From: Alphaproteobacteria bacterium | GTDB lineage: Bacteria > Pseudomonadota > Alphaproteobacteria > SMXQ01 | Assembly: GCA_036500145.1 (NCBI GenBank) | Contig: DASYCO010000055.1 | Coordinates: 42,515 to 106,514 of the forward strand | DNA length: 64,000 bases | Direction of reading: 5' to 3' | Shown here: positions 1 to 64,000 of the stretch, in pieces | How positions within the stretch are numbered: position 1 is the first letter of the stretch | Layout: every line of letters begins with the position of its first letter | Translations under genes and position numbers: made by a program | Notes under the pieces: generated by a model | Told to the model about the DNA's origin: nothing | The model's database searches: none | What the model saw: the letters and a program-made list of their open reading frames with translations, nothing else

Positions 1-611
1 TCTAACAGACTTTGGGCATCCGTTAAGAGATATGGACGCGTTACGAGGGGGCCATGCTTCTCAGTACTCCGTGTTAAAAGTTCGTCCGCGGTTTCACGTT
101 CAATATTTCTATCAAAATCTGCACCAAGATACTTTTCAGTAATTACGGCTGTAATATCGTCTGCCACGCGATCATGAAGCTCATCCGCGGTGGAATAATA
201 GCTAAGAGTAGATCGCGACGACGCGTCATCGATCATAACCTGAAGGCGCTGATCACGACTGTCTGACGAGCGCAATATATAAAAAATGGTATCGATCTTA
301 AGGTCGCGCGCGTATCGAAACTCGTCCTCGAGTCCCGATATATGCATCCCGTTAGCATCGTCGATGTAGCCATAACCGTCGCGATAGAATGCCACCATAA
401 TCTGCGACGCACGCAACTCGGAGAGATACAACTCGCGCGCCGGGTAGGGGCGAGCCCCTACATGTTCAAATAATACTGGTGTGTGCCTTATCTGATTGAT
501 TGCAGCTCGAGCAACCTTGCGCTCATCGCTACATTCTTGCAGCCGCGAACTGACAAAAATCCTTAGCTTGCTTTGAACGGCGTGGCGAGTGATCCCCTTA
601 GACGGCACCAT
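1..611 (-). CDS. DUF4062-like (TIR/flavodoxin-like N-terminal domain) protein, N-terminal about 203 aa only; gene continues beyond window start
   Basis: Minus-strand ORF not in the supplied track because it runs off the left edge. ATG is the reverse complement of 609..611. Translation begins MVPSKGITRHAVQSKLRIFVSSRLQECSDERKVARAAINQIRHTPVLFEHVGARPYPARELYLSELRASQIMVAFYRDGYGYIDDANGMHISGLEDEF..., which fits the DUF4062 pattern (FxSS..(D/E)L..ER........I..........FE.......E.Y...L..CD.(F/Y)). It overlaps the stop of the upstream gene by 14 nt, consistent with coupling. Confidence 0.5.
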   Translation of the reverse strand, partial: MVPSKGITRHAVQSKLRIFVSSRLQECSDERKVARAAINQIRHTPVLFEHVGARPYPARELYLSELRASQIMVAFYRDGYGYIDDANGMHISGLEDEFRYARDLKIDTIFYILRSSDSRDQRLQVMIDDASSRSTLSYYSTADELHDRVADDITAVITEKYLGADFDRNIERETADELLTRSTEKHGPLVTRPYLLTDAQSLL

Positions 612-1716
612 AACCTCGACGATCGTAGAAGGCCTGAAGTGAGCTGAATTTTTTGAATTGGTGAAGATCGGCGCCGTCACGCGTTACCAATTCAGTAATA
701 TCGGCCCTGATTTGAGTGCAGGTGGCATCTAAGGAAGGTAGCGACGGTATTGATTTGCCATCGGCATACTCAACGCGATCCTCAATATGCTTCCAGATCG
801 TGTCGCGATACTTTTCATCTAAGGTTGCGTAATGCGGCGTGCCGTCACAAAGCTCCACACTAAGCATAAGATTTATCGCCGCCTGCTCAATCTGGCTACG
901 GCCGACAGTTTTGAAACCGGGGATTGCTTGTATAGAATCGACAAGGAGAGCCCGTCTAATGCGTTCGCGTGTGACGGGAAAAGCGGTGTCGATCGTCCGT
1001 CGCCTAGCGGCTGCATACTCGCGCGGTGACGGTTTTGGAGAAGCCGGACCGGCACCACCTGGCGGTCGTGTACGTTTTGCACGCGGATCGACCAACCAAT
1101 GATTGGGATCTTCTTCTTCTGTTCGTATTTTGATGTTGAATTTGATTATCGACGGAAGCCCTTCGATCCGCCCAATATTTTCTGGAATAAGTGGCGCACC
1201 TTTTGCGGGAAGTGTTGCAGCGCTGAGCACGACTGGTCCCAGTCCCGAATCACAATGTGACTTAAGCTGATGGAGGAAGGAATTTGTTGTGTCGTACTCT
1301 TTAATCCAAAACTGGCTAAGAAAAAGAGGCCGGGTTAATTGATGAGGGCCGAGCCGAAATATTGCTCGATCCGCCTCGGGTGAAATAACAAGAAAATATT
1401 TTCCATCTTTCTTAAGCAGAATTTGTAGATCGACAACCTCTCCGTCGGCTTCACAGCCCCATTTCTCGAAACTTTTGAATGCCGCGCGCATGGGTTCAGC
1501 GTTACGACAGACTAAACTTAGCCAGGGTACCGCACCTGGGTAGCCAGTAAGTCCGCCTAAAGCATAAGCGCAGCCGACAACCTCCGCCTTATGTAAGGCG
1601 GAGGCGAAACTGACGTCTGGTAAAAGGATTACGCCCTGTTGATCTCCGAGATCAAAGCCCCGGTTTTTATTCGTTCGATCTTTAGGAGTAACGCGGTGTT
1701 TGTTCTTTTTCCCCAA
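598..1716 (-). CDS. hypothetical protein (372 aa), no recognisable domain; upstream partner of the DUF4062 gene
   Basis: Single long ORF in a roughly 50% GC region. Its stop (598..600) overlaps the start (611) of the downstream DUF4062 ORF. No motif I can assign. Confidence 0.5.
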   Translation of the reverse strand: MGKKNKHRVTPKDRTNKNRGFDLGDQQGVILLPDVSFASALHKAEVVGCAYALGGLTGYPGAVPWLSLVCRNAEPMRAAFKSFEKWGCEADGEVVDLQILLKKDGKYFLVISPEADRAIFRLGPHQLTRPLFLSQFWIKEYDTTNSFLHQLKSHCDSGLGPVVLSAATLPAKGAPLIPENIGRIEGLPSIIKFNIKIRTEEEDPNHWLVDPRAKRTRPPGGAGPASPKPSPREYAAARRRTIDTAFPVTRERIRRALLVDSIQAIPGFKTVGRSQIEQAAINLMLSVELCDGTPHYATLDEKYRDTIWKHIEDRVEYADGKSIPSLPSLDATCTQIRADITELVTRDGADLHQFKKFSSLQAFYDRRGYGAV

Positions 1717-1737
1717 TGTCGCTCCCCCGTAACTGTC

Positions 1738-2242
1738 TTAAAGCAATTCTCCAGCCACGTTTTCCACGAACAATTCCCCATCGCGAATATAGCGCTGGAG
1801 CATGGCGTCAGATCTGTGTCCAGTTTGCGCACGAATTTTTGCATACGAGACACCAGCGGCGGCGGCACTAGTAACTAAACCTGCGCGGAGAGAATGCCCC
1901 GAATACGTCTTGCTGTCATAGCCTAGGGCCTGCACCCGTCTTTTAACAATACTGTTAACGGCATTTGCAGATAGTCGTGCATTCATTACAGCACCGTATC
2001 GGTTTACCGCCCGAAATTGGACCAGTCGCTATCCCGGCAGTTGAAAGCCAAGCGTAAAGCGCAGTTACGGGACAAGCTGACGATCTGCCGTATGGTATTC
2101 CTATCGATCTGCCGCGCCCTTCTTGGTCTGTTTTGCTTCGGCGCAGTTTGATAATTATGCCCTGCCTTACATTTTCGACATCATCGATATTCAATCCGAC
2201 GAGTTCGCTTCGCCGGAAAGCGCCAGAAAATCCTATCAACAA
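1738..2242 (-). pseudogene. int: tyrosine recombinase / phage-type integrase remnant (C-terminal catalytic domain only, split by a frameshift)
   Basis: Two overlapping minus-strand ORFs, 1955..2242 and 1738..1986. Together they carry integrase catalytic motifs: an R...ELxxL box, HSLRAG (the HxxR motif), and a C-terminal RYIRDGE containing the catalytic Tyr. There is no room for an N-terminal domain, since an upstream stop and the tRNA fragment and res gene follow within about 500 nt. Confidence 0.7.
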
Positions 2243-2566
2243 GACGGCTCGATCTCTAATCGCGAGCGGACTACTGCCGATTTCGTTAGATATTCGATTT
2301 GGGCGGGGTCCTCCAAATTAACCACATCCACATCGCAACCTGCGCTGCTGGCGAGGCCTCAAAGACGCTAGCCGCACTGAAAGCCAGCCCCGCAACACGT
2401 CTGGCGAAAGGCTCCAATTATCAGCAGTTGATGCTGATCCAAGTGTAGTTTGCAATTTCCATATGGCCGAATTATGCGGTCGAGGACTCAGTTAAAACTA
2501 ACAATATATTGATACCCGTCTCGGCAGATCCGAGATGTCTAGGAGCAAAAAACTATTCGCCTGCTT

Positions 2567-2612
2567 TTTCGTAATCAGTAGGTCCGCGGTTCAATTCCGC
2601 AAGCCGACACCA
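2567..2612 (+). repeat. 3' fragment of tRNA-Thr (anticodon loop through CCA); att-site remnant
   Basis: The sequence ttcgtaatcagtaggtccgcggttcaattccgcaagccgacacca matches the 3' 46 nt of the intact tRNA-Thr(CGT) at 55991..56065 with 2 mismatches. No 5' half (no acceptor-complement) is found upstream, so it is not a complete tRNA gene. Confidence 0.7.
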
Positions 2613-2748
2613 TCCTCCCCACGAAAATATCTAGGTTTTTCGACCAGAGCGTTTATCCACCTGAGGGTTCTTGACCCCTTTAACGAAATTGGTGGACGCA
2701 TAGCGTGCAAAAATATGTGCCGCAAATCCACCCTTCAGGTCAGCGGGC

Positions 2749-5433
2749 CTACGAATACTGCTTGAGCAGGAATTCCAGAGTCATGTTCTCGACAATCGTG
2801 TCGTGCGGGATAAGAGCATATTGCCAAGGTTTACCCCCGTATGATCGCGCGTGTTCGCTTGCCCAGGTGCACCATTGCAAAGCCACCTCGCGTTTCGCCA
2901 GCACGTCCTTGTCCTGCATCTGGGTCGCCATCTTCGGCTCCAGCATCAGGATTTTGTCTTCGGTCTCGGCGACGAAATCCGGTTGATACTCCGCATGGTC
3001 GTTGCCGTTACGATAGAACATCTGAAACTGCCCCTTCGCAGGCCGCAGCCATTTTTGCGCTTCACGCTCCAAGATCACTGCGAGTTTTCGTTCCGAGTCA
3101 GAATGAAATTTCGTCACGTTTGAAAGGCACTTGGAGAAGCCCCCAAACAAGTATCGAGCCATATTGCTCTTGTCCGCAGGCGGCACGCGATAATCCAGCG
3201 GCGCTTCTCGCAGAGCGGTGTAGGCGCTCTCCTTAAGTTCGGTGAATCCTTGCCGAACCTCATGATGATATTCGACCGCCTCATCCTTCCAGAAGTGGGC
3301 CTGCATCTGGGCATGAACAGCGCGGGCGATTTCGCGTTGATGCAGAGCGAGAACCTGGCTCGCCTCCTGTTCGGAGAGATAGCCCAACAGGTGTCGAACC
3401 ACCTGACCCGCCAGCTCGTAGAGCTGATCTGCGTGCTCGTCATAGGCGATGTCGGAGAAATCAATCAAGCCGCTAACGACATAGTCCTCAAGGTGTTCTT
3501 CAAGAAAGTTTCCTGGCGACAAGCCGATAATATCGACTTGGTCAGTCCGCAAATGCTTCGCCCAAAGTTCCTCGCTCGGCGCTGGGTAACGCACGCCCGA
3601 CAGATCAAGCGTGAAGGGCTTGAAGCCCGCCTTGACCTCTCCCTTAGGCATCACCGTGATGCGGGGAATATCAATCGTGCGCTCGACCATTAGTTTTGCG
3701 GTTGCTGCAATAACAGCCGCCATATCCGGTGCTGGCCTCGCCACGCCCTCAAGTTCCATCTGCTCGGGCTCGGGCTGGTACTGCTTCTGCACCTCACGGA
3801 CGACCTGTGCCTGCACTTCGGGCCGCGACAGATAGGAGACGCTCGGAACTTTGTCTGGTTCGCGCGCAAGTTTACGGAACGCATCATACGCCAGCCGCGC
3901 AACGCGCATCTCGTCGGGATCAGAAAATGCGGGCGTCGGGGAGGGACCAGAAGCCGTTGCGCTGTCTGCTCCTGGCGCGGACTGCAAACCGAGACTGCCC
4001 AGGATTGTTGGCGACGACACGACCGTCACCGTTTTACGCTCTAGATCGGCCTCTTCGAGTACCAGTTGCTTCAAGCGGACGGGAGAGTTGGGATTGTTGG
4101 CTTCGTCCACAATTTCCTGGAATCGGTCATGCGCAACAATATTGAGCCTGTCCACGGCGGTAACGCCCGTGCGTCTTCCGTAGGGCAGACGAAGGCCGCG
4201 CCCGATGCTCTGCTCGATAAGCGTTCGCGCATTGGCTGCGCGCAATGGGATGATCGTATAGAGGTTGGTGACGTCCCAACCTTCTTTGAGCATGTTGACG
4301 TGGATGACGATCTCGACCGGATTGTCGTTCTGTTCAACGGTCAACAGTTTCTCGATCGTCTCTTCTTCTTTCACGCTTGAATCGACCTGGATGACCTTAT
4401 CCGCGTAGCGAGCCTTGAAGAACGCCTCAGACTGAATCAAAGCCATCAACTCGGCTGCGTGGGTCGTGTCACGAGCGATCACGAGCACAAACGGCTTGAC
4501 GATGCGCACACCGTTTTCGCGGGCATATGTTTCCAAATCGACCTTCACGCTCTCATGAAGGCGAATGCCGTCTTCAAGCTTCAGAGTCTGGATTGCTTCT
4601 GGCGAGTTGCCCGCCGGATTGAAATCCCTCCGCGTGACGACAGCAGGCTCCTTGACGAAGGCATCCTCCATCGCTCGGGCGAGAGGGTAGTCGTAGATGA
4701 CATTACGAAACGCGACAGGACCGCGCGGGCTCTCGACGAACGGAGTTGCTGTCAGCTCAAGGCCGAGTATCGGCTTCAATTCGTTGATCGCCCGCATCCC
4801 TGCGGTTGCCCGATAGCGGTGCGACTCGTCCATCAGCAAAACGAGGTCCGGCAGGCTTGCCAGATAGTCGAAATAGCTCTCACCGATCTCTTCACGGAAG
4901 GAACGGATACGCGGCGAGCGCCCGCCGCGAACCTCGGACGAAATCTTGGCGATGTTAAAAATGTTGATCGTGGTGGGGAAAAGCGAACCACCTGATGCGA
5001 TCTGTCTCTCATAGGTTTCACCCGTCGTCAGAACGGGCGGCGAAATGGCAAATTCCGAAATTCCCTTGAACACATATTTCGGTGTGTTTGGCCTGAAGTC
5101 GGCAATCAGCTTGTTGTAGATGGTGAGGTTCGGAGCTAGCACGAAGAAATTGTCGATACCGTGCGCGACCTTCAAGTAGGTGATGAAAGCGCCCATCAAC
5201 CGCGTCTTTCCAACACCCGTTGCCAACGCGAAGCAAAGCGAGGGAAATTCGCGCTCAAAGTCCGCGACGCCTGGAAATTCACTTCGGATCACTTCCAGCG
5301 CTGAGGCCAAGTCCACAGATTTATTCGGCGGCGCAATTTCTGTGACGCGGTGGAGAATTTCGAGGCTACGACGCTGCGGCTGGCGCAAGCTCAAGCGACC
5401 CGAGATTGCGTTGACGTGACGAAGGGTGCTCAT
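2749..5433 (-). CDS. res: Type III restriction enzyme Res subunit (SF2 helicase-endonuclease), 894 aa
   Basis: Helicase motif I ATGVGKT, motif II LMDESH (DExH), TATP, and motif VI QSIGRGLR, in a ResIII-type N-terminal arrangement. It sits immediately downstream of a beta-class adenine MTase with a 4-nt ATGA overlap. Confidence 0.85.
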   Translation of the reverse strand: MSTLRHVNAISGRLSLRQPQRRSLEILHRVTEIAPPNKSVDLASALEVIRSEFPGVADFEREFPSLCFALATGVGKTRLMGAFITYLKVAHGIDNFFVLAPNLTIYNKLIADFRPNTPKYVFKGISEFAISPPVLTTGETYERQIASGGSLFPTTINIFNIAKISSEVRGGRSPRIRSFREEIGESYFDYLASLPDLVLLMDESHRYRATAGMRAINELKPILGLELTATPFVESPRGPVAFRNVIYDYPLARAMEDAFVKEPAVVTRRDFNPAGNSPEAIQTLKLEDGIRLHESVKVDLETYARENGVRIVKPFVLVIARDTTHAAELMALIQSEAFFKARYADKVIQVDSSVKEEETIEKLLTVEQNDNPVEIVIHVNMLKEGWDVTNLYTIIPLRAANARTLIEQSIGRGLRLPYGRRTGVTAVDRLNIVAHDRFQEIVDEANNPNSPVRLKQLVLEEADLERKTVTVVSSPTILGSLGLQSAPGADSATASGPSPTPAFSDPDEMRVARLAYDAFRKLAREPDKVPSVSYLSRPEVQAQVVREVQKQYQPEPEQMELEGVARPAPDMAAVIAATAKLMVERTIDIPRITVMPKGEVKAGFKPFTLDLSGVRYPAPSEELWAKHLRTDQVDIIGLSPGNFLEEHLEDYVVSGLIDFSDIAYDEHADQLYELAGQVVRHLLGYLSEQEASQVLALHQREIARAVHAQMQAHFWKDEAVEYHHEVRQGFTELKESAYTALREAPLDYRVPPADKSNMARYLFGGFSKCLSNVTKFHSDSERKLAVILEREAQKWLRPAKGQFQMFYRNGNDHAEYQPDFVAETEDKILMLEPKMATQMQDKDVLAKREVALQWCTWASEHARSYGGKPWQYALIPHDTIVENMTLEFLLKQYS

Positions 5434-7064
5434 GATGCATCGCCTTCATCAAAGAGGTTCGATTGAGATGCCTTTGGAGTCTTCGCCACATGCGGCAGAT
5501 TAGCGACGTTGAGGCTGTAGTCATCATGACCCCATTCGCAGCGAGTGCGAATGTGATTTGGAATTTTGCGAACTGTAATGTTCGACCACAGGTCGGCATT
5601 GCCTCGGTAAGCAGCGCACAGAATCAGCAAGGAGCGTCCTTCTCCAACTTCCTCGCTGAGCGCAGCTAACTCCTGCGGCCCCAAGGTCTGAGTAGTGACG
5701 TAGAAGAAATCGCTCTCGGACGAATGCCCCTGCTGCCAGTACACGCTTTCGCTTGGCGCATAGGTAAAGCCCTCCAGTTTGCACAAAGCCTGCGCTAGCA
5801 TGGCGGGGTTATACTTCTTCGAGATAACCTCACGGCCCCACTTGTCCTTTTCGAGGAGCGACGTTGCAAGCTCATAGTACCGGAATCCACCTCCGCCTTT
5901 CCAATCGACCAACTTGCTAACGCCACCTTCGTCGGCTCCGTCGATTACCTTTCGAAGGCGCGGAACGATATGTGTGGTGCAGTGTTCGCCAAGTTCTACC
6001 ATCACCCAACGACGGCCCATCTTATGAGCCACCGCTCCTGTAGTGCCAGATCCAGCAAATGAATCGAGCACGGTGTCACCAGGCAGCGTCGCCACCTCTA
6101 AAACACGCTGGATGATCTTCTCAGGCTTCGGCGTATCGAAGGTCTTCTCCCCTTGGAAAATTCCCTTCATTTCGGCGCTGGCATTTCGGGTGCTGCCCGC
6201 AAATTCATACGGCCACCAAGTCTGGGGAACAACGCCGTCTTTGACCTCACTTAAAAACTTCTTTTCGACGGGAAACTCTGCGTTCCCATCTTTGCCCCAG
6301 TAGATTCGCTTCTCCGCTTTCAACTTCTTCAACTCGTCCGGCGGCCTTCGCCACGAACTTCCTTTCGGCGGCCACACCTCGCGGCCAGCGTTATTGATCA
6401 AGGCGTAGTTGTCTCTCTCGCGAAATTCGGCTCGTGTGAGCGGGGTGCCCAACCAAGGCCCACGACTGTCACCATCAAGATTTTTGTAATTGGCGATCTG
6501 CTTTTCACTTCGTGGAATTAGATACGGCCTCCATGACTCGGATTTCTTGAACACGAGAACCATGTTGTGAGTTTGCGCGATCGTCGATGCATTATTTCCT
6601 GGTGTATCCTTCGACTGCCAAACGATATTTGCGACGAAGTTCGATCGTCCGAATATCTCGTCGCACAAAACCTTCAGATAGTGCGCCTCGTTGTCGTCGA
6701 TCGTGATCCACAGCGATCCGTCATCAGACAAAAGTCGGCGCATAATCTCTAATCTGTCGCGCATCAAACCGAGCCAAATTGAATGCTCTAGGCCATCGTC
6801 ATAGTGAGCAAATGCGCTGCCTGTGTTGTAAGGTGGGTCGATCAAGACGCACTTCACCTTGCCTGCGTAGTCGGCCTCTAGCGCTTTGAGCGCCAGCAGA
6901 TTGTCACCGTGGATTAGAACATTGTCGAAGATGTCGTCTTCGCCCCGACAAGCGGTGGAATGGTAGCTCTTCTCGGCATCCTCAATGAGAATACGAGGCT
7001 CCAAGCTCGGCCTGTTTTCTTTCCCGACCCATGTCAATTCGAGTTTTTGCTTCTTAGCCATCAT
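5430..7064 (-). CDS. mod: Type III restriction-modification Mod subunit (N6-adenine DNA methyltransferase, beta class), 544 aa
   Basis: Motif IV IDPPYNT lies N-terminal and motif I DSFAGSGTTG lies C-terminal, the beta-class order typical of Type III Mod. Coupled to res through the ATGA overlap. Confidence 0.85.
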   Translation of the reverse strand: MMAKKQKLELTWVGKENRPSLEPRILIEDAEKSYHSTACRGEDDIFDNVLIHGDNLLALKALEADYAGKVKCVLIDPPYNTGSAFAHYDDGLEHSIWLGLMRDRLEIMRRLLSDDGSLWITIDDNEAHYLKVLCDEIFGRSNFVANIVWQSKDTPGNNASTIAQTHNMVLVFKKSESWRPYLIPRSEKQIANYKNLDGDSRGPWLGTPLTRAEFRERDNYALINNAGREVWPPKGSSWRRPPDELKKLKAEKRIYWGKDGNAEFPVEKKFLSEVKDGVVPQTWWPYEFAGSTRNASAEMKGIFQGEKTFDTPKPEKIIQRVLEVATLPGDTVLDSFAGSGTTGAVAHKMGRRWVMVELGEHCTTHIVPRLRKVIDGADEGGVSKLVDWKGGGGFRYYELATSLLEKDKWGREVISKKYNPAMLAQALCKLEGFTYAPSESVYWQQGHSSESDFFYVTTQTLGPQELAALSEEVGEGRSLLILCAAYRGNADLWSNITVRKIPNHIRTRCEWGHDDYSLNVANLPHVAKTPKASQSNLFDEGDAS

Positions 7065-8905
7065 TGTCCTGCTGCGCTGCCTGCTTGGGCCTGCGTCGTG
7101 TTAGGTGTTGTCCAAATTTCTGCCTTCAGCGCGTCCAGCAGAATCTTGCAGTCGCCTTGCGTTTTGAAAACGGATTGAAAGTCGCGGGGAGAGCGCAAGG
7201 TCTGCACGCCTCCAGGTGCGACTTCATAGCTGGCGAAGCCTTTTGCCACGCTGATAGCGAGCAGTTTTTCGGCATAGTCCGTCACCGCTGCGGCAAGCGC
7301 CGCCTTCTCTTCAGCGGACAGGGTGAGAGCCTCTCCTTCTTCAGGCTTCAATCGGTTGAAGATGGCAGCGAGAACCACCCAACGCGCATTGCCGAAGAAC
7401 GATTTACTGGCGCCCATGCTCGCCCGTGCGGTGTCCTGAATGACTTGAAGCACAATTCGTTGCGATTGAACTGCGCGCCACACCGAACGCGCCGACAGAT
7501 TTGGCGGAAAAACATGTTCGTGACGGCTCCGAAGCAATTCCTCGGCTGGAAACACCATCTCTAGTGAGCGAAGTGAATCCCGATTGGCCGCCACGCGAGT
7601 GACGAGATCACAGTCATTCGTGTTTTTCAAACAGGCGCAGGCTGTCAGCGCCTCTTCCATGTTAAAGTTGTCTTGGTCGTTGTCTGGCGTATCTTCGTCG
7701 ATCTTGTAGTGATAGTCGACCTTATGCGGCTGAAGCGTGCGAAAGACCTGTTCGTGAAATTCATAGGCTCCGGCGAAGTCTTTTAATCCGACATGGTTTT
7801 GAAAATTCGCCGTTCGCGAAATGCGGTCGGCGAACACTCTGTCATCCTCGCACTTCTCAAGTGAAATAATTTTTATGAATGCAAAGCCAGTTGGCTTCGC
7901 GTCCGCCTTCGCTCCGTCGAAACATTTGACGATGGAGCCAAGAGTCTGTGCGCCGTTGATGATGGCAAAACCCTTCGCGGTAATCCGCTTTTTCTCTGCG
8001 TTGGTCCGATCTAGGTTGTTCAACTCCAAGCGGTCACAGTAGGCCGTAAGGCCATTGTTGAGATAGAAGAACAGGTCAGCTTCTTCGCTGATCGTCTTTT
8101 GAATCTCCTCATTGACGTCAGTGCGTCCCTTAAACCCTCGAAGATTTGCCGCCACTAATCGCTTCCCATGCGCGCGATGGAGGGCGTCGAGTCTCTCCAA
8201 GGAGACGAGCCCGTAGATCGTCTCGTGTGGCTTCGTGATCAAACCGGGGCAGATAATTTCAAGATCGACCGTATCGACACCGAGCGCTTCGCCGCCACCC
8301 GTGACCCAGTCGTTCAACGTGGTGAGATTGATTGAATGAAACTGAAAAAAGTCATCATCCGCGTCCTTTGAGACTTTCTTCTTGAGAGCCTCAAACAGCC
8401 GCTTCCGATCCTCGGAAATCAACGCCAAACCGGAGTAGCACAGGACCGCGCGAACACGAGTCGAGGCATTTTTCAGATGCGTCTCGATCTGTGGCAAGAT
8501 TTTCACCCAATGAGGGTTCGCCGCGAACGCCTTAAAGTTTCCCGCGAGCAAGTATTCCACGCCCGCGTTGAACTTGGTTACGTCACCCAAGTCCGGTTCG
8601 GTCAGCCCCGCATGAATGTACTTGGCTTGGACAAGCCACAACGTGTTAGTCGCGGGAGAAAAATAGACCCCGTCAATTCCGCCATCTCCCCCGCCGTCAA
8701 CCACAGAAATGGCCGCATCCGCGATCGATGCTCCGCCAAGCCTGTGTGCTGTAAACGCGGAGAGGGCGCGACTGAGGAAGTCACGCTCAAGCTGCTCGGC
8801 GTCCCCATTGGTCTTCTGCGGAACGTGCCCGTCGAACAAGGCGTGCAGTTTTGGTGGCAGGGCCAGTATTTCGACGGGACGATCCGGCATTACGCAATGT
8901 TCCAT
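7061..8905 (-). CDS. AIPR-family (abortive infection phage resistance) protein, 614 aa; alternative start at 8890
   Basis: GGGDGGIDGVYF and IINGAQT motifs, size about 600 aa, embedded in an RM operon. All of this is as I recall for Pfam AIPR, a family described as frequently found in RM operons. Its stop and the mod start form an ATGA overlap. Confidence 0.6.
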   Translation of the reverse strand: MEHCVMPDRPVEILALPPKLHALFDGHVPQKTNGDAEQLERDFLSRALSAFTAHRLGGASIADAAISVVDGGGDGGIDGVYFSPATNTLWLVQAKYIHAGLTEPDLGDVTKFNAGVEYLLAGNFKAFAANPHWVKILPQIETHLKNASTRVRAVLCYSGLALISEDRKRLFEALKKKVSKDADDDFFQFHSINLTTLNDWVTGGGEALGVDTVDLEIICPGLITKPHETIYGLVSLERLDALHRAHGKRLVAANLRGFKGRTDVNEEIQKTISEEADLFFYLNNGLTAYCDRLELNNLDRTNAEKKRITAKGFAIINGAQTLGSIVKCFDGAKADAKPTGFAFIKIISLEKCEDDRVFADRISRTANFQNHVGLKDFAGAYEFHEQVFRTLQPHKVDYHYKIDEDTPDNDQDNFNMEEALTACACLKNTNDCDLVTRVAANRDSLRSLEMVFPAEELLRSRHEHVFPPNLSARSVWRAVQSQRIVLQVIQDTARASMGASKSFFGNARWVVLAAIFNRLKPEEGEALTLSAEEKAALAAAVTDYAEKLLAISVAKGFASYEVAPGGVQTLRSPRDFQSVFKTQGDCKILLDALKAEIWTTPNTTQAQAGSAAGQ

Positions 8906-11748
8906 CGGATCGTGAAAAGGCTCTCGGCTGAAATGCTTTGCTCGAGCTTCCCTTCAATACTCGCAATCAGCTCGGAGCGCTGAGCGTCGATGCGATCTTG
9001 TGCATCGAAGAGTGTACGACGCTTGCTGTTCCGTTCCGTCTCTAACGCCTTGACGACCTTCTGCCCAGCGAGCTTCTCTTCTAGCGACAACGCCGCTGTC
9101 GCTGCGCGACGCGCTTCCTTGATCTGGCGATCAATCTCCTTGATCTCACGCTCTAGCCCAACCTTGAGGTCATCCGCCCAACCGTCCAATTTATCGGCTT
9201 CCTGCTCAAAGAACCGCGCATTGCGCTCGGATATGGCTCGACGAATTTGGGTTTGCTGCGTTGCTATCGATTGCGTGAGGATTGGAGTCACCGACGCAGG
9301 TGGCAAAGCGGGCTGAGAAACCGAGCCAGCTATGGTCAGCAGGCGAGTTGCCGCCTCTGCGCTTAGCGCGGCGCCTTCGTCCGTTGTACCTGCGAGCAAC
9401 AAATGGTCTTCGCTCTGACCAAGCGCCTCAACCGATAGTAAGGACACGGCTAACCAACCCGATTTTCCCACAAGTGGCTCGATCTGGGAAATTCGCCCTT
9501 CGTGGTTGGAATAGTCAAAGATCAGCTCAGCCGAGGGCAGCTCACGAGCAAGAGCACGCTGCACGATGGCCTCGCCTAGCGGGTGCTGAATGCGAAACAA
9601 GTGCGCCTCGCCAGTACGCCTAGGAAGCTCGTAAAGTCCCGTCGGAACGCCCTCACGGTCCACCCAATTAGGAATTAGGTTCAGCCTGAAAGACGATGTG
9701 TCGAGAAACTCGGCGTCATCAGCCAATTCATACGCCGCGAGCTTCATAAGCTGCTGCTCAAAGTGGCTGAGATGTAGCTTCGTGTCCTCATTCCGAAGTC
9801 TCAGCTTCTCGCGAACCTCATCATCGAAATTCTCGAACAGCTTTCGGCGTGCGTGCGTCATCGCCTCGTTGATCTCAAGATTCAGCTCTTGCTGGAGCTG
9901 ATCGAACGCGGACTTGATTTCTGCTGTCTTCCGGCACTGCTGATAGATTCCCGCAATGCGCTTCTCGAAATCGACCCCAGACTCGATGGCGCCAAGCACC
10001 TCATCGCTGGCTCCAAATACGCCTTCGAATAGCTGAAACTTCTCCGACAGGAGTTCGTAAACGCGTTGGTCTGCCTCATTTTTCTGATTAAGGAAGTTGA
10101 CGACAACAACATCGTGCTTCTGACCGTATCGGTGGCAACGGCCAATTCGCTGCTCGATACGTTGCGGATTCCATGGAAGGTCGTAATTGACGACCATAGA
10201 GCAGAATTGAAGGTTGATGCCTTCTGCGCCCGCCTCGGTCGCAATCATAATCCTTCCCTGCTCGCGGAAATAATCGACCAACGCGGAGCGCATATCTGCG
10301 GTCTTTGAGCCCGTGACTCGATCGGACCCCTCGTGACGAGACAACCATTCTTTGTAGATCGCTTTGGATTCTTCATCGGTATTCGTCCCGTTGAAGAGCA
10401 CGATCCGATCGGAAAACGGGCTGTCCCCGAGGACACGAAGCAAATAGGACTGAGTTTTACGAGACTCCGTAAAGACGATTGCTTTCTCGTCCGCGCCGAA
10501 CTCTCTCGCCTTCGCAAACCCCATTTCCAGAGCCTTGAGCAAGGCCCGGCCTTTGGCGTTCTGCTCAATAGAGGTTGCGAGGGCGGCAAACTCACGAAGT
10601 TCGGCAATCTCGGTTTCGAGCGCACGCTGGTCCGCCTCAGTCAGCAGTTCCTCGTCGTCGTCAGGCCACTCTTCCGCCGTTTGATCGAGCGCTTCGTAGT
10701 CTTCGTCGAGTTCCTCGGCCAGCGACTGCGTCGGTCTGCTCTTATCGAGCCGCTTTTGAAGTCGATTTGAAATTGATGAGAGAGCGCCCGCGATAGCGAA
10801 TGTGGATGAAGCCAGCAGCTTGCGAAGCACGAGCGTCATCAGAGAGCGCTGACTCGCAGGGAGAGCCTGGAGGTTGTCTCGCTGCAAGTATTCCGTGACT
10901 AGGTTATACAGTCGGTCTTCTTCTTCATCGGGGCTAAACTCCTCAAGGATGGCATGGCGTTTTGTATAAGGGACGTATGCCGTCACTTGTCGGCGCAATG
11001 TTCGGTGACAAATCGGCTTCAATCGCTCTCGCAGAATCTCAAACGTCCGCTCTTGTGAGAGATTGGCGAACTGTTCACGGAAGCTTTTCAGGTCGCCAAA
11101 AGCGTGCTCATCGATGAAGCTCACTAAGCCAAAAAGTTCCAGCAGCGAGTTTTGCAAAGGCGTCGCCGTCAGCAGCAGCTTGTGCCGCTCAGCAAGCGCC
11201 CCTTTTAGAGTGTTGGCGATCACGTTTGAGGGTTTATAGACGTTTCGCAGCCTATGAGCCTCATCAATTACTACCAAATCCCACGGGTGAGCGTGAACGT
11301 CTGCCGCCTTGTTGCGGGCAAATTGGTAGGAGCAGATCACTACGCTGTCCGCGCAGTCGAAAGGTCGGAAATGACCTGACTTTATGGCCGCGTTGTACGA
11401 TTTGGATTCGAGGATCGTGCAGGGGATGAAGAACTTCTCGTTCATCTCTTGATGCCACTGCTTGCGAAGGTTGGACGGGGCGATGATGAGCATGCGCCGC
11501 CTTCCCTCCGCCCAGCTCTGGGAGATGACGAGCCCCGCTTCAATCGTTTTGCCCAGGCCGACTTCGTCCGCCAGCAACGCGCCCTTTGACAGCGGCGATG
11601 CAAAAGCAAAGAGCGCGGCATCCACTTGGTGCGGATTCATATCGACCTGAGCGCCCGCGACGGCCACGGCCAACCGCTCGCTGCTATCGGAAGAACGGCG
11701 GCGCGTTAGATCACTGGCAATGTATTTGGAATGGTAGGCTGTGATCAC
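8890..11748 (-). CDS. SNF2-family (Swi2/Snf2) DNA-dependent ATPase/helicase with about 390-aa uncharacterised C-terminal extension ending in a coiled coil, 952 aa
   Basis: Motif I LADEVGLGKTIEAG, motif II VIDEAHRLRN, TATPLQNSL, C-terminal helicase lobe FTESR and QRIGRCHRYGQ. GTG start overlapping the stop of the RHH gene (GTGA). Its stop overlaps the AIPR start. Confidence 0.8.
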   Translation of the reverse strand: MITAYHSKYIASDLTRRRSSDSSERLAVAVAGAQVDMNPHQVDAALFAFASPLSKGALLADEVGLGKTIEAGLVISQSWAEGRRRMLIIAPSNLRKQWHQEMNEKFFIPCTILESKSYNAAIKSGHFRPFDCADSVVICSYQFARNKAADVHAHPWDLVVIDEAHRLRNVYKPSNVIANTLKGALAERHKLLLTATPLQNSLLELFGLVSFIDEHAFGDLKSFREQFANLSQERTFEILRERLKPICHRTLRRQVTAYVPYTKRHAILEEFSPDEEEDRLYNLVTEYLQRDNLQALPASQRSLMTLVLRKLLASSTFAIAGALSSISNRLQKRLDKSRPTQSLAEELDEDYEALDQTAEEWPDDDEELLTEADQRALETEIAELREFAALATSIEQNAKGRALLKALEMGFAKAREFGADEKAIVFTESRKTQSYLLRVLGDSPFSDRIVLFNGTNTDEESKAIYKEWLSRHEGSDRVTGSKTADMRSALVDYFREQGRIMIATEAGAEGINLQFCSMVVNYDLPWNPQRIEQRIGRCHRYGQKHDVVVVNFLNQKNEADQRVYELLSEKFQLFEGVFGASDEVLGAIESGVDFEKRIAGIYQQCRKTAEIKSAFDQLQQELNLEINEAMTHARRKLFENFDDEVREKLRLRNEDTKLHLSHFEQQLMKLAAYELADDAEFLDTSSFRLNLIPNWVDREGVPTGLYELPRRTGEAHLFRIQHPLGEAIVQRALARELPSAELIFDYSNHEGRISQIEPLVGKSGWLAVSLLSVEALGQSEDHLLLAGTTDEGAALSAEAATRLLTIAGSVSQPALPPASVTPILTQSIATQQTQIRRAISERNARFFEQEADKLDGWADDLKVGLEREIKEIDRQIKEARRAATAALSLEEKLAGQKVVKALETERNSKRRTLFDAQDRIDAQRSELIASIEGKLEQSISAESLFTIRWNIA

Positions 11749-12002
11749 CCCTTACGCTCCTCGCGCATCGGGCGCTTCCGGTTCACATGATTGTTGGCTT
11801 GGTTACTACCAGCCACATGCACGCGCATAAACTCACGAATGACTTGAACCCCGGGTCGATCCTGCGCGCGGCAGGTTTCAAGAAACTTCTCTCGAAGTTC
11901 TCGCTCCACTCTAATGCGCAGCCCCGAATTTTTCATCATAGGCGAAGTGTATCCAGTGGATACACCGTCTACTAGCAAAAGCGCATAGCCCCCCAAGCCC
12001 AT
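11745..12002 (-). CDS. small ribbon-helix-helix (CopG/Arc-like) DNA-binding protein, 85 aa; first gene of the defense operon
   Basis: Core LRIRVERELREKFLETCRAQDRPGVQVIREFMRVHV has the beta-strand / helix / G-turn / helix pattern of RHH repressors. Its stop overlaps the SNF2 start. Confidence 0.45.
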   Translation of the reverse strand: MGLGGYALLLVDGVSTGYTSPMMKNSGLRIRVERELREKFLETCRAQDRPGVQVIREFMRVHVAGSNQANNHVNRKRPMREERKG

Positions 12003-12289
12003 CCTGAGATTGACAGATGTTAACCCGCCGTTCGACGCAGCCGAGCTTACGGAAGATATTATGGTGAAGCCGCGTTGGGTTGACGTAGCGGTTCGTTATC
12101 AGCATGCGAGGTAACCGCTTAGAGCTGTCGTCGCGTAATCGCTGGACTTCCCACTTAATAAGAGCGTGCATGCTGGAAGAGCGGGCCGCTTTAGGACCTC
12201 CGCTCCTGCCTGATCGGCGGCATCGCCTATGAGGCTTTCGTCGGTGCAAGCGCCGCAATCTCTGCGGTGCCTAAACCCGGAGGTCCAAA
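12003..12289. promoter_or_regulatory. divergent intergenic region, presumably holding promoters for the RHH-SNF2-AIPR-mod-res operon (leftward) and the DUF3489 gene (rightward)
   Basis: A 287-bp non-coding gap between divergently oriented genes. Inferred only; no motif identified. Confidence 0.25.
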
Positions 12290-12853
12290 ATGCCCAAACT
12301 TACCGACACGCAGCTCGTAATTCTTAATGCCGCAGTCGGGCGTGACAGCAAGGCTGTCCTGCCGCTGCCTAAATCCCTCAAAGTGAATAAGGGTGCTGCG
12401 ACTAGCGTCCTCAACGCATTACTGACGAAAGGATTGATCGAGGAACAGCCGACAAAGCTGCGCGCGGGAGTCTGGCGCCAGGACCAAATCGGACAGCGTT
12501 ACCTGCTCACGATTACCGACACAGGTATGGCCACCCTGGATAGCGGTCCGGCATCAACAATCAAGAAGCCGCCTGCTGCCTCCGCGAAAAATAGGACACA
12601 GACGCAACGCGGCACTGAACAAGGCAAGCCGGTTAATGAAGGCGCGGCAAACAAACGCCCGACCGGCAAACTCGCCACGATCCTCGGATTACTCCAGCGT
12701 TCTAAAGGCGCTCCCCTTGTCGAACTCGAGAAGGCAACTGGCTGGCAGCCTCATAGCGTACGCGCCGCCATGACGGGCTTGCGTAAGCGCGACATTGTTA
12801 TTCAGCGCGAAAAGCAAAATGGCGTCACCCGGTATCGCGTGGCGACTGCTTAA
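12290..12853 (+). CDS. DUF3489 domain protein
   Basis: Carries the GWQPHSVRAAMTGL...RYRV signature region of DUF3489 family proteins, which accompany DUF2924 and serine recombinase genes in alphaproteobacterial mobile elements. Confidence 0.7.
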   Translation: MPKLTDTQLVILNAAVGRDSKAVLPLPKSLKVNKGAATSVLNALLTKGLIEEQPTKLRAGVWRQDQIGQRYLLTITDTGMATLDSGPASTIKKPPAASAKNRTQTQRGTEQGKPVNEGAANKRPTGKLATILGLLQRSKGAPLVELEKATGWQPHSVRAAMTGLRKRDIVIQREKQNGVTRYRVATA

Positions 12854-12864
12854 GCGAGGTCAGC

Positions 12865-13266
12865 ATGGATATCTCGATGCTGGCCGACCTCCCGCGTGCG
12901 CATCTGGTTACACGCTGGCAAACGCTGTATGGCGCTCCGCCACCCAAAGGGATGAGCCAACGCTTGATGATCGGGGCTCTCGCCTATGCCCAGCAGGCCA
13001 AGCAGCAGGGCGGCGCAAGCGCCACCCTGTCACGTCGGCTCGCAAAGCTGATTGCCGGGACGCCGATTAGCGAGGCTCCCGCCCCACGAGTGCTTAAATC
13101 TGGCGCTCGCCTGGTGCGAGAGTGGAATGGCAAAACCCATACTGTTGAGGCTGTCGAGAACGGCTTCATCTGGAAGGGCACGCACTTCCGCTCGCTCTCA
13201 GCGGTGGCGCGAGCCATCACAGGAGCGCGCTGGTCAGGCCCGCGATTCTTTGGAATCGATACATGA
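12865..13266 (+). CDS. DUF2924 domain protein
   Basis: RWQTLYGAPPPKGMSQRLMIGALAYAQQ matches the DUF2924 N-terminal signature. Its stop overlaps the recombinase start (13263). Confidence 0.7.
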   Translation: MDISMLADLPRAHLVTRWQTLYGAPPPKGMSQRLMIGALAYAQQAKQQGGASATLSRRLAKLIAGTPISEAPAPRVLKSGARLVREWNGKTHTVEAVENGFIWKGTHFRSLSAVARAITGARWSGPRFFGIDT

Positions 13267-14930
13267 GCGTCCGTTCGATCCCCTGCGCGATCTATACCCG
13301 CAAGTCGACGGACGAGGGCCTCGATCAAGCCTTCAATTCACTCGACGCCCAACGCGCCGCCTGTTCCGCTTACATCCGCAGCCAAGCTAGCGAAGGCTGG
13401 ACGGAAATCAAAACCCTCTACGATGATGGCGCTCAGTCAGGCGGGACGATCGAGAGACCAGCTCTCAAGCGGCTGCTCGCTGATGTCGCGGCCGGCCGCG
13501 TAAAGGTCATCGTGGTCTACAAGGTCGATCGGCTAACCCGTTCGCTAGCAGATTTTGCCAAGATCATCGAGATCCTGGAGGCCCATGATGCATCCTTCGT
13601 CTCGATCACCCAGCAGTTCAGCACAACTACGTCTATGGGGCGCCTCACCCTCAACGTGCTGCTGTCCTTCGCCCAGTTCGAGCGGGAAGTCACCGCCGAA
13701 CGCATCCGCGACAAAATCGCCGCCTCAAAGAAAAAGGGCATGTGGATGGGCGGCGTGATCCCTCTCGGTTACGACGTGCGTGACCGCAAACTCCTCATCA
13801 ATGAAGCTGAAGCTAAAACCGTTCAGACTATCTTCGAGCTCTATCGCAAGCATACCAATACCCGTCTCGTAAAAGACGCGGCAGATCGACTGGGGCTTAG
13901 AACCAAAGAGTTTGTCCTCGTAACCGGCCGTCGCAAAGGTGGCCGGCCCTTTACCCGCGGTCACATCAACAAGATCCTGATCAACCGGCTCTACATCGGC
14001 GAGATCACGCATAAGGACATGAGCTATGCTGGCGAACATGCTCCGATCATTGATCGCGCCCACTGGGATGCTACCCAGGCCCAACTTACGCGGAATGCCG
14101 TGGTGCGACGCACGGGGTCGAATGCGCGCGAACCGAGCCTGCTCACTGGCCTCGTGAAAACTGGAGATGGCGCTCGGCTTGTCCCATCACACACCAGCAA
14201 AGGCGGACAGCGTTATCGATATTACATCACAAAGTCTGAGGAAACAGGCGGCCCCCGTCCTTGGCGGTTGCCGGCGCCAGCTCTGGAGAAGCTAGTCATC
14301 AATGGGATCGACAACTTTCTGTTGGATCGCCAGCGTATCGCGGAGGCAATCGGCACAGAGATGCCCGTGGATAGCATGGAGCCTGTTTTTGCCCAGGCGG
14401 CCGTCATGGCTGCAGATCTACGCGCGCCCGCTTCAGCAGCGCTCCGAGAAAAGCTCCTTCATATTCTGCAAGGGAGCGTGATTGACCAGGAGCGGCTTTG
14501 CATCACTCTGAACGCTGAAGCACTCCATAAACGACTCGGCATCTCAGACCTTACGGCCACCAAGGACATCATCATCACGCTGCCAATCTCGCTCCGGCGG
14601 CGCGGTATCGAGGTCCGCTTCGTCATCGAGAACTCAGGCCAGCCAATCAAGCCCGATGAAAAGCTGATCGAGCTCGTGGTCCAGGCCCATCGCTGGTTTA
14701 ACGACCTCAAAACCCGCCCGAATGTTCGTCTTCGCGAACTCGGGAAACGTGACGGCGCAGACCGTGGCGACATCAGCCGCATCCTGCCACTGGCATTTCT
14801 GGCACCCGACATCGTCGAGGCGATCCTCAATGGACGCCAGCCGCCTGAACTGACGGCCGCCCGCCTCAAACGGATGCCCGATCTGCCGCTAGATTGGCAG
14901 CAACAGCGGCGATATCTCGGGTTCGAATAG
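13263..14930 (+). CDS. large serine recombinase (resolvase/invertase-type catalytic domain plus recombinase domain), 555 aa
   Basis: N-terminal IYTRKSTDEG holds the catalytic Ser, followed by VDRLTRS, a long recombinase domain and a C-terminal extension. Lies next to the tRNA-Ala island boundary. Confidence 0.85.
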   Translation: MSVRSIPCAIYTRKSTDEGLDQAFNSLDAQRAACSAYIRSQASEGWTEIKTLYDDGAQSGGTIERPALKRLLADVAAGRVKVIVVYKVDRLTRSLADFAKIIEILEAHDASFVSITQQFSTTTSMGRLTLNVLLSFAQFEREVTAERIRDKIAASKKKGMWMGGVIPLGYDVRDRKLLINEAEAKTVQTIFELYRKHTNTRLVKDAADRLGLRTKEFVLVTGRRKGGRPFTRGHINKILINRLYIGEITHKDMSYAGEHAPIIDRAHWDATQAQLTRNAVVRRTGSNAREPSLLTGLVKTGDGARLVPSHTSKGGQRYRYYITKSEETGGPRPWRLPAPALEKLVINGIDNFLLDRQRIAEAIGTEMPVDSMEPVFAQAAVMAADLRAPASAALREKLLHILQGSVIDQERLCITLNAEALHKRLGISDLTATKDIIITLPISLRRRGIEVRFVIENSGQPIKPDEKLIELVVQAHRWFNDLKTRPNVRLRELGKRDGADRGDISRILPLAFLAPDIVEAILNGRQPPELTAARLKRMPDLPLDWQQQRRYLGFE

Positions 14931-14971
14931 CGCCCTTCCGCGCATCAAGCGCAAAAGCGTTGGCTGAATAA

Positions 14972-14999
14972 AAGCCCGACAGAGACGGGCGGCTTTTTC
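14972..14999 (+). terminator. rho-independent terminator after the recombinase gene
   Basis: Hairpin GCCCGACAGAGACGGGC followed by GGCTTTTTCA. Confidence 0.5.
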
Positions 15000-15113
15000 A
15001 GCCCCGCGATCCTCCTTCTCGACCAATAGATTTGGTCTCCGCACGGGAAAACCCCCAGAAATCCGGGGGTTTTCGCGAAATCTCTAAGCTTAGAGAAAGG
15101 AGCAAGGGTGGAT

Positions 15114-15189
<76 letters not shown>

Positions 15190-15569
15190 AAACATCCCGG
15201 GTCGGAAAGCCGGCGGCGCCCGAGGGCGGGGGGCCGGTTTTCGAGGGCCGGATAATGTGTTGAGGGCCCTTTCCTTGTCAAGCGCCGCCAGCAGCTTCCG
15301 GCGACTGTTTCCCAATCATCACAAGGGCGTGGCGAAAAGGCCGCCGCCCGGGCCCCGGCCTTGCGCCAAAGGGGCTGCGCCGCTAGGGTTGCGGCCATCC
15401 GCCGGGCCTTCAAGGGCTTGGGCGAACAGCACAATTTCCCGCGCACGCGTGCCGACGGCAGCCAGGATCGCCAAAAGCGGCTGCCCGAGATGACTGCCTG
15501 ACCGGGGCGCGCCCTGGCTTTCGTCGACCCGCAAGTCGACGGGCCGCCGGCGCCGATAGAGAGGACGCG

Positions 15570-15851
15570 ATGAACTCCCTGCTGATCCTGATCGACACGG
15601 TGATCAACCTCTACATCTGGCTGCTCATCGTCTGGGTGGTCATGAGCTGGCTGATCAACTTCAACGTCATCAACACGCACAACCGCCTCGTCTACATGGT
15701 CACCGACTTCCTCGACCGCATCACCGAGCCGGTCCTGCGGCCGATCCGCCGCGTGCTGCCGAACATGGGCGGCCTCGACCTGGCGCCGGTCGTGCTCATC
15801 CTGCTGCTCTACTTCCTGCGCAACCTGCTGTTCGAATACTGGCCGCGCTGA
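15570..15851 (+). CDS. yggT: YggT family membrane protein
   Basis: 93-aa hydrophobic protein: MNSLLILIDTVINLYIWLLIVWVVMSW...LAPVVLILLLYFL, typical of YggT. Confidence 0.75.
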   Translation: MNSLLILIDTVINLYIWLLIVWVVMSWLINFNVINTHNRLVYMVTDFLDRITEPVLRPIRRVLPNMGGLDLAPVVLILLLYFLRNLLFEYWPR

Positions 15852-16178
15852 TTGGCTGACCGCTATCGGCGGACCGCCACGGGCCTCGCCCTGGCCGTGC
15901 GCGTGACGCCGAAGGCCGGGCGCAACGCCATCGCAGGCTGGCGCGCCGGCAACGGCGACGGCGATGGCGGGCCGGAACTGGCCGTCGCCGTCACGGCGGC
16001 GCCGGAGGACGGCAAGGCCAACGCCGCCGTCGCCGCCCTGATCGCCGAGGCGCTCGGCCTGCCCAAGTCGGCGGTCGCCGTCGCCCAAGGCGGCAAGGCC
16101 CGGCACAAGATTCTGCGCATCGAAGGGGACGCCGACAGCCTGTGCGCCCGACTCGACGCCGCAACCGACAAGACCTGA
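15852..16178 (+). CDS. DUF167 (YggU-like) protein; TTG start as drawn, alternative starts possible
   Basis: LAVRVTPKAGRNAI...GKANAAVAALIAEALGLPKSAVAVAQGGKARHKILRIEG matches DUF167. Immediately follows yggT, as in many genomes. Confidence 0.6.
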   Translation: MADRYRRTATGLALAVRVTPKAGRNAIAGWRAGNGDGDGGPELAVAVTAAPEDGKANAAVAALIAEALGLPKSAVAVAQGGKARHKILRIEGDADSLCARLDAATDKT

Positions 16179-16193
16179 CATCTGGAGAGTTTC

Positions 16194-17102
16194 ATGGCTG
16201 ACGCGAAGATCATCGACGGCAAGGCATTCGCCGAAGGCCTGCGCGCGCGGGTGACCGCCGCCGCCGCCAAGCTGAAGGCCGAGCACGGCCTCGTCCCCGG
16301 CCTCGCCACCGTGCTGGTCGGCGAGGATCCGGCGAGCCAGGTCTACGTCCGCAACAAGGGCACCCAGACCCAGGCGGCGGGCATGAACTCCTTCCACCAT
16401 CCCCTGCCGGCGACGACGAGCCAGGCCGAGCTGCTGGCGGTCGTCGACAAGCTCAACAAGGATCCCGCCGTGCACGGCATCCTGGTGCAGCTGCCGCTGC
16501 CCAAGCAGATCGACCCGGAGACCGTGATCGCCGCCATCGACCCGGCCAAGGACGTCGACGGCTTCCATGTCGTCAACGTGGGCAAGCTCGCCGCCGGCAT
16601 CAGCGACGGCCTCGTGCCCTGCACGCCGATGGGCTGCCTGATGCTGCTGAAGGACGCGCTCGGCGACCTCGCCGGCAAGGAAGCGGTCGTGGTCGGCCGC
16701 TCGAACATCGTCGGCAAGCCGATGGCGCACCTGCTGCTCGGCGAAAGCTGCACCGTCACCATCGCCCATTCGCGCACCAAGGACCTCGCCGCCGTCTGCC
16801 GGCGCGCCGACATCCTCGTCGCCGCCGTCGGCCGGCCGCTGATGATCCAGGGCGACTGGATCAAGCCGGGCGCCGCGGTGATCGACGTCGGCATCAACCG
16901 CGTGCCCATTGAACCGAAAGAGGGCACCGAGCCGGGCAAGACCAGGCTGGTGGGCGACGTCGACTTCGCCGCCGCCCAGAAGGTCGCGGGCTTCATCACG
17001 CCGGTGCCGGGCGGCGTCGGCCCCATGACCATCGCCTGCCTGCTGCGCAGCACGCTGCTCGCCGCCTGCGGCCAGCACGGCATCGCCGCGCCCGTGATTT
17101 AG
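16194..17102 (+). CDS. folD: bifunctional methylenetetrahydrofolate dehydrogenase/cyclohydrolase FolD
   Basis: [60 protein letters not shown]. Confidence 0.9.
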
Positions 17103-17221
17103 CCCGCGGCTTCGCCGCGCCGGTTGTCTCATCCACGGCTTCGCGTGGGGGGACTCGCGCCACGCTCCTGCACGTCGCTTAGGAGTCTTGTCTCTTAAGG
17201 AATGATTTATCCAAAACGGGC

Positions 17222-17518
17222 ATGAAACTTCTGGCGGCGACTGTGCGTTGCCATACAATCGCATGTGACGCCGCGAACGGTCGGCGTCGTCGGCGAATCG
17301 TCATTTCCGGGGGAACCGTGAACAATCGCAAGGGCACCACGCTGGCCCTCCTGCTCATCGGGCTGGTCAGCATCAACTTCTTCTATCTGTCGGACATGCT
17401 GTTCGACGAGGACCAGATCGTGCTCGGCGTCAAATCGGTCGCCTGCATCATCGTCGCCAACGTCATCACGTTCCTGGGCATCGTCGCGGTCGTTCGCGAC
17501 AAGCCGCCGCGCCGCTGA
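17222..17518 (+). CDS. small hypothetical membrane protein (true start may be the internal GTG/Met; uncertain)
   Basis: A lower-GC pocket inside high-GC DNA. Encodes hydrophobic TLALLLIGLVSINFFYL...IIVANVITFLGIVAVV. No homology assignable. Confidence 0.25.
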   Translation: MKLLAATVRCHTIACDAANGRRRRRIVISGGTVNNRKGTTLALLLIGLVSINFFYLSDMLFDEDQIVLGVKSVACIIVANVITFLGIVAVVRDKPPRR

Positions 17519-17617
17519 CGCGCCGCGCATCCCGTTTCCGAAAGCGAGCGCCCTGAAAGCAAAAAGCGCGGCCGATCGACGGCCGCGCTTTTGTTTTTCA
17601 GCCGTGGCGGCGCAGGT

Positions 17618-18841
<1,224 letters not shown>

Positions 18842-18965
18842 CTTACTGTCCTGAAACGGAAATTTCGGAGCGTTCCGCCCTTGGGGCGCACGCGGCGGCG
18901 CAGTATCGGCAAAACGCCCTGTGAAGGCAAGCCGGGGCGAGTCCGGGCACGCCTGCACGCAGCCT

Positions 18966-19747
18966 TCAGCGGCCCTTCGGCGGATTTCGGAAAATGGCGG
19001 TCGGCACGGCGGGCGCGGCCGAAGCCGGGGGCGGAGTTGCCGGAGCGGCGGCGGCTGGGATGGTGGCTGGCGCCGTGTCGAACTCCACCGTGCGCGGCTG
19101 GCTGCCGTCCGGCTTGTCCTTCAGGGATTCGTCAAGCACGGCGCGCACCGGCGGCGCGCCGAGCGACGGGCGCATGTCGAACTTGTACTTGGCGTAGGGC
19201 CCGTCCTGGCGGACGTAGTGCAGGAAGAGCTGCAGCTGGGTGTCGCCGACGAACTCGTCGCGCCAATGGGTGACGTCGATCCCCTTGTAGAGCAGCAGGT
19301 CGCCCGGCATGAGGTCGGCGGCGACCTTCTTGCCGCTGAGCGAGACGAGGTTGAGCGGCCAGGACTCGTTTCCCGACTGGGCGATGGTGACCGAGACGCT
19401 GACCTCGCAGGAGGGCCGGTCGGTATGGCGGATCAGCGACGCGCCCTTCATGTAGATGCGGCCGAAGGAATAGGTCGGGAACAGCTTGTGGCCGGTCTGC
19501 ACCTCGACGAAGGGCAGCAGCATCTGCATCAGCGTTTCCGCCGCGTCGACGCCGAAGGCGGAATAGCCGTGGCCGACCTGGCGGTCGATCTTCAGGCGGC
19601 GGCTGCCGTAGAGGATTTGGTATTCGGTCGCGATGAAGTCGCGCAGCGCCGTAGGGATCGCCTCGCGGCAGATGAGATAGCCCTCGCGCGCGAACTGCGC
19701 GGCGGCGGGGCTTTGCGAGGCTGGGGCGGAACTCACGGGCGCGCTCA
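18966..19747 (-). CDS. putative Fe(II)/2-oxoglutarate-dependent oxygenase-like protein (260 aa)
   Basis: A real-looking C-terminal portion of the long 18966..20600 ORF, starting at MSAPVSS. HTDRPS supplies an HxD, with a distal His in VTHWRDEF. The N-terminal 280 aa of the track ORF is antisense to the CAP gene and rejected. Confidence 0.4.
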
Positions 19748-19865
19748 TGAAGCCGATGTAGGCCAGAATGGGCCGACGCGCCAGACGGTTTTTGCCCGGA
19801 CGATTTTTGCGGCCGAATGCGAGAGGACTCTTTCCTCCGGACCAGCTTTCGGCCAACCTAAGGCC

Positions 19866-20462
19866 ATGATCTTCCGCCGCTTTACCGTTCCGCCGCGCGG
19901 CCTGTTCCGCGCGCTTCTCGTCGCCAGCTGCATCGCCGCGCCCTTCACGGGCGCGGGCGCCGCCACGTCGCCCGGCAGCATGGCCGACGACATGATCGCC
20001 GCGGTCAACGCCGCCCGCGCCACCGAGGGGCTGGTGCCGCTGACGGCGGAGCCGCGCCTGGCCGAGGCCGCCTGCCGGCAGGCGCGCGACCTCGCCGGCA
20101 AGGGCCTCTATGCGGTGGCGGACCTGAACCATCAGGGCAGCGACGGCAGCGACCTTTCGCGGCGGCTCGCCGACGCCGGCTACCGCTTCCGCACGGCGGC
20201 GGAGAACCTGGCGGCCGGCGTCGCCGATCCGCAGGAGACGGTGCAGCTCTGGATGGCGAGCGACGGCCACCGCCGCAACATCCTGACCGAGGCCTTCCGC
20301 GAGGCCGGCGTCGCCCATGTCGGGCCCCATCTCAGCCCCGCCGGCAACCGCAGCGGGCCGACGGACGTCTGGGTGCTGGTGCTCGCCGCCCCCGGCGCCG
20401 GCCTCGCCGACCCCGCCGAACAGGCGCAAAATCCTAAGGATTGCGCCGCGCCCAGCGAATGA
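19866..20462 (+). CDS. CAP/SCP/PR1-like domain protein with signal peptide
   Basis: Signal peptide MIFRRFTVPPRGLFRALLVASCIAAPFTGAGA, then a CAP signature region ...WMASDGHRRNILTEAFREAGVAHV. Only the C-terminal part of track ORF 18921..20462 is real. Confidence 0.6.
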   Translation: MIFRRFTVPPRGLFRALLVASCIAAPFTGAGAATSPGSMADDMIAAVNAARATEGLVPLTAEPRLAEAACRQARDLAGKGLYAVADLNHQGSDGSDLSRRLADAGYRFRTAAENLAAGVADPQETVQLWMASDGHRRNILTEAFREAGVAHVGPHLSPAGNRSGPTDVWVLVLAAPGAGLADPAEQAQNPKDCAAPSE

Positions 20463-20638
20463 CCCGGCCGGCATGGTTAAAGGATGAGGGGTGACAACCC
20501 CTTCACTTGTTATTAATCTCCCGGCCCGAGATTGCTTTTTGTTTAAGCAACCTTGCCGGCGCTGCGAGATGCTGGCGGCGCGCTCGTCGCGGGGCTCCAT
20601 TCCGAGCCCGCAGGACCATCGGGGCAGACGAGCGGCCC

Positions 20639-21157
20639 ATGAGCCATCGGAGGGGATCCTTGCCGAGCCATCGCATTCGCGTCACCGTCCGTGCCGTCAT
20701 CCTAGCCGGCGTCGCCGTCGCCGCGCTGTCCGTGAGCCAGCCGCGCAGCGCGATGAGCGCGCCGCTGACGCCGCGCGAACAGGCCGCCTTCGACGTCCGC
20801 TTCCTGCAGACCGAATTCATGGTCGCCGCGCTCTCCTGCGGCCGGCCCGACTTCCAGGCCTTCTACAACACCTTCGTCACCCGCTTCGGCGCGCCGCTCA
20901 AGCGCCATGCCGACGAGCTGAAGGTCCACTTCACGAAGGAATACGGCAAGCAGGGCGCCAACAAGCTCGACTCCTACGCCACCAAGCTCGCCAACGAAGC
21001 TTCGCTGCGCAGCATGCGCCAGGTCACCTTCTGCCAGGACACCGGCATGGTGATGGAGCGCGTCACCTCGCTCGACCCGGCGTCGCTCGACGGCTTCTCG
21101 GCTTCCTTCGCGCGCAGCATCGAAACCGTCGCCGTCGTCGAGCCCGCGAAGCGCTGA
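20639..21157 (+). CDS. hypothetical periplasmic protein (signal peptide), 172 aa
   Basis: Starts at MSHRRGSLPSHRIRVTVRAVILAGVAVAALSVS inside track ORF 20507..21157. Followed by a strong terminator. Confidence 0.45.
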   Translation: MSHRRGSLPSHRIRVTVRAVILAGVAVAALSVSQPRSAMSAPLTPREQAAFDVRFLQTEFMVAALSCGRPDFQAFYNTFVTRFGAPLKRHADELKVHFTKEYGKQGANKLDSYATKLANEASLRSMRQVTFCQDTGMVMERVTSLDPASLDGFSASFARSIETVAVVEPAKR

Positions 21158-21184
21158 CGCAGACGCCAAGCCCGCACAGGAAAA

Positions 21185-21208
21185 AGCCCGGCAATGCCGG
21201 GCTTTTTT
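21185..21208 (+). terminator. rho-independent terminator
   Basis: GCCCGGCAATGCCGGGC followed by TTTTTTCA. Confidence 0.6.
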
Positions 21209-21250
21209 CATGCCTGCGGTGAAGCGCGCGGGCCGACGGAGATTGAACAG

Positions 21251-21284
21251 GCAAAGAAAAAGGGCCTGGCGTTAAGCCAGGCCC
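21251..21284 (-). terminator. rho-independent terminator for the ompA-like gene (minus strand)
   Basis: On the minus strand, GGGCCTGGCTTAACGCCAGGCCC followed by TTTTTCTTT. Confidence 0.5.
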
Positions 21285-21345
21285 TTCTTCGTTTCGACGC
21301 TGTATCGAGCGTGTGTTCTTAGAACACGCCTTCGATCACGTGTTC

Positions 21346-22374
21346 TTAGAACACGATCTCGACGCGGCGGTTACGCGGCTCGCGCACGCCGTCGGCGGTC
21401 GGGACCAGCTGGTCGCTCTCGCCCTTGGCGACGGTGACGATGTCGTTGGCCGGGACGCCCATGCGGACCATTTCGGCCTTCACGGCATCGGCGCGACGCT
21501 GCGACAGACGCTGGTTGTACTGAGCCGAACCGGAGCTGTCCGTGTGACCCGTCAGGGTGACGCGGGTGGTGCCGGCCTGCTTCGTGTTGGCGGCGGCCTG
21601 CTCGATGACGCGGCGGGCATCAGCAGTGATGTCCGACTTGTCGAAGTCGAAGAAGACCTGGAACGAACGGACCAGAGCCGGGGCCGGAGCGGCCGGAGCC
21701 GGGGCCGGCGCGGGCGCCGGAGCGGCGACCGGGGTCGCGACCGGAGCAGCCGGCGGCGTGCCGAAGCTGTAGCGGAAGCCGATCGTGATCATGTGGTCCT
21801 TGTACTGGCTGTCGACGGAGGTGCCGGCAGACGTCGAGAAGGACGCATCGTCGAACGTGCTCAGGTAGCGGTAGTCGGCCGTGAAGGTCCAGTTGTAGTC
21901 GATCGGCGCGGACACGCCGATGATGCCCTGGTAGGCCAGCTGGGTGTCGTCGTCATCGGCCGTGCCGTTGGTGCCGAGCGGGTTGACGTGGTTGGCGCTG
22001 ATCTGCGCGCCGCCGATGCCGAGACCGATGTACGGGGTGAAGCCCCAGCCGGTCGGGATGTCATACAGGAAATTGGCCATCAGGCTCGTGGCGCTCATGT
22101 CGCCATTGAGGTTGTCGATGGTGTTGTGGCGATAGCCCAGCTCGGCCTCGGCGCGGACGTTGTTGAACAGGCCGATGCCGACGGCGCCCAGGAGGCCCCA
22201 GCCGTTGTTGTAGTTCGCGTCGGTGCTCACGCCGGCGCCCGAGAAGTCGCTGTCTTCGAGCATGCTGTAGCCAGCGCCGAAGGACAGGTAAAGCGGCGAG
22301 GTCTCGGCCTTCGCCATGACCGGCGCCAGCGCAAGAATTGCAGCCGCGGCTGCCGCAGTCATTCCGTACTTCAT
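21346..22374 (-). CDS. OmpA-family outer membrane protein (N-terminal beta-barrel, Pro/Ala linker, C-terminal OmpA-like domain)
   Basis: Signal peptide, barrel-like N-terminus, linker PAAPVATPVAAPAPAPAPAPAAPAP, and C-terminal LTGHTDSSGSAQYNQRLSQRRADAV. Confidence 0.8.
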   Translation of the reverse strand: MKYGMTAAAAAAILALAPVMAKAETSPLYLSFGAGYSMLEDSDFSGAGVSTDANYNNGWGLLGAVGIGLFNNVRAEAELGYRHNTIDNLNGDMSATSLMANFLYDIPTGWGFTPYIGLGIGGAQISANHVNPLGTNGTADDDDTQLAYQGIIGVSAPIDYNWTFTADYRYLSTFDDASFSTSAGTSVDSQYKDHMITIGFRYSFGTPPAAPVATPVAAPAPAPAPAPAAPAPALVRSFQVFFDFDKSDITADARRVIEQAAANTKQAGTTRVTLTGHTDSSGSAQYNQRLSQRRADAVKAEMVRMGVPANDIVTVAKGESDQLVPTADGVREPRNRRVEIVF

Positions 22375-22636
22375 AAAAGTATCTCCCTCGTTCCAACGGG
22401 ATGTTCAGGTCGCACCTTCAACGGAGCGGCCCTGTCGTTCGTTCCCCCGGCAACGCGCGGCTGCCCTTGCGAACAAATGGCGCGTTTCCTCACTTTATTA
22501 CGTCTTTGAGGGTCGAATTGAAACCGGGAAATATCGAATGATCAGAAGCCGTTGCCGGCAAGCAACAGTTTTAGGCAGTCCCTTGCCTGTTTTAGGGCTG
22601 CATTATGACAAATCGACGGGGGAAGGCCGATTTGCC

Positions 22637-23830
22637 CTATTCCGAGGGAGTAGACGCCGGGGTGACGGCTGTTTCCGCCGGGGCGGGCCGCGACCGGCGC
22701 TCGCGCATGCTCTCGGTCCGCAGCTGGCCGCAGGCGGCCAGGATGTCGCGGCCGCGCGGGGTGCGCACGGGGGCGGACAGGCCGGCGTCGTTCAGGAATT
22801 TGGCGAAGGCGACGATCGTCTTGCCCTCGGAGCATTCGTAGGCGACGCCGGGCCAGGGATTGAACGGGATCAGGTTCACCTTGGCCGGGATGTCCTTCAG
22901 CAGGCGCACCAGCTCGCGGGCGTCGGCCAGGCTGTCGTTGACGCCCTTGAGCATGACGTATTCGAAGGTGATGCGCCGGGCGTTGTTGGCGCCGGGATAG
23001 CGCCGGCAGGCCTCGAGCAGCTCCTTGATCGGGTACTTGCGGTTGATCGGCACCAGCTCGTCGCGCAGGTCGTCGCGCACCGCGTGCAGCGACACGGCCA
23101 GGTTGACGTTCAGCTCCTCGCCGCACTTCTCCATCAGCGGCACGATGCCCGAGGTCGAGAGCGTGATGCGCCGGCGCGAGATGGCGATGCCGTCGCCGTC
23201 CATCACGATCTTCAAGGCCTTGGAAACGTTGTCGTAATTGAGCAGGGGCTCGCCCATGCCCATCATGACGATGTTGGAGATCATGCGGTCGCTCATCGGC
23301 GACGGCCATTCGCCGAGGTCGTCGCGCGCCGCCATCACCTGGGCGACGATCTCGCCGGCGCCGAGGTTGCGCACCATCGTCTGGGTGCCGGTGTGGCAGA
23401 AGCTGCAGGTCAGCGTGCAGCCGACCTGGGACGACACGCAGAGCGCGCCGCGGTCGTCGTCGGGGATGTGGACGGTCTCGATCTCCTGGCCGTCGGGAAA
23501 CTTGAACAGCCACTTGCGCGTGCCGTCGGACGACTTGTCGGCGCGGCTGGCGACCGGGCGCTCCAGGGTGAAGTGCGCCTCCATCTCGTCGCGCAGCGAC
23601 TTGGCCAGCGTCGTCATCTCGCCGAAGCTGCGCGCGCCGCGGAAGTAGATCCAGTGCCAGAGCTGGCGGGCGCGGAACTTCTCGACGCCGAGCGGCTCCA
23701 GCTCCTCGTACAGCTCCTCGCGCGACAGGCCGATCAGCGCCTTGCGCCCGTCGCTCGTGGGCGTGGCGGCGTTGAGGGTCGGCTTGATCACGATCGGCTT
23801 GTTGATCGGGGTCTTGGCGGCGCTGGTCAT
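22637..23830 (-). CDS. rlmN: 23S rRNA (adenine2503-C2)/tRNA methyltransferase RlmN (radical SAM)
   Basis: CxxxCxxC as [11 protein letters not shown], plus GMGEPLLN and the C-terminal CGQL. The start [10 protein letters not shown] at 23830 is preferred over the track start. Confidence 0.85.
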
Positions 23831-23983
23831 GGAGTTTCGGATCCGGGGCGGCAAAAGGCCGCTTTCTGGCGTCCATATAGGGCGGCGCTGTGGAAAAGTC
23901 ACCTTCTGCGCCGCATGGCGATGCTAAGCGCTTGGCCTCGTTCGGAGATTGGGCAGCCCGCAGGCTTCCGGCGGGGCCTTAAT

Positions 23984-24505
23984 TCAAGTCAGCCCGCAGG
24001 CCTTGGTGATTTCGCGGTAGGCGGCGGTGAAGCCGCGCAGCGAGTAGGTGTCCGTCGTCTTGGTGCCGCGCTCGGACTGGCCGACCACGCTCATGCCCGC
24101 CCCCTTCATCATGGCGGCGACGAGGGTCTTGTCGTCGGCGGCGCCGCGCGTCCAGGCGGCGTCGCCGTTGCTGAACAGGCTGAACTTGGCGTCGCCGACG
24201 GCGAGCTGCACGTCGGCGCCCGCCTTCAGCGGATAGCCGAACTGGACGTTGACCACGTCGCGCTCCTTGTCGGCCGGACGGTGCGTGACGAAGACCAGCA
24301 CGTCGCCGCGCTTCACGTTGGCCGGCTCCTTCTTCGCGGGCTGGCTCGCCATGTAGCAGGTGCGCTGATTGTTGCCCTCGACGAGGAGATAGGCCTCCCA
24401 GTCGTTGAAGGTGCCGAGCACCTTGGGCGCCGCGGCCTCGGCCGAAGCGAAGGCGGCGCAGGACAGGAGAGCGGCGGCGGCGAAGCGGAGGGCGATCTGC
24501 ATCAT
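23984..24505 (-). CDS. ialB: invasion-associated locus B (IalB) family protein
   Basis: Signal peptide followed by WEAYLLVEGNNQRTCYMASQP and the rest of an IalB-family fold. Confidence 0.7.
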   Translation of the reverse strand: MMQIALRFAAAALLSCAAFASAEAAAPKVLGTFNDWEAYLLVEGNNQRTCYMASQPAKKEPANVKRGDVLVFVTHRPADKERDVVNVQFGYPLKAGADVQLAVGDAKFSLFSNGDAAWTRGAADDKTLVAAMMKGAGMSVVGQSERGTKTTDTYSLRGFTAAYREITKACGLT

Positions 24506-24514
24506 GGCGAAAGT

Positions 24515-25126
24515 CTAACGGCCGCTGCCGCTCTTGCCAACCGTGCGCCACGCGTCGGGCGGCGCGCTCGCTTCAACAGGCCGTGACGAGGCCGGCTGGG
24601 TCGCATTGCGGATAATTTGCTTGCCGTGAACATGCTCCGCCATCGGCGCCGCCGGGCCGCCGGGCGCCACCGGACGTTCGGCGTAGCGGCCGAGCGACAG
24701 CAGGCGGTCGTACATGACGATGGAGCCCGCGACCGCGACGTTGACGCAGAAGCTCGTCGGGATGCGGATGACATGGTCGCAGCGCGCCACCAGCTCGGGC
24801 GACAGGCTGCCGCGCTCGGGGCCGAGCACGTAGGCGGCACTCCGAGGATGGCGGAACGACGGCAGCTCGACCGAATCGGCCATCAGCTCGATGCCGACCA
24901 GCGCGCAGCGGTCGGGCAGGCGCAGGCCGGCGAGGTCGTCGAAATGGTAGTGCGGCACTTCCGACGCGCTGTCCGCGGTGTCGGACAGGCGCGCCTCGCG
25001 CGACGACCAGACGCCGCCGATGGTGAAGACGAAGCTGGCGCCGAAGGCGTGCGCCGAGCGAAAGAGGGTGCCGGCGTTCATCGGCTTGCTCAAGCCTTCG
25101 ACGCCGATGGCGAAATATCCACGCAT
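24515..25126 (-). CDS. TrmH/SpoU-family RNA 2'-O-methyltransferase (start may be as far upstream as 25207)
   Basis: MRGYFAIGVEGLSKPMNAGTLFRSAHAFGASFVFTIGG ... IPTSFCVNVAVAGSIVMYD. Confidence 0.6.
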   Translation of the reverse strand: MRGYFAIGVEGLSKPMNAGTLFRSAHAFGASFVFTIGGVWSSREARLSDTADSASEVPHYHFDDLAGLRLPDRCALVGIELMADSVELPSFRHPRSAAYVLGPERGSLSPELVARCDHVIRIPTSFCVNVAVAGSIVMYDRLLSLGRYAERPVAPGGPAAPMAEHVHGKQIIRNATQPASSRPVEASAPPDAWRTVGKSGSGR

Positions 25127-25230
25127 GGCGCGGAGAATGGTCCACCGTTTCGCGCGACGCAAGCCGTTTGAGCGGCCGCCGGGCTTGCGGTTGGCAGCCG
25201 CAGCCATGGGCCCTAGACTGCGGGCCTCGC

Positions 25231-26226
25231 ATGCAGCCCGAGCCTTCCCCAGCGCCCGATCCGCGCCAGCCGAAACCGCTTTTCGCGCTGGCCGCGCGGC
25301 GGGCGTTCGGCCGCTTGTCCGGCCCTGCGCGCGGCGCGCTGTGGATGACGCTGGCGGCTTGCAGCTTCGCGGTGATGTCGGCGCTGGTGCGCTACCTGTC
25401 CCAGAGCATATCGCCGCTCGAGGTGCTGTTCTTTCGCAACTTCTTCGGCCTGATCTTCCTGATGCCGACCTTGATTCAGGCCGGCTGGGCCAATCTGCGC
25501 ACCAACAACTTCAAGCGCCACGGCCTGCGCTCGCTGTTCGGCCTGACGTCGATGTACACCTGGTTCATCGGCCTGGCCTACCTGCCCCTCGCCGACGCCA
25601 CCTCGCTGACCTTCATCGCGCCGATCATCGCCAGCATCTTCGCCATCGTCTTTCTCGGCGAGCAGGCCGGCTGGCGACGCTGGAGCGCGATCTTCGTCGC
25701 CTTCGGCGGCGCGCTGATCATCCTGCGGCCGGGCTTCCAGGAGGTTCCGCCGACGGCCTGGCTCATGCTATGCGGCACCTTCGCCACGGCCGGCGCCGTC
25801 ATCATGGTGAAGGTGCTGTCGCGCACCGAGGCCTCCAGCGCCATCATCGGCTACATGGGCATCTACATGACGCCGGCCTCGCTGATTCCGGCGCTGTTCG
25901 TGTGGCAGACCCCGGCGCTGGAGCTATGGCCATGGATCGTCCTGATGGGCGCGGCGGCGACGCTCGGCCAATGGGGCATGACCAACGCCTACGCGTCGAC
26001 CGACGCGACCATCGTGCTGCCGTTCGACTATGTGCGCCTGCCGATGGTGGCGCTGATCGGCTACGCCGCCTTCGCCGAGACGCCCGACGCCATGACCTGC
26101 CTCGGCGGCCTCGTCATCGCCGCAGCCACGATCTACATCGCCCGGCGCGAATCGAAGCTCGCCAAATCGCGCATGATCCATGCGAGCAAGCTCGCGGCCG
26201 AAACGCCGAAGGTCGAGAACGGGTGA
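25231..26226 (+). CDS. EamA/DMT-family transporter
   Basis: Ten predicted TM helices and repeated EamA-like halves. Start chosen at MQPEPSP. Confidence 0.7.
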   Translation: MQPEPSPAPDPRQPKPLFALAARRAFGRLSGPARGALWMTLAACSFAVMSALVRYLSQSISPLEVLFFRNFFGLIFLMPTLIQAGWANLRTNNFKRHGLRSLFGLTSMYTWFIGLAYLPLADATSLTFIAPIIASIFAIVFLGEQAGWRRWSAIFVAFGGALIILRPGFQEVPPTAWLMLCGTFATAGAVIMVKVLSRTEASSAIIGYMGIYMTPASLIPALFVWQTPALELWPWIVLMGAAATLGQWGMTNAYASTDATIVLPFDYVRLPMVALIGYAAFAETPDAMTCLGGLVIAAATIYIARRESKLAKSRMIHASKLAAETPKVENG

Positions 26227-26230
26227 AGCC

Positions 26231-26533
26231 CTATCTGTCCCGGGGCGGCGCGACTTCCTCGATGAAGCGCGCCAGCGTCACGTCCTTCTGGCTGACGCCC
26301 TCGACGTCATGGGTCGCGAGCACGACCTCGACGCGGTTGTAGACGTTGAACCATTCGGGATGGTGGTCGGCCTTCTCCGCGTGCAGCGCCACCCGCGTCA
26401 TGAAGGCGAAGGCCTCGTTGAAGTCGGCGAAGTGGAAGGTCTTGCGGATCGCGTCGCGATCCTCGACTTCCGTCCAGCCGTGCAGATCCTTGAGCGCCAG
26501 GCGGCGCGCCTCGCCGGTCAGTTTCGCGGACAT
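26231..26533 (-). CDS. phhB: pterin-4a-carbinolamine dehydratase
   Basis: [57 protein letters not shown], with the HHP(E/D)W motif. Confidence 0.8.
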
Positions 26534-26622
26534 CTCCGTCTCCCTCTCTGCGGTGTGAACGCCTGACAGACAAGATGGGCGGTCTTGGCCCGTTCATCAA
26601 GCCAGGCTATCGTTGGCGCATC

Positions 26623-27045
26623 ATGACAGCCTCCGGGAACGACAACGCACATACCGCGCCCAGCCTCGCCGATCTCGAGGAGCTGGCGGGCGAGGCCTTT
26701 CAGGCGATCCCGGAGGAATTCCGCTCCATGGTCGGCGACGTGGTCATTCGCGTGGAAGACTTTCCCGACGAGGAGACCGAGGCGGAGATGGAGCTGGAAA
26801 GCCCCTTCGACCTGCTCGGCCTCTATCGCGGCGTGTCGCTCGACCGCAAAGGTCTGATGGACCAGCCGCAAGACATGGACATGATCTTCCTCTACCGCCG
26901 GCCGCTGCTCGACTACTGGTGCGAGACCGGCGAAGCGCTCGACCATGTGGTGCGCCACGTGCTGATCCACGAGATCGGCCACCATTTCGGCCTGAGCGAC
27001 GACGACATGGAAGAGATCGAACGGCGCGCCGACGAAGAGGCGTGA
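26623..27045 (+). CDS. metallopeptidase-family protein (DUF1025-like, HExxH)
   Basis: HEIGHHFGLSDDDMEE at the C-terminus. Start chosen at MTASGNDN. Confidence 0.55.
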   Translation: MTASGNDNAHTAPSLADLEELAGEAFQAIPEEFRSMVGDVVIRVEDFPDEETEAEMELESPFDLLGLYRGVSLDRKGLMDQPQDMDMIFLYRRPLLDYWCETGEALDHVVRHVLIHEIGHHFGLSDDDMEEIERRADEEA

Positions 27046-27049
27046 GCCC

Positions 27050-27697
27050 CTAGCCTTCGGCCAGCAACTTCTTCACGCGGCTGCGCAAGGCCGGCACCAC
27101 CTCCGCCTCGAACCAGGGATGCTTGCGCAGCCACAGGCGGTTGCGCGGGCTCGGGTGCGGCATCGGCAGGAAATCCGGCAGGTAGTCGCGCCAGCGCTCC
27201 ACCGTCTCGGCCAGGGTCTTGCCGCGGCGCGGGCCGAGGTAATAGGCCTGCGCGTAGGAGCCGACGAGCAGCGTCAGCCCGACATGCGGCATGAGGGCGC
27301 GCAGCGGCGGATGCCACTTGGGCGCGCATTCGGGGCGCGGCGGCGCGTCGCCGCCGCCGCTCTTGCCCTTTTTCGGCGTGCGGCCCGGATAGCAGAGCCC
27401 CGCCGGGACGATGGCGATGCCCGACTCGTCGTAGAAGGCGTCGCGGTCGAGGCCGAGCCAGTCGCGCAGGCGGTCGCCCGACGGGTCGTTCCAGGGAACG
27501 CCAGTGGCGTGCACCTTGGTGCCCGGCGCCTGGCCGACGATCAGCAGGCGCGCCGTGACCGCGGCGCGCACCACAGGCAAGGGCCCGAGCGGCAGATGCG
27601 CTTCGCACAGGCGGCAGGCGCGCACCTCCTTCAGGAGAGCGGCGAGCTTGCGGGGAGAGGTTTTGACGGGAGCGGAGACGATGGCCATGTGGGACAA
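27050..27697 (-). CDS. uracil-DNA glycosylase superfamily protein (family 4-like)
   Basis: LCEAHLP...LLIVGQAPG...GVPW and HPS motifs. Confidence 0.7.
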   Translation of the reverse strand: MSHMAIVSAPVKTSPRKLAALLKEVRACRLCEAHLPLGPLPVVRAAVTARLLIVGQAPGTKVHATGVPWNDPSGDRLRDWLGLDRDAFYDESGIAIVPAGLCYPGRTPKKGKSGGGDAPPRPECAPKWHPPLRALMPHVGLTLLVGSYAQAYYLGPRRGKTLAETVERWRDYLPDFLPMPHPSPRNRLWLRKHPWFEAEVVPALRSRVKKLLAEG

Positions 27698-27735
27698 GAT
27701 GGGCGTTGGAGACGGCTTATGCTAGTACGGTCGAC

Positions 27736-28233
27736 ATGAATGCCGCGCCGGAATCTCCCCGTCCCATCCGCGTCCTCTTCGTCTGCATGGGAAACATCTG
27801 CCGTTCCCCGACGGCCGAGGGCGTGTTCCGCGCCCAGGTCGCGGCGGCGGGCCTGAGCGACCGCATCCAGACCGACTCGGCCGGAACCCACGGCTACCAC
27901 ATCGGCGATCCGCCCGACCCGCGCAGCATCGCGGCGGCGCGCCAGCGCGGCGTCGAGATCGGCGACCTGCGCGCCCGCATGGTGCGGGCCGAGGACTTCG
28001 GCCGCTTCGACCTGATCCTCGCCATGGACGACCAGAACCAGCGCGTCCTGATGGGCCTCTGCAAGAAAGAGTCGCAGGACTGCGTGCGCATGTTCCTCGA
28101 CTTCATCCCCGGCGCGAAGGGGCTCGAAGTGCCCGACCCCTACTACGGCGGCGCGCCCGGCTTCGAGCGCGTGCTCGACCTCTGCGAGGCGGCATCCAAG
28201 GGCCTGCTCGCGCACCTGCGCGCGAGCCTCTGA
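27736..28233 (+). CDS. low-molecular-weight protein-tyrosine phosphatase
   Basis: P-loop VLFVCMGNICRSP (CX5R), and a DPYY motif. Confidence 0.8.
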   Translation: MNAAPESPRPIRVLFVCMGNICRSPTAEGVFRAQVAAAGLSDRIQTDSAGTHGYHIGDPPDPRSIAAARQRGVEIGDLRARMVRAEDFGRFDLILAMDDQNQRVLMGLCKKESQDCVRMFLDFIPGAKGLEVPDPYYGGAPGFERVLDLCEAASKGLLAHLRASL

Positions 28234-28290
28234 AGACGGCGCGCATCTGCGCGCGCCCTTGAACAGCAGCGCGCGCCTGCGCGCGAAGCT

Positions 28291-28827
28291 CTAGATCAGC
28301 GGATAGTCCGCCTCGACCGTATAGACCGTGCCCGACGACGCCTGATGGCTGGAGAACAGGCTGAACTGCTCGACGCCGAACGGCGGCGCGCGGAACAGGT
28401 TGTGCGCCGCGACGAATTCGGCGACGCGCATCTCAGGCGCGCGGTGCAGGCGCCCCAGCGTCACATGCGGCGTGTAGCGCCGCTCGTCGTTCGGAAAGCC
28501 GGCGCGGGCGAGCCCCTTGTCGATCCGGCCATGCAGCAGGTGCAGCGGTTCGCTGGGATCGAGGCCGGCCCAGATCGTCGTCGGCTCGCGGCCCCGCGCG
28601 AATGTGTCGACCCCGGCGAGCGACAGCTCGAAAGGCGGCACGGAGACGTCCGCCAGCACGTCGTCGATCTCGCCCATGCTGCCCTCCGGCACCTCGCCGA
28701 TGAAACGCAGCGTGAGATGCATGTTCTCCGGCGCGGTCCAGGCCGCGTTGGGCACGCCGCCCTGCAGCAGCGACAGTTGCTCGCGCAAGGGTTCGGGCAG
28801 CTCGATGCCGACGAAGAGACGAATCAT
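28291..28827 (-). CDS. thpR: RNA 2',3'-cyclic phosphodiesterase (2H phosphoesterase, ThpR/LigT)
   Basis: Two HxT/S motifs: HLTLRF and HVTLGR. Confidence 0.75.
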   Translation of the reverse strand: MIRLFVGIELPEPLREQLSLLQGGVPNAAWTAPENMHLTLRFIGEVPEGSMGEIDDVLADVSVPPFELSLAGVDTFARGREPTTIWAGLDPSEPLHLLHGRIDKGLARAGFPNDERRYTPHVTLGRLHRAPEMRVAEFVAAHNLFRAPPFGVEQFSLFSSHQASSGTVYTVEADYPLI

Positions 28828-29480
28828 TTTTGCTGGGTCTTCGCCGCCGTCGCGATCAGCTTTTCCACCGAGGGCAGGATGCGCTGGACGATGATGGCGA
28901 CGCCCTGGGGATTGGGATGCATGCCGTCGGCCTGGTTGAGCGCCGCCTCGGCGGCGACGCCGTCGAGGAAGAAGGGATAGAGCGGCACGCCGTAGTCCTT
29001 CGATAGGCGCGTGAAGGTCGCGTTGAAGTCCTTGCCGTAGGCGGCGCCGAGATTGGGCGGCGCCAGCATGCCGGCGAGCAGCGTCGGCGTGCCGCGCGCC
29101 TTCAGCGCCTTCAGGATCGCCGCGAGATTGTCGTAGGTCGCGGCGGGCTCGATGCCGCGCAGGCCGTCGTTGGCGCCGAGCTCGACGATGGCGGCGTTCG
29201 GATTGTCGGCGAGCGACCAGTCGAGCCGCGCGCGGCCGCCGGCCGAGGTGTCGCCCGAGACGCCGGCGGCGATCACGTTTACGTTATGGCCCTTGGCGCG
29301 CAGCGCGCGTTCCAGCTGCGCGGGAAAGGCTTCCTCGGCGGGCAGGCCGTAGCCAGCGGCAAGGCTATCGCCCAACACCAGCAGACGAATCGCGCCGCCG
29401 CCGCCCGCCGCCGCAGGCGCCGGAGATTGCGCGAAGGCGGGCATCGCGAAAAGGCAAAGGCTGAGGAAAAGCGCGGCCAT
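28824..29480 (-). CDS. SGNH/GDSL hydrolase (TesA-like arylesterase / lysophospholipase) with signal peptide
   Basis: LVLGDSLAAGYG (GDSL block I), GANDGL (block III), DGMHP (block V). Start MAALFLS at 29480. Divergent from the ABC genes, as tesA is from ybbA in E. coli. The rest of track ORF 28824..30590 is antisense artefact. Confidence 0.7.
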   Translation of the reverse strand: MAALFLSLCLFAMPAFAQSPAPAAAGGGGAIRLLVLGDSLAAGYGLPAEEAFPAQLERALRAKGHNVNVIAAGVSGDTSAGGRARLDWSLADNPNAAIVELGANDGLRGIEPAATYDNLAAILKALKARGTPTLLAGMLAPPNLGAAYGKDFNATFTRLSKDYGVPLYPFFLDGVAAEAALNQADGMHPNPQGVAIIVQRILPSVEKLIATAAKTQQK

Positions 29481-29597
29481 CGCGTTGAATCGCTTGGCCA
29501 AGCCCCCATATCGCTTCAATCTCCGCATTTCACCGCGTCTCCGCATCGCCGGCCTGTTCACGTGAGCTGGCGTCCTACTCCAGATACATGAGCGAAG

Positions 29598-30344
29598 ATG
29601 ACCTCCTCCGCAACCCCGACGCCTGCCGCAACCGCCAAGCCGATCATCCGCCTCGACGGCGTGCAGCTCAGCCTGCCGAGCGCCGCCGGCCTCGTGCATA
29701 TCCTGCGCGGCATCGACCTTGTGGTGAACGAGGGCGAAAGCGTCGGCGTCGTCGGCCCCTCGGGCTCGGGCAAGTCGACCATGGTGATGATCATGGCGGG
29801 CCTGGAGCGCGCCAGCGCCGGCCGCGTCACCGTCGACGGCGCCGACTACGCCGCCATGAACGAGGACGCGCTGGCCCTGTTCCGCCGCAACGCCGTCGGC
29901 ATCGTCTTCCAGTCCTTCCATCTCGTGCCCGCCATGACGGCGCTGGAGAACGTCGCCATCCCGCTCGAGCTGGCGGGGCGGCGCGACGCCTTCGAGCGCG
30001 CCCGCGCCGAGCTGGAGGCCGTCGGGCTCGGCCATCGCCTCAGCCACTATCCGTCGCAGATGTCGGGCGGCGAGCAGCAGCGCGTCGCCCTGGCGCGCGC
30101 CTTCGCCCCCGAGCCGAAATTGATCCTCGCCGACGAGCCCACCGGCAACCTCGACGGCGCCAACGGCCGCCAGGTCGTCGACCTGCTGTTCGGCGCGCAG
30201 AAGCGCCTCGGCACCACGCTGGTGCTGATCACCCACGACGCCGAGCTGGCGCAGCGCTGCTCGCGCGTGGTGCGCATGGCCGACGGCCGCATCGCCAGCG
30301 AAGAGGCCGGCGCGGCGCACGGCAACCCGCAAGCCGCGCAATGA
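29598..30344 (+). CDS. ABC transporter ATP-binding protein (YbbA/LolD-like)
   Basis: Walker A GPSGSGKST, signature LSGGEQQRVALARA, Walker B LILADEPTGNLD. Confidence 0.85.
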   Translation: MTSSATPTPAATAKPIIRLDGVQLSLPSAAGLVHILRGIDLVVNEGESVGVVGPSGSGKSTMVMIMAGLERASAGRVTVDGADYAAMNEDALALFRRNAVGIVFQSFHLVPAMTALENVAIPLELAGRRDAFERARAELEAVGLGHRLSHYPSQMSGGEQQRVALARAFAPEPKLILADEPTGNLDGANGRQVVDLLFGAQKRLGTTLVLITHDAELAQRCSRVVRMADGRIASEEAGAAHGNPQAAQ

Positions 30345-30357
30345 CGACAAGGCCGCA

Positions 30358-32961
30358 ATGACAATGCGCCAGGCCACATCGCGCGGGACGACAGACGTCG
30401 CCGCCGCGTCGGGCTGGACCCTCGCCTTCCGGCTGGCGCGGCGCGAGCTGCGCGGCGGCTTCACCGGCTTCCGCCTGATGATGGCCTGCCTGGCGCTCGG
30501 CGTGGCGGCCATCGCCGGCATAGGCTCCTTCTCCGCCACCATCGGCGAATCGCTGCAGAACGACGCGCGCGCCCTGCTCGGCGGCGACATCGAGCTGCGC
30601 CTGACCCAGCGCCAGGCGGCGCCGGAGCAGAAGGCCTACCTCGCGCAGCAGGGCACCCTTTCCTCCATCGCCACCATGCGCGCGATGGCCTCGACGATTG
30701 CCGACCAGCCTGCGCGCCGCCTGGTCGAGCTGAAGGCGGTCGACAAGGCCTACCCGCTCTATGGCGAGGTCGGGCTCGACGGCGCGGCCAGCTTCGCCGA
30801 CGCCCTGGCGCCGGAAACGCGCAATGGCGAAACGCTCTACGGCGCGGTGGCGCAGCCCGACCTGTTCAGCCTGCTCAAGCTCAAGCCCGGCGACGTCGTG
30901 CAGGTCGGCGAGGCGAAGTTCGTGCTGCGCGCGACGCTGCTGCGCGAGCCGGACGCCGCCGGCGACGTCTTCAAGCTCGGGCCCTCCTTCCTCGTCAGCG
31001 ACGCCGGCCTGAAGGCAAGCCAGCTCGAGCAGCCCGGCAGCCTCATCGTCTACAAGTACCGGCTCGGCCTGCCGGCCGGCACCGACCTCGCGGCCTGGAG
31101 CGAGCAGACGACGAGGGCCTTCCCCAACGCCGCCTGGCGCATCCGCACGCTCGACGACGGCGCGCCCGGCATCGGCCAGCAGCTCGACCGCCTGAACTTG
31201 TTCTTCACGCTGATCGGCCTAACCGCCCTGCTCGTCGGCGGCATCGGCGTCGCCAACGCGGTCAAGAGCTACCTCGACGGCAAGACCGCGACCATCGCCA
31301 CCTTCAAATGCCTCGGCGCGCCCTCGGCGCTGATCTTCCGCGTCTACCTGCTGCAGATCATGGTGATGGCGCTCGGCGGCGTCGCGCTCGGCCTGATCGT
31401 CGGCGCGGTCTTGCCCGCCGCCGGCTTGAACGCCGTGCGCGACAACCTGTCGCTCGACGTGCATTTCGGCCTGCATGCGCAGCCGCTGCTGCTCGCCGCC
31501 GCCTATGGCGTGCTGACGGCGCTCGCCTTCGCGCTCTGGCCCCTGGCCCGCGCCCGCGAGGTTCCGGCGGCGCATCTGTTCCGCGACCTCGTAAGCCCCG
31601 ACCGCGTGTGGCCGCGCCCGAGCCTGATCGCGGCGACGGCGCTCGCCGGCCTGGCGCTCGCCGGCCTCGCCTACGTCTCGGCGACCGAACGCCAGTTCGC
31701 GCTCTGGTTCATCCTCGCCGCCATCGCCACGCTCGTCGTGTTCCGCCTGCTCGCCAGCGTCATCACGCGCGCCGCGCGGGCGCTCGGCCATCGCCTGACC
31801 GGGGCGTCGCTGCGCTGGCCGCTGTTCAACTTCGCGCTGGCCAACCTGCACCGGCCCGGCTCGCCCGCCGGCATCATCCTGCTGTCCTTCGGCATCGGCC
31901 TCACCGTCTTCGTCACGCTGATGCAGATCGAGGGGAACCTGAACGCGCAGATCAGCGAGCGCATTCCGGCCGAGGCGCCGTCCTACTTCTTCGTCGACAT
32001 CCAGCCGCAGCAGGTGGCGGACTTCGACAGGATCGTCGGCGGTACGCCCGGCATTTCCAAGCTGCAGCGCATGCCGTCGCTGCGCGCGCGCATCGTCGCC
32101 ATCAACGGCGCGGAGGTGAGCGAGGACAACGTCGCCCCCGAAGCGCGCTGGGCCGTGCGCTCGGACCGCGGCCTGACCTACAGCGCCACCATGCCCGACG
32201 GCGCCAAGGTCGTGGCCGGCAAATGGTGGGCGCCTGACTACCAGGGCCCGCCGCTGATCTCCTTCGACGCCAGCGTCGCCGCCGGCATGCACATCGGCGT
32301 CGGCGACAACTTGACCTTCGACGTGCTGGGGCGGCGCATCACCGCGACCATCGCCAACCTGCGCCAGGTCAACTACACGACGCTGAGCCTCAACTTCGCG
32401 GTCATCTTCGCGCCGGGCACGCTGGAGGGCGCGCCGCAGACCCACATCGCCACCGTCACGGCGACGCCGGCCGCCGAAGACGTCGTGCGCGAAGCCGTGC
32501 TGTCGCGCTTTCCCAACGTAACCGCGGTCAGCGTGAAGGACGCGCTGGCGACCGCCGCCGACGCCTTCGGCCGCATCGCCACCGCCGCGCGCGCCCTCGC
32601 CAGCCTCGCCCTGATCTCGGGCGTGCTGGTGCTCGCCGGGGCCATCGCCGCCGGCCGGCGCGCGCGCATCTACGACGCCGTGGTGCTGAAGGTGCTGGGG
32701 GCGACGCGGCGCAACCTGCTCGCCGCTTACGTCGTCGAATATGCCGCCATCGGCCTTTCGGCTTCCGTGATCGCCGCCGGGCTCGGCACGTTGGCGGGCT
32801 GGCTGATCGTGACGCGCATCATGCGCGCCGACTGGGTCTTCCTGCCCGGCACGCTCGTCGCCACCGCCGCCGTCTGCACGCTCGCCGTCGTCGCCTTCGG
32901 CTTCGTCGGCACCTGGCGCGCGCTCGGCCAGAAGGCGTCGCCGATCCTGCGTGCGAGATAA
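30358..32961 (+). CDS. ABC transporter permease, FtsX-like duplicated (YbbP-like), 867 aa
   Basis: Two FtsX-type 4-TM modules separated by large periplasmic loops. Directly follows the ATPase. Confidence 0.75.
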   Translation: MTMRQATSRGTTDVAAASGWTLAFRLARRELRGGFTGFRLMMACLALGVAAIAGIGSFSATIGESLQNDARALLGGDIELRLTQRQAAPEQKAYLAQQGTLSSIATMRAMASTIADQPARRLVELKAVDKAYPLYGEVGLDGAASFADALAPETRNGETLYGAVAQPDLFSLLKLKPGDVVQVGEAKFVLRATLLREPDAAGDVFKLGPSFLVSDAGLKASQLEQPGSLIVYKYRLGLPAGTDLAAWSEQTTRAFPNAAWRIRTLDDGAPGIGQQLDRLNLFFTLIGLTALLVGGIGVANAVKSYLDGKTATIATFKCLGAPSALIFRVYLLQIMVMALGGVALGLIVGAVLPAAGLNAVRDNLSLDVHFGLHAQPLLLAAAYGVLTALAFALWPLARAREVPAAHLFRDLVSPDRVWPRPSLIAATALAGLALAGLAYVSATERQFALWFILAAIATLVVFRLLASVITRAARALGHRLTGASLRWPLFNFALANLHRPGSPAGIILLSFGIGLTVFVTLMQIEGNLNAQISERIPAEAPSYFFVDIQPQQVADFDRIVGGTPGISKLQRMPSLRARIVAINGAEVSEDNVAPEARWAVRSDRGLTYSATMPDGAKVVAGKWWAPDYQGPPLISFDASVAAGMHIGVGDNLTFDVLGRRITATIANLRQVNYTTLSLNFAVIFAPGTLEGAPQTHIATVTATPAAEDVVREAVLSRFPNVTAVSVKDALATAADAFGRIATAARALASLALISGVLVLAGAIAAGRRARIYDAVVLKVLGATRRNLLAAYVVEYAAIGLSASVIAAGLGTLAGWLIVTRIMRADWVFLPGTLVATAAVCTLAVVAFGFVGTWRALGQKASPILRAR

Positions 32962-33181
32962 GGCCGCGTTTCGCCGCTTCGCGGCCCGCGGCGCGCCAAG
33001 CGCATCTAGCGCACGGGCTTGAGTGCGCCGCAACATGCGGTAGCTCACGCGATTGTCAGCCGCCCGGCGCCAATCGTCTTTCATTTTCAATCGCTTGCAT
33101 GAGGCGATGCGGCGCCGCGCGGTCCGGTTTCCGTTGAAAAACCGCCGCGCCATGCCATATTAGCGCAGAGCGAACGCCTCA

Positions 33182-33928
33182 TTGCGTTCACCAGTTTTGA
33201 CGAGGGAAAAGATGACTACCCCCGACAAGCGGTATATGTCCCGCTCCGAAGCCCAGGCCGCCGACATCGACGTCGGCCTGCGCGCCTACATGCTGCAAGT
33301 CTACAACTACATGGCCTCCGGCATCGCGCTGACCGGCATCGTCGCCTACCTGACAGCGTCGTCGCCCGCCATGCTCCAGGCCATCTTCGGCACGCCCCTG
33401 CAGTGGGTCGTTATGCTGGCCCCGATCGGCTTCGTGCTGTTCTTCAGCATCCGCCTGCAGCATATGAAGGCCTCTACCGCCCAGGCGGTGTTCTGGGTCT
33501 TCGCCGCCGCCATGGGTCTGTCGCTCGCGAGCATCTTCGTCGTCTACACGGGCGAGAGCATCGCGCGGGTGTTCTTCATCACTGCCGGCACCTTCGGCGC
33601 CATGAGCCTCTACGGCTACACGACCAAGCGCGACCTGTCGCGCATGGGCTCGTTCCTGATGATGGGCCTGATCGGCGTGGTGATAGCCTCGCTGGTCAAC
33701 ATCTTCATCCAGAGCAGCGCGCTGCAGTTCGCCGTCAGCATCATCGGCGTCCTCGTCTTCGTCGGCCTCACCGCCTACGACACCCAGTCCATCAAGGAGA
33801 TGTACTGGGAAGCCGACGACGAGGAGACGCACAAGAAGAAGTCGATCATGGGCGCGCTGCGCCTCTACCTCGACTTCATCAACCTGTTCATCCTGCTGAT
33901 GCAGCTGTTCGGCAACCGCCGCAACTGA
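33182..33928 (+). CDS. Bax inhibitor-1/YccA family membrane protein
   Basis: Seven-TM pattern with the characteristic C-terminal EAD.E and charged tail. Start may be the MTTPDKRY at 33212. Confidence 0.75.
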   Translation: MRSPVLTREKMTTPDKRYMSRSEAQAADIDVGLRAYMLQVYNYMASGIALTGIVAYLTASSPAMLQAIFGTPLQWVVMLAPIGFVLFFSIRLQHMKASTAQAVFWVFAAAMGLSLASIFVVYTGESIARVFFITAGTFGAMSLYGYTTKRDLSRMGSFLMMGLIGVVIASLVNIFIQSSALQFAVSIIGVLVFVGLTAYDTQSIKEMYWEADDEETHKKKSIMGALRLYLDFINLFILLMQLFGNRRN

Positions 33929-33953
33929 TCGCAGGCATAACGCCTAACGAAAA

Positions 33954-33983
33954 GGCCGGAAGCGCAAGCTTCCGGCCTTTTTC
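33954..33983 (+). terminator. rho-independent terminator
   Basis: GGCCGGAAGCGCAAGCTTCCGGCC followed by TTTTTC. Confidence 0.6.
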
Positions 33984-34049
33984 ATGCCCGCATTTCCCGA
34001 CACCTTCGGATAGACTCTCTCCCTAAATAAAAAACTCCGGGAGACTTCC

Positions 34050-35273
34050 ATGACATTGCACGCGCGCCTCGATGCGCCGCCGCCCCGCATTCCCGCGCAC
34101 CTCGAGCCGCTGCTGACCGCCGAAGCGCCGCGCTTCTCAGGCGCGGAACTGGCGCGCCGGCGCAGCGCGCTGGCCGCAGCCCTCGCCGAGGCCGACGTCG
34201 ACCATGCGCTGCTGATGGGCGGCGACAAGCGGGGCTCGGCGCTGCAATGGCTCACCGGCTGGCCCGCCAACACCAACAGCAACCTGGCGATCTTCACGCC
34301 GGGCGAGCGCGACGTGCTGCTGGTCCCCTACCCCAACCATGTGCCGCAGGCGCAGGTGCTGGCGCCCGACTGCGAGGTGATCTGGCGCGCCGAGGGCTCG
34401 ACCGCCGTGGCCATGGACATCCTCTCCAAGCGCGCGGCCCCTGGAAACGGGGGGCGCAAAGTCGGCATCGTCGGCAACTGCGGCGTCGCCTTCGTCGAGC
34501 GGCTCGCCAAGCTCGGCCTGCAGGCGATCGACCTGACGCGCGCCTACGCCAAGCTGCGACTCATCAAGTCCGACGAGGAGATCGACTGGCTGCGCATCGG
34601 CTGCGCGCTGAGCGACCTCGGCCTCGAAGGCCTGGCGCGCGACGTGCGGCCGGGCATGAACGAGCATGAGCTCGCAACGCTGATCGAGCGCGCCTACCTG
34701 CCCTGGGGCGGCATGACGCAGATCCATTTCCTCGGCCTCACCTCGATGGCGAATCCCGACTGCTGCGTGCCGTCGCAGCTGCCGCGCAACCGCGAGGTCA
34801 AGGCGGGCGACGTGATCTTCACCGAGATCGCCTGCTCCTTCTGGTCCTATCCCGGCCAGGTGCTGCGCACCTTCGCCGTCGAGGCCGAGCCGACGCCGCT
34901 CTACCGCGAGCTCTACGCGGCGGCCGAGGAGACGTTCGCCGCCGTGACCCAGGTGCTGCGTCCCGGCGCCACGCCGCGGGACGTGCTGGAGGCCGCCAAG
35001 TGCCTCGACGGCACCGGCTTCACCATCTGCGACGACCTCGTGCATGGCTACGTCGGCGGCTACCTGCAGCCGATCCTCGGCACATACGAGCGCCCGTCGG
35101 GCCCGGTGCCGGACATGGTCTTTCAGGAGAACATGACGATGGTGGTGCAGCCCTCGGTCGTCACGCGCGACAGCAAGGCAGGCGTGCAGACCGGCGAGCT
35201 GGTGCGCATCACCAAGACGGGATTCGAATCGCTGCATCACGCGCCGCCGGGCTTTCGCCGCGTCGGCGCCTAG
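34050..35273 (+). CDS. M24-family metallopeptidase (Xaa-Pro aminopeptidase/creatinase-like)
   Basis: A creatinase-like N-terminus and a pita-bread C-terminal domain with metal-ligand positions (DVIFTEI..., HGYVGGY). Confidence 0.6.
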   Translation: MTLHARLDAPPPRIPAHLEPLLTAEAPRFSGAELARRRSALAAALAEADVDHALLMGGDKRGSALQWLTGWPANTNSNLAIFTPGERDVLLVPYPNHVPQAQVLAPDCEVIWRAEGSTAVAMDILSKRAAPGNGGRKVGIVGNCGVAFVERLAKLGLQAIDLTRAYAKLRLIKSDEEIDWLRIGCALSDLGLEGLARDVRPGMNEHELATLIERAYLPWGGMTQIHFLGLTSMANPDCCVPSQLPRNREVKAGDVIFTEIACSFWSYPGQVLRTFAVEAEPTPLYRELYAAAEETFAAVTQVLRPGATPRDVLEAAKCLDGTGFTICDDLVHGYVGGYLQPILGTYERPSGPVPDMVFQENMTMVVQPSVVTRDSKAGVQTGELVRITKTGFESLHHAPPGFRRVGA

Positions 35274-35279
35274 GCGCGC

Positions 35280-35957
35280 TCACTTCGCGAGCTGCGCCTT
35301 CAGTTCGGCGACCATCAGCTCCGGCGAGGCGCCGCCACGGAACACGCTGCGCAGCTTGCCGTCCGGCCCCATGAGGTACACGAACGACGTGTGGTCGACG
35401 TTGTAGGCGCCGTCGGCGTCGGGCGCGTTCTTGGAATAGTAGACGCGGTAGGCCTTGGCGACAGCGGCGATCTGCTCGTCCGTGCCGGTCAGCCCCATCA
35501 TGCGCGGATGGAAGGCGGCGACGTAGTCCTTGAGCTGCGACGGCCTGTCGCGCTCCGGATCGACGCTGATCAGCATGGGCTGCACCTTGTCGCCGCTGGG
35601 GCCGAGCTCGTCGATGGCGGTCGCCATGGTCTGCATCTCGGTCGGGCAGACGTCCGGGCAGTAGGTGAAGCCGAAGTAGATCAGCATGAACTTGCCGGCG
35701 AAGGTCGCATCGGTGACCGGCCGGTCGTCCTGGTCGACGAGATTGAACGGCCCGCCGAGGTCGGTGCCGGCCGGCAAGCGCAGCACGGCATTGTTGGTGG
35801 CGCCGGGCGCCGCCGCGACGACGGCGGGTTCCGGCGCAGGCCGCAGCCACAGCACGAGGGCGGCGGCAAGCAAGGCGGCGACGGTCGCGGAAAGGCCGAC
35901 GAGGACGAGACGGCGGCGCGCGGACGGGCCGGCGGGGGGAGACGGCTGGGCGTTCAT
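35280..35957 (-). CDS. SCO1/SenC-family copper chaperone (thioredoxin-like)
   Basis: FGFTYCPDVCPTEM, a CxxxC in the Sco fold, plus an N-terminal membrane anchor. Confidence 0.75.
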   Translation of the reverse strand: MNAQPSPPAGPSARRRLVLVGLSATVAALLAAALVLWLRPAPEPAVVAAAPGATNNAVLRLPAGTDLGGPFNLVDQDDRPVTDATFAGKFMLIYFGFTYCPDVCPTEMQTMATAIDELGPSGDKVQPMLISVDPERDRPSQLKDYVAAFHPRMMGLTGTDEQIAAVAKAYRVYYSKNAPDADGAYNVDHTSFVYLMGPDGKLRSVFRGGASPELMVAELKAQLAK

Positions 35958-36736
35958 GTCCCTGCTTTAGCCGCTGGGTCGGACCGATGCAACCGGGCCT
36001 GCTTCAATTCGCCGAGAGACTGGCGGACGACGCTGAAGGCCGCATGCAGGGCGAGGCCCGCCATGATCGCGGCGACGAGCAGGTCGGGCCAGCGCGTGCC
36101 GGTGGCGAAGACGCCGCTGGCCGCCAGCAGCACGGCAAGGTTGCCGATGGCGTCGTTGCGGGTGCAGAGCCAGACCGAGCGCATGTTGGCGTCGCCCGTG
36201 CGGTACCTGTAGAGCAGCGCCGCGACGCCAAGGTTGGCCGCGAAGGCGATCACGCCGATGACGCCCATCACTTCCGCGTCCGGCGTAACGGCGAAGACAG
36301 CGTTGTAGATCGCCTGGCCTGTCACCCAGAGGCCGAACAGCCCCATGCTGACGCCTTTGAGCAATGCGGAGCGGGCGCGCCAGGCGGCGGCGAGCGCCAG
36401 CACGTAGAGGCTGATGCCGTAGTTGGCGGCGTCGCCGAGGAAGTCGACGGCGTCGGCCAGCAGCGAGACCGAATGGGCGTTCACGCCGGCGATGCCTTCC
36501 ACGGCGAACATGCCGCCGTTGACGATCAGCGCGATCCACAGCACGCGGCGATAGGCCGGATCGACGGCAGGCACCGTGTCGACGGGGCAGCAGTCGCCCT
36601 TCAGCAGGCTGAAGCCATGCTTGTCCGCCGGCTCCGAACCTTGTTCGTGGGCGTGGTCATGGCCGCAGCAGTCGTCCGGCGCCGCGCCATGGGCGTGGTC
36701 ATGAGCGTGATGGTCATGCGCATGGTCGGATGTCAT
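35954..36736 (-). CDS. cation diffusion facilitator (CzcD-like) transporter with His-rich N-terminus
   Basis: N-terminal HAHDHHAHDHAHG...HDHAH metal-binding stretch, then six TM helices with CDF signature residues. Confidence 0.75.
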   Translation of the reverse strand: MTSDHAHDHHAHDHAHGAAPDDCCGHDHAHEQGSEPADKHGFSLLKGDCCPVDTVPAVDPAYRRVLWIALIVNGGMFAVEGIAGVNAHSVSLLADAVDFLGDAANYGISLYVLALAAAWRARSALLKGVSMGLFGLWVTGQAIYNAVFAVTPDAEVMGVIGVIAFAANLGVAALLYRYRTGDANMRSVWLCTRNDAIGNLAVLLAASGVFATGTRWPDLLVAAIMAGLALHAAFSVVRQSLGELKQARLHRSDPAAKAGT

Positions 36737-36741
36737 GGGGC

Positions 36742-37059
36742 TCAGTCCTCCTGCTCATGCTCGTCGTCGGGCTCGCCGACATGGTGCAGCATGTCGACGA
36801 GCATGTGGCTGATGTGCTCGTCGGCTGGCGAATAGAAGGCCTGCTTGCCCTGCCGCGCCTTGCGCAGGATGCGCGCGGCGCGCAGCAGGCGCAGGTGATG
36901 GCTGACGAGCGACGGCGAAGCGCCCGTCTCGGCGGCGATCTCGGCCACGGCGCGCGGCCCGGCGAGGCAGGCGACGATGATCTTCAGCCGCGTCGAATCC
37001 CCCATCAGCCGGAAAATTTCGGAAAGCTGGAGGATATGGCTGTCTGCTTCGCTGTTCAT
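36742..37059 (-). CDS. ArsR/SmtB-family metal-responsive repressor (CzrA-like)
   Basis: HTH RLKIIVACLAGPRAVAEIAAETGASPSLVSHHLRLL and metal-site His residues in the C-terminal helix. I prefer the MNSEAD start so that the operator overlaps the start region. Confidence 0.7.
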   Translation of the reverse strand: MNSEADSHILQLSEIFRLMGDSTRLKIIVACLAGPRAVAEIAAETGASPSLVSHHLRLLRAARILRKARQGKQAFYSPADEHISHMLVDMLHHVGEPDDEHEQED

Positions 37060-37086
37060 ACATATGAACATATGTTCATATGTATG
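37057..37086. promoter_or_regulatory. perfect 30-bp palindromic operator (12-2-12 SmtB/CzrA-type) at the 5' end of the arsR-CDF-SCO operon
   Basis: CATACATATGAACATATGTTCATATGTATG is exactly self-complementary. The core ATATGAACATATGTTCATAT matches known CzrA/SmtB operators. Confidence 0.6.
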
Positions 37087-37171
37087 GGTCGTCAAGCCGG
37101 TAGGACAGGCTCAAGCGGCGGATTCGGGCTATCCTGACCCTCCCCCATTCGCAGTCTGAGTATTTATCCCC

Positions 37172-38116
37172 ATGACGACCCCCGACGACACGCCGAAGCC
37201 CGAAACCAGCCCGGCCGATTCCCTCACCCCCAAGCCGATGGAAGGCTCGCCCGAGCAGAAGCCGCGCAAGCCCGTCAGCCCGTCGGGGCCCGCCTACAAC
37301 AATCCAGAATTCATGGGCAGCCTGGAGGCGCGCACGCTGCGCATCCTCGCGGAATATCTCGAGCCCGAGAAGCGCTTCCGCGACCATGACATCAAGGACA
37401 CCATCGTCTTCTTCGGCTCGGCGCGCATCCTGTCGCGCGAGCAGGCGGAGGCGGCCCTGGCCGTGGCGCGCGCCGGCGGCCCGGCCCTCCACGGCGAGAA
37501 GGAGACGCCCGGCGAGCGGCTGGAGCGCGCCGAGCTCGCCCTCTTCATGTCCCGCTACTACGAGGACACGCGCGAGCTGTCGCGCCGGCTGACGCTCTGG
37601 TCGAAGGGCCTGCACGGCCACGGGAAGGGCCGGCGCTTCGTCGTCTGCTCGGGCGGCGGGCCCGGCATCATGGAGGCGGCGAACCGCGGCGCGTCGGAAG
37701 GGCGCGGCATGAACATCGGCCTCAACATCGAGCTGCCGTTCGAGCAGGAGCCCAACCCCTACACGACGCACAGCCTCAACCTCGACTTCCACTACTTCTT
37801 CATGCGGAAGTTCTGGTTCGCCTACCTCGCCAAGGCGATGATCGCCATGCCCGGCGGCTTCGGCACCTTCGACGAGCTGACCGAGATCCTGACGCTGATC
37901 CAGACCCTGAAGATCAAGAAGAAGATGCCGATCGTGCTGTTCGGCACCGAGTTCTGGAACGAGGTGATCAACTTCGACGCGCTGGTGAAGTACGGCACCA
38001 TCAGCAAGCGCGACCTCGACCTGATGTACCGCACCGATTCGGTCGACGACGCCTTCGCGCATGTCACCCAGGAGCTGACGCGGCTCTACATCGACGATCC
38101 CACCGGCACCATGTAG
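37172..38116 (+). CDS. LOG-family protein (TIGR00730; cytokinin riboside 5'-monophosphate phosphoribohydrolase-like)
   Basis: VCSGGGPGIMEAANRGA and PGGFGTFDEL motifs. Confidence 0.75.
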   Translation: MTTPDDTPKPETSPADSLTPKPMEGSPEQKPRKPVSPSGPAYNNPEFMGSLEARTLRILAEYLEPEKRFRDHDIKDTIVFFGSARILSREQAEAALAVARAGGPALHGEKETPGERLERAELALFMSRYYEDTRELSRRLTLWSKGLHGHGKGRRFVVCSGGGPGIMEAANRGASEGRGMNIGLNIELPFEQEPNPYTTHSLNLDFHYFFMRKFWFAYLAKAMIAMPGGFGTFDELTEILTLIQTLKIKKKMPIVLFGTEFWNEVINFDALVKYGTISKRDLDLMYRTDSVDDAFAHVTQELTRLYIDDPTGTM

Positions 38117-38381
38117 CGCCGGCCGCCAAATCCTTTGGCGGAAATACTGGGCCGGCCACAACTTTAGCGAGTATTTTAAGTAATATTCGCGCGCGTCTAC
38201 TGCTTAAGGATGCATTGTCTCATGTCACGGAAGGGTGCAGTTACTTGTCCCTAAATTCGTGACGTTTTTTAGTTGTCTTCGAGGCGCGTGGTCCGGGGGT
38301 CGCCTGCGTGGCAGTACGCGCGCGCCGAGACGCTGAACGAGACGGCGCCCCGCCAGCCATGCTGCCCAGACGGTAGAGGCG

Positions 38382-40382
38382 ATGGCCCCCACGGCGATAA
38401 CCGGCGATCCGAGCCAGACGAATCCGCGGCCGACGATGCCGGGCTTCGTGCCGCCTGGATTCCCGGCCGGCGACGGCGACGCCGGCGCGACGCAGGCGCT
38501 CGCCAAGAAGCTCGTCGGCGACCTGGAGCGCTACCGCCACCTCGTCAGCGGGCGCGGCGGCAAGAGCAACGCGCAGATCCTCGACCTCAACCCGCTGCGC
38601 ACGGCGCTTGGCGCGAGCTGGCCGTCCTACAGCGAGCTGATCCACCGCATCGCCGAGCGCATCCTGCTGCGCCACCTCGGCGGCACCTACGACTACGAGA
38701 AGTTCGCCGACTGCTACGTCATCGACTTCCGCGAGGCGCCGAGCCATGAGGCGCGCGCGCTGGTCGAGCGCATCGCCACCGCCGTCGCCGAATTCCTGTT
38801 CGGCAACGGCAGCACGGCGCCCGAGCCGATGGCCGGGCGCGGCAAGTTCGACGCCTTCGCCCATGGCGGACGCAGCGCCATGGCCGGCATCGGCGACGCC
38901 TTCGGCCGCATGTTCCGCAGCATCGGCACCCTGATGGCGGTCAAGGAGCGCGCCCAGACGGCGGCGGCGCGCACGGCCCTGGCGCCGGTCCGCCCGAAGG
39001 CCAAGGCCCGCCCCGCGCGCGCCGGCGCGCCCTTCGACCCAGCCGACCTGGAAGAGGAGGAGACGCCCGACGATCCCGCATGGGCCACGTCGCGGACCGC
39101 AGCGCAGACGGCAGCGCCGATCGCCCGGCGCGGCGTCTTCAACGCCGACGCGCAGGTCGCCGAATCTCCCCTCGCCCAGCGCGCCGCCATCAAACCACGC
39201 GGCGCCGATCTGGCAGCCGCCGAACTGACGCCGCCGGAGTTGGCCAAGGTTGCAGGCGGCCCGCCGCACCAGCCCGCGCCGGTGCTGCTCGACGGCTCGG
39301 CGCAGAGCGCCGCGCTGCAGGAGCTCGCCAAGCGGGCCGCGAAGAACGAATCGCCGAACCTGCGGCCTGTCGCGCCGGCGGGCCCCAAACCTGCCATGCC
39401 TACGCCTGCCATGCCGACGCACGCTTCGCCGGTGGTGCGGCCGTCGCTGACGCCGACCTCCGCGACGGCAGCTGGGACGCCGCCCGCGACGGACAGCGCG
39501 GCGGCGCTCGCCGCAGGGCCGGCGGCGAAGAAGGCCGCGACTCGCGCGCCGGCCGTCGCCAAGCCGGCGCCGCCGACGGCGACCACCGTCGACAAGCTGA
39601 GCTTCGTCTATCGCCCGATCTGGAGCCTGCGCACCAACATGCTCGCCATCTCTGGCTGCTACGCCGCCGGCACGCTGCCGAACGGCGAACTGGCCATCGG
39701 CGAAGCCGTGCTGCCGCCGGCAGCGACGCTGGAGGTGATCGAGAAGGTCGACCGCGCGGCGCTCACGCATGTCATGGAACATTGCCTGCCGCAGATGGAA
39801 AGCGGCCGCGGCGCGCTGATCGCCGTGCCGGTGCATTACGAGACGCTGCTCGACCGCGAGCGCCGCACCGCCTACCTCAACGTCTGCCGCGGCCTCTCGG
39901 CGACGGCGCGCAAGCGCCTGATCTTCGAATGCCGCAACATCGACGGCGAGCCAAACCATGGCGCGCTGGTCAGCACGCTGATGCAGCTCAAGCCCTTCGC
40001 CACCATGCTGATCGGCATGCTGCCCTTGCAGACGAGCAACTTCGCGCTGTGGAAGCGCGCCGGCCTGGGCAGCGTCGCCATCGACGCCTCCGCCAGCCCC
40101 GGCAGCGAAAGCGAGGTCATCGACGGGATGCACCGCTTCGCGCTGAATGCGTCGCAGAGCGGCCTGCGCGCGACGGCCTGCAACCTCGGAACCCTGAGCC
40201 TGGCGGCGGCGGCCGTGTCTGCCGGATTCGACTTCATCGAGGGCGGCGTCATCCAGAACCAGCTGCGCCCGAGCGACGTGCGCCCCTTCACGCTCGAAGA
40301 CCTCTACCTGCAATATGCCGTGGCGCGCCGCGCCAAGGTGGGGCCGGCACGGCTGCTCGATGCGGCGGACGAAGCCCCTTAG
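38382..40382 (+). CDS. hypothetical protein with Ala/Pro-rich low-complexity centre and C-terminal degenerate EAL-like domain
   Basis: The C-terminal 250 aa aligns by eye to EAL-domain blocks (FVYRPIWSLRTNMLAISGCYAA resembling YQPIVDLRTG.I.G.EALLR, and so on), but the catalytic E, EITE and DDFGTG positions are substituted. The overlapping antisense ORF 38241..40541 is rejected. Confidence 0.45.
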   Translation: MAPTAITGDPSQTNPRPTMPGFVPPGFPAGDGDAGATQALAKKLVGDLERYRHLVSGRGGKSNAQILDLNPLRTALGASWPSYSELIHRIAERILLRHLGGTYDYEKFADCYVIDFREAPSHEARALVERIATAVAEFLFGNGSTAPEPMAGRGKFDAFAHGGRSAMAGIGDAFGRMFRSIGTLMAVKERAQTAAARTALAPVRPKAKARPARAGAPFDPADLEEEETPDDPAWATSRTAAQTAAPIARRGVFNADAQVAESPLAQRAAIKPRGADLAAAELTPPELAKVAGGPPHQPAPVLLDGSAQSAALQELAKRAAKNESPNLRPVAPAGPKPAMPTPAMPTHASPVVRPSLTPTSATAAGTPPATDSAAALAAGPAAKKAATRAPAVAKPAPPTATTVDKLSFVYRPIWSLRTNMLAISGCYAAGTLPNGELAIGEAVLPPAATLEVIEKVDRAALTHVMEHCLPQMESGRGALIAVPVHYETLLDRERRTAYLNVCRGLSATARKRLIFECRNIDGEPNHGALVSTLMQLKPFATMLIGMLPLQTSNFALWKRAGLGSVAIDASASPGSESEVIDGMHRFALNASQSGLRATACNLGTLSLAAAAVSAGFDFIEGGVIQNQLRPSDVRPFTLEDLYLQYAVARRAKVGPARLLDAADEAP

Positions 40383-40626
40383 CCGGAAGCGCGCCCTTTT
40401 CACCGATTCGTGATAAGCATGTCGAGCCCCCGCCTTGCGCGGCCGGGGGCCCATGGGCAGACTTCCATGGAGCCGGCAAGAACCAGAACATCCGCCCAAG
40501 CGACCGCCGCGCCTTCGCCGCGTTTCCGAAACGGCCCGCATGTCCGCAGTCCCTGCGCGTCCCGATGCACCGTTCCCGCGTCACGCCGGCACCCGTTCAC
40601 ACTTACATTTTTGATGGAGGAGAACC

Positions 40627-41437
40627 GATGACCCGCTTCGCCCGCCACCATGCCCCTCGCAAGGCGCTCGTCCTGCTCGCCGTCTGCGCGGCTTTCGCCC
40701 CCGCTTTCGCCATCCCGACGCCCGCCGTCGCGCAGGAGCTTCGCCTCGACGTGCCCTACGTGCCGACGGCGCAGACCACCGTCGACGAGATGCTGAAGCT
40801 GGCCGGCGTGAAGGCCGGCGACCACCTGATCGACCTCGGCTGCGGCGACGGGCGCATCGTGGTGAGCGCCGCCAAGCTCGGCGCCACCGCCATGGGCGTC
40901 GACATCAACCCGACGCGCATCAAGGAAAGCAACGAGAACGCCAAGGCCGCCGGCGTCACCGACAAGGTGAAGTTCTTCGAGCAGAACCTGTTCGACACCA
41001 AGATCGCCGACGCCACGGTGATGAGCATGTACCTGCTGCCGAGCGTGAACCTGCAGCTGCGCCCGCGCATCCTGTCCGAGCTGAAGCCGGGCACGCGCAT
41101 CGTCAGCCACGACTTCGACATGGGCGACTGGAAGCCGGACCAGTTCAAGGACCTCGGCACCGACCAGGTCTTCTTCTGGCTCGTGCCGGCCCAGGTCGCC
41201 GGCGCCTGGACGGCGAAGGTCGGCAACGACAGCTACAGGCTCGACCTGACGCAGAAGTTCCAGGACGTCGCCGGCAGCGCCAGCATGGGCGGCAAGACGC
41301 TGCAGATCGAGAACGCCAAGCTGAGCGGCGAGAACATCAGCCTCGACATCGTCGACGGCGCCAGCCGCAAGACCCTGACCGGCAAGGTCGCCGGCAACGG
41401 CATCGCGGGCAGCGGCTGGTCGGCGACGAAAAGCTGA
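40627..41437 (+). CDS. class I SAM-dependent methyltransferase with signal peptide
   Basis: Signal peptide MTRFARHHAPRKALVLLAVCAAFAPAFA, then motif I LIDLGCGDGRIV. Only this C-terminal part of track ORF 39080..41437 is real. Confidence 0.65.
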
Positions 41438-41458
41438 GCGCAGGAAAGGAAGCGTCAC

Positions 41459-41550
41459 CCTCGGGCTCGACCCGAGGATCCATGCTTCAAGCGCCGCAGC
41501 ACGGCAGGATGGATGCTCGGGTCAAGCCCGAGCATGACGAGGAAGAAGAC
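41459..41550. repeat. twin-hairpin REP-like repeat element, copy A
   Basis: CCTCGGGCTCGACCCGAGG, a 37-nt spacer ATCCATGCTTCAAGCGCC...GATGGAT, GCTCGGGTCAAGCCCGAGC, then ATGACGA. A second copy with the same architecture lies at 57073..57153. Confidence 0.5.
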
Positions 41551-41555
41551 CGAAC

Positions 41556-41589
41556 GGCTGAAGCCTTGCTTCAGCCGTTTTTCTTCTTC
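41556..41589 (+). terminator. rho-independent terminator of the methyltransferase gene, overlapping the 3' end of convergent eutA
   Basis: GGCTGAAGCCTTGCTTCAGCC followed by GTTTTTCTTCTTC. Confidence 0.5.
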
Positions 41590-43133
41590 TGCTCGGCGGG
41601 AAAGACCAGCGACTTGATGACGACCGGCACGGCGCCCGACGAGGGGATCAGCGCGCCGATGTCGATGTAGTCGAACTCCTCCAGCGTGATGCCGTCGATC
41701 GACACCACCGGGGCGGCGAGCTTCATCTCGTCCTTGAGATGCAGGCCGAGAAGGCCGCCGATGTCGCCGTCGTTGACCATGACGATGGGATGGCCCCCCT
41801 GCCCATCTTTAGGTTCCGTGATGGCGGTCAGCGCCTGGGCGACGCCTTTGCAGAAGCCGTCGAGCCGGGCGAAGCTTGCCGAGCCCTTCCAGCGGAAGGC
41901 GACGGCGACCGGCGTCTCCGATTCTTCCAGGCCGAGGCGCACCAAGGCCTTGCGCACGCCGGCGGCGACCGCGTCGGGCGCCAGCACGTCGGCCGACAGG
42001 TCGAAGTCGGGCACGATCACCGGCAGGTTGCGCAGCGGCACCACATGGCCGGGCGCGATGAAGATGGTGCTGCCGCTGACCTGGATCGTGTATTGCGACG
42101 CGCCGATCACGGTGGCGCGGATGCCGTTGCTCGGCACCTCGACGGGGATGCCGAGCGTCTCGACGCGTTCGCGGATCGCCTTGGCGACGCGCGGCCCGAG
42201 GTCGCCGAAATTGCGCGGCTCGCGCGCATAGATGAATTCCGACACGCCGCCCGAAAAAGTGACGATGTCGATCTTGCCCTGGTAGGTCAGCTCGGGCAGG
42301 CGCAGCAAGTGCGTCTTGTCGGCGGGGAATTTCTTGAGCTGGACCAGCTCGAACAGCTGGTCCGCCATGCGCCCGACGATGCCGTCCAGCTCCGCCTCGG
42401 TCATCAGGCGGCCGAGGGCGAGCTCGATGCCGCCGAGCTTGGCGTAGTAGCGGCCCGCCTCCTCGATGCGCGTGACGCGGCCTTCGCCGTCCATGGCGAT
42501 GAGGCGCGCGCCGACGTCGACCGCCGTCACGTCCTTCACCTTGCCGTCCTCGCAGATCGCGACCTTGCTGGTGCCGCCGCCGATGTCGATGTTCATGGCG
42601 GTGCCGCGCCCTTCGGCGGAGCGCGCCGCGGCGCCCGAGCCATGGGCGGCCATGGTGGTCTCCAGCGCGTCGCCGGCGCTGACGGCGACGAAGCGGCCCG
42701 CCTCGCGCGCGAAGAGGTCGGCGATGGCGCGCGCGTTCTGGCGGCGCACGGCGACGCCGGTGAGGATCAGGGCGCCGGTGTCGACGTCCTCGCGGGTCAG
42801 GCCCGCCTTGTCGTACTGCGCGTCGATGAAGCGGCCGAGCGCGTCGGAATCGATGGTCGTCTCGTCGACGTAGGGCGTCAGCAGGATTTCCGATTCGGCC
42901 AGCACCTCGCGCTTGGTGATGACGTAGCGGCTGCCCTGGTGCTCCAGCTCGAGGCGGGAAAAGACGAGATGCGAGGTGGAGGAACCGATGTCGACGCCGA
43001 CGCTGGTCAGCGTCAGGATTTCTTCCTCCGAAATGTGGCGGCGCGCGGCGGTGAAGCCGGTGGCGACGGTTTCGTCATTGCCCGTCATGCCGCCGCCGAA
43101 GCCCTCGAGCACGCTGCGTCCGTTTCCGCTCAT
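41571..43133 (-). CDS. eutA: EutA-family protein (ethanolamine ammonia-lyase reactivase-like, ASKHA fold)
   Basis: Length and ASKHA-type motifs (VGVDIGSSTSH, NIDIGGGTSK) resemble EutA. No eutBC in the window. A later start (MTGNDETV) is possible. Confidence 0.6.
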   Translation of the reverse strand: MSGNGRSVLEGFGGGMTGNDETVATGFTAARRHISEEEILTLTSVGVDIGSSTSHLVFSRLELEHQGSRYVITKREVLAESEILLTPYVDETTIDSDALGRFIDAQYDKAGLTREDVDTGALILTGVAVRRQNARAIADLFAREAGRFVAVSAGDALETTMAAHGSGAAARSAEGRGTAMNIDIGGGTSKVAICEDGKVKDVTAVDVGARLIAMDGEGRVTRIEEAGRYYAKLGGIELALGRLMTEAELDGIVGRMADQLFELVQLKKFPADKTHLLRLPELTYQGKIDIVTFSGGVSEFIYAREPRNFGDLGPRVAKAIRERVETLGIPVEVPSNGIRATVIGASQYTIQVSGSTIFIAPGHVVPLRNLPVIVPDFDLSADVLAPDAVAAGVRKALVRLGLEESETPVAVAFRWKGSASFARLDGFCKGVAQALTAITEPKDGQGGHPIVMVNDGDIGGLLGLHLKDEMKLAAPVVSIDGITLEEFDYIDIGALIPSSGAVPVVIKSLVFPAEQKKKNG

Positions 43134-43226
43134 AAATATGGCCTTCCCTGACCTTGATTTCGGTTCTGGATTTTCTGCGGGAAGGGTAGCGGAAAAGCGC
43201 GTGCGAAGGAAAGCGCTCAGGCGCCG

Positions 43227-43937
43227 TCAGATCTCGGACACGAGGCGGTAGCCGACGCCGGGCTCGGTCAGGATCAGGGCCGGATGCGTGGCGTCGTCGC
43301 CGAGCTTCTGGCGCAGCTGGCCGACGTAGACGCGCAGGTACTGCGTGTCCTCCACATGGGCCGGGCCCCAGACGGTCTCGAGCAGGTGGCGTTGCGTCAC
43401 CACCTTGCCGGCATGCTGCACCAGCATGCGCAGGAGATCGTATTCCTTGGGCGACAGCTTCACGGCGACGCCCGCCAGCGTCACCTCCCGGCGCGCGAGA
43501 TCGACCGTGAGCTCGCCGCTGCGGAACACCGGCGTCTCTCCCGCCAGGCGCAGGCGATGGCGCAGGGCGGCGCGCAGGCGCGCCAGCAGCTCGCCCATGG
43601 CGAAGGGCTTCTCGACGTAGTCGTCGGCGCCGGCATCCAGGGCCGCGATCTTGTCGGTCTCGCGGTTGCGCACGCTGAGCACGACGATGGGAGTCTCGGT
43701 CCATTCGCGCAAGCTGCGGATCAGCGCGACGCCGTCCGCGTCGGGCAGGCCGAGGTCGAGCAGGATGATCTGCGGCGCGCTGTCGCCGGCGCGCGCCAAG
43801 GCCTCGGCGCCCGAGGCGGCCTCGATCATCTCGTAGCCTTGCGCGGCGAGGCTCGGGCGCAGGAAGCGGCGGATCTGCGGCTCGTCGTCCACCACCAGCA
43901 CGCGGATTGGACCCTTGTCCGGCGAGGGAACGCTCAC
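43227..43937 (-). CDS. kdpE: two-component response regulator KdpE (OmpR family)
   Basis: Receiver domain VLVVDDEP...LLDLGLPD...VLSVR and a winged-helix C-terminus. Overlaps the kdpD stop. Confidence 0.85.
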   Translation of the reverse strand: MSVPSPDKGPIRVLVVDDEPQIRRFLRPSLAAQGYEMIEAASGAEALARAGDSAPQIILLDLGLPDADGVALIRSLREWTETPIVVLSVRNRETDKIAALDAGADDYVEKPFAMGELLARLRAALRHRLRLAGETPVFRSGELTVDLARREVTLAGVAVKLSPKEYDLLRMLVQHAGKVVTQRHLLETVWGPAHVEDTQYLRVYVGQLRQKLGDDATHPALILTEPGVGYRLVSEI

Positions 43938-46681
43938 GCGCCGCGCTCCTGATGCGCCGGCTCTTTATGGGCTTTGGGCGCCGCTTCGAGCGGCAGGACG
44001 GTCTCGATGGTGGTGCCGCCGCCCGCCAGGCCCGGGCTGAGGGCGCGGATGCTGCCGCCATGGGCCTCGACGATGCCGCGGCAGACCGCGAGGCCGAGCC
44101 CCGTGCCGGCGATCTGGCGGTCGCCCGCCTCGATGCGGTGGAACTTGTCGAACACGCGCTGCAGGTCGGCCGTGGGAATGCCACGGCCCTGGTCGGTGAC
44201 TTCGATCACGAGGCTCTCGCCGGCCTTCCGCGCGGCAAGCACGACCTCGGAGCCGTCCGCCGAATATTTCGCCGCGTTGTCGATGAGGTTGAACAGGACC
44301 TGCTCCATCAGCACGAAGTCGACGCGCAGCAGCGGCAGATCCGCCGCCGCGTCGATCGTCAGGCGTCGATGGCCAAGCGTGCGCTTGGCGCGCGCGGCGG
44401 CGCTCGCCAGCAGATCGTTGACCGCGACCCAGTCGCGCTTGGGCGCCAGCATACCGGCTTCCAGGCGCGTCATGTCGAGGAGATTGCCGACGAAGCGGTT
44501 GAGGCGCAGCGCCTCGTCCTCGACCGTCTCGATCAGGTCAGCGCGGGCCGGCGCGTCGTAGATGTCTCCGTGCAGCTTCAGGCTGGAGATGGCGCCGATG
44601 ATCGCCGCCAGCGGCGTGCGCAGGTCATGGCTGATGGACGACAGCAGCGCATGGCGCAGCTTCTCGGTCGCCGCCAGCACGCGCGCCTCGGCAATCTCGC
44701 CTTCGAGCTGGTCGCGCTCCAGGGCCACGGCGGTCTGGTCGATCAAGGCGGCGACGACGCGCGCGGTGGAGGGATCGAGCGCGGCCGGGCCTTCCGCGCC
44801 GCGCATGCCGACGACGCCGACCAGGCCGCGCGAGGTCTTCATCGGCTCGAAGCGCCAGACGCGCGTCGGCAAGGTCGCCGAACCATGGCCGCTGGGTTCG
44901 CCGTTGGCGAAGGTCCAGCGCGCCGCCGTCCAGTCGGCGGGATCGAGGTCGTCCTCCGGCGGATAGGCGCCGGCGATGCGCAGATTCCCGATGCGCAGTC
45001 CGCCCCGGTCCTTCTCATTGTCCCTTTCGGGCAGCAGCAGGACGGCCTGGCCCTGCACCGTCGCGGCGACCTGGTAGCAGCAGGCCCACAGCAGGCCGTC
45101 GAGTCCGACGGTGGTCGCCAGCTTGCGGCTGAAATCGTAGAGCGCGCCCTGGATCTTCATGCGGCGGCGCGCGTCCTCCGCCTGGTCGCGCGCCCGCGCG
45201 GCGATGCCCGACACCAGGATCGCGGCGAGCAGGAACAGGCCGAGCGAGACGATCTCGTGCGGCTCGGCCACCGTGAAGGTGTAGAGCGGGTCGACGAAGA
45301 AGAAGTTGTAGGCGCCGAACGACAGCAGCGAGGCGAAGATCGACGGCAGCAGGCCATGGCGCACGGCGGCGAGCACGACGGCGGTGAGGAAGTAGGGCGC
45401 CGGCGACGGCAGCGAGATCAGCCGCTCGGTGCCGTGGCCGAGCAGCACCGCGCCGCCGACGTAGACCGTCGTCCAGGCGTAGGCGGCCCAGCTCAAGGCC
45501 GGCCAGGAGAAGTCGTTGAGCTTCCGGCGCGGCGCGGCGCCGAGCGGCACGATATGCACGGCGATGTCGCCGCTGCGCAGCAGCAGCGCCTCGACCAGGG
45601 AGCGGCCGACGACGCGGCGCAGCCAGCTGGTCGGCCGCCGGCCGATGACGATCTGCGTCATGTGGCGGTCCTGGGCGTAGCGCAGCAGGTCTTCGACGAG
45701 GTCGCGCGCCGGCAGCGTCACCGCCTCGCCGTCGAGCTGCTCGGCCAGGCGCAGGGCTTCGGCGATGCGGTCGCGCGCCGTCTGGCTCAGGCGGAAGTGG
45801 CCCGGCATCTCGACGTAGACCGCCGTCCAGGGCGCATGGAGCTGGTCGGCGAGGCGGCGCGTCGCGCGCACCACGGCGACGGCGTCGGCGTCCGGCCCGA
45901 CGCAGGCGAGCAGCCGCTCGCCCGCCGCCCAGGGGCTGACGATGGCATGCTGGCGCATGTAGTCGAGCATCTGCTCGTCGACGCGTTCGGCGACGCGGCG
46001 CAAGGCCAGCTCGCGCAGGGCCGTGATGTTGCCGGGCTGGAAGAAATGCGCCACGGCGCGCTGCGCCTGGCCCTCGACGTAGACCTTGCCCTCGCGCAGG
46101 CGCTTGGTCAGGTCCTGCGGCGTGATGTCGACCAGCTCGATCTCGTCGGCGCGTTCGAGGATGTCGTCGGGCAGGGTCTCGCGCACGCGCACGCGCGTGA
46201 TCTTGGCGACGACGTCGTTGAGGCTTTCGAGATGCTGGACGTTGAGCGTGGTGTAGACGTCGATGCCGGCGCCGAGCAGCTCCTCGACGTCCTGGTAGCG
46301 CTTGGGATGGCGCGCGCCGGACAGGTTGCTGTGCGCCAGCTCGTCGACCAGGACGAGCGCCGGCCGGCGCGCCAGGGCGGCGTCGAGGTCGAATTCCTCC
46401 AGCCAATGCCCGCGGTAGAGCAGCCTGTCGCGCGGCAGCACTTCGAGGCCGACCACCAGCGCCTCGGTCTCGGCGCGGCCGTGGGTCTCGATGACGCCGA
46501 CGAGGACGTCGACGCCTTCGCGCTTCAGGCGGTGGGCGGCCTCCAGCATGGCGTAGGTCTTGCCCACGCCGGGCGCCGCGCCGAGGAATATCTTGAGGCG
46601 ACCGCGCCCCTCGCGCGCCGCTTCGGCGAGCAGCGCCTCCGGCGAGGGGCGGGAATCGGACCTGTCAGCGGCGTTGCTCAT
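43934..46681 (-). CDS. kdpD: sensor histidine kinase KdpD (KdpD N-terminal domain, Usp, TM, HK)
   Basis: [17 protein letters not shown] (KdpD N-terminal P-loop), four TM helices, H-box SHDLRTPL, and an ATPase domain. Confidence 0.9.
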
Positions 46682-47300
46682 TCTGTCCTTGCGGCCCAGC
46701 TCCCTGCAGGGCGTCCAAGGCCAAGTTTAGCATAAGGACGTTGACGCGCGGCTCGCCGATCAAGCCGAATAGGCGGCCTTCGACATGGTCCGCGACAAGC
46801 CGGCGCACCTGCTCCTCGGGCATGTTGCGGGCCTGGGCGACGCGCGCCGCCTGGAACAAGGCCGCCGTCGGCGTGATGTGCGGGTCAAGGCCGCTGCCGG
46901 ACGCGGTCACCAGGTCCTGCGGCACCGGCGCGCCGGGATTTTCCCCCTTCAGGCGCTCGCTGTCGGCCTGGACGCGGTCGACCAGGGCCTGGGATGTCGG
47001 GCCGAGGTTGGAGCCCGCCGAGTTGCTGGCGTTGTAGGGCGCCGGCACGCTCTTCGCCGGATCGTCCGGGTCCGCGGCCGTGGTGGCGGAGGGGCGGCCG
47101 CTGAAGTAGCGGGCGTCGGCGAAGCCCTGCCCGATCAGGGCCGAGCCGACGACCTTGCCGTCGCGCTCGACCAGGCTGCCGTTCGCCTGGTCGGGGAAGA
47201 TCAGCTGCGCGAGGCCGGTCATGCCAAGCGGGTAGATCAGCCCGGTGATGACGGTCAAGGCGACGACCATGAGGATGGCAGGACGCAGTTCTTTCAACAT
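46665..47300 (-). CDS. kdpC: potassium-transporting ATPase subunit C
   Basis: N-terminal TM then [10 protein letters not shown], characteristic of KdpC. Confidence 0.85.
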
Positions 47301-47310
47301 GACAGGACCC

Positions 47311-49380
47311 TCAGACGAGACCGATGGCGGAAACGACGACGTCGATGACCTTGATGCCGACGAAGGGCACGACGAGGCCGCCGAGGCCGTAGACCAGCAG
47401 GTTGCGGCGCAAGATGGTGGCGGCGCCGACCGGACGGTACTTCACGCCGCGCAAGGCGAGCGGAATGAGCGCCACGATGATCAGCGCGTTGAAGATGATC
47501 GCCGACAGGATGGCGCTCTCCGGCGTCGCCAGGTTCATGACATTCATGGCCTGCAGCTGCGGATAGAAAGCGACGAACATCGCCGGGATGATGGCGAAGT
47601 ACTTGGCGACGTCGTTGGCGATGGAGAAGGTCGTCAGCGCGCCGCGCGTCATCAGCAGCTGCTTGCCGATCTCGACGATCTCGATGAGCTTCGTCGGATC
47701 GCTGTCGAGGTCGACCATGTTGCCGGCCTCGCGCGCCGCCTGGGTGCCGGCGTTCATCGCCACGCCGACGTCGGCCTGCGCCAGGGCCGGCGCGTCGTTG
47801 GTGCCGTCGCCGCACATGGCGACCAGCTTGCCCTTGGCCTGCTCGTCGCGGATCAGCTTGAGCTTGGCCTCGGGCGTGGCCTGCGCCAGGAAGTCGTCGA
47901 CGCCGGATTCGGCGGCGATGGCCGCGGCCGTAAGCGGATTGTCGCCGGTGATCAGGACGGTGCGGATGCCCATCTGGCGCAAGGCGGCGAAGCGCTCCTT
48001 GATGCCGCCCTTGACCACGTCCTTGAGGTAGATGACGCCGAGCAGGCGGCCGTCCTTGATGACGGCGAGCGGCGTGCCGCCGGCCTTGCCGATGCGTTCG
48101 GCGATCACGTTGATCTCGCGCACCGCCGGCTCGGGCAGCGCCGCGCGGCCCTGGCCGTGGGCGATCACCGCGTCGACGGCGCCCTTGCGGATCGACGAGC
48201 TCCCGAGGTCGACGCCGCTCAGGCGCGTCTGCGCCGTGAAGGGCACGAAGGTCGCCTTAAGCGCCGTCAGGTCGCGGCCGGCGATGCCGTACTTCTCCTT
48301 GGCCAGCGCGACGATGGAGCGGCCTTCCGGCGTCTCGTCCGGCAGGGAGGCGAGCTGCGCCGCCTCGGCCAGCTCGCGCTCGCCGACGCCCTGCACGGGG
48401 ATGAACTCCGTCGCCTGGCGGTTGCCGAGCGTGATGGTGCCCGTCTTGTCGAGCAGCAGGGTGTCCACGTCGCCGGCGGCTTCCACCGCGCGGCCGGACA
48501 TGGCCAGCACGTTGAAGCGCACCAGGCGGTCCATGCCGGCGATGCCGATGGCGGACAGCAGCGCGCCGATGGTCGTCGGGATCAGCGTGACGAACAGCGC
48601 CACGAGCACGAGAACGCTCATGTTGCCGCCGGCATAGGACGCGAAGCTCGGGATCGTCGCCACGGCGAAGACGAAAATCAGCGTCATGCCGGCAAGCAGG
48701 ATGTTGAGCGCGATCTCGTTCGGCGTCTTCTGGCGCTGCGCGCCTTCGACCAGCGCGATCATGCGGTCGAGGAAGGTCGAGCCCGGGGCGGCGGTGATGC
48801 GCACCTTGATCCAGTCCGAGATCACCTGCGTGCCGCCGGTGACCGCCGAACGGTCGCCGCCGCTCTCGCGGATGACGGGCGCCGATTCGCCGGTGATCGC
48901 CGCCTCGTTGACCGAGGCGACGCCCTCGACGACTTCGCCGTCGCTCGGCACCAGGTCGCCGGCCTCGACGTAGACGACGTCGCCGGGCTTCAGCGCCGCC
49001 GCCTGCACCTTCTTGACGCCGGCGGCCGTCATCAGCTTGGCCACGGTGTCGGTGCGGGTCTTGCGCAGGTTCGCCGCCTGCGCCTTGCCGCGCCCTTCGG
49101 CCACCGCCTCGGCGAAGTTGGCGAACAGCACGGTGAACCACAGCCAGAGATTGATCTGGATGGAGAAGCCGAGGCCGCCCGCCCCAACTTGCTGTTCAGG
49201 GGCCACCAGGTCGCGGACCAGCAAGACCGTGGTCAGGATGGCGACGACCTCGACCACGAACATGACCGGGTTGCGCACCATGACGCGCGGGTTGAGCTTC
49301 TTGAACGCCTCCCCGATGGCAGGCACCAGAATCTTGGCGTCGGCCATGGCCGCGGAGGACCGGGGATTGGACGGTTTCAT
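47311..49380 (-). CDS. kdpB: potassium-transporting P-type ATPase subunit B
   Basis: DKTGTIT phosphorylation motif, [18 protein letters not shown]. Confidence 0.9.
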
Positions 49381-49398
49381 AGGACGTGCCTCTTGCGA

Positions 49399-51123
49399 CT
49401 AATAAAGCGTGTGAGCGGTCATGGCGAAGTGCTCGACCAGCGGCCCGAGCGAGAGCGCCGGGAAGTAGGTCAGGCCGCCGACGATCAGCACGACGCCGAC
49501 GAGCAGGCCGATGAACAGGCCGCCGTGCGTCGGGAAGGTGCCGGCTGACGGCGGCACCAGCTTCTTGCCGACCAGCGAGCCGGCGACCGCCATCATCGGG
49601 ACGATCATCAGGAAGCGGCCGATCAGCATCGCGAAGCCGAGGGCCGTGTTGTAGAACGGCGTGTTGCCGGTCAGGCCGCCGAAGGCGCTCCCGTTGTTCG
49701 CCGTGGCCGAGGTGAAGGCGTAGAAGATCTCGCTGAAGCCGTGCGGGCCCTGGTTGGCGGGGCCGGCCAGGCCGACGGGCAGCACGGTGGCGAGCGCCGT
49801 GAAGCCGAGGATGGAGAGCGGCAGGATCAGCACGGCGAGCATCGCCATCTTGACCTCCTTCGCCTCGATCTTCTTGCCGAGATATTCCGGCGTGCGGCCG
49901 ACCATGAGGCCGGCGACGAACACGCCGATGATGGCGAACAGCAGCATGCCGTAGAGCCCGGCGCCGACGCCGCCGATGATCACCTCGCCGAGCAGCATGT
50001 TGACCAGCGGCACCGCGCCGCCGAGCGGCATCAGGCTGTCATGCATGGCGATGACCGCGCCGCAGGAGGCATCGGTGGTGACGGTGGCGAACAGGGCGGA
50101 ATTGGCGATGCCGAAGCGGACCTCCTTGCCTTCCATGTTGCCGAGCGAGCCGCCCACTGCATCCGGGGAGACGCCGAGCGAGGCGAAGGCCGGGTTGGCC
50201 GAGGCTTCCGCCCAGTAGGCGATGCTGACGCCGGCCAGGAACAGGAGCCCCATGGCGGCGAATATCGCCCAGCCCTGGCGCTGGTCGCCGACCATGCGGC
50301 CGAAGACGTTGGTGAGGGCCGCGCCGCCCGCGAAGATCAGGACCATCTGCAGCAGATTGCTGAGCGCCGTCGGGTTCTCGTACGGATGCGCCGAGTTGGC
50401 GTTGAAGAAGCCGCCGCCGTTGGTGCCGAACATCTTGATGGCGAGCTGCGAGGCGACGGGGCCCTGGGCGATGGCCTGGTGCGCGCCTTCGAGCGTGGTG
50501 GCGTCGACGTAGCTGCCGAGGTTCTGCGGCACACCCTGCCAGACGAAGAACAGCGTGGCGGCGACGCAGATCGGCAGCAGCACGTAGAGCGTGCCGCGGG
50601 TCAGGTCGACCCAGAAATTGCCGAGGCCCTTTGCTGAACGGCGCGCGAAGCCGCGGATGAGCGCCACGGCGAGCGCGATGCCGACGGCCGCCGAGACGAA
50701 GTTCTGCACCGTCAGGCCGGCCATCTGCACGAGGTAGCTCATCGTGCCTTCGCCGCCGTAGTTCTGCCAGTTGGTGTTGGTGACGAAGCTGGCAGCGGTG
50801 TTGAAGGCGAGGTCGGGCGCGACGACGGACATGCCGGCCGGGTTGAACGGCAGGTCGGCCTGGAAGCGCTGCAGGAGATAGAGCGCGAGGAAGGAGACGA
50901 GGCTGAACAGCAGCATGGAGACGGCGTAGACCGTCCAATGCTGGTCCGTGCGCTCGTCGACGCCGCTCACGCCATAGAGCGCGCGCTCGACGGGGCGGAA
51001 GACGGGCGACAGGAAAGTGCGTTCGCCGGCGAAGACGCGCGTCATGTAGCCGCCGAGCGGCTTCACCAGCAGCGTGACGAGCACGCAGAAGAGGGCGATT
51101 TGCAGCCAGCCGTTCAAGGTCAT
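49399..51123 (-). CDS. kdpA: potassium-transporting ATPase subunit A
   Basis: 574-aa polytopic protein starting [16 protein letters not shown], with KdpA selectivity-filter-like repeats. Confidence 0.9.
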
Positions 51124-51134
51124 TGTCCTGCTCC

Positions 51135-51224
51135 TCAGAACCGCTCGGGGCGGATCAGGGCGTAAACGAGATAGATCAGCAGCCCGAGCGTGACGAGGGC
51201 GCCCAGCGCGTAGTCGAAGGTCAT
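51135..51224 (-). CDS. kdpF: KdpF (29-aa single-TM peptide)
   Basis: [29 protein letters not shown] sits immediately upstream of kdpA. Found by hand translation, since it falls below the ORF-track size cut-off. Confidence 0.6.
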
Positions 51225-51233
51225 GGCTGTCTC

Positions 51234-51315
51234 CTACAGGCGGTCGCAGACGATCACGTAGAGGATGCCGACGGCGAAGAAGGCGACTCCCGACGCGATG
51301 AAGATGATGTCCAGC
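51234..51315 (-). CDS. possible second small single-TM peptide (27 aa) upstream of kdpF
   Basis: [27 protein letters not shown] is the C-terminal part of track ORF 51234..51554, whose upstream Arg-rich portion looks non-coding. It resembles KdpF in size and hydrophobicity. Confidence 0.25.
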
Positions 51316-51652
51316 ATTTCAGTCTCCGGTCCCTGATGGCTTCGGTCGTCACGGTCGACGCCCGTCATCGGCGCAGCCCGCGCCTGCCGACGCGCCGAAG
51401 GGCGGAAGGCGGAACGGGCTTGGCGGCGATGCCGGGCGAAGGACTCCGGTCGGGACGGCGAAACATGCCGCCGCAGGCCCTCAAGGTTCCATGCGGAGTT
51501 GCGCGAGAGCGCGTAAAGCCGGCGTAAAGGCGCGGGCCATCCTTTCCGCCTCATAAAAAAATCGCGTTTCTGTCACGGTTTTGCGCCTTTGGGTTCCATG
51601 GCCCGCTGCCTAGCCTCGTCTGCGTGACCGGCACCATTGGGCGAAACAGGCC

Positions 51653-52963
51653 ATGACGTTTTCGCTTCCGAATCAGCGGCTTGACCGAAGCCTGCGCCGC
51701 GCCTTCCTGGCGGCGCTGCTGGCTTGCCCGCCCCTCGTCGCCGTGGCGGCGCCCGCCGCCGCCCAGATGCAGGCGCCGCTGCCTGGCCAGCCGCAGACTC
51801 TTGGTTACGTGACCCAGGGCGAGGTCGACCGCGTCACCGGCGCCGCCATCGCCACGCCCGACAGTGTCGTCAGCCCCGGCACGCCCGCGCAGGGCTACGA
51901 GCGCGCGGCGCGGAACGGCGACGCGCGCGCCATGTACGAGCTGGCGCAACTCTACGAACGCGGCGACGGCGTGCCGCAGAACGACGCCATCGCGCTTTCC
52001 TGGTACGGCAACGCGGCCGACGCCGGCATCGCCGATGCCGTGCCGAAGGTTGCGGAACTGCGCGACAGGCTGCAGGCGGAGGACCGCCCTGCCCGCCGCG
52101 TCGCATCGGCGCCGCGATCCGCAGCGCCGACGAACGGCACAGCAACGAACAGCGCGCCGCCTGCCGCCGAGCCCAAGCCGCGCGAGACCGCAATGGTGGC
52201 GCCTCCCGCAAGGAAGCCGCCTGCCCCGCCGCCGGCCGTCGTCGCCAAGGCCGCGCCGGCTCCGAGCGCGCTAGTCCCGAGCGTGACGGCCCCGAGCGCG
52301 CCGGCTCCGAGTGCACCGCCCCCGAGTGCGCCGACCTCCGCGCCGGCTGCTGCCGCGACGGTGCCGCCTGCAGCGCCCCAGCCCGCCGCGCAGGATCCAG
52401 CGGCAGATGACGAGATCGCCGATTCGCTGAAGCGCGCCGTCGCCGCGAAGGACGACGCCGAGGCCGCGCGGCAATATGAAGCGGCGGCAGCGCTCGGCAG
52501 CGCCGAGGGCGCCTTCAACCTCGGCTACCGCTTCGCCAACGGCAAGGGCGTGATGCAGAGCGACGACGAGGCCGTGCATTGGTATCGCGTCGCCGCCGAA
52601 CAGGGCTTCGCCGGCGCGCAGAACAACCTCGGCTTCATGTATGCCAGCGGACGCGGCCTGCCGCGCGACGACGGCATGGCCGTCAACTGGTACCGCCAGG
52701 CGGCGGCGCAGGGCTACGCGCCGGCCGAGACCAACCTCGGCATGATGCTGGAGCTAGGGCGCGGCGTGGCGCAGAACGCGCCCGAGGCGCTGTCCTGGTA
52801 TTCGAAGGCCGCCGGCGCCGGCTATGCGCCGGCGCGCACGCGCCTCGCCGACATGTATGCGAGCGGCCGCGGCGTGCCGCGCGACGAGCGCATGGCCGCC
52901 TTCTGGCGCCAGGGCGCCAGCGAATCCGCCAGCAACCTTCCAGCCGGAGGCACCACGCCATGA
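51653..52963 (+). CDS. Sel1-repeat (TPR-like) protein with signal peptide and Ala/Pro-rich linker
   Basis: Repeated Sel1 units (YELAQLYERGDGVPQND..A..WY..AA..G, AQNNLGFMYASGRGLPRDD..AV.WYR.AA.QG, and others). Confidence 0.7.
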   Translation: MTFSLPNQRLDRSLRRAFLAALLACPPLVAVAAPAAAQMQAPLPGQPQTLGYVTQGEVDRVTGAAIATPDSVVSPGTPAQGYERAARNGDARAMYELAQLYERGDGVPQNDAIALSWYGNAADAGIADAVPKVAELRDRLQAEDRPARRVASAPRSAAPTNGTATNSAPPAAEPKPRETAMVAPPARKPPAPPPAVVAKAAPAPSALVPSVTAPSAPAPSAPPPSAPTSAPAAAATVPPAAPQPAAQDPAADDEIADSLKRAVAAKDDAEAARQYEAAAALGSAEGAFNLGYRFANGKGVMQSDDEAVHWYRVAAEQGFAGAQNNLGFMYASGRGLPRDDGMAVNWYRQAAAQGYAPAETNLGMMLELGRGVAQNAPEALSWYSKAAGAGYAPARTRLADMYASGRGVPRDERMAAFWRQGASESASNLPAGGTTP

Positions 52964-53940
52964 CGCGCCGCGCCCATCGCCGCTCCATCGAGCGCCAGGA
53001 GCCCTGGTTCGACGGCGGAAAGCCGCTCGACCCCAACCGCAAGAACGGGCCGCAGGCCGTCCCGCCACAGGTCGCGCAGCCGCAACCTGCGCAGCCGCCG
53101 GCGAGGCCGAGGCAGAACGTCGCGGCGCAGCGGACGGAGACGCCGCTGCCGCAAATGTCTCAGATGCAGGCGGCCCCGCCACATCGGCCTTCGAAGCCAG
53201 AGATACAGCAACCCCAGATGCGCCTGCCCGAAACGCGAGAGGCCGAAACGCGCCCGCCCGAAACGCAAGAGCCCGATGCGCGACCGGCTGAAGACCGGGC
53301 AGCGCCTCCGCGCCGGCCGCAGGCCGAGAGCCCATTCGCGCAAGCCGGCCGCAGCGACGGCGCACGGCGCACGACGCTGTCCTTTCCGCCGCCGCCGCAA
53401 AGGGACTCTCCCTGGCGCAAGATAGAGGTCTCGCCCAAGGCGCGCGCCCGCGCCGAACGCGCGGGCCTGTTCCGCTACGTCGCCAAGTCGGCGCGCGACG
53501 CCCGTGCGGCGGAGGATGCCGCCACGGCCTTTGCGAAAGGGGCTGGCGTGAAAAGGCCGGGCGCGAAGGCGGCAAGCGCGCGGGCGGCGACAGAGAAAGA
53601 GATGCGGAACGACAAGCCGCGCCCGCGCAAGCTCAAGACATCGCCGCCGCCGAGACAGGCCCGCCGGCCCTCCCCCGCCGGCCGCTGGGCGACGACGGCC
53701 GCCATCGTCGGCCTGTCGGCCGCAGCCGTGATCGGCCTGAGCCTGGCCTACCCCTTCGGCGGCGGCCATGGCGGCGCGTCTCCCTTCGCCGCCATTGCTG
53801 GCGGCCCGGCACCATCGCCGCAGGACGGATTCGCCGCCATCGAGGCAGCCCCCGGCAGCGCGCCGCCCTCAACCGCCCGGCCAGCGGCGCAGACAGCCTC
53901 GCGCACGTCCGACGACGCGTTCATCGAAGTCGCGCCGTAA
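52960..53940 (+). CDS. Pro-rich hypothetical protein with C-terminal TM segment
   Basis: Start overlaps the Sel1 stop (ATGA). Low-complexity PQ/PE-rich sequence with a short tandem DNA repeat, then the TM helix WATTAAIVGLSAAAVIGLSLAY. Confidence 0.4.
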   Translation: MTRRAHRRSIERQEPWFDGGKPLDPNRKNGPQAVPPQVAQPQPAQPPARPRQNVAAQRTETPLPQMSQMQAAPPHRPSKPEIQQPQMRLPETREAETRPPETQEPDARPAEDRAAPPRRPQAESPFAQAGRSDGARRTTLSFPPPPQRDSPWRKIEVSPKARARAERAGLFRYVAKSARDARAAEDAATAFAKGAGVKRPGAKAASARAATEKEMRNDKPRPRKLKTSPPPRQARRPSPAGRWATTAAIVGLSAAAVIGLSLAYPFGGGHGGASPFAAIAGGPAPSPQDGFAAIEAAPGSAPPSTARPAAQTASRTSDDAFIEVAP

Positions 53941-54003
53941 GCAAAGCGGCGGCCGGCCGACATGGCCGCCGCCGCTTGCCTGGCCCCGCAGGCGTCGCGA
54001 AGG

Positions 54004-55572
54004 CTAGTTGTTCGCGGTTTTGGCGGACTCCATCTTGGCCATCGCGCTTTCGATCGCCTTGTGGACGCTGAGGGTGTCGGCGGCCTGCCGAGGCGGAAAT
54101 TCCTGCAAGCTCTTGAGGTGCGCCGCGAGGAACGGGCTCGCCGCCGTCGGCGCCCATAATTTATAGGCGACGAATTTTCGCCCGACGTAACCCCACTCCT
54201 CCGACTCGGGATCCATCTTCTCCATTGGGTCCATCAGCAGATTGAAGATGTAAGGCACGCTGGGGTAGTACTTCTCGTTCCACCAGCTGCCCTTCGGCTT
54301 GATGCCGATATGCATCTTCCATGCGTCGATGCGCACCGCCATCAAGTCCGTCTCGTCGTAATAGTAATATTCGCGCCGAGCCGACTTCGGCGACTTGCCC
54401 GTCCAGTGATCGAGGTTGTTGTAGCCGTCGAGATGGACCTTGTAGCTCGTGCCGTTCATCTCGTGGCCCTTGAGCAGCTTCTCCTTGATGTCCGGCAGCC
54501 CGGCCGCGGCGGCGAGCGTCGTGAACAGGTCCTCGTGGCTTTGAATCGCGTTCGACGCCGAATGGGCGGGAATGTGGCCCGGCCAGCGGACCAGCAGCGG
54601 CACCCGCACGCCGCCTTCCCATGTCGTGCCCTTTTCGCCGCGGAACGGCGCATAGCCGCCGTCCGGCCACATCATCAGCTCGTTGCCGTTGTCGGTCGTG
54701 TAGACAACGATGGTGTTGTCGTCGACGCCGAGTTCCTCGAGCTTCTTGAGAAGGGCGCCGACATGCTCGTCATGTTCCAGCATGCGCGCGCGCACGACGT
54801 CCTGCTCCGCGCGGCCTTCGTCGACCGCCATCTGCAGGTATTTATCCGTCGGATGCGACCAGATGTGGATCGCCGTGGTGTTGAACCAGCAGAAGAAGGG
54901 CTTGTCGCCCTTGCCGTTCCGGTCGAGCCAGTCGAGCGTATGGTCGAGCACTTCCTTGTCGAAGGTTTCCATGCGCTTGCGGGTCAGCATGCCGGTGTTC
55001 TCGACCTTCTGCCTGCCGACGCGCCCGAACGTCGGGTCTTCGGCAGGATCGTCCTTGTCCGTCGCCCACGAATGGAGGACGCCGCGCGGCCCGTATTTCT
55101 TCAGATAGGCGGGATTCTTCTGGCCCGGATAGTCGAGCTCTTCCGGCTCCTCCTCGGCGTTCAGGTGGTAGAGGTTGCCGAACCATTCGTCGAAGCCGTG
55201 CATGGTCGGCAGAAATTCGTTGCGGTCGCCGAGATGGTTCTTGCCGAACTGGCCCGTTGCGTAGCCCCGCGACTTGAGAACCTCGGCAAGCGTCGGGTCT
55301 TCCTTTTGGATGCCGCGCGGCGAGCCTGGAATGCCGATCGTCGTCATGCCGGTTCTGATGGGGAGCTGGCCCATGATGAACGCGGCGCGCCCGGCAGTGC
55401 AGCTCGGCTGGCCATAATGGTCGGTGAAGATGATGCCGTCCTGGCCGATGCTGTCGATGTTCGGCGTCTTGCCCATCATGCCGTGGGTGTAGGCGCCGAG
55501 ATTCCACATCCCGATGTCGTCGCCGAAAATTACGAGAATGTTCGGCTTGTCGCTCTTCGGAGCTTTCGCCAT
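54004..55572 (-). CDS. arylsulfatase (sulfatase family, formylglycine-type active site)
   Basis: NILVIFGDDIGMWNLGAY, active-site PSCTAGRAAFIMG (CxAxR), and GKNHLGD. Confidence 0.85.
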   Translation of the reverse strand: MAKAPKSDKPNILVIFGDDIGMWNLGAYTHGMMGKTPNIDSIGQDGIIFTDHYGQPSCTAGRAAFIMGQLPIRTGMTTIGIPGSPRGIQKEDPTLAEVLKSRGYATGQFGKNHLGDRNEFLPTMHGFDEWFGNLYHLNAEEEPEELDYPGQKNPAYLKKYGPRGVLHSWATDKDDPAEDPTFGRVGRQKVENTGMLTRKRMETFDKEVLDHTLDWLDRNGKGDKPFFCWFNTTAIHIWSHPTDKYLQMAVDEGRAEQDVVRARMLEHDEHVGALLKKLEELGVDDNTIVVYTTDNGNELMMWPDGGYAPFRGEKGTTWEGGVRVPLLVRWPGHIPAHSASNAIQSHEDLFTTLAAAAGLPDIKEKLLKGHEMNGTSYKVHLDGYNNLDHWTGKSPKSARREYYYYDETDLMAVRIDAWKMHIGIKPKGSWWNEKYYPSVPYIFNLLMDPMEKMDPESEEWGYVGRKFVAYKLWAPTAASPFLAAHLKSLQEFPPRQAADTLSVHKAIESAMAKMESAKTANN

Positions 55573-55990
55573 GTCTCTGTTCCTTCGGATCAGGGGTTAA
55601 ACATCCGGTCCAGCTTGAACAGCCGGACGCGCGCGTCGAGGCGCCGCTCAGCCAACGGGCCCCGATCTGGCCGTCGGTTCAATTGCACGTACGCCGCTCG
55701 CGACGTCGTCGTCGCACGCACCATGCGCCGCGCCTCCGATGACGGCAAAGGCAACATGGAGGATTCGCGGAACGGCGCGTTGAAAGCCGCCGACTCTGGA
55801 CGATGGGCGCAGGATACGGCCTGCGATTCGACTGGACGCATGGCGAGGGCGGCAGCACGGCGAAAGGCAAAGTACCGAGGCTGCACGCGTGCGGAAACCA
55901 TCGCCTGCCCTTTCAAGACCGGCGGGACGACGCCATGAAGCGCCAGCGTCTCTATCGGGCGACGGTTTGGGAGGACATCGAGGAAGGAAA

Positions 55991-56065
<75 letters not shown>

Positions 56066-56327
56066 AAACCCAGGCAGACCCGCCAAACGGGGTCCGCCGC
56101 GAGGCAATGGCCTCGAAGGGGCCGGGTTGTAGCACGTCCATTGTCGCCTGGAAACCTTCCCGCGCTTTCTGCGGCGCGCGCCGCGCCGCAAATCGCGCGG
56201 CCGGCCGCGGATTCGCCAAGCCTTTGACTTTGCATGGGAATCTTACCGGGGCGGGCTGCCAGCCGACTTGCCGGGCGGGACCGGCCTGGGCTAGGCTCGC
56301 CCTGCGCCGAGGCCAGCCCGGCGCCGC

Positions 56328-56963
56328 ATGTCCCGCGCCACCACTGACCTGAGCCCCGTCGCCGCCATGAACATCCGGCCTTTTTACGTCTATCAGAAAT
56401 CCGTCTTTCCGGCCGACTTCTGCGACAGGGTGATCGCCGAAGGCCAGAAGCTGCCGCACACGGCGACGGGCACCGTCGGCATGTTCGAGGGCGAGCGCGA
56501 AGACACCACGATGCGCAGCACCGAGCTGACCTTCTTCCCGCACGACCAAACCTATGGCTGGCTCTACGACTACGTGCTGCAGTTCATCAACGCCGCCAAC
56601 ACGAAGTACTGGCACTTCAAGCTCTCGTCGGTCGAGCCGCTGCAGTACGGCGTCTACAACCCGGGCCAGTACTACCACTGGCACGTCGACCAGCATCCCT
56701 TCCCCTACAAGGAAGGCGCCAACAAGGGCCTGACGCGCAAGCTCTCCTTCACCATGCAGCTCAGCGACGACAGCGACTACGAAGGCGGCGACCTCGAGCT
56801 GCGCGATCCCGGCGAGGAGAACAAGGTCGTGAAGATCGACGGCACCCGCGCGCGCGGCTCCGTCATCATCTTCCCGTCCTTCGTGCTGCACCGCGTGACG
56901 CCGGTGACCAAGGGCGTGCGCCGCTCGATGGTCGGCTGGATCGTCGGCACGCCCTTCGTCTGA
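56328..56963 (+). CDS. Fe(II)/2-oxoglutarate-dependent oxygenase (PKHD/P4H-like hydroxylase)
   Basis: HWHVDQH (HxD), the distal FVLHRV His, and GGDLEL. A start at MNIRPFY (56367) is possible. Confidence 0.7.
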   Translation: MSRATTDLSPVAAMNIRPFYVYQKSVFPADFCDRVIAEGQKLPHTATGTVGMFEGEREDTTMRSTELTFFPHDQTYGWLYDYVLQFINAANTKYWHFKLSSVEPLQYGVYNPGQYYHWHVDQHPFPYKEGANKGLTRKLSFTMQLSDDSDYEGGDLELRDPGEENKVVKIDGTRARGSVIIFPSFVLHRVTPVTKGVRRSMVGWIVGTPFV

Positions 56964-57059
56964 GCGCAAGCCGCCCATCGAATCTCGGCTTTGCCCGCGA
57001 CGCGTGCGGGGGTCGGCTGGATCGTCGGCACCCCGTTCGTCTGAGCGCGAGCCGCCCAT
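56931..57059 (+). repeat. 48-bp direct repeat (56931..56978 and 57012..57059) duplicating the last 11 codons plus 15 nt of 3' flank of the oxygenase gene, around a 33-bp spacer
   Basis: GTCGGCTGGATCGTCGGCACGCCCTTCGTCTGAGCGCAAGCCGCCCAT versus GTCGGCTGGATCGTCGGCACCCCGTTCGTCTGAGCGCGAGCCGCCCAT. There are three differences, and the two inside the coding part are synonymous (both encode VGWIVGTPFV-stop). Confidence 0.6.
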
Positions 57060-57072
57060 TTTCAGCCGTCTT

Positions 57073-57153
57073 GCTCGGACTTGATCCGAGCATCCAGGGC
57101 AAGCGCTCAAGCTATTGATGGATGGATCCTCGGATCAAGTCCGAGGATGACGA
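57073..57153. repeat. twin-hairpin REP-like repeat element, copy B
   Basis: GCTCGGACTTGATCCGAGC, a 36-nt spacer ATCCAGGGCAAGCGCTCAAGC...GATGGAT, CCTCGGATCAAGTCCGAGG, then ATGACGA. Same organisation as copy A at 41459..41550. Confidence 0.5.
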
Positions 57154-57168
57154 CATGAAGCTTTGGCT

Positions 57169-58530
57169 CTAGGCGTTCGCCGGCTTCGGCAGCTCGTCGG
57201 GCAAGGCTTGGTCCATGGTGAGGGCCACGACGGACGGCGGGCTCGTCCAATCCAGGCTGTCGAACGAATCGCAGGCGCCGCAGACCGCCGACCAGGCCGC
57301 CGTGCGGGCGTTGCAGCTGCGGCAGGTCCAGGCCTCGTCGGGCCGCGCATGGGCCGCATGGTCGAGGGCGCGGCGCGCAGCGCCCTCGTCGTTATGTTCG
57401 AGCTGCTCCAGTTCGGCGAGCAGGCGCCAGGCGCGCGCCGGCGGATCGTTCGCCTCGGCGGTCGCGGCGACGAGCTGGCCGCGCGCCGTGCCCCAGAGCT
57501 TCGCCGCGATGGCGGCGCGCGCCAGCGCGAGCCGGCTTTCGAGATGCGTGGGCGCCAGCTTGACGAGGCGCTCCATGCGGCCGAAGGCCTTGAGCGGATC
57601 GGGCTCGTAGCGCGCCTCGAGATAGAGCCGGGCCAGCTCCGCATGCGGCGCTAGCGGCCAAGCCGCCTCGATGGTCTTCACCGCTTCGCGGCGGGCGCCG
57701 TCGGCGATCAGCAGGCGCACGAGCTGGATGGCGAGCGGCGCGGAATCCGGCAGCAGGCGATAGGCCTTGCGCGCCTGACGCAGGGCGCCCTGCAGGTCGC
57801 CGGCACGCTCCGCCGCCTCGGCTTGCAGATGCGCGAGCAGGGCGGCATGGCGCTGCGCGCGGGCCGGCGCGAAGAGCTGCCGGCGCTCGCCGCGCGTCAC
57901 GACCTCTTCGGCGGTGCGCCAGTCGCCTTCGCGCAGGCTGAGGTCGAACATGGTGGTGAGCAGCCAGGGCGCATCGGGCTTCAGCGCATAGGCGCGGCGC
58001 GCCAGCGCCAGGGCCTGCTGGCGGTCGCCGCCGCGATTGGCCTGGGCGAGCAGGCCGCGCAGGCCGATGAACTCGGTGTCGGGCCGCGCCAGCATGGCGG
58101 TGAAGCTGCGCTCGGCTTCCACCTCGTCGCCCGCGAGCTGGGCTGCCTGCGCCGCCAGCAGCAACGCCAGCGCCGCCTCGTCCTTGCCGGCGAGGTCCTG
58201 CGCGCGCCGCGCGGCGAGGCGCGCCGCCTCCGCGTCGCCGGACGCGACGGCGATCATGCCGCGCGTCAGCTCCGCATGGCCCGCTTCGCGGCGGCGCATC
58301 TGGCGCCAATGGCGCATCCGCTTGGGCGCGCCGAAGATGTAGCTCCAGAAGCGCCACAGCGCGATGAGGAGCGCCACGGCGAGCAGCACGGCGACGACGA
58401 CGAGGCCGACCGGCGCTTCCACATGCCAGCCGAGCCATTCGATGGCGACCAGGCCGGGACGCAGCGCGAACCAGCCGGCGACGGCGACGGCGGCGACGAC
58501 CATCAGCACATAGGCGAGGACGCGGATCAT
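57169..58530 (-). CDS. HemY-like protein (HemY_N membrane domain, TPR region, C-terminal Cys cluster)
   Basis: Two N-terminal TM helices with a WRFWSY-type loop, a TPR-like Ala/Leu-rich body, and C-terminal CRSCNARTAAWSAVCGAC. Its start overlaps the stop of the upstream hemD-hemX-like ORF. Confidence 0.7.
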   Translation of the reverse strand: MIRVLAYVLMVVAAVAVAGWFALRPGLVAIEWLGWHVEAPVGLVVVAVLLAVALLIALWRFWSYIFGAPKRMRHWRQMRRREAGHAELTRGMIAVASGDAEAARLAARRAQDLAGKDEAALALLLAAQAAQLAGDEVEAERSFTAMLARPDTEFIGLRGLLAQANRGGDRQQALALARRAYALKPDAPWLLTTMFDLSLREGDWRTAEEVVTRGERRQLFAPARAQRHAALLAHLQAEAAERAGDLQGALRQARKAYRLLPDSAPLAIQLVRLLIADGARREAVKTIEAAWPLAPHAELARLYLEARYEPDPLKAFGRMERLVKLAPTHLESRLALARAAIAAKLWGTARGQLVAATAEANDPPARAWRLLAELEQLEHNDEGAARRALDHAAHARPDEAWTCRSCNARTAAWSAVCGACDSFDSLDWTSPPSVVALTMDQALPDELPKPANA

Positions 58531-60680
58531 CGCGGCGCCGCCTGCCGCATGGCCAAGCCGCGCTGAAGAAGGGACGCCTGCAGCTCCTCGGCCGCCTTTC
58601 GCGCCCGCGCATCGCGCAGCCAGGTTTCGAGCGAGGCATGCGCCGCCGGCGTCAGCGATTCGCGCTGCGCCAGCAAGCCGACCGGCGCGATGGCCTCGGC
58701 AAGGTCCCCGGCGAGCAACCGCCGGTCGGCGCGGCGCAGCAGAAGGTCCGCCGGATCGGAGGCGTTCAGCGTCGCCGCATCGTCGTCGACGCGGCGCACC
58801 ACGACGACCGACGACAGGCTGCGCCCCAGGCGCGCCAGGATGCCGTTGTCCTTGGGGCCCGCTTCCGCGCGCGCCATGTCGCCGCCGAGCGCCAGCAGGC
58901 GGTTGTGCAGGTCGTCCGTCGAGGCGAGGCCCGTCGCCGCGGCCGGCGCCACGAGATCGGCCTGCGCCATGAGGCCCGCTTCCTGCGCCAGCGGCTGCAG
59001 GCCCGCCATGGCGTCGGCGAAGGGCGTGCCGCGGTCGAGCGAGTCGCGCAGCACCAGCGCGCTGAAGGCCAGGGCCTGGCCGCGCGCCAGCCGGTCGCGC
59101 TCGGCGCCCTGTTCGGCGCTTTGCGTCTCGATCTTCTGGGTCAGGGCGCTCAGCGTCTCGTCGAGGCGCGTGAGGCGCATGGCGAAGGCGTCGGTCGCAT
59201 ATTGCAAAGTCTCCGGCGCCACGGCCGGACGGTCGGCGAGGCGCGACAGGCGCGTTTCGAGATCGTCGAGCCGCGCCAGCAGCTCCGGCGCGGGCTGCGT
59301 CGGCGCTTGCGCCACGGCATTGTCCGATAGCGCTTCGTACGGCACGCTTGGCGCCGTGCGCTCGTCGTCCGCCAAAGGCGACGTGGACGGCACGGAATCA
59401 GGCGACGTGACGGTTGGCGACGTCATGGTCAGGTCGTAGTCCTGGCGCATCGCCGCAACCGACTTGTCGCTTTCCTTGGCTATGTCGTCGAGGCCCGCGT
59501 TGCCGGGGCTTGGCGCAGGCGCGTCGGACGGCGGCGTCTGCGGCACCAGCATCGAACGCGGCGAGGTCAGCCATTCGAAGGCGAGGAACTGCCGCATCTC
59601 CGCCGGGTGGGCGAGATAGACGGCGAGGCCGCCGATCACCAGCAGGCCGACGACGGCGAGGGCGACGCGACTCTGCCAGGAGGGACGGTCTTCCGCGCCG
59701 GGCGCAGCGGACGCCGACGAGGTGAAGATCGGCGGCGGCATGGCCGGCGGCGATTCCGACATGACCGGATCGGCGGCGTCAGGCTTCAGCGAATCGGAGA
59801 CGAGCGAATCGAAGCTTGGCGACTCGGCCCGTGATTCGTTGAGGGATTCGTTGATCGAGGCCGGCTCCGGATCGACGTCCGACGGCGCGCCTTCGGTCGC
59901 CGCCCAGGGCGACGAGGCCAGGGTCGGGCGCGTCTCGCGTTCGACGAAGCGGTCGAGGGCGACGAGCAGCGCTTCCTGCGTCGGCTCGCTCGCCGTCAGG
60001 ATGTCGCGCCAGCTGGCGGCGCCCGGCAGGTCGTCGACCGCGTCGGCGACGGCAGGGCTCAGGCAGATCGCCGTGGTGCGGCCGAGCGCCGGCGCGAGGT
60101 CTGCCGCGCCCGCGAGCGACACGAAGGTCGTCGCCGTGCGCGGCGAAAAGAACAGCGCCGCCTTCACGTCGCCGCGGCGCAAGGCCCCCGCCGTTTCCGG
60201 CGACAGGAATTCGGCGGCCTTCGCCTCGTAGAGCACCGCGCGCGTCACCGTGAAGCCCTGGGTCGCGAGCAGGCCGGCGAGGTCGCCCGCCACATGCGAG
60301 CCCGCCACATGCAGCAGCGGGCCGGCGCTCGCCGAGCGGCGCGAGGCGACGAGGGCCGCGAGCGCGTTGACGTCGCCGCTGGCCGCTTCGACCTGCGCGA
60401 AGCCGGCTTCGCGCGCGGCGCGCGCGGTCGCGTCGCCCACGGCATAGACCGGCAGGCCTTGGAGAGCCGCAAGCTCGTCGCCGTTGCGCGTGACAAGCGC
60501 GCGCACGCCATTGGCGCTGGTGAAGAGGACGGCCTGCAGGCCTTCCGTCGCGACCGGCTCGCCGAACAGCGTCGCGACGTCGATCAGCGGCTCGGCGATC
60601 ACGTCATGGCCGCGCGCGACGAGCAGCTTGGTCAGTTCCTCGGCATCGGCGCGCGGGCGGGTGACGAGAATGCGCATCAC
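58527..60680 (-). CDS. hemD: uroporphyrinogen-III synthase (HemD) N-terminal domain fused in frame to a HemX/mitofilin-like membrane protein (717 aa)
   Basis: The first 240 aa or so resemble HemD (MRILVTRP...FTSANGVRAL...LHVAG). This is followed by an acidic S/P linker, a TM helix (VALAVVGLLVIGGLAVYL) and a long coiled-coil/Ala-rich periplasmic region resembling HemX-like proteins. There is no stop codon between the two parts. Confidence 0.65.
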   Translation of the reverse strand: MMRILVTRPRADAEELTKLLVARGHDVIAEPLIDVATLFGEPVATEGLQAVLFTSANGVRALVTRNGDELAALQGLPVYAVGDATARAAREAGFAQVEAASGDVNALAALVASRRSASAGPLLHVAGSHVAGDLAGLLATQGFTVTRAVLYEAKAAEFLSPETAGALRRGDVKAALFFSPRTATTFVSLAGAADLAPALGRTTAICLSPAVADAVDDLPGAASWRDILTASEPTQEALLVALDRFVERETRPTLASSPWAATEGAPSDVDPEPASINESLNESRAESPSFDSLVSDSLKPDAADPVMSESPPAMPPPIFTSSASAAPGAEDRPSWQSRVALAVVGLLVIGGLAVYLAHPAEMRQFLAFEWLTSPRSMLVPQTPPSDAPAPSPGNAGLDDIAKESDKSVAAMRQDYDLTMTSPTVTSPDSVPSTSPLADDERTAPSVPYEALSDNAVAQAPTQPAPELLARLDDLETRLSRLADRPAVAPETLQYATDAFAMRLTRLDETLSALTQKIETQSAEQGAERDRLARGQALAFSALVLRDSLDRGTPFADAMAGLQPLAQEAGLMAQADLVAPAAATGLASTDDLHNRLLALGGDMARAEAGPKDNGILARLGRSLSSVVVVRRVDDDAATLNASDPADLLLRRADRRLLAGDLAEAIAPVGLLAQRESLTPAAHASLETWLRDARARKAAEELQASLLQRGLAMRQAAPR

Positions 60681-61651
60681 TTCATCCCTGCAAAAAAATT
60701 CGGGCCGGCTTGGCGGCGCAGCTCGCCGCCGGCATCCAGGCCCATGGCGACGGCGTCCTGCACGAGGCCGCTGCGCGCCGTGCGATGGCCGGCCGCGCCG
60801 TCCGGCGAGAAGATCGCCACCTGCAGGGAGAGGCTGACGCCATCGGTCTCGGCGAAGGCGGCGATGGGCGTGCGGCAGGAACCGTCGAGCGCTTCAAGCG
60901 CCGCGCGTTCGGCGCTCACCGTCACCATGGTCGCGGCGTGGGCGAGCGGCGCCAGCAAGGCATGGATCGCCGCGTCGTCCGTGCGGCAGACGATGCCGAT
61001 GGCGCCCTGGGCGGGCGCCGGCAGCATGTCCTTCATGTCGAGCACGCGGGCCCCCGCGAGATCGCCCTCGCCCACCTTCATGCCGAGGCGGTGCAGGCCG
61101 GCGAGCGCCAGCAAGGTGGCGTCGGCTTCGCCGGCGGCGAGCTTCTTCAGGCGGGTCTGCACGTTGCCGCGGAAGATCGCCGTGCGCAGGTCGGGGCGGC
61201 AATGGAGGATCTGCGCGCCGCGCCGCAGGGAAGCGGTGCCGACGACGGCCTTGGCGGGCAGGTCGGCGAGCGCCGCGCCGTTGCGGCCGATCCAGACGTC
61301 GCGCGGGTCTTCCCGCTCGAGCATGACGGCGAGCGCCAGCCCGTCGGGCAGGTGCGTCGGCAGGTCCTTCATGGAATGGACGGCGAAGTCGGCGCGGCCG
61401 TCGAGCAGCGCCTCGTCGAGTTCCTTGGTGAAGAGGCCCTTGCCGCCGATTTCGGCAAGCGGCCGGTCGAGGAACTTGTCGCCCGTGGTGCGCATCGCCT
61501 CGACGGCGACGGACAGCCCCGCATCACGCGCGAGCAGCAGGTCGCGCACCAGGTTCGCCTGGACCAGGGCCAGCGGGCTGCCGCGCGTGGCCAGGACGAC
61601 GCGGCCGGCGGCGGTGAGCCGCGAATCGCGGGGGGAAACGGACGAAATCAT
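60677..61651 (-). CDS. hemC: hydroxymethylbilane synthase (porphobilinogen deaminase)
   Basis: [37 protein letters not shown]. Confidence 0.9.
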
Positions 61652-61797
61652 GCCTTGGGTTTAGTCGCTTCAGGCCTGGCAGGCAACCGCGCCGCAGGGG
61701 CGTTCCGCACAAAGGCCCTTTCGCCCGGAAACGGCCCAGCCCGCCGCTCGTCGGCCGCCGTGGCGAGGGCCGGCCCGACCGTGTATGGTGCCGCGCC

Positions 61798-62886
61798 ATG
61801 CTGATCCTGGGTATCGAAACGAGCTGCGACGAAACCGCCGCCGCGGTCGTCAACGACGGTCGCGCGATCCTGTCGAGCCGCGTGCTGTCGCAGACGCTGG
61901 AACATGCGCCTTACGGCGGCATCGTGCCGGAGATCGCCGCGCGCAGCCACCTCGACCATCTCGACCGCCTGGTCGGCGAGGCCCTGGCCGAAGCCGGCGT
62001 CTCGCTGGCCGAGCTGGACGGCATCGCCGCCACCGGCGGCCCCGGCCTGATCGGCGGCGTCATCGTCGGCATCACCACGGCCAAGGCGCTGGCGCTGGTC
62101 CAGCGCAAGCCGCTGATCGCCGTCAACCACCTGGAAGGCCACGCGCTGACCGCGCGGCTGAGCGACGGCCTGTCCTTCCCCTACCTGCTGCTGCTCGTCA
62201 CCGGCGGCCATTGCCAGCTGCTCGTGGTCGAGGGCGTCGGCCGCTACAAGCGGCTCGGCACCACCATCGACGACGCGATCGGCGAAGCCTTCGACAAGGC
62301 CGCCAAGATGCTCGGCCTCGGCTATCCCGGGGGCCCCGAGATCGAACGCGCCGCCGCCGAGAGCGACGCGGCCGCGCGCCGCCGCTTCCCCTTGCCGCGC
62401 CCGCTCGCCGGGCGGCCGGGCTGCGACTTCTCCTTCTCCGGCCTCAAGACGGCGCTGCGCCAGACCATCGAACGGCTCGGGCCCGACGACCTCGCCGACG
62501 GCCTGCCGACGCGGCCCGTGGTCGCCGCCATCGCCGGCGCGTTCCAGGATGCCGTCGCCGACGTGCTGGCCGACCGCGCCGCCAACGCGCTCGACATGTT
62601 CCTGCGTGCCCACCCAGATCCGGCGACGCGCCATCTCGTCGTAGCGGGCGGCGTCGCCGCCAATGGCGCGCTGCGCGCGCGCCTGACGACGCTGGCCGGC
62701 AAGCGCGGCGTGCGCCTCGTCGCGCCGCCGCTGGCGCTCTGCACCGACAATGCGGCGATGATCGCCTGGGCCGGCGTCGAGCGCCTGCGCCTGGGCCTCA
62801 GAGACCCGCTCGACTTCGCGCCACGCCCGCGCTGGCCGCTCGACCCCACGGCGCCGCGCGCGGCAGGCGCCGGCGTAAAGGCATGA
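61798..62886 (+). CDS. tsaD: tRNA N6-adenosine threonylcarbamoyltransferase TsaD
   Basis: [18 protein letters not shown], metal-binding [13 protein letters not shown], and VAGGVAAN. Confidence 0.9.
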
Positions 62887-62978
62887 CCATCCGCCGACGG
62901 GATGGCAGAATGACCTTCCCCTTCGTGACCTGATGCCCTTTGTGACCTCTTGTTCTTTCATTTCAGCGAAGCGTGCGC

Positions 62979-64000
62979 ATGACCGACCAGAGCAATGAGT
63001 CTCCCGCCAGTCCCTCCGCGATGACCCGCATCGGCGTGATCGGCGGCGGCGCCTGGGGCACCGCCCTGGCGGCGGCGGCCGTGCGCGCCGGACGCGCCGT
63101 GACCCTGTGGGCGCGCGAGCCCGAGGTCGTCGCCGACATCAACGCGCATCACGAGAACCGCGTCTTCCTGCCCGGCGTCGACTTGCCCGAGAGCCTCGTC
63201 GCGACCGGCGACCTCGCCGCCGCCTGCGCCGCCGACGCCGTGCTGCTGGTGGCCCCGGCGCAGTTCCTGCGCGCCACCGCGAGCAGGCTTTCCGCCCATT
63301 GGCCCGAGGGCCTGCCTGCCGTGATCTGCGCCAAGGGCATCGAGCAGGGCAGCGGCGCGCTGATGAGCGAGGTCGTGCGCGACGCCCTGCCGCAGGCGCG
63401 GCTCGCCGTGCTGTCCGGCCCGACGTTCGCCGGCGAGGCCGCGCGAGGCCTGCCGGTCGCCGTCACCCTCGCCTGCGCCGACGCGGCGCTCGGCGCGCGG
63501 CTCGTCGCCGCCATCGGCTCGCAGCGGATGCGCCCCTACCTCTCCGACGACCTCGTCGGCGCCCAGGTCGGCGGCGCGGTGAAGAACGTCATGGCGATCG
63601 CCAGCGGCATCGTCGGCGGACGCGGCTTCGGCGAGAACGCGCGCGCGGCGCTGATCACGCGCGGCCTGCACGAGATCGTGCGGCTCGGCGTGGCGCTCGG
63701 CGCGCGCATGGAGACGTTGATGGGCCTGTCGGGCGCGGGCGACCTCATGCTCACCTGCATGAGCCTCAAGTCGCGCAACTATTCGGTCGGCTTCGCGCTC
63801 GGCGAAGGCCGCAGCCTGGCGGAAGCGCTCGGCGGCAAGAGCTCCGTGGCGGAAGGCGTCTTCTCGGCGCCGGCGGTGGTCGCGCTGGCGCGCCGGCGTG
63901 GCGTCGACATGCCGATCTGCTTCGCGGTCGACGCGGTGCTCAACGGCGGCGCCGACATCGACACGGCGATCGACGGCCTGCTGTCGCGGCCTTTTACCAG
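62979..64000 (+). CDS. gpsA: NAD(P)H-dependent glycerol-3-phosphate dehydrogenase, partial (runs off the right edge)
   Basis: Hand translation gives ...MTRIGVIGGGAWGTALA...GAVKNVMAIASGI...CFAV.... Not in the ORF track because there is no stop within the window. Confidence 0.85.
   Translation, partial: MTDQSNESPASPSAMTRIGVIGGGAWGTALAAAAVRAGRAVTLWAREPEVVADINAHHENRVFLPGVDLPESLVATGDLAAACAADAVLLVAPAQFLRATASRLSAHWPEGLPAVICAKGIEQGSGALMSEVVRDALPQARLAVLSGPTFAGEAARGLPVAVTLACADAALGARLVAAIGSQRMRPYLSDDLVGAQVGGAVKNVMAIASGIVGGRGFGENARAALITRGLHEIVRLGVALGARMETLMGLSGAGDLMLTCMSLKSRNYSVGFALGEGRSLAEALGGKSSVAEGVFSAPAVVALARRRGVDMPICFAVDAVLNGGADIDTAIDGLLSRPFT

Follow-up and report, generated by a model that had tools for sequence, protein, structure and literature searches.

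A co-translated partner gene upstream of a DUF4062/NIR NLR-like gene: a candidate two-gene NIR-STAND defence module

Described DUF4062/NIR and Avs-type systems

The DUF4062/NIR domain is present in bacteria and also in the human proteins TEP1, NWD1/2 and NPHP3. To our knowledge, every bacterial NIR system in the literature consists of one protein, except for a pair whose phosphatase is dispensable. Recognition of the domain as an immune NADase dates only from preprints of 2026. In Swarozyc, DUF4062 was reported to be an NADase giving abortive infection (bioRxiv 10.64898/2026.05.01.722283), and likewise in Evangelion; Le Mouellic et al. described the same activity and outcome for PsAvs2 (a NIR-STAND-TPR protein), Vulcan and Vesta (bioRxiv 10.64898/2026.09.04.749371). 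The catalytic glutamate is E97 in KpSwz and E108 in PsAvs2. Swarozyc, Evangelion and Vulcan are single-gene systems made of DUF4062 and an auxiliary or HEAT domain, and they are activated by a phage protein that binds the auxiliary domain directly. Vesta is a two-gene operon in which VstA, a small protein with a C-terminal ligand-binding domain and no STAND or TPR part, is strongly associated across genomes with VstB, an alkaline phosphatase that defence does not require.

Among Avs-type STAND proteins, there is precedent for needing or incorporating a second polypeptide. Avs2-trypsin, whose fused effector is a protease, acts with a separately encoded MBL nuclease that is activated by proteolysis (bioRxiv 10.64898/2026.08.25.746987), whereas SeAvs7 takes in the host housekeeping protein EF-Tu as a structural component (PMC13581612).

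The window analysed here is a 64,000-nucleotide stretch of an alphaproteobacterial contig. Its left end carries two overlapping minus-strand genes, gene A and gene B (Table 1), which probably represent an undescribed two-gene variant of NIR-STAND defence.

Table 1. Features at the left end of the window
Feature	Position	Strand	Details
Gene B 5' part, residues 1-203	1..611	minus	ATG at 611, open to base 1, 203 codons
Gene A/gene B overlap, 14 nt	598..611	minus	A stop TAA 598-600, B start ATG 609-611
Gene A, 372-aa partner	598..1716	minus	ORF call, TTG start at 1716
Gene A leader	1717..1737	minus	GGGGGAG Shine-Dalgarno at 1722-1728, 5 nt before TTG start
Tyrosine integrase pseudogene	1738..2242	minus	Pfam Phage_integrase; two overlapping out-of-frame fragments, 1738-1986 and 1955-2242
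tRNA 3'-end fragment, 25 nt	2588..2612	plus	T-arm, acceptor stem, CCA; 0 chance matches expected

Gene B and its likeness to PsAvs2

The part of gene B inside the window encodes a DUF4062/NIR TIR-like NADase domain and the beginning of the linker to a P-loop; the remaining two frames of this region were full of stops. The earlier note had recognised DUF4062 at the start of this partial ORF, and the assignment was upheld by the match of the fragment to Pfam PF13271, which had E 6.4e-18 and a score of 65.2 bits (curated cut-off 24.7) and spanned all 82 profile positions. The remainder of the gene lies to the left of the window and was read from L001, an identical public contig (L001:1987-5505). 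The leftward extension that the note had proposed yielded an 1172-aa DUF4062/P-loop STAND-like NTPase/TPR protein and no housekeeping enzyme. The full-length protein scored 62.0 bits with DUF4062, again above the cut-off, and the genes downstream of all gene A homologues exceeded it as well.

Gene B was divided into four parts: the DUF4062/NIR domain, a P-loop STAND-type NTPase, TPR repeats and a variable C-terminal region. The profile of the first domain matched the KpSwz DUF4062 chain 10wc_A in the PDB (E 0.005). E97 of gene B, located in an ISGLEDEF motif, aligned with catalytic position 97 of KpSwz, where the deposited construct is E97A and hence carries Ala. E95, D96 and E97 were conserved in at least 90% of 35 family members, and E97 was invariant in two further alignments. 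The hydrolysis of NAD+ to ADPR and nicotinamide is established for other DUF4062 members, and by analogy gene B may be expected to catalyse the same reaction.

Both Walker motifs, GPPGIGKTT (A, 213-221) and LVIDECE (B, 285-290), were conserved, and G213, G216, G218, K219 and T220 of Walker A, D288 of Walker B and R317 were each retained in at least 90% of the 35 members. The P-loop region of gene B, residues ~196-300, gave nSTAND3, AAA_22 and NACHT matches that were all below cut-off: nSTAND3 reached 25.0 bits against 27.2 and spanned just 32 residues, NACHT reached 15.5 bits, and AAA_22 reached 21.7 bits in gene B and 32.4 bits, above its cut-off of 27, in an orthologue (L002). A plant TIR-NLR was also matched weakly by phmmer in its NB-ARC region (E 0.085). 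We assigned gene B provisionally to the STAND type on the Walker motifs together with these sub-threshold Pfam matches. Further along the chain, TPR_12, TPR_1 and TPR_7 were found above their cut-offs at residues 698-757. The TPR segment 651-750 was unusually conserved, with a mean column identity of 0.43-0.49, and residues 851-1000 were the most variable part of the protein (0.18-0.24). Avs proteins are defined functionally by a C-terminal sensor that binds a conserved phage protein and thereby triggers oligomerisation, and the variability of this stretch is an indirect hint of such a sensor in gene B. The C-terminal 328 aa had no relative among PDB sequences.

Among the closest described systems is PsAvs2, which likewise combines an N-terminal DUF4062/NIR domain with a catalytic Glu, a central P-loop STAND NTPase, C-terminal TPR-like repeats and a defence-island setting; by this analogy, the output of gene B would be NAD+ depletion and abortive infection. 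The two differ in that PsAvs2 is a single gene, whereas gene B is always preceded by a co-translated partner of 340-400 aa, and in gene B the TPRs are followed by roughly 320 aa of additional variable sequence, for which no relatives were found. As no Avs model of PADLOC-DB 2.0 matched at E ≤ 0.1, gene B does not belong to Avs1-5 by sequence; its only PADLOC matches were to a generic TPR model (E 7e-7) and, through the P-loop only, to PDC-S73, MkoC and mad8. With Swarozyc, Evangelion and Vulcan gene B has the DUF4062 effector in common, but these systems have neither an NTPase switch nor a partner gene. Vesta resembles the present locus in being a two-gene operon, but VstA has no counterpart to the NTPase and TPR parts of the 1172-aa gene B.

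Gene A and its pairing with gene B

Four segments were distinguished in gene A. The N-terminal tail is basic and contains a conserved RGFDxG motif (residues 19-24). An alpha/beta domain (about residues 28-200) follows, then a linker rich in Pro, Lys and Arg (about 205-230), and the C-terminal domain (about 231-367) is all-helical. In the predicted structure, residues 1-20 and 205-230 were disordered, basic or Pro-rich, and of lower pLDDT. The leader of the gene begins immediately 3' of the stop codon of an integrase fragment and has no promoter-like site; a promoter and terminator scan of positions 1-2800 gave no match above shuffled expectation.

Gene A had no significant match in Pfam, NCBIfam, PADLOC or PHROGs, where only noise was returned (eIF-1a, E 0.12; Cas12a, E 0.06). 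A Pfam scan of gene A and 116 relatives gave just two single-member matches, and neither a phosphatase nor another Pfam domain was found, which distinguishes gene A from VstB. The earlier note, which described a 372-aa orphan with no recognisable domain, was therefore right about the absence of a Pfam domain. The term orphan was wrong, because gene A belongs, on profile evidence, to an unannotated family of several hundred clusters: a word-based search found five other relatives, and an exhaustive HMM search retrieved 308 cluster representatives at E ≤ 1e-3. Two conserved peptide patterns of the family were not found in 2.9 M IMG/VR contigs, i.e., no carriage by phages was seen in that collection. 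A PDB sequence search with the family profile returned 0 matches at E ≤ 10, and the confidently predicted fold had no similar fold among solved PDB structures.

The conserved polar residues of the alpha/beta domain (Y51, D91, D93, Y107, K139, D142, K192 and E200) could form an active site, in which case gene A may be an enzyme or effector instead of a regulator. One such reading is a relay similar to Thoeris or to Avs2-trypsin-MBL, with A as a second effector that acts downstream. The NIR domain of activated B would produce an NAD-derived signal for A to bind, or B would act on A directly by recruiting or activating it; the cell would then be killed, or the phage blocked, by A. The near-invariant Y51, W86, D93, Y107 and K139 fit a catalytic or ligand-binding site, a two-component STAND system with a separately encoded effector is known (Avs2-trypsin and MBL, bioRxiv 10.64898/2026.08.25.746987), and Osinski et al. 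reported that diverse enzymes share operons with some DUF4062 proteins, which may act beyond NAD+ depletion. TIR-family domains are able to make signalling nucleotides, as in Thoeris. Nevertheless, every DUF4062 domain characterised so far hydrolyses NAD+ to ADPR and nicotinamide, which is itself a sufficient effector activity. By sequence, A has no SLOG, Macro or SIR2-type signal-binding or effector domain, unlike Thoeris, and no nuclease (the recognisable partner in Avs2-trypsin), protease or membrane-disrupting domain; the missing PDB fold match does not help the relay either. The tight translational coupling of the two genes suggests a stoichiometric A-B complex over a relay by diffusible signal. 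We consider the relay improbable.

That coupling is evident from the junction itself. The 14-nt overlap reported by the earlier note was read directly from the sequence; the ATG of gene B falls within the codons for the conserved Gly-Tyr-Gly/Ala at the C-terminal end of gene A. Across about 45 related loci, the junction took, with few exceptions, one of three forms: the 14-nt overlap, an 8-nt ATGnnTGA or a 4-nt ATGA. The overlap is a translational-coupling junction.

The note had also proposed to check homologues of gene A for co-occurrence with DUF4062 genes, and the genomes showed it in both directions. A DUF4062 gene lay directly downstream in all six word-search homologues of gene A and in every assessable metagenome locus, the metagenome scan being made with a narrow 6-sequence alignment that reaches close relatives only. 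Conversely, a gene A homologue was found immediately upstream in 32/32 genomes with a full-length gene B relative, and in 0/47 other DUF4062 loci, which were mostly from Actinomycetota and Chloroflexota and whose proteins match only the N-terminal part of B. Judged by gene order, the pairing of A and B is obligate both ways in the loci assessed. The two proteins also co-diverged: over 35 distinct pairs, the pairwise identities gave a Pearson coefficient of 0.97, a value that none of 2000 Mantel permutations attained. The pair was distributed patchily over at least seven phyla, and neither a third conserved gene next to it nor conserved synteny was found.

In three loci, A is represented immediately ahead of the DUF4062 gene by its C-terminal helical domain only. 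In L065 (Polyangiaceae), the upstream frame was open for 536 codons, with nothing recognisable N-terminal to the helical domain; in L101 and L102, the partner was a 121-aa ORF. These short versions may be decay products, and another locus (L100) carried a clearly decayed A/B pair. Together with the conserved TPR segment 651-750 of B, the C-terminal-only partners hint at how the two proteins might dock. A single candidate Rosetta-stone fusion of 496 aa, A(1-283)+B(77-...), looked like a deletion product and not like a genuine fusion. We also rejected a homotypic domain (death-like or effector-associated-type) common to A and B, for which the hhalign probability was 0.2%.

The same observations could be read in terms of a toxin-antitoxin-like pair, in which the NADase/NLR protein B is kept in check by A, its dedicated inhibitor or "antitoxin". 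Degradation or titration of A, or an end to its synthesis after phage-induced shut-off of the host, would then trigger defence, or addiction to a plasmid or island, and B would need no specific phage ligand. The inhibitor-first order with a stop/start overlap, kept in about 45 loci, is the classic type II layout, in which the upstream gene overlaps a downstream "toxic" gene and the mobile pair is inherited as a unit; strict A/B linkage and co-divergence fit as well. The C-terminal domain of A that stands alone in L065 and L101/L102 (roughly 115-130 aa) could be a minimal neutralising module, and disordered basic and Pro-rich segments such as those of A are frequent in protease-labile antitoxins. 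However, at 372 aa A is far larger than typical antitoxins, a DNA-binding domain (HTH, RHH or AbrB) was looked for and not detected in it, and its well-conserved alpha/beta domain is left unexplained. The "toxin", moreover, would be an 1172-aa regulated NTPase-sensor protein. It retains a full NTPase switch and a TPR array, and its C-terminal region evolves fast; these features are the hallmark of STAND proteins that sense ligands, and such proteins autoinhibit without a partner, as in PsAvs2 (bioRxiv 10.64898/2026.09.04.749371). We regard an antitoxin role for A as unlikely, although less so than a role as a downstream effector.

Island setting, proposed mechanism and significance

The earlier note placed the pair at the edge of an island, next to an integrase remnant and an att scar. 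The island edge was correct, because G+C was 50% at the A/B pair and 65-70% beyond 15 kb, in the core genome, and the other two elements were found as well. Of the two integrase fragments, one matched Phage_integrase at profile positions 103-167 with E 2.8e-8 and the other at positions 32-66 with E 0.084; the pseudogene is context and lies outside the A/B module. The tRNA fragment differs at two positions from the 3' end of tRNA-Thr 55991-56065 and is likely an attachment-site scar at the right border of this island segment. ARAGORN called no tRNA gene at 2588-2612 and Rfam gave no match there, nor any above shuffled expectation from the start of the window to position 8000. The fragment and tRNA-Thr are on opposite strands and therefore do not form a simple attL/attR pair of direct repeats.

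The placement of the pair as defence cargo, also proposed in the note, was supported by a Septu system and an Mrr-family nuclease to the left on L001 and by a SNF2/AIPR/methylase/ResIII operon to the right in the window. The variable flanks of other A/B loci contained Gabija, SIR2, OLD-TOPRIM and integrases; defence genes adjoined only some of the loci surveyed, and ordinary metabolic genes flanked many. Gene content and composition mark the A/B pair as horizontally mobile and set in a defence island.

The metabolic flanks would suit a process unrelated to phages, with B a STAND-type signalling or regulatory NTPase, like the MalT/AfsR-type TPR regulators, and A its cognate cofactor. Weak NCBIfam matches of the TPR region of B to AfsR/NsdA-type regulators point the same way, and many STAND clades are non-defence (PMC13581612). 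However, B has no DNA-binding output domain; the output at its N-terminus is an NADase domain that keeps the catalytic Glu. The patchy spread of the pair without conserved synteny, its position in an island of low G+C, flanked by an integrase remnant and by other defence systems, and the reported enrichment of NIR genes near defence genes (20% vs 3.9% expected; bioRxiv 10.64898/2026.09.04.749371) also argue against it. A role outside defence is, in our judgement, very improbable.

The explanation that we favour, with reasonable but not high confidence, is that A and B form a mobile two-gene anti-phage (abortive-infection) module, in which B is an NLR/Avs-like switch and A its obligate partner subunit. 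Gene A would be made by coupled translation just ahead of gene B, and in the uninfected cell the two proteins would be held in an inactive complex. A may dock on B via its conserved C-terminal helical domain, with a possible second contact between its N-terminal RGFDxG tail and the conserved TPR groove of B. Sensing of a phage cue could fall to B's variable C-terminal region, to A's alpha/beta domain, or to both, and would permit nucleotide-dependent oligomerisation of B. The NIR domains would thereby be brought together and hydrolyse NAD+, giving ADP-ribose and nicotinamide, and the infected cell would halt its growth before the phage cycle ends. The binding of A to B, the choice of docking domain and the nature of the trigger are inferred, as is a regulatory or sensory rather than enzymatic nature of A, although a regulatory or sensor subunit is the most likely role. 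Unlike EF-Tu in SeAvs7, A would be a dedicated, co-encoded subunit.

The A/B pair defines a clade in which the NIR-STAND-TPR protein was never found without a specific co-translated, co-evolving partner, and it is a candidate for a new named defence system. It also offers a test case for how a second subunit (a guard/decoy, inhibitor or adaptor) might control or extend an NLR-like switch, and gene A itself offers a confidently predicted fold without a solved relative. More tentatively, and with less than even confidence, we propose that gene A is a co-translated subunit with a new predicted fold that defines a "paired" bacterial NLR, being either a guardee or decoy whose disturbance by phage the NIR-STAND protein monitors or a new class of effector or adaptor under the control of an NADase-NLR. 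Either way, this would be an undescribed defence system present in at least seven phyla. The guardee/decoy reading, if true, would make the pair a bacterial analogue of the plant guard model.

Gene A, gene B and their products

Gene A, a 372-aa ORF, and the 5′ part of gene B lie at the left end of the window (Table). The other two minus-strand frames over the gene B region were not open, with stops throughout. The positions of the gene A stop and the gene B start give a 14-nt overlap of the two genes, as an earlier note had claimed. The DUF4062 match claimed there for the partial downstream protein held in Pfam over the whole profile (E 6.4e-18; 65 bits, cut-off 24.7). The complete gene B was recovered by leftward extension on L001, a public contig encoding an identical gene A protein; counted from the ATG equivalent to window position 611, it encodes 1172 aa with DUF4062, P-loop and TPR regions. 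The last ~320 residues gave no match, PDB sequences included.

The Walker A residues G213, G216, G218, K219 and T220, the Walker B D288, R317 and the E95-D96-E97 motif were each kept in at least 90% of 35 distinct members. The profile of the N-terminal domain matched the solved KpSwz DUF4062 structure (10wc_A, E 0.005), and Glu97 aligned with KpSwz position 97, the catalytic residue, which is changed to Ala in the 10wc_A construct. With the Walker motifs kept and Glu97 on the catalytic position, both enzymatic modules of gene B look intact. Gene B belongs to the DUF4062/NIR family by its HMM match and by its catalytic Glu. It has the STAND tripartite layout with the Walker motifs, the curated STAND models matching only below threshold, and by sequence it lies outside the Avs families modelled in PADLOC. 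The TPR segment 651-750 was unusually conserved, and residues 851-1000 were the most variable.

The protein identical to the gene A product on L001 is annotated 'hypothetical protein' and comes from an alphaproteobacterial MAG. As the earlier note had it, the protein has no recognisable domain (no match in Pfam, NCBIfam, PADLOC or PHROGs). It is not the orphan described there: a word-indexed search returned only 5 relatives, but an exhaustive profile search, run over 1.84 billion representatives, returned 308 at E ≤ 1e-3, of which 225 reached E ≤ 1e-10. The relatives were mostly 340-400 aa long, and all those looked up were called 'hypothetical protein' or bore no name. The AlphaFold2 model of gene A, based on a 117-sequence alignment, was confident (pLDDT 93.4, pTM 0.85) and comprised two domains. 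Conserved residues were Y51, W86, D91/D93, Y107, K139, D142, K192 and E200 in the alpha/beta domain, and R238, F246-P247, R252, Q275, Q278, N282, E316, Q335 and D339 in the helical one. A homologous domain common to A and B was sought, and none was shared.

Features of the gene pair, its products and its surroundings (window coordinates unless stated otherwise)
Feature	Position	Strand	Remark
Gene A	TTG at 1716 to TAA at 598-600	minus	372 aa
Gene A Shine-Dalgarno	5 nt upstream of TTG	minus	GGGGGAG, read from sequence
Gene B, 5′ part	ATG at 611, open to base 1	minus	203 codons
A, N-terminal tail			basic, low-confidence; conserved RGFDxG motif
A, alpha/beta domain	residues about 28-200		AlphaFold2
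A, linker	between the two domains		Pro/Lys/Arg-rich
A, C-terminal domain	residues about 231-367		all-helical, AlphaFold2
B, DUF4062	residues 16-100		Pfam
B, P-loop region	residues about 196-300		Pfam nSTAND3, AAA_22, NACHT, all just below cut-offs
B, TPR_12, TPR_1, TPR_7	around residues 698-757		Pfam, above cut-offs
Tyrosine integrase	1738-2242		two out-of-frame pieces, immediately upstream of gene A
tRNA 3′ end	2588-2612	+	isolated 25-nt fragment
ResIII restriction subunit	2749-5433	minus
N6/N4 DNA methylase	5430-7064	minus
AIPR abortive-infection protein	7061-8905	minus	weak NCBIfam match to MzaE (MZA system), E 9e-12, far under cut-off
SNF2-family helicase	8890-11748	minus
Large serine recombinase	13263-15189 region		555 aa; Resolvase + Recombinase domains; adjoins tRNA-Ala
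tRNA-Ala(CGC)	15114-15189
tRNA-Thr(CGT)	55991-56065	minus	intact
Septu	within L001:5652-11742		PtuB-like HNH (281 aa) + PtuA (516 aa); PADLOC PDC-M01A/B and PtuA, E down to 1e-211
Mrr_cat nuclease	within L001:5652-11742		400 aa
Protein without family	within L001:5652-11742		407 aa
DUF5681 protein	within L001:5652-11742
ParB_N + N6_N4 methylase gene	within L001:5652-11742

Linkage of the two genes

In 6/6 word-search homologues of A (loci L001-L009), the next gene passed the Pfam DUF4062 threshold, so the co-occurrence check proposed in the earlier note came out in its favour. A metagenome scan added 13 partner loci, with the NIR-NLR gene next wherever downstream DNA was present. A genome scan for NIR-NLR proteins, which took one genome from each species, gave 80 loci. 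Where the match continued well past the NIR domain, a homologue of the partner ended exactly at the NIR gene start on the same strand (32/32 loci); these were from Alpha- and Gammaproteobacteria, Acidobacteriota, Deltaproteobacteria MAGs, Lentisphaerae, Longimicrobiales, Neomarinimicrobiota and one Leptospira assembly. None of the 47 loci matching only the N-terminal 200-350 residues of B, mostly in Actinomycetota and Chloroflexota, had a partner upstream. Loci L041-L089 represent a different, apparently larger DUF4062 clade in these two phyla, common in Microbacterium, Agrococcus, Asanoa and Geodermatophilus; its proteins, of about 850-900 aa, carry PF25872, NB-ARC and TPR domains, and the partner gene is never upstream.

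Across about 45 A/B junctions, nearly all were overlaps, of 14 nt or of the form ATGnnTGA or ATGA. The NLR start codon was embedded in the conserved C-terminal Gly-Tyr-Gly/Ala codons of the partner (e.g. ...GGC TAT GGC TGA). The junction (598-615 in the window) is thus dual coding, the partner C-terminus supplying the NLR ATG, and this C-terminus may be conserved partly because its nucleotides are constrained and not for the function of the protein. A GGAG-like Shine-Dalgarno sequence stood a few codons before the junction ATG in many loci. Over 35 distinct pairs, the pairwise identities of A and B correlated with r = 0.97, a value reached by 0/2000 Mantel permutations, and no third conserved ORF was found in the flanks. 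A and B are a two-gene unit, inherited, transferred and diverging together.

Several loci carried incomplete pairs. In L065 (Polyangiaceae; L065:3526-5133), the one remaining locus of the 80 in the genome scan, only the C-terminal domain of the partner was present, directly upstream of the DUF4062 gene. On metagenome contigs L101 (3491-3856) and L102, a 121-aa ORF corresponded to the C-terminal helical domain only, with unrelated genes upstream and a DUF4062 gene, open to the contig end, directly after it. In L100, frameshifts broke both genes. The library protein P0234 (496 aa) joins partner residues about 1-283 to NIR-NLR from about residue 77 onward; the simplest account is a deletion across the gene junction, not a true A-B fusion.

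The island and its neighbours

The placement at an island edge, beside an integrase remnant and a tRNA scar, was also borne out, with G+C of 50% at the pair and 65-70% beyond about 15 kb. The tRNA fragment differs at 2/25 positions from the 3′ end of tRNA-Thr, 53 kb away. Since the two are on opposite strands, they do not form a simple direct-repeat att pair, and the true att partner probably lies left of the window. There, on L001, the pair is followed by the PtuA/PtuB genes of Septu, a nuclease of the Mrr family and a ParB-methylase gene. Right of the scar, which it directly abuts, a four-gene operon of overlapping ORFs (2749-11748, minus) resembles a Type III-like R-M unit plus SNF2 and AIPR genes. 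At tRNA-Ala, G+C steps up from about 0.59 to 0.66-0.70; the serine recombinase and this step suggest that about 2.6-15.1 kb form another island segment, integrated separately. A 694-aa ORF (15180-17264, minus) that immediately adjoins tRNA-Ala on the high-G+C side had no Pfam match at E ≤ 1e-5.

In the L002 and L003 relatives, a DUF2924 + serine-recombinase cassette precedes the pair. The 112 flanking ORFs from 34 loci, taken as raw counts, included Gabija (2-3 loci), SIR2_2, OLD-type TOPRIM, AAA_21/AAA_15 ATPases, FRG, integrases and TrwB, alongside many genes unrelated to these. By these counts, flanks vary between loci and are often mobile or defence-related. One rival reading takes the pair as a non-defence STAND regulator; NIR genes have been reported as enriched near defence genes (20% vs 3.9% expected).

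Putative mechanism and relation to known systems

Known DUF4062 systems include Swarozyc, which is set off by a phage portal (10.64898/2026.05.01.722283), and Evangelion (10.64898/2026.06.25.731849); PsAvs2, Vulcan and the two-gene Vesta are further DUF4062/NIR systems (10.64898/2026.09.04.749371). As PsAvs2 is a NIR-STAND-TPR protein, the downstream protein is of an already known kind of defence protein. The texts on these systems, and that of a 2026 survey covering 589 STAND clades (PMC13581612), make no mention of a partner gene like gene A. The pair is not Vesta, because the partner in Vesta is a phosphatase and A is not.

From sequence, linkage, context and the literature, we infer that B would be an Avs/NLR-like switch with A as an obligate subunit. 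Activation would cluster the NIR domains, which would deplete NAD+ and abort the infection. Coupled translation implies that the two proteins are made in a fixed ratio and assemble shortly afterwards. Retention of only the helical domain of A before the DUF4062 gene in L065 and L101/L102 hints that A docks through this domain. Conservation of TPR segment 651-750 fits a surface binding a constant ligand, plausibly A or its RGFDxG tail, and the variability of 851-1000 fits a separate, fast-evolving surface of B that would face phages.

We favour A as a subunit with a regulatory or sensory role, whether as adaptor, as guardee or as a brake that infection releases. A could instead be a pure antitoxin-like inhibitor; the pair matches type II TA systems in gene order only. 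Alternatively, B might activate A as a second effector, analogous to Avs2-trypsin-MBL or to Thoeris. The pair is not Thoeris-like, since A lacks SLOG, Macro and SIR2 domains. Conserved polar residues in the alpha/beta domain of A leave room for an effector or enzyme reading. The observation in the earlier note is confirmed, and its interpretation as a two-gene defence or conflict module is supported. What is new is an invariably associated, co-translated and co-evolving partner with a confidently predicted, unmatched fold, and the definition of a clade that spans at least 7 phyla and comprises several hundred of these pairs.

What the first reader, a model, noticed from the sequence alone, without database searches (positions are those of the whole stretch)
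2567..2612. Orphan 3' fragment of tRNA-Thr that matches the intact tRNA-Thr 53 kb away: an att-site scar next to the integrase pseudogene
The 46-nt stretch ttcgtaatcagtaggtccgcggttcaattccgcaagccgacacca equals the anticodon-loop-to-CCA portion of the tRNA-Thr(CGT) at 55991..56065, with 44 of 46 identical. It has no 5' half, so it is the direct-repeat product of site-specific integration into a tRNA-Thr gene. It sits between a decayed tyrosine integrase (1738..2242) and the Type III res gene. It therefore marks an internal junction of a composite island. One element to the left (tyrosine integrase and the DUF4062 pair) used tRNA-Thr as attB. The RM/SNF2/AIPR block and the serine-recombinase module lie to the right. 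The fragment is on the opposite strand from the intact tRNA-Thr, so either a different tRNA-Thr copy was the original target or an inversion separated them.
Basis: seen in the sequence. Interest (0 to 1): 0.55.

Follow-up and report, generated by a model that had tools for sequence, protein, structure and literature searches.

The report
Relic tRNA-Thr attachment site inside island
A 46-base leftover of a threonine tRNA gene is a dead docking-site scar of a mobile element, now buried inside a larger 26-kb anti-phage defence island that is itself inserted next to an alanine tRNA gene; this is an ordinary kind of genomic fossil.

Summary
There is no 5' half, and chance expectation is zero. The block has the limits of an anticodon-loop attachment site: a provirus attR (L091) carries the same block.

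The whole low-GC region is one ~26.4-kb defence island inserted at the 3' end of tRNA-Ala(CGC). It is flanked by 16/17-nt direct repeats and carries a large serine recombinase. A relative shows the empty site, and two others show the same island ends with different cargo. No tRNA-Thr exists at this locus or at the island's left end, so the fragment is not an in-situ scar.

The neighbouring integrase pseudogene is Cre-like and lacks about 130 N-terminal residues. In 80 other genomes this family is never next to a tRNA. It lies 1.5-7 kb inside tRNA-island ends, behind a separate canonical integrase.

Best reading: this is a decayed, imported end of a tRNA-Thr-targeting island, with two G-to-A changes that each remove a predicted tRNA base pair, kept as junk cargo. 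It is a known kind of feature and of low interest.

The parts
2568..2613 (+). Orphan 3' fragment of tRNA-Thr(CGT): anticodon loop through CCA plus one base. It is 44/46 identical to the host gene, and both differences are G-to-A.
   Evidence: no tRNA called here
1738..2296 (-). Pseudogene of a Cre-like tyrosine recombinase. Only the C-terminal ~180 residues remain (homologue residues ~133-313). There is one frameshift near 2015, and the N-terminal ~130 residues are absent.
2297..2567 (.). 271-nt non-coding spacer, 50% GC, unrelated to the integrase family. It has no arm-type repeats and no match to any fetched locus. It may be a remnant of the element-side arm of the att site.
2614..2748 (.). 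135-nt right flank, 50% GC. Only 0.3% of core 135-nt windows are this low, so it is island-like and does not look like host core DNA.
   Evidence: no similarity to the flank of the intact tRNA-Thr
2720..2735 (-). Inverted third copy (14/16, with an exact 11-mer) of the tRNA-Ala att core AAGGGTGGATTGGTGG. About 0.02 such sites are expected by chance. Its significance is unexplained.
   Evidence: (I12)
55991..56065 (-). Intact tRNA-Thr(CGT) in high-GC core DNA. It is the only other copy of the block in the window and is in inverted orientation.
15114..15189 (-). tRNA-Ala(CGC), the true anchor of the island. It is 100% identical in relatives with and without the island.
15104..15119 (+). Right-hand direct repeat (attR core), covering the last 6 nt of tRNA-Ala plus 10 nt downstream. 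The partner repeat lies at L089 7787-7803, which is 11.36 kb left of window base 1.
12290..14930 (+). Conserved right-end module of the island: DUF3489, DUF2924 and a large serine recombinase (weakly CcrB-like). It is 82-86% identical at DNA level in relatives L086 and L088.
2749..11748 (-). Defence cargo: Type III res and mod, an AIPR/AbiU-like gene and a DrmD-like SNF2 helicase.
1..1716 (-). Cargo downstream of the recombinase pseudogene: a 372-aa ORF (598-1716) and the start of a 1172-aa DUF4062-STAND-TPR protein that runs off the window. Together with the pseudogene and the fragment they form the lowest-GC block (~50%) of the island.

Best explanation
The 46-nt piece is a dead attachment-site relic. 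It is the anticodon-loop-to-3'-end block that tyrosine-integrase elements targeting tRNA-Thr(CGT) carry in attP and leave behind as a displaced fragment in attR or at tandem-array junctions. It was not made at this locus.

It belongs to the decayed end of a small island of the two-recombinase type: att site, canonical integrase, partner gene X, Cre-like recombinase, then defence cargo. An internal deletion removed the canonical integrase, X and the first ~130 codons of the Cre-like gene. What is left is the fragment, 271 nt of spacer, the truncated recombinase, a 372-aa ORF and a DUF4062-STAND-TPR gene.

This remnant is now passive cargo in the variable middle of a ~26.4-kb defence island. That island is integrated at the 3' end of tRNA-Ala(CGC), most likely by its large serine recombinase.

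Shown:
- the match and its limits;
- the absence of a 5' half;
- the island borders, the empty site and the variable cargo;
- the truncation of the recombinase gene;
- the position of this recombinase family in other genomes.

Inferred:
- that the remnant arrived by recombination or exchange between islands, or by integration of a circular element through another site;
- that the fragment has no present function;
- that the serine recombinase, rather than another enzyme, integrates the big island.
For: 1. The block limits equal an att block.
- Identity starts at the first base of the anticodon loop and ends one base after CCA.
- Provirus L091 has the same orphan block (one nucleotide different from the host tRNA), with a T7-like tail fibre gene and a muramidase gene on one side and a host SRAP gene on the other, as expected for an attR.
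- L080 has a comparable orphan tRNA-Thr(CGT) fragment.
- Islander counts 2083 of 3919 islands with anticodon-centred att sites (PMC4383910).

2. The fragment is specific to this lineage. The best hits in 7.3 Gb of plasmids and 2.3 Gb of phages are only 82-91% identical, most over only part of the 45-mer, against 96% to the host gene.

3. It shows decay.
- Both differences are G-to-A, at positions that are G in both the host tRNA and L091, and each removes a predicted base pair.
- There is no predicted RNA structure beyond shuffles (z = -0.15), no promoter-like site and no arm-type repeats.

4. It is internal to a tRNA-Ala island.
- GC is 50-59% across 1-15000 and 62-75% beyond.
- The left border lies at L089 7787-7803 and carries a 16/17-nt direct repeat of window 15104-15119.
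- The empty site is seen in L092/L093.
- The same right end (L086-L088) and the same left end (L084) occur in related genomes, and L086-L088 carry different defence cargo.

5. Both flanks of the fragment are island-like in composition.

6. Comparative anatomy of the recombinase family.
- In 80 genomes, 11 have an orphan tRNA 3' fragment upstream of the recombinase on the opposite strand, which is the arrangement seen here.
- 14 have an intact tRNA upstream on the same strand, at 1.4-7.8 kb.
- A different integrase sits next to the tRNA or fragment in 11 of 15 loci examined.
- Here only 271 nt remain between fragment and recombinase, and the recombinase N-terminus is missing.
Against: - No donor locus, meaning an intact island of this type at tRNA-Thr(CGT) in this lineage with the same cargo, was found.
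- The five bases left of the anticodon loop (GCTTT) match only 2 of 5 positions of the expected anticodon-stem dyad (ACTGA). The site is therefore not an intact core, and the left limit could in principle be a deletion endpoint.
- I could not decide between a former attP, a tandem-array junction and an attR with a very short donor flank.
- The route into the tRNA-Ala island is inferred, not observed.
- The inverted att(Ala)-like 16-mer 108 nt away is unexplained and may point to a history I have not reconstructed.
- Only about 36 kb around the island and 64 kb of the genome were visible, so a second tRNA-Thr(CGT) elsewhere cannot be excluded.
Confidence: 0.68

Rival explanations
1. One reading: the fragment is an in-situ scar. 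An element to its left integrated into a tRNA-Thr gene that lay at this chromosomal position. The fragment is the displaced host 3' end, and the intact partner is either another tRNA-Thr copy or the one 53 kb away, separated by an inversion.
For: The fragment is a correct att-type block. A tyrosine recombinase pseudogene is adjacent, in the orientation seen for fragment-proximal island ends in 11 other genomes.
Against: - The empty-site relative has no tRNA-Thr between PNPOx and tRNA-Ala.
- No tRNA was found in the 19 kb left of the window. The island's left border is a repeat of the tRNA-Ala end.
- The right flank has 50% GC, as low as only 0.3% of core windows.
- The intact tRNA-Thr is inverted and lies behind ~40 kb of core genes.
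- A single inversion does not give a canonical layout (my reasoning).
Confidence: 0.05
2. The fragment is the displaced host fragment (attR) of a donor genome, imported together with a short stretch of donor chromosomal flank. On this view the DNA to its right, up to about 2720 or 2748, is former host DNA rather than element DNA.
For: Arrangement 2 in relatives is fragment, canonical integrase, then Cre-like recombinase, with host DNA beyond the fragment. The near-identity to the host-type tRNA shows that the target was this lineage or a close one.
Against: The 135-nt right flank has 50% GC, which is atypical of this high-GC lineage. It has no similarity to the flank of the resident tRNA-Thr. 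Moving an attR with its flank needs an extra illegitimate step.
Confidence: 0.15
3. The fragment has no integrase origin. It is a partial duplication or ectopic copy of the resident tRNA-Thr gene, for example from illegitimate recombination, patch repair or reverse transcription of the tRNA, that happened to land in the island.
For: It is 96% identical to the resident gene. It carries the CCA end, which is also encoded in the gene. No cognate integrase is present.
Against: The left limit coincides with the start of the anticodon loop, as in the attR of L091 and the fragment of L080. Identity continues one base past CCA, into gene flank. The fragment sits at the position, relative to the Cre-like recombinase, where 11 other genomes have tRNA fragments.
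Confidence: 0.07
4. The fragment is still functional, either as a secondary landing pad (pseudo-attB or attP) for tRNA-Thr-targeting phages or islands, or as a tRNA-half-like RNA.
For: 33 nt of perfect identity to the real target remain, including the whole anticodon loop and the 3' anticodon-stem arm. Both Logan contigs break inside it, which shows it behaves as a repeat in assembly.
Against: - The 5' dyad arm is not conserved (2/5).
- Two substitutions each remove a predicted tRNA pair.
- There are no arm-type repeats and no promoter or terminator consensus, and the fold energy equals that of shuffles.
- No intact cognate integrase is present nearby.
Confidence: 0.05

Closest known systems
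Displaced tDNA fragments marking genomic-island ends (Islander principle; Williams 2002 anticodon-loop 'A' sublocation; Hudson et al. 2015, PMC4383910)
   Same: It is a 3' fragment of a tRNA gene that begins in the anticodon loop and runs to the gene's 3' end. It lies in foreign, low-GC DNA beside a tyrosine recombinase gene.
   Different: The orientation is opposite to the only intact cognate tRNA. The interval between the two is mostly core genome. The tyrosine recombinase lies outside that interval and is a pseudogene of a family that does not sit next to tRNAs. The fragment is nested inside an island anchored at a different tRNA.
attR of a prophage in tRNA-Thr(CGT): IMG/VR UViG_2832094715_000003 (L091)
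   Same: It carries the same tRNA type and the same block (anticodon loop to CCA), one nucleotide different from the host tRNA of this window, and also has no 5' half.
   Different: In L091 the fragment separates phage lysis and tail genes from a host gene (SRAP) at high GC, which is a live-looking prophage border. Here both flanks are low-GC island DNA, and no phage genes or cognate integrase are present.
SCCmec-type islands integrated by large serine recombinases (CcrAB), and bimodular defence islands with exchangeable cargo such as pipolins (PMC11551731)
   Same: This applies to the host island, not to the fragment. The island has a large serine recombinase at one end (weak CcrB similarity). 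It is inserted at the 3' end of a conserved gene and flanked by ~16-nt direct repeats. Its end modules are conserved, and its defence cargo differs between relatives.
   Different: The target is the last 6 nt of tRNA-Ala plus downstream sequence, not rlmH. The accessory genes are DUF3489 and DUF2924. There is no piPolB. Recombinase activity and excision were not tested. The comparison of direct-repeat length with SCCmec rests on my own knowledge.
Cre recombinase of phage P1 (closest solved structure to the neighbouring pseudogene's family)
   Same: The family profile matches Cre over almost its full length (E 1e-22). It is a simple two-domain tyrosine recombinase without an arm-binding domain.
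   Different: Sequence similarity is remote. The family is chromosomal and lies inside tRNA-integrated islands next to a conserved partner gene X. Its target site and role are unknown, and the copy here is truncated and frameshifted.

Membership tests
tRNA gene | Complete cloverleaf: acceptor, D, anticodon and T arms | tested here: not met
   ARAGORN and Rfam (E<=1) call nothing at 2400-2700. The 5' half occurs only at 56036-56065.
Islander-type island end (intact tDNA plus displaced fragment) | A fragment of a tDNA that is present intact in the same replicon | tested here: met
   44/46 identity to tRNA-Thr(CGT) at 55991-56065.
Islander-type island end (intact tDNA plus displaced fragment) | Fragment and intact tDNA in the same orientation | tested here: not met
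   The fragment is on the + strand and the gene on the - strand. Islander rejects such pairs (PMC4383910).
Islander-type island end (intact tDNA plus displaced fragment) | The interval between tDNA and fragment is the island and contains its integrase | tested here: not met
   The interval 2614-55990 holds ~40 kb of high-GC core genes, including yggT, folD, argG and hem genes. The tyrosine recombinase pseudogene lies outside it.
Anticodon-loop (A-type) attachment site of a tyrosine integrase | An identity block from the anticodon loop to the 3' end of the tRNA gene | tested here: met
   Identity starts at tRNA position 32 and ends one base after CCA. The same block is found in the attR of L091.
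Anticodon-loop (A-type) attachment site of a tyrosine integrase | Dyad-symmetric core: both anticodon-stem arms flank the 7-nt loop | tested here: not met
   The left arm is GCTTT against the expected ACTGA, a 2/5 match. L080 keeps 5/5 and L091 3/5.
Anticodon-loop (A-type) attachment site of a tyrosine integrase | An adjacent cognate, arm-binding integrase and arm-type repeats | tested here: not met
   The only neighbour is a truncated Cre-like gene. There are no repeats in 2290-2760.
Site-specifically integrated island at tRNA-Ala (the host island) | Direct repeats at both ends, one of them overlapping the tRNA 3' end | tested here: met
   L089 7787-7803 and window 15104-15119 match at 16/17. 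These are the only + strand copies in 36 kb.
Site-specifically integrated island at tRNA-Ala (the host island) | An empty site in a related genome | tested here: met
   L092/L093 have PNPOx, 13 nt, then tRNA-Ala.
Site-specifically integrated island at tRNA-Ala (the host island) | The recombinase catalyses integration and excision; a circular form exists | not testable with these tools
   The large serine recombinase gene is intact and terminal, but its activity is unknown.

The most novel reading that the evidence does not exclude
The Cre-like recombinase and its uncharacterised partner gene X may form a second recombination module. It would sit just inside the att end of tRNA-integrated defence islands in many phyla and would move or swap blocks of defence cargo between islands. 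On this reading, the tRNA-Thr fragment inside a tRNA-Ala island is a footprint of such a transfer of a whole island end, and inverted fragment/tRNA pairs like the one in L080 would be by-products of the same activity.
Probability: 0.1. Interest if true: 0.6.

Novelty: new member of a known kind. Interest (0 to 1): 0.27.

Why it matters
The fragment itself matters little. Displaced tRNA fragments are the standard footprint of integrase-mediated insertion, and this one is dead.

It is useful as a marker. It shows that the variable middle of a serine-recombinase defence island at tRNA-Ala has taken up the end of a different, tRNA-Thr-specific island. That is direct evidence of cargo flow between islands with different anchors.

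It is also a practical warning for island-finding software and assemblers. A tRNA fragment paired with the nearest intact tRNA would here define a false 53-kb 'island', and both Logan contigs of this strain break inside the fragment.

The comparative by-product may be worth a dedicated study: a Cre-like recombinase with a conserved partner gene lies 1.5-7 kb inside tRNA-island ends, behind a canonical integrase.

Tried and rejected
1. 'Convergent tRNA-Thr/tRNA-Ala with two back-to-back islands'. I built this model from the inverted 16-mer at 2720-2735. I rejected it once the left border and the empty site showed one island at tRNA-Ala and no native tRNA-Thr.

2. Single-inversion histories, either between the two tRNA-Thr copies or between two islands. 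Working them through on paper, none restores a canonical tRNA, island, fragment layout.

3. Walking left of the window.
- IMG/VR has no relative of the DUF5681 protein.
- The single metagenome scan returned a different but related contig, L084.
- The third homologue search gave P0241, which allowed the walk.

4. Flank homology. The region 2250-2760 has no match in any of the ~90 fetched loci or elsewhere in the window. The 372-aa protein has no match in plasmids.

5. A hidden RNA or tRNA at the left border of L084: nothing in Rfam.

6. Function of the fragment as RNA or as a regulatory site: no fold signal, promoter or terminator.

7. The inverted att(Ala)-like motif was looked for in relatives L084, L086 and L088 and not found.

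8. The cognate integrase of the fragment, and the donor locus, could not be identified.

Full report
**1. Observation**

Window 2568-2612 (+) reads TTCGTAATCAGTAGGTCCGCGGTTCAATTCCGCAAGCCGACACCA. ARAGORN finds two tRNA genes in the window: tRNA-Ala(CGC) at 15114-15189 (-) and tRNA-Thr(CGT) at 55991-56065 (-).

The fragment equals positions 31-75 of the 75-nt tRNA-Thr gene sequence (standard tRNA positions 32-76), from the first base of the anticodon loop to CCA, with two mismatches. BLAST adds the base after CCA, giving 2568-2613 against 56035-55990 at 44/46.

No match is expected by chance: 0 of 100 shuffles gave one. The 5' half of the tRNA occurs only in the real gene. Neither ARAGORN nor Rfam at E<=1 sees a tRNA at 2400-2700.

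Both differences are G-to-A. By the standard cloverleaf assignment, which I read from the sequence, one removes T-stem pair 49:65 and the other acceptor pair 2:71. The same positions are G in the host gene and in an independent fragment in L091. The changes are therefore derived, as expected for an unselected relic.

**2. Surroundings in the window**

GC is 50-59% across 1-15000 and 62-75% from 15001 to 64000. The low-GC part carries the following genes, almost all on the - strand:
- a 372-aa ORF at 598-1716;
- a tyrosine recombinase pseudogene;
- the tRNA-Thr fragment;
- Type III res (2749-5433) and mod (5430-7064);
- an AIPR/AbiU-like gene (7061-8905);
- a DrmD-like SNF2 helicase (8890-11748);
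- on the + strand, DUF3489, DUF2924 and a 555-aa large serine recombinase (12290-14930).

tRNA-Ala follows at 15114. Beyond it lie core genes: yggT, DUF167, folD, argG, and further on a sulfatase, the tRNA-Thr, hemY and hemD. The intact tRNA-Thr is thus about 40 kb deep in core genome.

**3. Borders of the island**

The window is identical to JGI contig Ga0376653_0000617 and to two Logan contigs of run SRR11833507. Both Logan contigs end inside the fragment.

Walking left through the DUF5681 protein (P0241) gave L089, where window x equals L089 x minus 19145. From left to right it holds:
- core genes ccmF, ccmG, ccmH, cycH, pabC, pabB, a PNPOx-like gene and an EF-hand gene;
- the border;
- a ParB-methylase, DUF5681, a 331-aa ORF, an Mrr-type nuclease and the PDC-M01A/B (PtuA-like) pair;
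- the 1172-aa DUF4062-STAND-TPR gene and the 372-aa gene.

There is no tRNA in L089. At L089 7787-7803 the sequence AGGGTTGGATTGGTGG repeats window 15104-15119 (AAGGGTGGATTGGTGG). That window sequence is the last 6 nt of tRNA-Ala plus 10 nt downstream. These are the only + strand copies in 36 kb. The island is therefore about 26.4 kb, flanked by 16/17-nt direct repeats at the 3' end of tRNA-Ala.

**4. Relatives**

- Genomes with FolD 83-87% identical and an identical tRNA-Ala carry the same DUF3489, DUF2924 and serine recombinase module in the same place. DNA identity is 82-86% from window 12141 on.
- Their cargo differs. L086/L087 have HamA plus a helicase, and SIR2 plus a Piwi-domain protein. 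L088 has BrxR and an SbcCD-like pair.
- L084 shares the left end (90% identity), starting exactly at the repeat.
- L092/L093 (FolD 86% identical) show the empty site: the PNPOx stop codon, 13 nt, then tRNA-Ala, yggT, DUF167 and folD.

This is a family of integrative defence islands with conserved ends and exchangeable cargo. No tRNA-Thr belongs to this locus, which refutes an in-situ origin of the fragment.

**5. The neighbouring recombinase**

The pseudogene matches residues ~133-313 of ~317-aa 'site-specific integrases' at 60-69% identity. It has one frameshift near 2015. No trace of the N-terminal ~130 residues is found anywhere in 1501-3000. A full-length gene would have run through the fragment's position, so the present spacing is the product of a deletion or rearrangement at about 2296.

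The family's closest solved structure is Cre (E 1e-22, nearly full length). NCBIfam gives only weak, sub-threshold Xer-type hits.

In 80 genomes holding relatives:
- no tRNA lies within 1.3 kb of the gene;
- 14 loci have an intact tRNA of many isoacceptor types on the same strand, 2.5-7.8 kb upstream;
- a strict T-arm scan, which finds only the two true tRNAs in the window, finds 11 loci with an orphan tRNA 3' fragment upstream on the opposite strand, at 1.4-6.7 kb.

The second arrangement is the one seen in the window. In 11 of 15 loci examined, the ORF next to the tRNA or fragment is a different, canonical integrase: P4-like with an arm-binding domain, DUF6538-type, or another type. A conserved ~320-390-aa partner gene, which I call X, directly precedes the Cre-like gene in at least 12 loci. 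It is not related to the window's 372-aa ORF. Downstream cargo is defence-like: Type I RM, TIR, Mrr.

The window therefore looks like such an island end with the canonical integrase, X and the recombinase N-terminus deleted.

**6. Is the block an att site?**

IMG/VR holds one contig with the 33-nt shared core, L091. There an orphan block ATTCGTAATCAG...GCCGGCACCA, with no tRNA called, separates a T7-like tail fibre gene and a muramidase gene from a host SRAP gene. That is an attR of a prophage in the same tRNA type, with the same limits.

L080 (a Polaromonas MAG) has another orphan tRNA-Thr(CGT) fragment that starts at the anticodon stem-loop. It lies head-to-head, 2.8 kb from the intact gene.

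The Islander paper states the principle and reports 2083 of 3919 islands with anticodon-centred sites. It also rejects fragment/tDNA pairs in opposite orientation (PMC4383910).

Plasmid and phage collections contain nothing closer than 82-91%, most hits covering only part of the 45-mer. The fragment therefore derives from a tRNA-Thr of this lineage's type.

**7. Which kind of att relic?**

Both flanks are about 50% GC. Only 0.3% of core 135-nt windows are that low, and no core 271-nt window is. This favours mobile DNA on both sides, as in a former attP or a tandem-array junction, over an attR with donor chromosomal flank.

Several findings argue against present function:
- the left dyad arm is not conserved (2/5);
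- there are no arm-type repeats;
- there is no promoter or terminator consensus;
- the RNA fold is no better than shuffles (z = -0.15).

The lowest-GC block of the island runs from the DUF4062-TPR gene to about 2748 and is ~5.8 kb long. It is plausibly the imported remnant.

**8. Unexplained**

Window 2720-2735 is an inverted 14/16 copy, with an exact 11-mer, of the tRNA-Ala att core. It lies 108 nt to the right of the fragment. About 0.02 such sites are expected in the 36-kb composite. Relatives show none in the parts available. It may be chance, or it may be a trace of a serine-recombinase event.

**9. Verdict**

It is wrong on the history: there was no tRNA-Thr target here, the neighbouring recombinase is probably not the responsible enzyme, and the distant tRNA-Thr is not the partner.

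The fragment is a decayed, imported att relic nested in a tRNA-Ala/serine-recombinase defence island. It is a new instance of a well-known kind of feature, and of low interest in itself.

Noticed in passing
L089 7787 to window 15119 (window 1-15119 plus 11.4 kb to its left): A ~26.4-kb defence island lies at the 3' end of tRNA-Ala(CGC). It has 16/17-nt direct repeats, a conserved left end (ParB-methylase and DUF5681) and a conserved right end (DUF3489, DUF2924, large serine recombinase). Relatives carry other cargo: HamA with a helicase and SIR2 with a Piwi-domain protein in L086, and BrxR with an SbcCD-like pair in L088. One relative (L092) has the empty site.
   Followed up: yes
L004-L083 (80 genome loci), recombinase at about 8001-8900 in each: A Cre-like ~317-aa recombinase lies 1.5-7 kb inside the ends of tRNA-integrated islands and is transcribed inward. 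It sits behind a separate canonical integrase. In at least 12 loci it is directly preceded by a conserved ~320-390-aa gene with no Pfam or NCBIfam hit. It is followed by defence-type cargo: Type I RM, TIR, Mrr.
   Followed up: partly
window 2720-2735: An inverted 14/16 copy of the tRNA-Ala att core (AAGGGTGGATT exact) lies 108 nt to the right of the tRNA-Thr fragment, just before the res stop codon. About 0.02 such sites are expected by chance, and its meaning is unknown.
   Followed up: partly
L080 1350-1396 (-) and 4200-4275 (+): In a Polaromonas MAG, an orphan tRNA-Thr(CGT) 3' fragment with its own terminator lies head-to-head 2.8 kb from the intact tRNA-Thr(CGT). The intact gene is followed by an island that contains the Cre-like recombinase. 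This is a second inverted fragment/tRNA pair.
   Followed up: partly
L091 13965-14010: The provirus IMG/VR UViG_2832094715_000003 ends in an orphan tRNA-Thr(CGT) block (anticodon loop to CCA), between a muramidase gene and a host SRAP gene. This is a clean attR for the same tRNA type.
   Followed up: yes
window 2571 and about 2597 (ends of Logan contigs SRR11833507_687669 and _164902): Both short-read contigs of this strain stop inside the tRNA-Thr fragment. The 33-nt repeat breaks the assembly graph.
   Followed up: no
L089 5641-7793 compared with L084 6623-7907 and L092 8424-8928: The stretch between the pabB/PNPOx genes and the island's left repeat differs among relatives. This genome has PNPOx and an EF-hand gene, L084 has a 362-aa ORF, and L092 has only PNPOx, which directly abuts tRNA-Ala. 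This is a second small variable spot.
   Followed up: no
window 54001-56000: GC dips to 0.62-0.63 over the sulfatase gene immediately 3' of the intact tRNA-Thr. No repeat of the tRNA end was found in the window.
   Followed up: partly
window 7061-11748: A DrmD-like SNF2 helicase and an AIPR/AbiU-like gene are co-oriented and overlap with the Type III mod/res pair. This may be a single composite defence operon rather than separate systems.
   Followed up: no

Follow-up and report, generated by a model that had tools for sequence, protein, structure and literature searches.

Comparative evidence for a SNF2-family ATPase as a third partner of a Type III Mod-Res pair in an alphaproteobacterial operon

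Which of five overlapping genes in an alphaproteobacterial genomic island form a conserved unit, and which are exchangeable? The genes lie on the minus strand of the window (the whole stretch of DNA analysed, 64,000 nucleotides of contig DASYCO010000055.1) and encode a small DNA-binding-type protein, a SNF2-family ATPase, an AIPR-family protein, and the Mod and Res subunits of a Type III restriction-modification (RM) system. Type III RM, DrmD/RapA-like SNF2 proteins and AIPR proteins are each known, and the triad of SNF2, Mod and Res is without a name found in the literature. SNF2 with a Type III Mod/Res was not found named or described in the full-text literature, a scope that leaves subscription journals and REBASE notes mostly outside. 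Searched by term, PMC2292703, PMC12839542, PMC11232893, PMC11090510, PMC12458937, PMC13069673 and PMC12757443 contain no description of this combination.

The operon and its proteins

The five minus-strand ORFs are contiguous (2749-5433, 5430-7064, 7061-8905, 8890-11748 and 11745-12002), and the gene junctions, read directly from the sequence, overlap by 1-4 nt. The stop codon of the small ORF lies inside the SNF2 GTG start, in the GTGA at 11745-11748. At the SNF2/AIPR junction the sequence reads TAATG (8888-8892); with the ATG at 8905 as the start, the two genes would overlap by 16 nt. The AIPR/mod junction is an ATGA at 7061-7064, and a further ATGA at 5430-5433 forms the mod/res overlap, where res directly follows mod in one transcription unit. 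Within the operon, sigma-70 and terminator scans found fewer sites than in shuffled sequence, and there is therefore no sign of internal promoters. Catalytic motifs are intact in all four large proteins (SNF2, AIPR, Mod and Res). The preliminary description of this DNA had proposed a single co-directional operon coupled by overlaps; its ORF coordinates and junctions are confirmed.

The block has a GC content of 52-57%, against 65-75% in core DNA. On the right, the low-GC island ends at a minus-strand tRNA-Ala(CGC) gene (15114-15189), with a GC step from 59% to 66-70%; its left end lies beyond position 1. A search of 1-15300 for a direct repeat of the 3' end of tRNA-Ala found none. A frameshifted tyrosine recombinase remnant (1738-2242, minus strand) lies just downstream of res as part of the island context, outside the system. 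Between the operon and tRNA-Ala, a divergent plus-strand module of DUF3489, DUF2924 and a large serine recombinase (12290-14930) consists of island mobility genes and is likewise outside the system. The island had been described as bounded by tRNA genes and recombinases. Of the tRNA borders, the window shows only the one at tRNA-Ala; the other tRNA in the window is 40 kb away.

Mod (5430-7064, minus strand, 544 aa) matches N6_N4_Mtase (8e-47) and PADLOC MTase_III (2e-204). Its DPPY motif (residues 76-79) lies ahead of FAGSG (336-340) with a variable region between them, the motif order of beta-class N6-adenine/N4-cytosine methyltransferases. Res (2749-5433, minus strand, 894 aa) matches Pfam ResIII (1e-18) and PADLOC REase_III (2e-194), and the NCBIfam Type III endonuclease equivalog at only 1e-6. 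It contains the SF2 motifs ATGVGKT (71-77), DESH (202-205) and QSIGRGLR (408-415) and a C-terminal nuclease predicted from its motif only (PD819...E832-x-K834). By predicted domains and gene order, the pair is of Type III.

Canonical Type III enzymes (EcoP15I and EcoP1I, Mod2Res) share the order mod then res, the DPPY motif before FxGxG, the SF2 motifs and a C-terminal PD-(D/E)xK nuclease. Cleavage by Type III enzymes depends on ATP and on a pair of unmethylated sites in inverse orientation, the asymmetric site being hemi-methylated, and these enzymes are the standard example of two subunits that communicate over long distances along DNA. EcoP15I and EcoP1I function without a SNF2 protein, so there is no obvious need for one. 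In contrast, the Res clade of the window has a 952-aa SNF2 protein as an invariant upstream partner, and the operon contains a variable cargo slot.

The SNF2-family ATPase (8890-11748, minus strand, 952 aa) matches SNF2-rel_dom (2e-37) and Helicase_C (1e-19). Its GTG start has a GAGGAG 8 nt upstream, and its motifs are intact (GLGKT at 64-68, DEAH at 162-165 and QRIGRCHR at 533-540). Residues 31-664 form a DrmD/RapA-like core; the approximately 30 residues ahead of it are too short for an N-terminal Tudor domain. The C-terminus is family-specific and consists of an alpha/beta domain (approximately 679-813) followed by an antiparallel coiled coil of approximately 115 residues. The nearest PDB sequence is RapA (5e-45 over the core). 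No RapA-like C-terminal domains are detected in the protein, the C-terminal module has no significant RapA match, and the Tudor/inactive-REase/alpha+beta layout of RapA-like defence helicases is not recovered. No full-length homolog is found in phage genomes. The function suggested for this protein below follows from its family membership.

A likeness of the SNF2 protein to DrmD of DISARM had been noted earlier, and it holds: the protein matches PADLOC DrmD (4e-205) and NCBIfam DISARM_DrmD_b (2e-207), although the latter match scores 691 bits against a 950-bit cut-off and spans profile positions 24-652 of 868, the ATPase core only. DrmD_b is the closest named relative of the SNF2 core, and in class 1 DISARM, as here, the SNF2 gene precedes an adenine-type methylase. 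The operon could accordingly be read as a reduced or variant class 1 DISARM in which DrmD and the methylase are key and Res replaces DrmABC. A RapA/DrmD-like SNF2 protein with a DNA methylase and a second SF2 helicase does recur in DISARM, type 3 BREX, BR and ARMADA II. However, a domain search of the five ORFs and those flanking them found no DrmA, DrmB (DUF1998) or DrmC (PLD), and DISARM core genes are absent from all loci examined. The SNF2 C-terminus differs from that of class 1 DISARM. The methylase is of the N6_N4_Mtase/MTase_III type and not of the pfam13659 type by which DrmMI is defined (bioRxiv 10.1101/2021.12.28.474362). A precedent for a functional SNF2 partner nevertheless comes from class 1 DISARM, where deletion of drmD together with drmMI weakens defence (bioRxiv 10.1101/2021.12.28.474362). 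DISARM membership is rejected on two grounds, the missing core genes and a SNF2 score under the family cut-off; a variant of the system is very improbable as well.

RapA/DrmD-like SNF2 modules on a defence core are also found in type 3 BREX (BrxHII), BR systems, ARMADA II (ArmA) and ietHAS (ietH). PMC12839542, PMC12458937 and PMC13069673 describe such proteins attached to methylase-based or other defence cores, and in ietHAS, ATPase-motif mutants of the DrmD-like SNF2 protein ietH lose defence entirely (PMC13069673). The window differs from these systems in that the SNF2 partner is a Type III Mod/Res pair.

SNF2, Mod and Res across genomes

A genome scan with the SNF2 alignment recovered at least 593 relatives. 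The best 80 of these, which are the loci closest to the query in sequence, span at least 16 phyla. Wherever 8 kb or more of downstream sequence is available (56 loci), SNF2 is in every case followed by mod and then res on the same strand. These 56 loci fall into three pairs of PADLOC Type III models (03636/03648, 03646/03654 and 03634/03647). The reverse association is equally complete, with SNF2 present on 23/23 plasmids that carry a full-length Res homolog. SNF2 proteins that are less closely related occur with other modules, for example DISARM and ietAS.

Divergence of the SNF2 and Res sequences is correlated. Identity to the window copy gives a rho of 0.92 between SNF2 and Res (n=44), and in a Mantel test on pairwise identity across 33 loci, the SNF2-Res correlation (0.73) equals that of Res-Mod (0.72; both p<=0.0005). 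Part of this correlation could stem from the joint transfer of adjacent genes on mobile elements and not from physical interaction.

The preliminary description treated a SNF2 gene in one operon with a Type III RM and AIPR as not known from elsewhere, and took SNF2 genes not syntenic with mod-res elsewhere as a sign of accidental juxtaposition. Instead, the arrangement is not rare but the rule for this SNF2 clade, with synteny in every one of the 56 loci. Among copies of the triad, that of the window is unexceptional. The idea of a five-part unit with fixed stoichiometry also gives way: as judged from synteny and the Mantel test, the conserved, co-inherited unit is the three-gene core of SNF2, Mod and Res, widespread in bacteria, and not five equal parts. 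The comparative data argue that the SNF2 protein is a third conserved partner beside Mod and Res, and it is with good confidence taken to be a functional partner of this Mod-Res clade.

These counts bear directly on whether the genes are chance neighbours in a defence island, that is, a two-gene Type III RM, a stand-alone AbiU/AIPR protein and an orphan SNF2 acting independently. PADLOC recognises the pieces separately (RM type III, AbiU and DrmD), a Cronobacter element carries the same gene types, given as separate cargo (PMC12757443), and AIPR is clearly exchangeable. Independent action is nevertheless the least probable of the readings considered, given the synteny in 56/56 loci from at least 16 phyla, the reverse association on plasmids, the equal SNF2-Res and Res-Mod co-variation and the real stop/start overlaps. 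For the SNF2 gene it is strongly disfavoured.

The exchangeable regulator and cargo slot

The first gene of the operon encodes a small basic protein of DNA-binding type (64 aa, 11745-11939, minus strand; maximal ORF to 12002). The start is most likely the ATGATG at 11939 and not 12002, a choice that makes the predicted strand N-terminal and keeps the 19-bp palindrome outside the coding region. The protein is a probable ribbon-helix-helix controller. The earlier domain assignments stand for Res, Mod, AIPR and SNF2, whereas that of the small protein is limited to Pfam RHH_9 at E=0.012, with 15.9 bits against a cut-off of 23.4. A single-sequence AF2 monomer has two helices and no strand, and phmmer against the PDB gave no matches. 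An equivalent 62-aa gene beside an 89%-identical SNF2 gene also has a weak RHH_9 match.

The small protein is not part of the conserved unit. The preliminary description had placed it in the syntenic system, and the homolog search refutes this: tblastn (E<=1e-5) over 84 related loci detected no homolog. A relative with 95% identity has an HTH_17 gene in its place, and DNA homology begins exactly at the SNF2 start codon. The regulators of relatives are HTH_17, XRE, WYL, HigA-like or RHH_9. The small regulator thus exchanges independently of the SNF2-Mod-Res core.

A perfect 19-bp palindrome, GTGTATCCA-G-TGGATACAC, lies at 11947-11965. It sits between a TTGCTA -35-like hexamer and the ATGATG start, 8 bp short of the latter; its arms are 9/9 complementary, and the site is unique in the window. 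No match occurs in 100 shuffles with up to 3 mismatches allowed. The palindrome is a candidate operator of the small regulator, and GTGTATCCAGTGGATACAC a candidate target of the 64-aa protein. Autoregulation, as suggested earlier, is plausible with a perfect palindrome just upstream. The arrangement resembles that of the C proteins of RM systems: the gene of a small DNA-binding protein opens the operon, runs into the gene that follows and is preceded by a palindrome. C proteins are HTH proteins, whereas the window regulator is probably RHH.

The AIPR/AbiU-family protein (7061-8890, minus strand, 609 aa) matches Pfam AIPR (2e-30) and PADLOC AbiU (2e-22). Its AIPR domain (residues 253-522) scores 106.7 bits against a Pfam cut-off of 25. 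The start is the TAATG one (ATG 8890-8888), giving 609 aa, because homologs begin MPDRPVEIL or MADRPVEIL. An N-terminal Mrr-like nuclease motif (D70, D74, G76, D78 ... Q93, K95) coincides exactly with an Mrr_cat match (E=0.032) and does not vary among 18 AIPRs that share 22-89% identity. AbiUi has been modelled as nuclease-like (PMC13064643).

Close relatives keep the order regulator-SNF2-AIPR-Mod-Res, the regulator being HTH_17 or RHH_9. Across the 56 loci, AIPR occupies the slot between SNF2 and mod in 15, and how similar it is to the window copy shows no correlation with the identity of SNF2 (rho 0.05, n=18), which is at odds with its earlier description as a fixed part of the operon. The slot ranges in length from 9 bp to 5.6 kb, and 54/61 of its ORFs are on the operon strand. 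Its contents include AIPR, AAA_13/15/21 ATPases, RhuM, Abi_2, GmrSD, SIR2, HD, DUF4276, YhcG, IS elements and others. Approximately 10/56 loci have SNF2 yet lack any cargo. As judged from this distribution, AIPR belongs among many exchangeable cargo genes that swap independently of the core.

A role for AIPR as a back-up effector, proposed in the preliminary description, is plausible. In the PrrC/RloC paradigm, a restriction-linked Abi gene lies within a Type I RM operon. The window resembles this case in having an Abi-type gene embedded in an RM operon and differs in that the host operon is Type III, with the slot between SNF2 and mod. The slot effectors of the window family are interchangeable and belong to classes usual in RM loci.

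A possible mechanism and its implications

The favoured reading, at a probability of roughly 0.72, is a mobile three-component RM system in which Mod and Res are permanently associated with a DrmD/RapA-like SNF2 protein, plus two exchangeable add-ons, AIPR and the controller. In this system, the regulator would bind the palindrome at 11947-11965 and time or limit expression, like C proteins elsewhere. Mod would methylate host sites, and Mod-Res would recognise unmethylated sites and cut after ATP-triggered long-range communication. The SNF2 protein would translocate on duplex DNA with ATP and clear bound proteins or RNA polymerase; alternatively, it would drive or stabilise encounters between Res complexes. 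Either action would make restriction effective on protein-covered invading DNA. A role specifically in roadblock clearing or collision is a tentative proposal. AIPR would serve as a restriction-linked back-up nuclease when the RM arm is blocked, following the PrrC paradigm.

The SNF2 protein may instead be a safety or regulatory factor and not a restriction motor. It would then, for example, remove Mod-Res or RNA polymerase from the DNA of a new host and so guard against self-cleavage after transfer, or sense infection and switch on the downstream cargo effector. RapA, its best solved relative, acts on RNA polymerase and not on DNA ends, and the long coiled coil could serve as a docking arm. 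Cargo genes directly follow SNF2, often coupled by overlap, and the systems reside on plasmids and conjugative elements, which face an establishment problem. But SNF2 is kept in the loci without cargo, and the RapA-like C-terminal domain is missing from the domains detected; this role is unlikely, if less so than a DISARM variant. A broader extension of the three-component reading is speculative. It would make the triad a widespread and unrecognised ATP-dependent restriction class in which a Type III-like enzyme has SNF2 as its third, indispensable subunit and the slot effectors (AIPR, PrrC/RloC-like ATPases, SIR2, GmrSD and others) are coupled to the status of that restriction complex.

Should it prove true that a large Res clade always works with a SNF2 motor, this would be a new way to couple a remodeller to restriction. 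The unexplained helicases of DISARM (DrmD), BREX (BrxHII) and ARMADA (ArmA) would then have, in the triad, a bacterial model that is amenable to experiment. The cargo slot is a ready place to seek new abortive-infection genes and can be used to ask whether such genes guard the RM system. The core is also found on conjugative plasmids of Salmonella, Klebsiella and E. coli, so that in clinical strains it may affect the movement of plasmids and phages.

Operon layout, island setting and regulator

The five minus-strand ORFs encode Res (2749-5433), Mod (5430-7064), AIPR (7061-8905), a SNF2-family ATPase (8890-11748) and a small putative regulator (11745-12002). The preliminary description read them as a five-gene translationally coupled defense unit. 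All five are found at these exact coordinates, and the overlaps are read directly from the sequence: GTGA between the small ORF and SNF2 (11745-11748), TAATG between SNF2 and AIPR (8888-8892; with the ATG at 8905 as start, the overlap would be 16 nt), and ATGA at both the AIPR/Mod (7061-7064) and Mod/Res (5430-5433) junctions. The AIPR gene is assigned the TAATG start because its homologs begin at MPDRPVEIL. Within the operon, promoter-like and terminator-like sites show no excess in a consensus scan. A single operon is supported; its functional unit, however, comprises only a three-gene core, and the other two genes are swappable accessories.

The operon lies in a low-GC block (position 1 to approximately 15000; 50-59% GC versus 65-75% in the core) that ends at a tRNA-Ala gene (15114-15189). 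Divergent from the operon and abutting this tRNA gene, a plus-strand trio of DUF3489, DUF2924 and large serine recombinase genes (12290-14930) is likely the island integration module. No att repeat for the island is found inside the window. Directly downstream of res, two overlapping minus-strand ORFs (1955-2242 and 1738-1986, each in its own frame) together resemble a tyrosine recombinase lacking its N-terminal half (Phage_integrase, 3e-8); the region (1738-2242) is probably a frameshifted, truncated pseudogene. For the 372-aa minus-strand ORF at 598-1716, also in the island, Pfam gives no match at E<=0.01.

For the small ORF, ATGATG at 11939 is the most likely start, giving 64 aa. A perfect 19-bp palindrome, GTGTATCCA-G-TGGATACAC (11947-11965), lies 8 bases upstream; it occurs once in the window and in 0 of 100 shuffles. 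Assignment of the small protein to the RHH family is plausible at most: the sole profile match is RHH_9 (E=0.012, below the cut-off), and the single-sequence structure model contains two helices. No homolog of this protein is detected in 84 related loci (tblastn, E<=1e-5). At least 10 of those loci have an HTH_17-like regulator gene upstream; in others it is XRE, WYL or HigA-like. The relative with a 95%-identical SNF2 has the order HTH_17-SNF2-AIPR-Mod-Res and adjoins a relaxase gene, and the 89%-identical relative keeps the five-gene order with a first gene weakly matching RHH_9. Between the window and the 95% relative, alignable DNA begins no earlier than the SNF2 start codon; the regulator has therefore been replaced at the gene boundary.

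The conserved SNF2-Mod-Res triad

Full-length SNF2 homologs (42-58% identity) occur on plasmids of Salmonella, Klebsiella, E. coli, Rhizobium and Deinococcus. Their annotated neighbours are a methyltransferase and a 'DEAD/DEAH helicase', often with a variable gene between and a small HTH gene upstream. With the SNF2 alignment as query and one genome per species, a genome scan yields at least 593 confirmed relatives, the best 80 of which come from at least 16 phyla. Mod and res were detected by tblastn with the window proteins and two other Type III Res types. Synteny of SNF2 with mod-res holds elsewhere: mod and then res follow on the SNF2 strand in all 56 loci having at least 8 kb downstream. 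In the reverse check, SNF2 is present on every one of the 23 plasmids whose Res homolog is full-length.

Measured as identity to the window copy, SNF2 correlates strongly with Res (rho 0.92, n=44) and shows no correlation with AIPR (rho 0.05, n=18). By the Mantel test on 33 loci, SNF2 tracks Res (0.73) as closely as Mod, the known partner of Res, does (0.72; both p<=0.0005). The locus in the window is an ordinary member of this group.

A second version, comprising an XRE regulator, SNF2, Mod (1046 aa) and Res (1120 aa; PADLOC models 03646 and 03654 for the pair), is found on clinical IncF-type plasmids (E. coli NZ_CP018955.1, 8763-18515, and Klebsiella plasmids). A complete SNF2-Mod-Res locus is also present on CAMCME010000023.1, a 25-kb contig titled 'Rickettsia typhi' MAG, a label that may be a binning artefact.

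Component proteins and known systems

Profile searches (Pfam, PADLOC) bear out the domain calls for Res, Mod, AIPR and SNF2. Mod (544 aa; N6_N4_Mtase; MTase_III 2e-204; DPPY then FAGSG) and Res (894 aa; ResIII; REase_III 2e-194; ATGVGKT, DESH, QSIGRGLR and a C-terminal PD...ExK) agree with Type III RM in all sequence-level tests. AIPR (Pfam AIPR 106.7 bits; PADLOC AbiU 2e-22) has an N-terminal motif (D70, D74, G76, D78 ... Q93, K95) that is invariant in 18 AIPRs of 22-89% identity and coincides exactly with a sub-threshold Mrr_cat match. AbiUi is modelled as nuclease-like in a recent review (PMC13064643).

SNF2 (952 aa) has intact motifs (GLGKT, DEAH, QRIGRCHR), and its closest solved relative is RapA. 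Its core matches PADLOC DrmD (4e-205); NCBIfam DISARM_DrmD_b, matched by the core alone, gives 691 bits, under the 950-bit cut-off. Residues 600-952 are predicted (mean pLDDT 87) to form two long helices, an alpha/beta domain, an antiparallel coiled coil of approximately 115 residues and a terminal strand. This module occurs in 1220 cluster representatives (E<=1e-10) and is a signature of this SNF2 clade, because among the 150 best matches listed it is C-terminal in full-length proteins (~940-995 aa). No full-length SNF2 homolog is found in phage genomes. Many JGI records (P0001, P0004 and P0033 among the protein matches) name SNF2 'adenine-specific DNA-methyltransferase'; this looks like systematic mis-annotation, perhaps from the adjoining mod gene or an orthology group.

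The locus is not DISARM, because DrmA, DrmB and DrmC are absent from the operon and its flanks, the methylase family is wrong and SNF2 is below the cut-off. It shares the theme of a RapA/DrmD-like SNF2, a methylase and a second helicase with DISARM, type 3 BREX, BR systems and ARMADA II (PMC12839542, PMC12458937). In one genome paper the same genes are listed together on an element, but as cargo unrelated to one another (PMC12757443). In full-text literature of partial coverage, no paper is found that treats SNF2 with Type III Mod/Res as one system, and an earlier description may exist elsewhere. All component families are already known.

Variable cargo and proposed roles

SNF2 and mod are separated by 9 bp to 5.6 kb. 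This interval is without cargo in approximately 10 loci and contains AIPR in 15 of 56; 54 of its 61 ORFs are co-directional. A Pfam scan of 63 co-directional ORFs, from this slot and class-A mod-res gaps, identifies AIPR (15), AAA_13 (11), AAA_21 and AAA_15 ATPases (~16), RhuM (4), Abi_2 (2), DUF4276 (2), one each of DUF2130, YhcG, GmrSD, SIR2, DUF3800 and HD, and IS elements. These are classes classically located within RM loci, for which PrrC/RloC is the paradigm.

On Salmonella IncFIB plasmids (NZ_CP100694.1, 9400-10608), an IS256-family transposase occupies the slot beside an Abi_2 gene; other Salmonella plasmid records listed have the same SNF2-Res match spacing. In L005/L006 (13035-17150) and the slots of L024, L034 and L080, all related loci, an SMC/ABC-type ATPase gene (773 or 1032 aa) directly precedes AIPR, which suggests two-gene cargo modules. 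A second, smaller insertion point between mod and res (Rhizobium plasmid L004, 13896-15167; L037, L030, L032, L066 and L078) contains DUF262/GmrSD-like (PADLOC NsnA-like) genes and other 300-470 aa genes.

Sequence or comparative data support the operon structure, intact catalytic motifs, a conserved co-inherited triad, and exchangeable cargo and regulator; the mechanism is inferred. Mod would mark self DNA and Mod-Res would restrict unmethylated DNA. AIPR may be an Mrr-like back-up nuclease, and the small protein may autoregulate through the palindrome. SNF2 would be an ATP-driven duplex-DNA translocase aiding restriction, by roadblock clearing or encounter promotion. Under the main rival reading, SNF2 would act in safety or sensing instead. 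The need for a DrmD-like motor has precedent in related systems: mutation of the Walker A or DEAH motif in ietH abolishes ietHAS defence (PMC13069673), and joint deletion of drmD and drmMI weakens class 1 DISARM (bioRxiv 10.1101/2021.12.28.474362). In ietH the Walker A K65 and the DEAH D165 (PMC13069673) are numbered almost identically to K67 and D162 of the window SNF2, which suggests that both belong to the same short-N-terminus lineage, ietH with a different effector pair. The comparative signal for the triad is strong, and the system is open to experiment.
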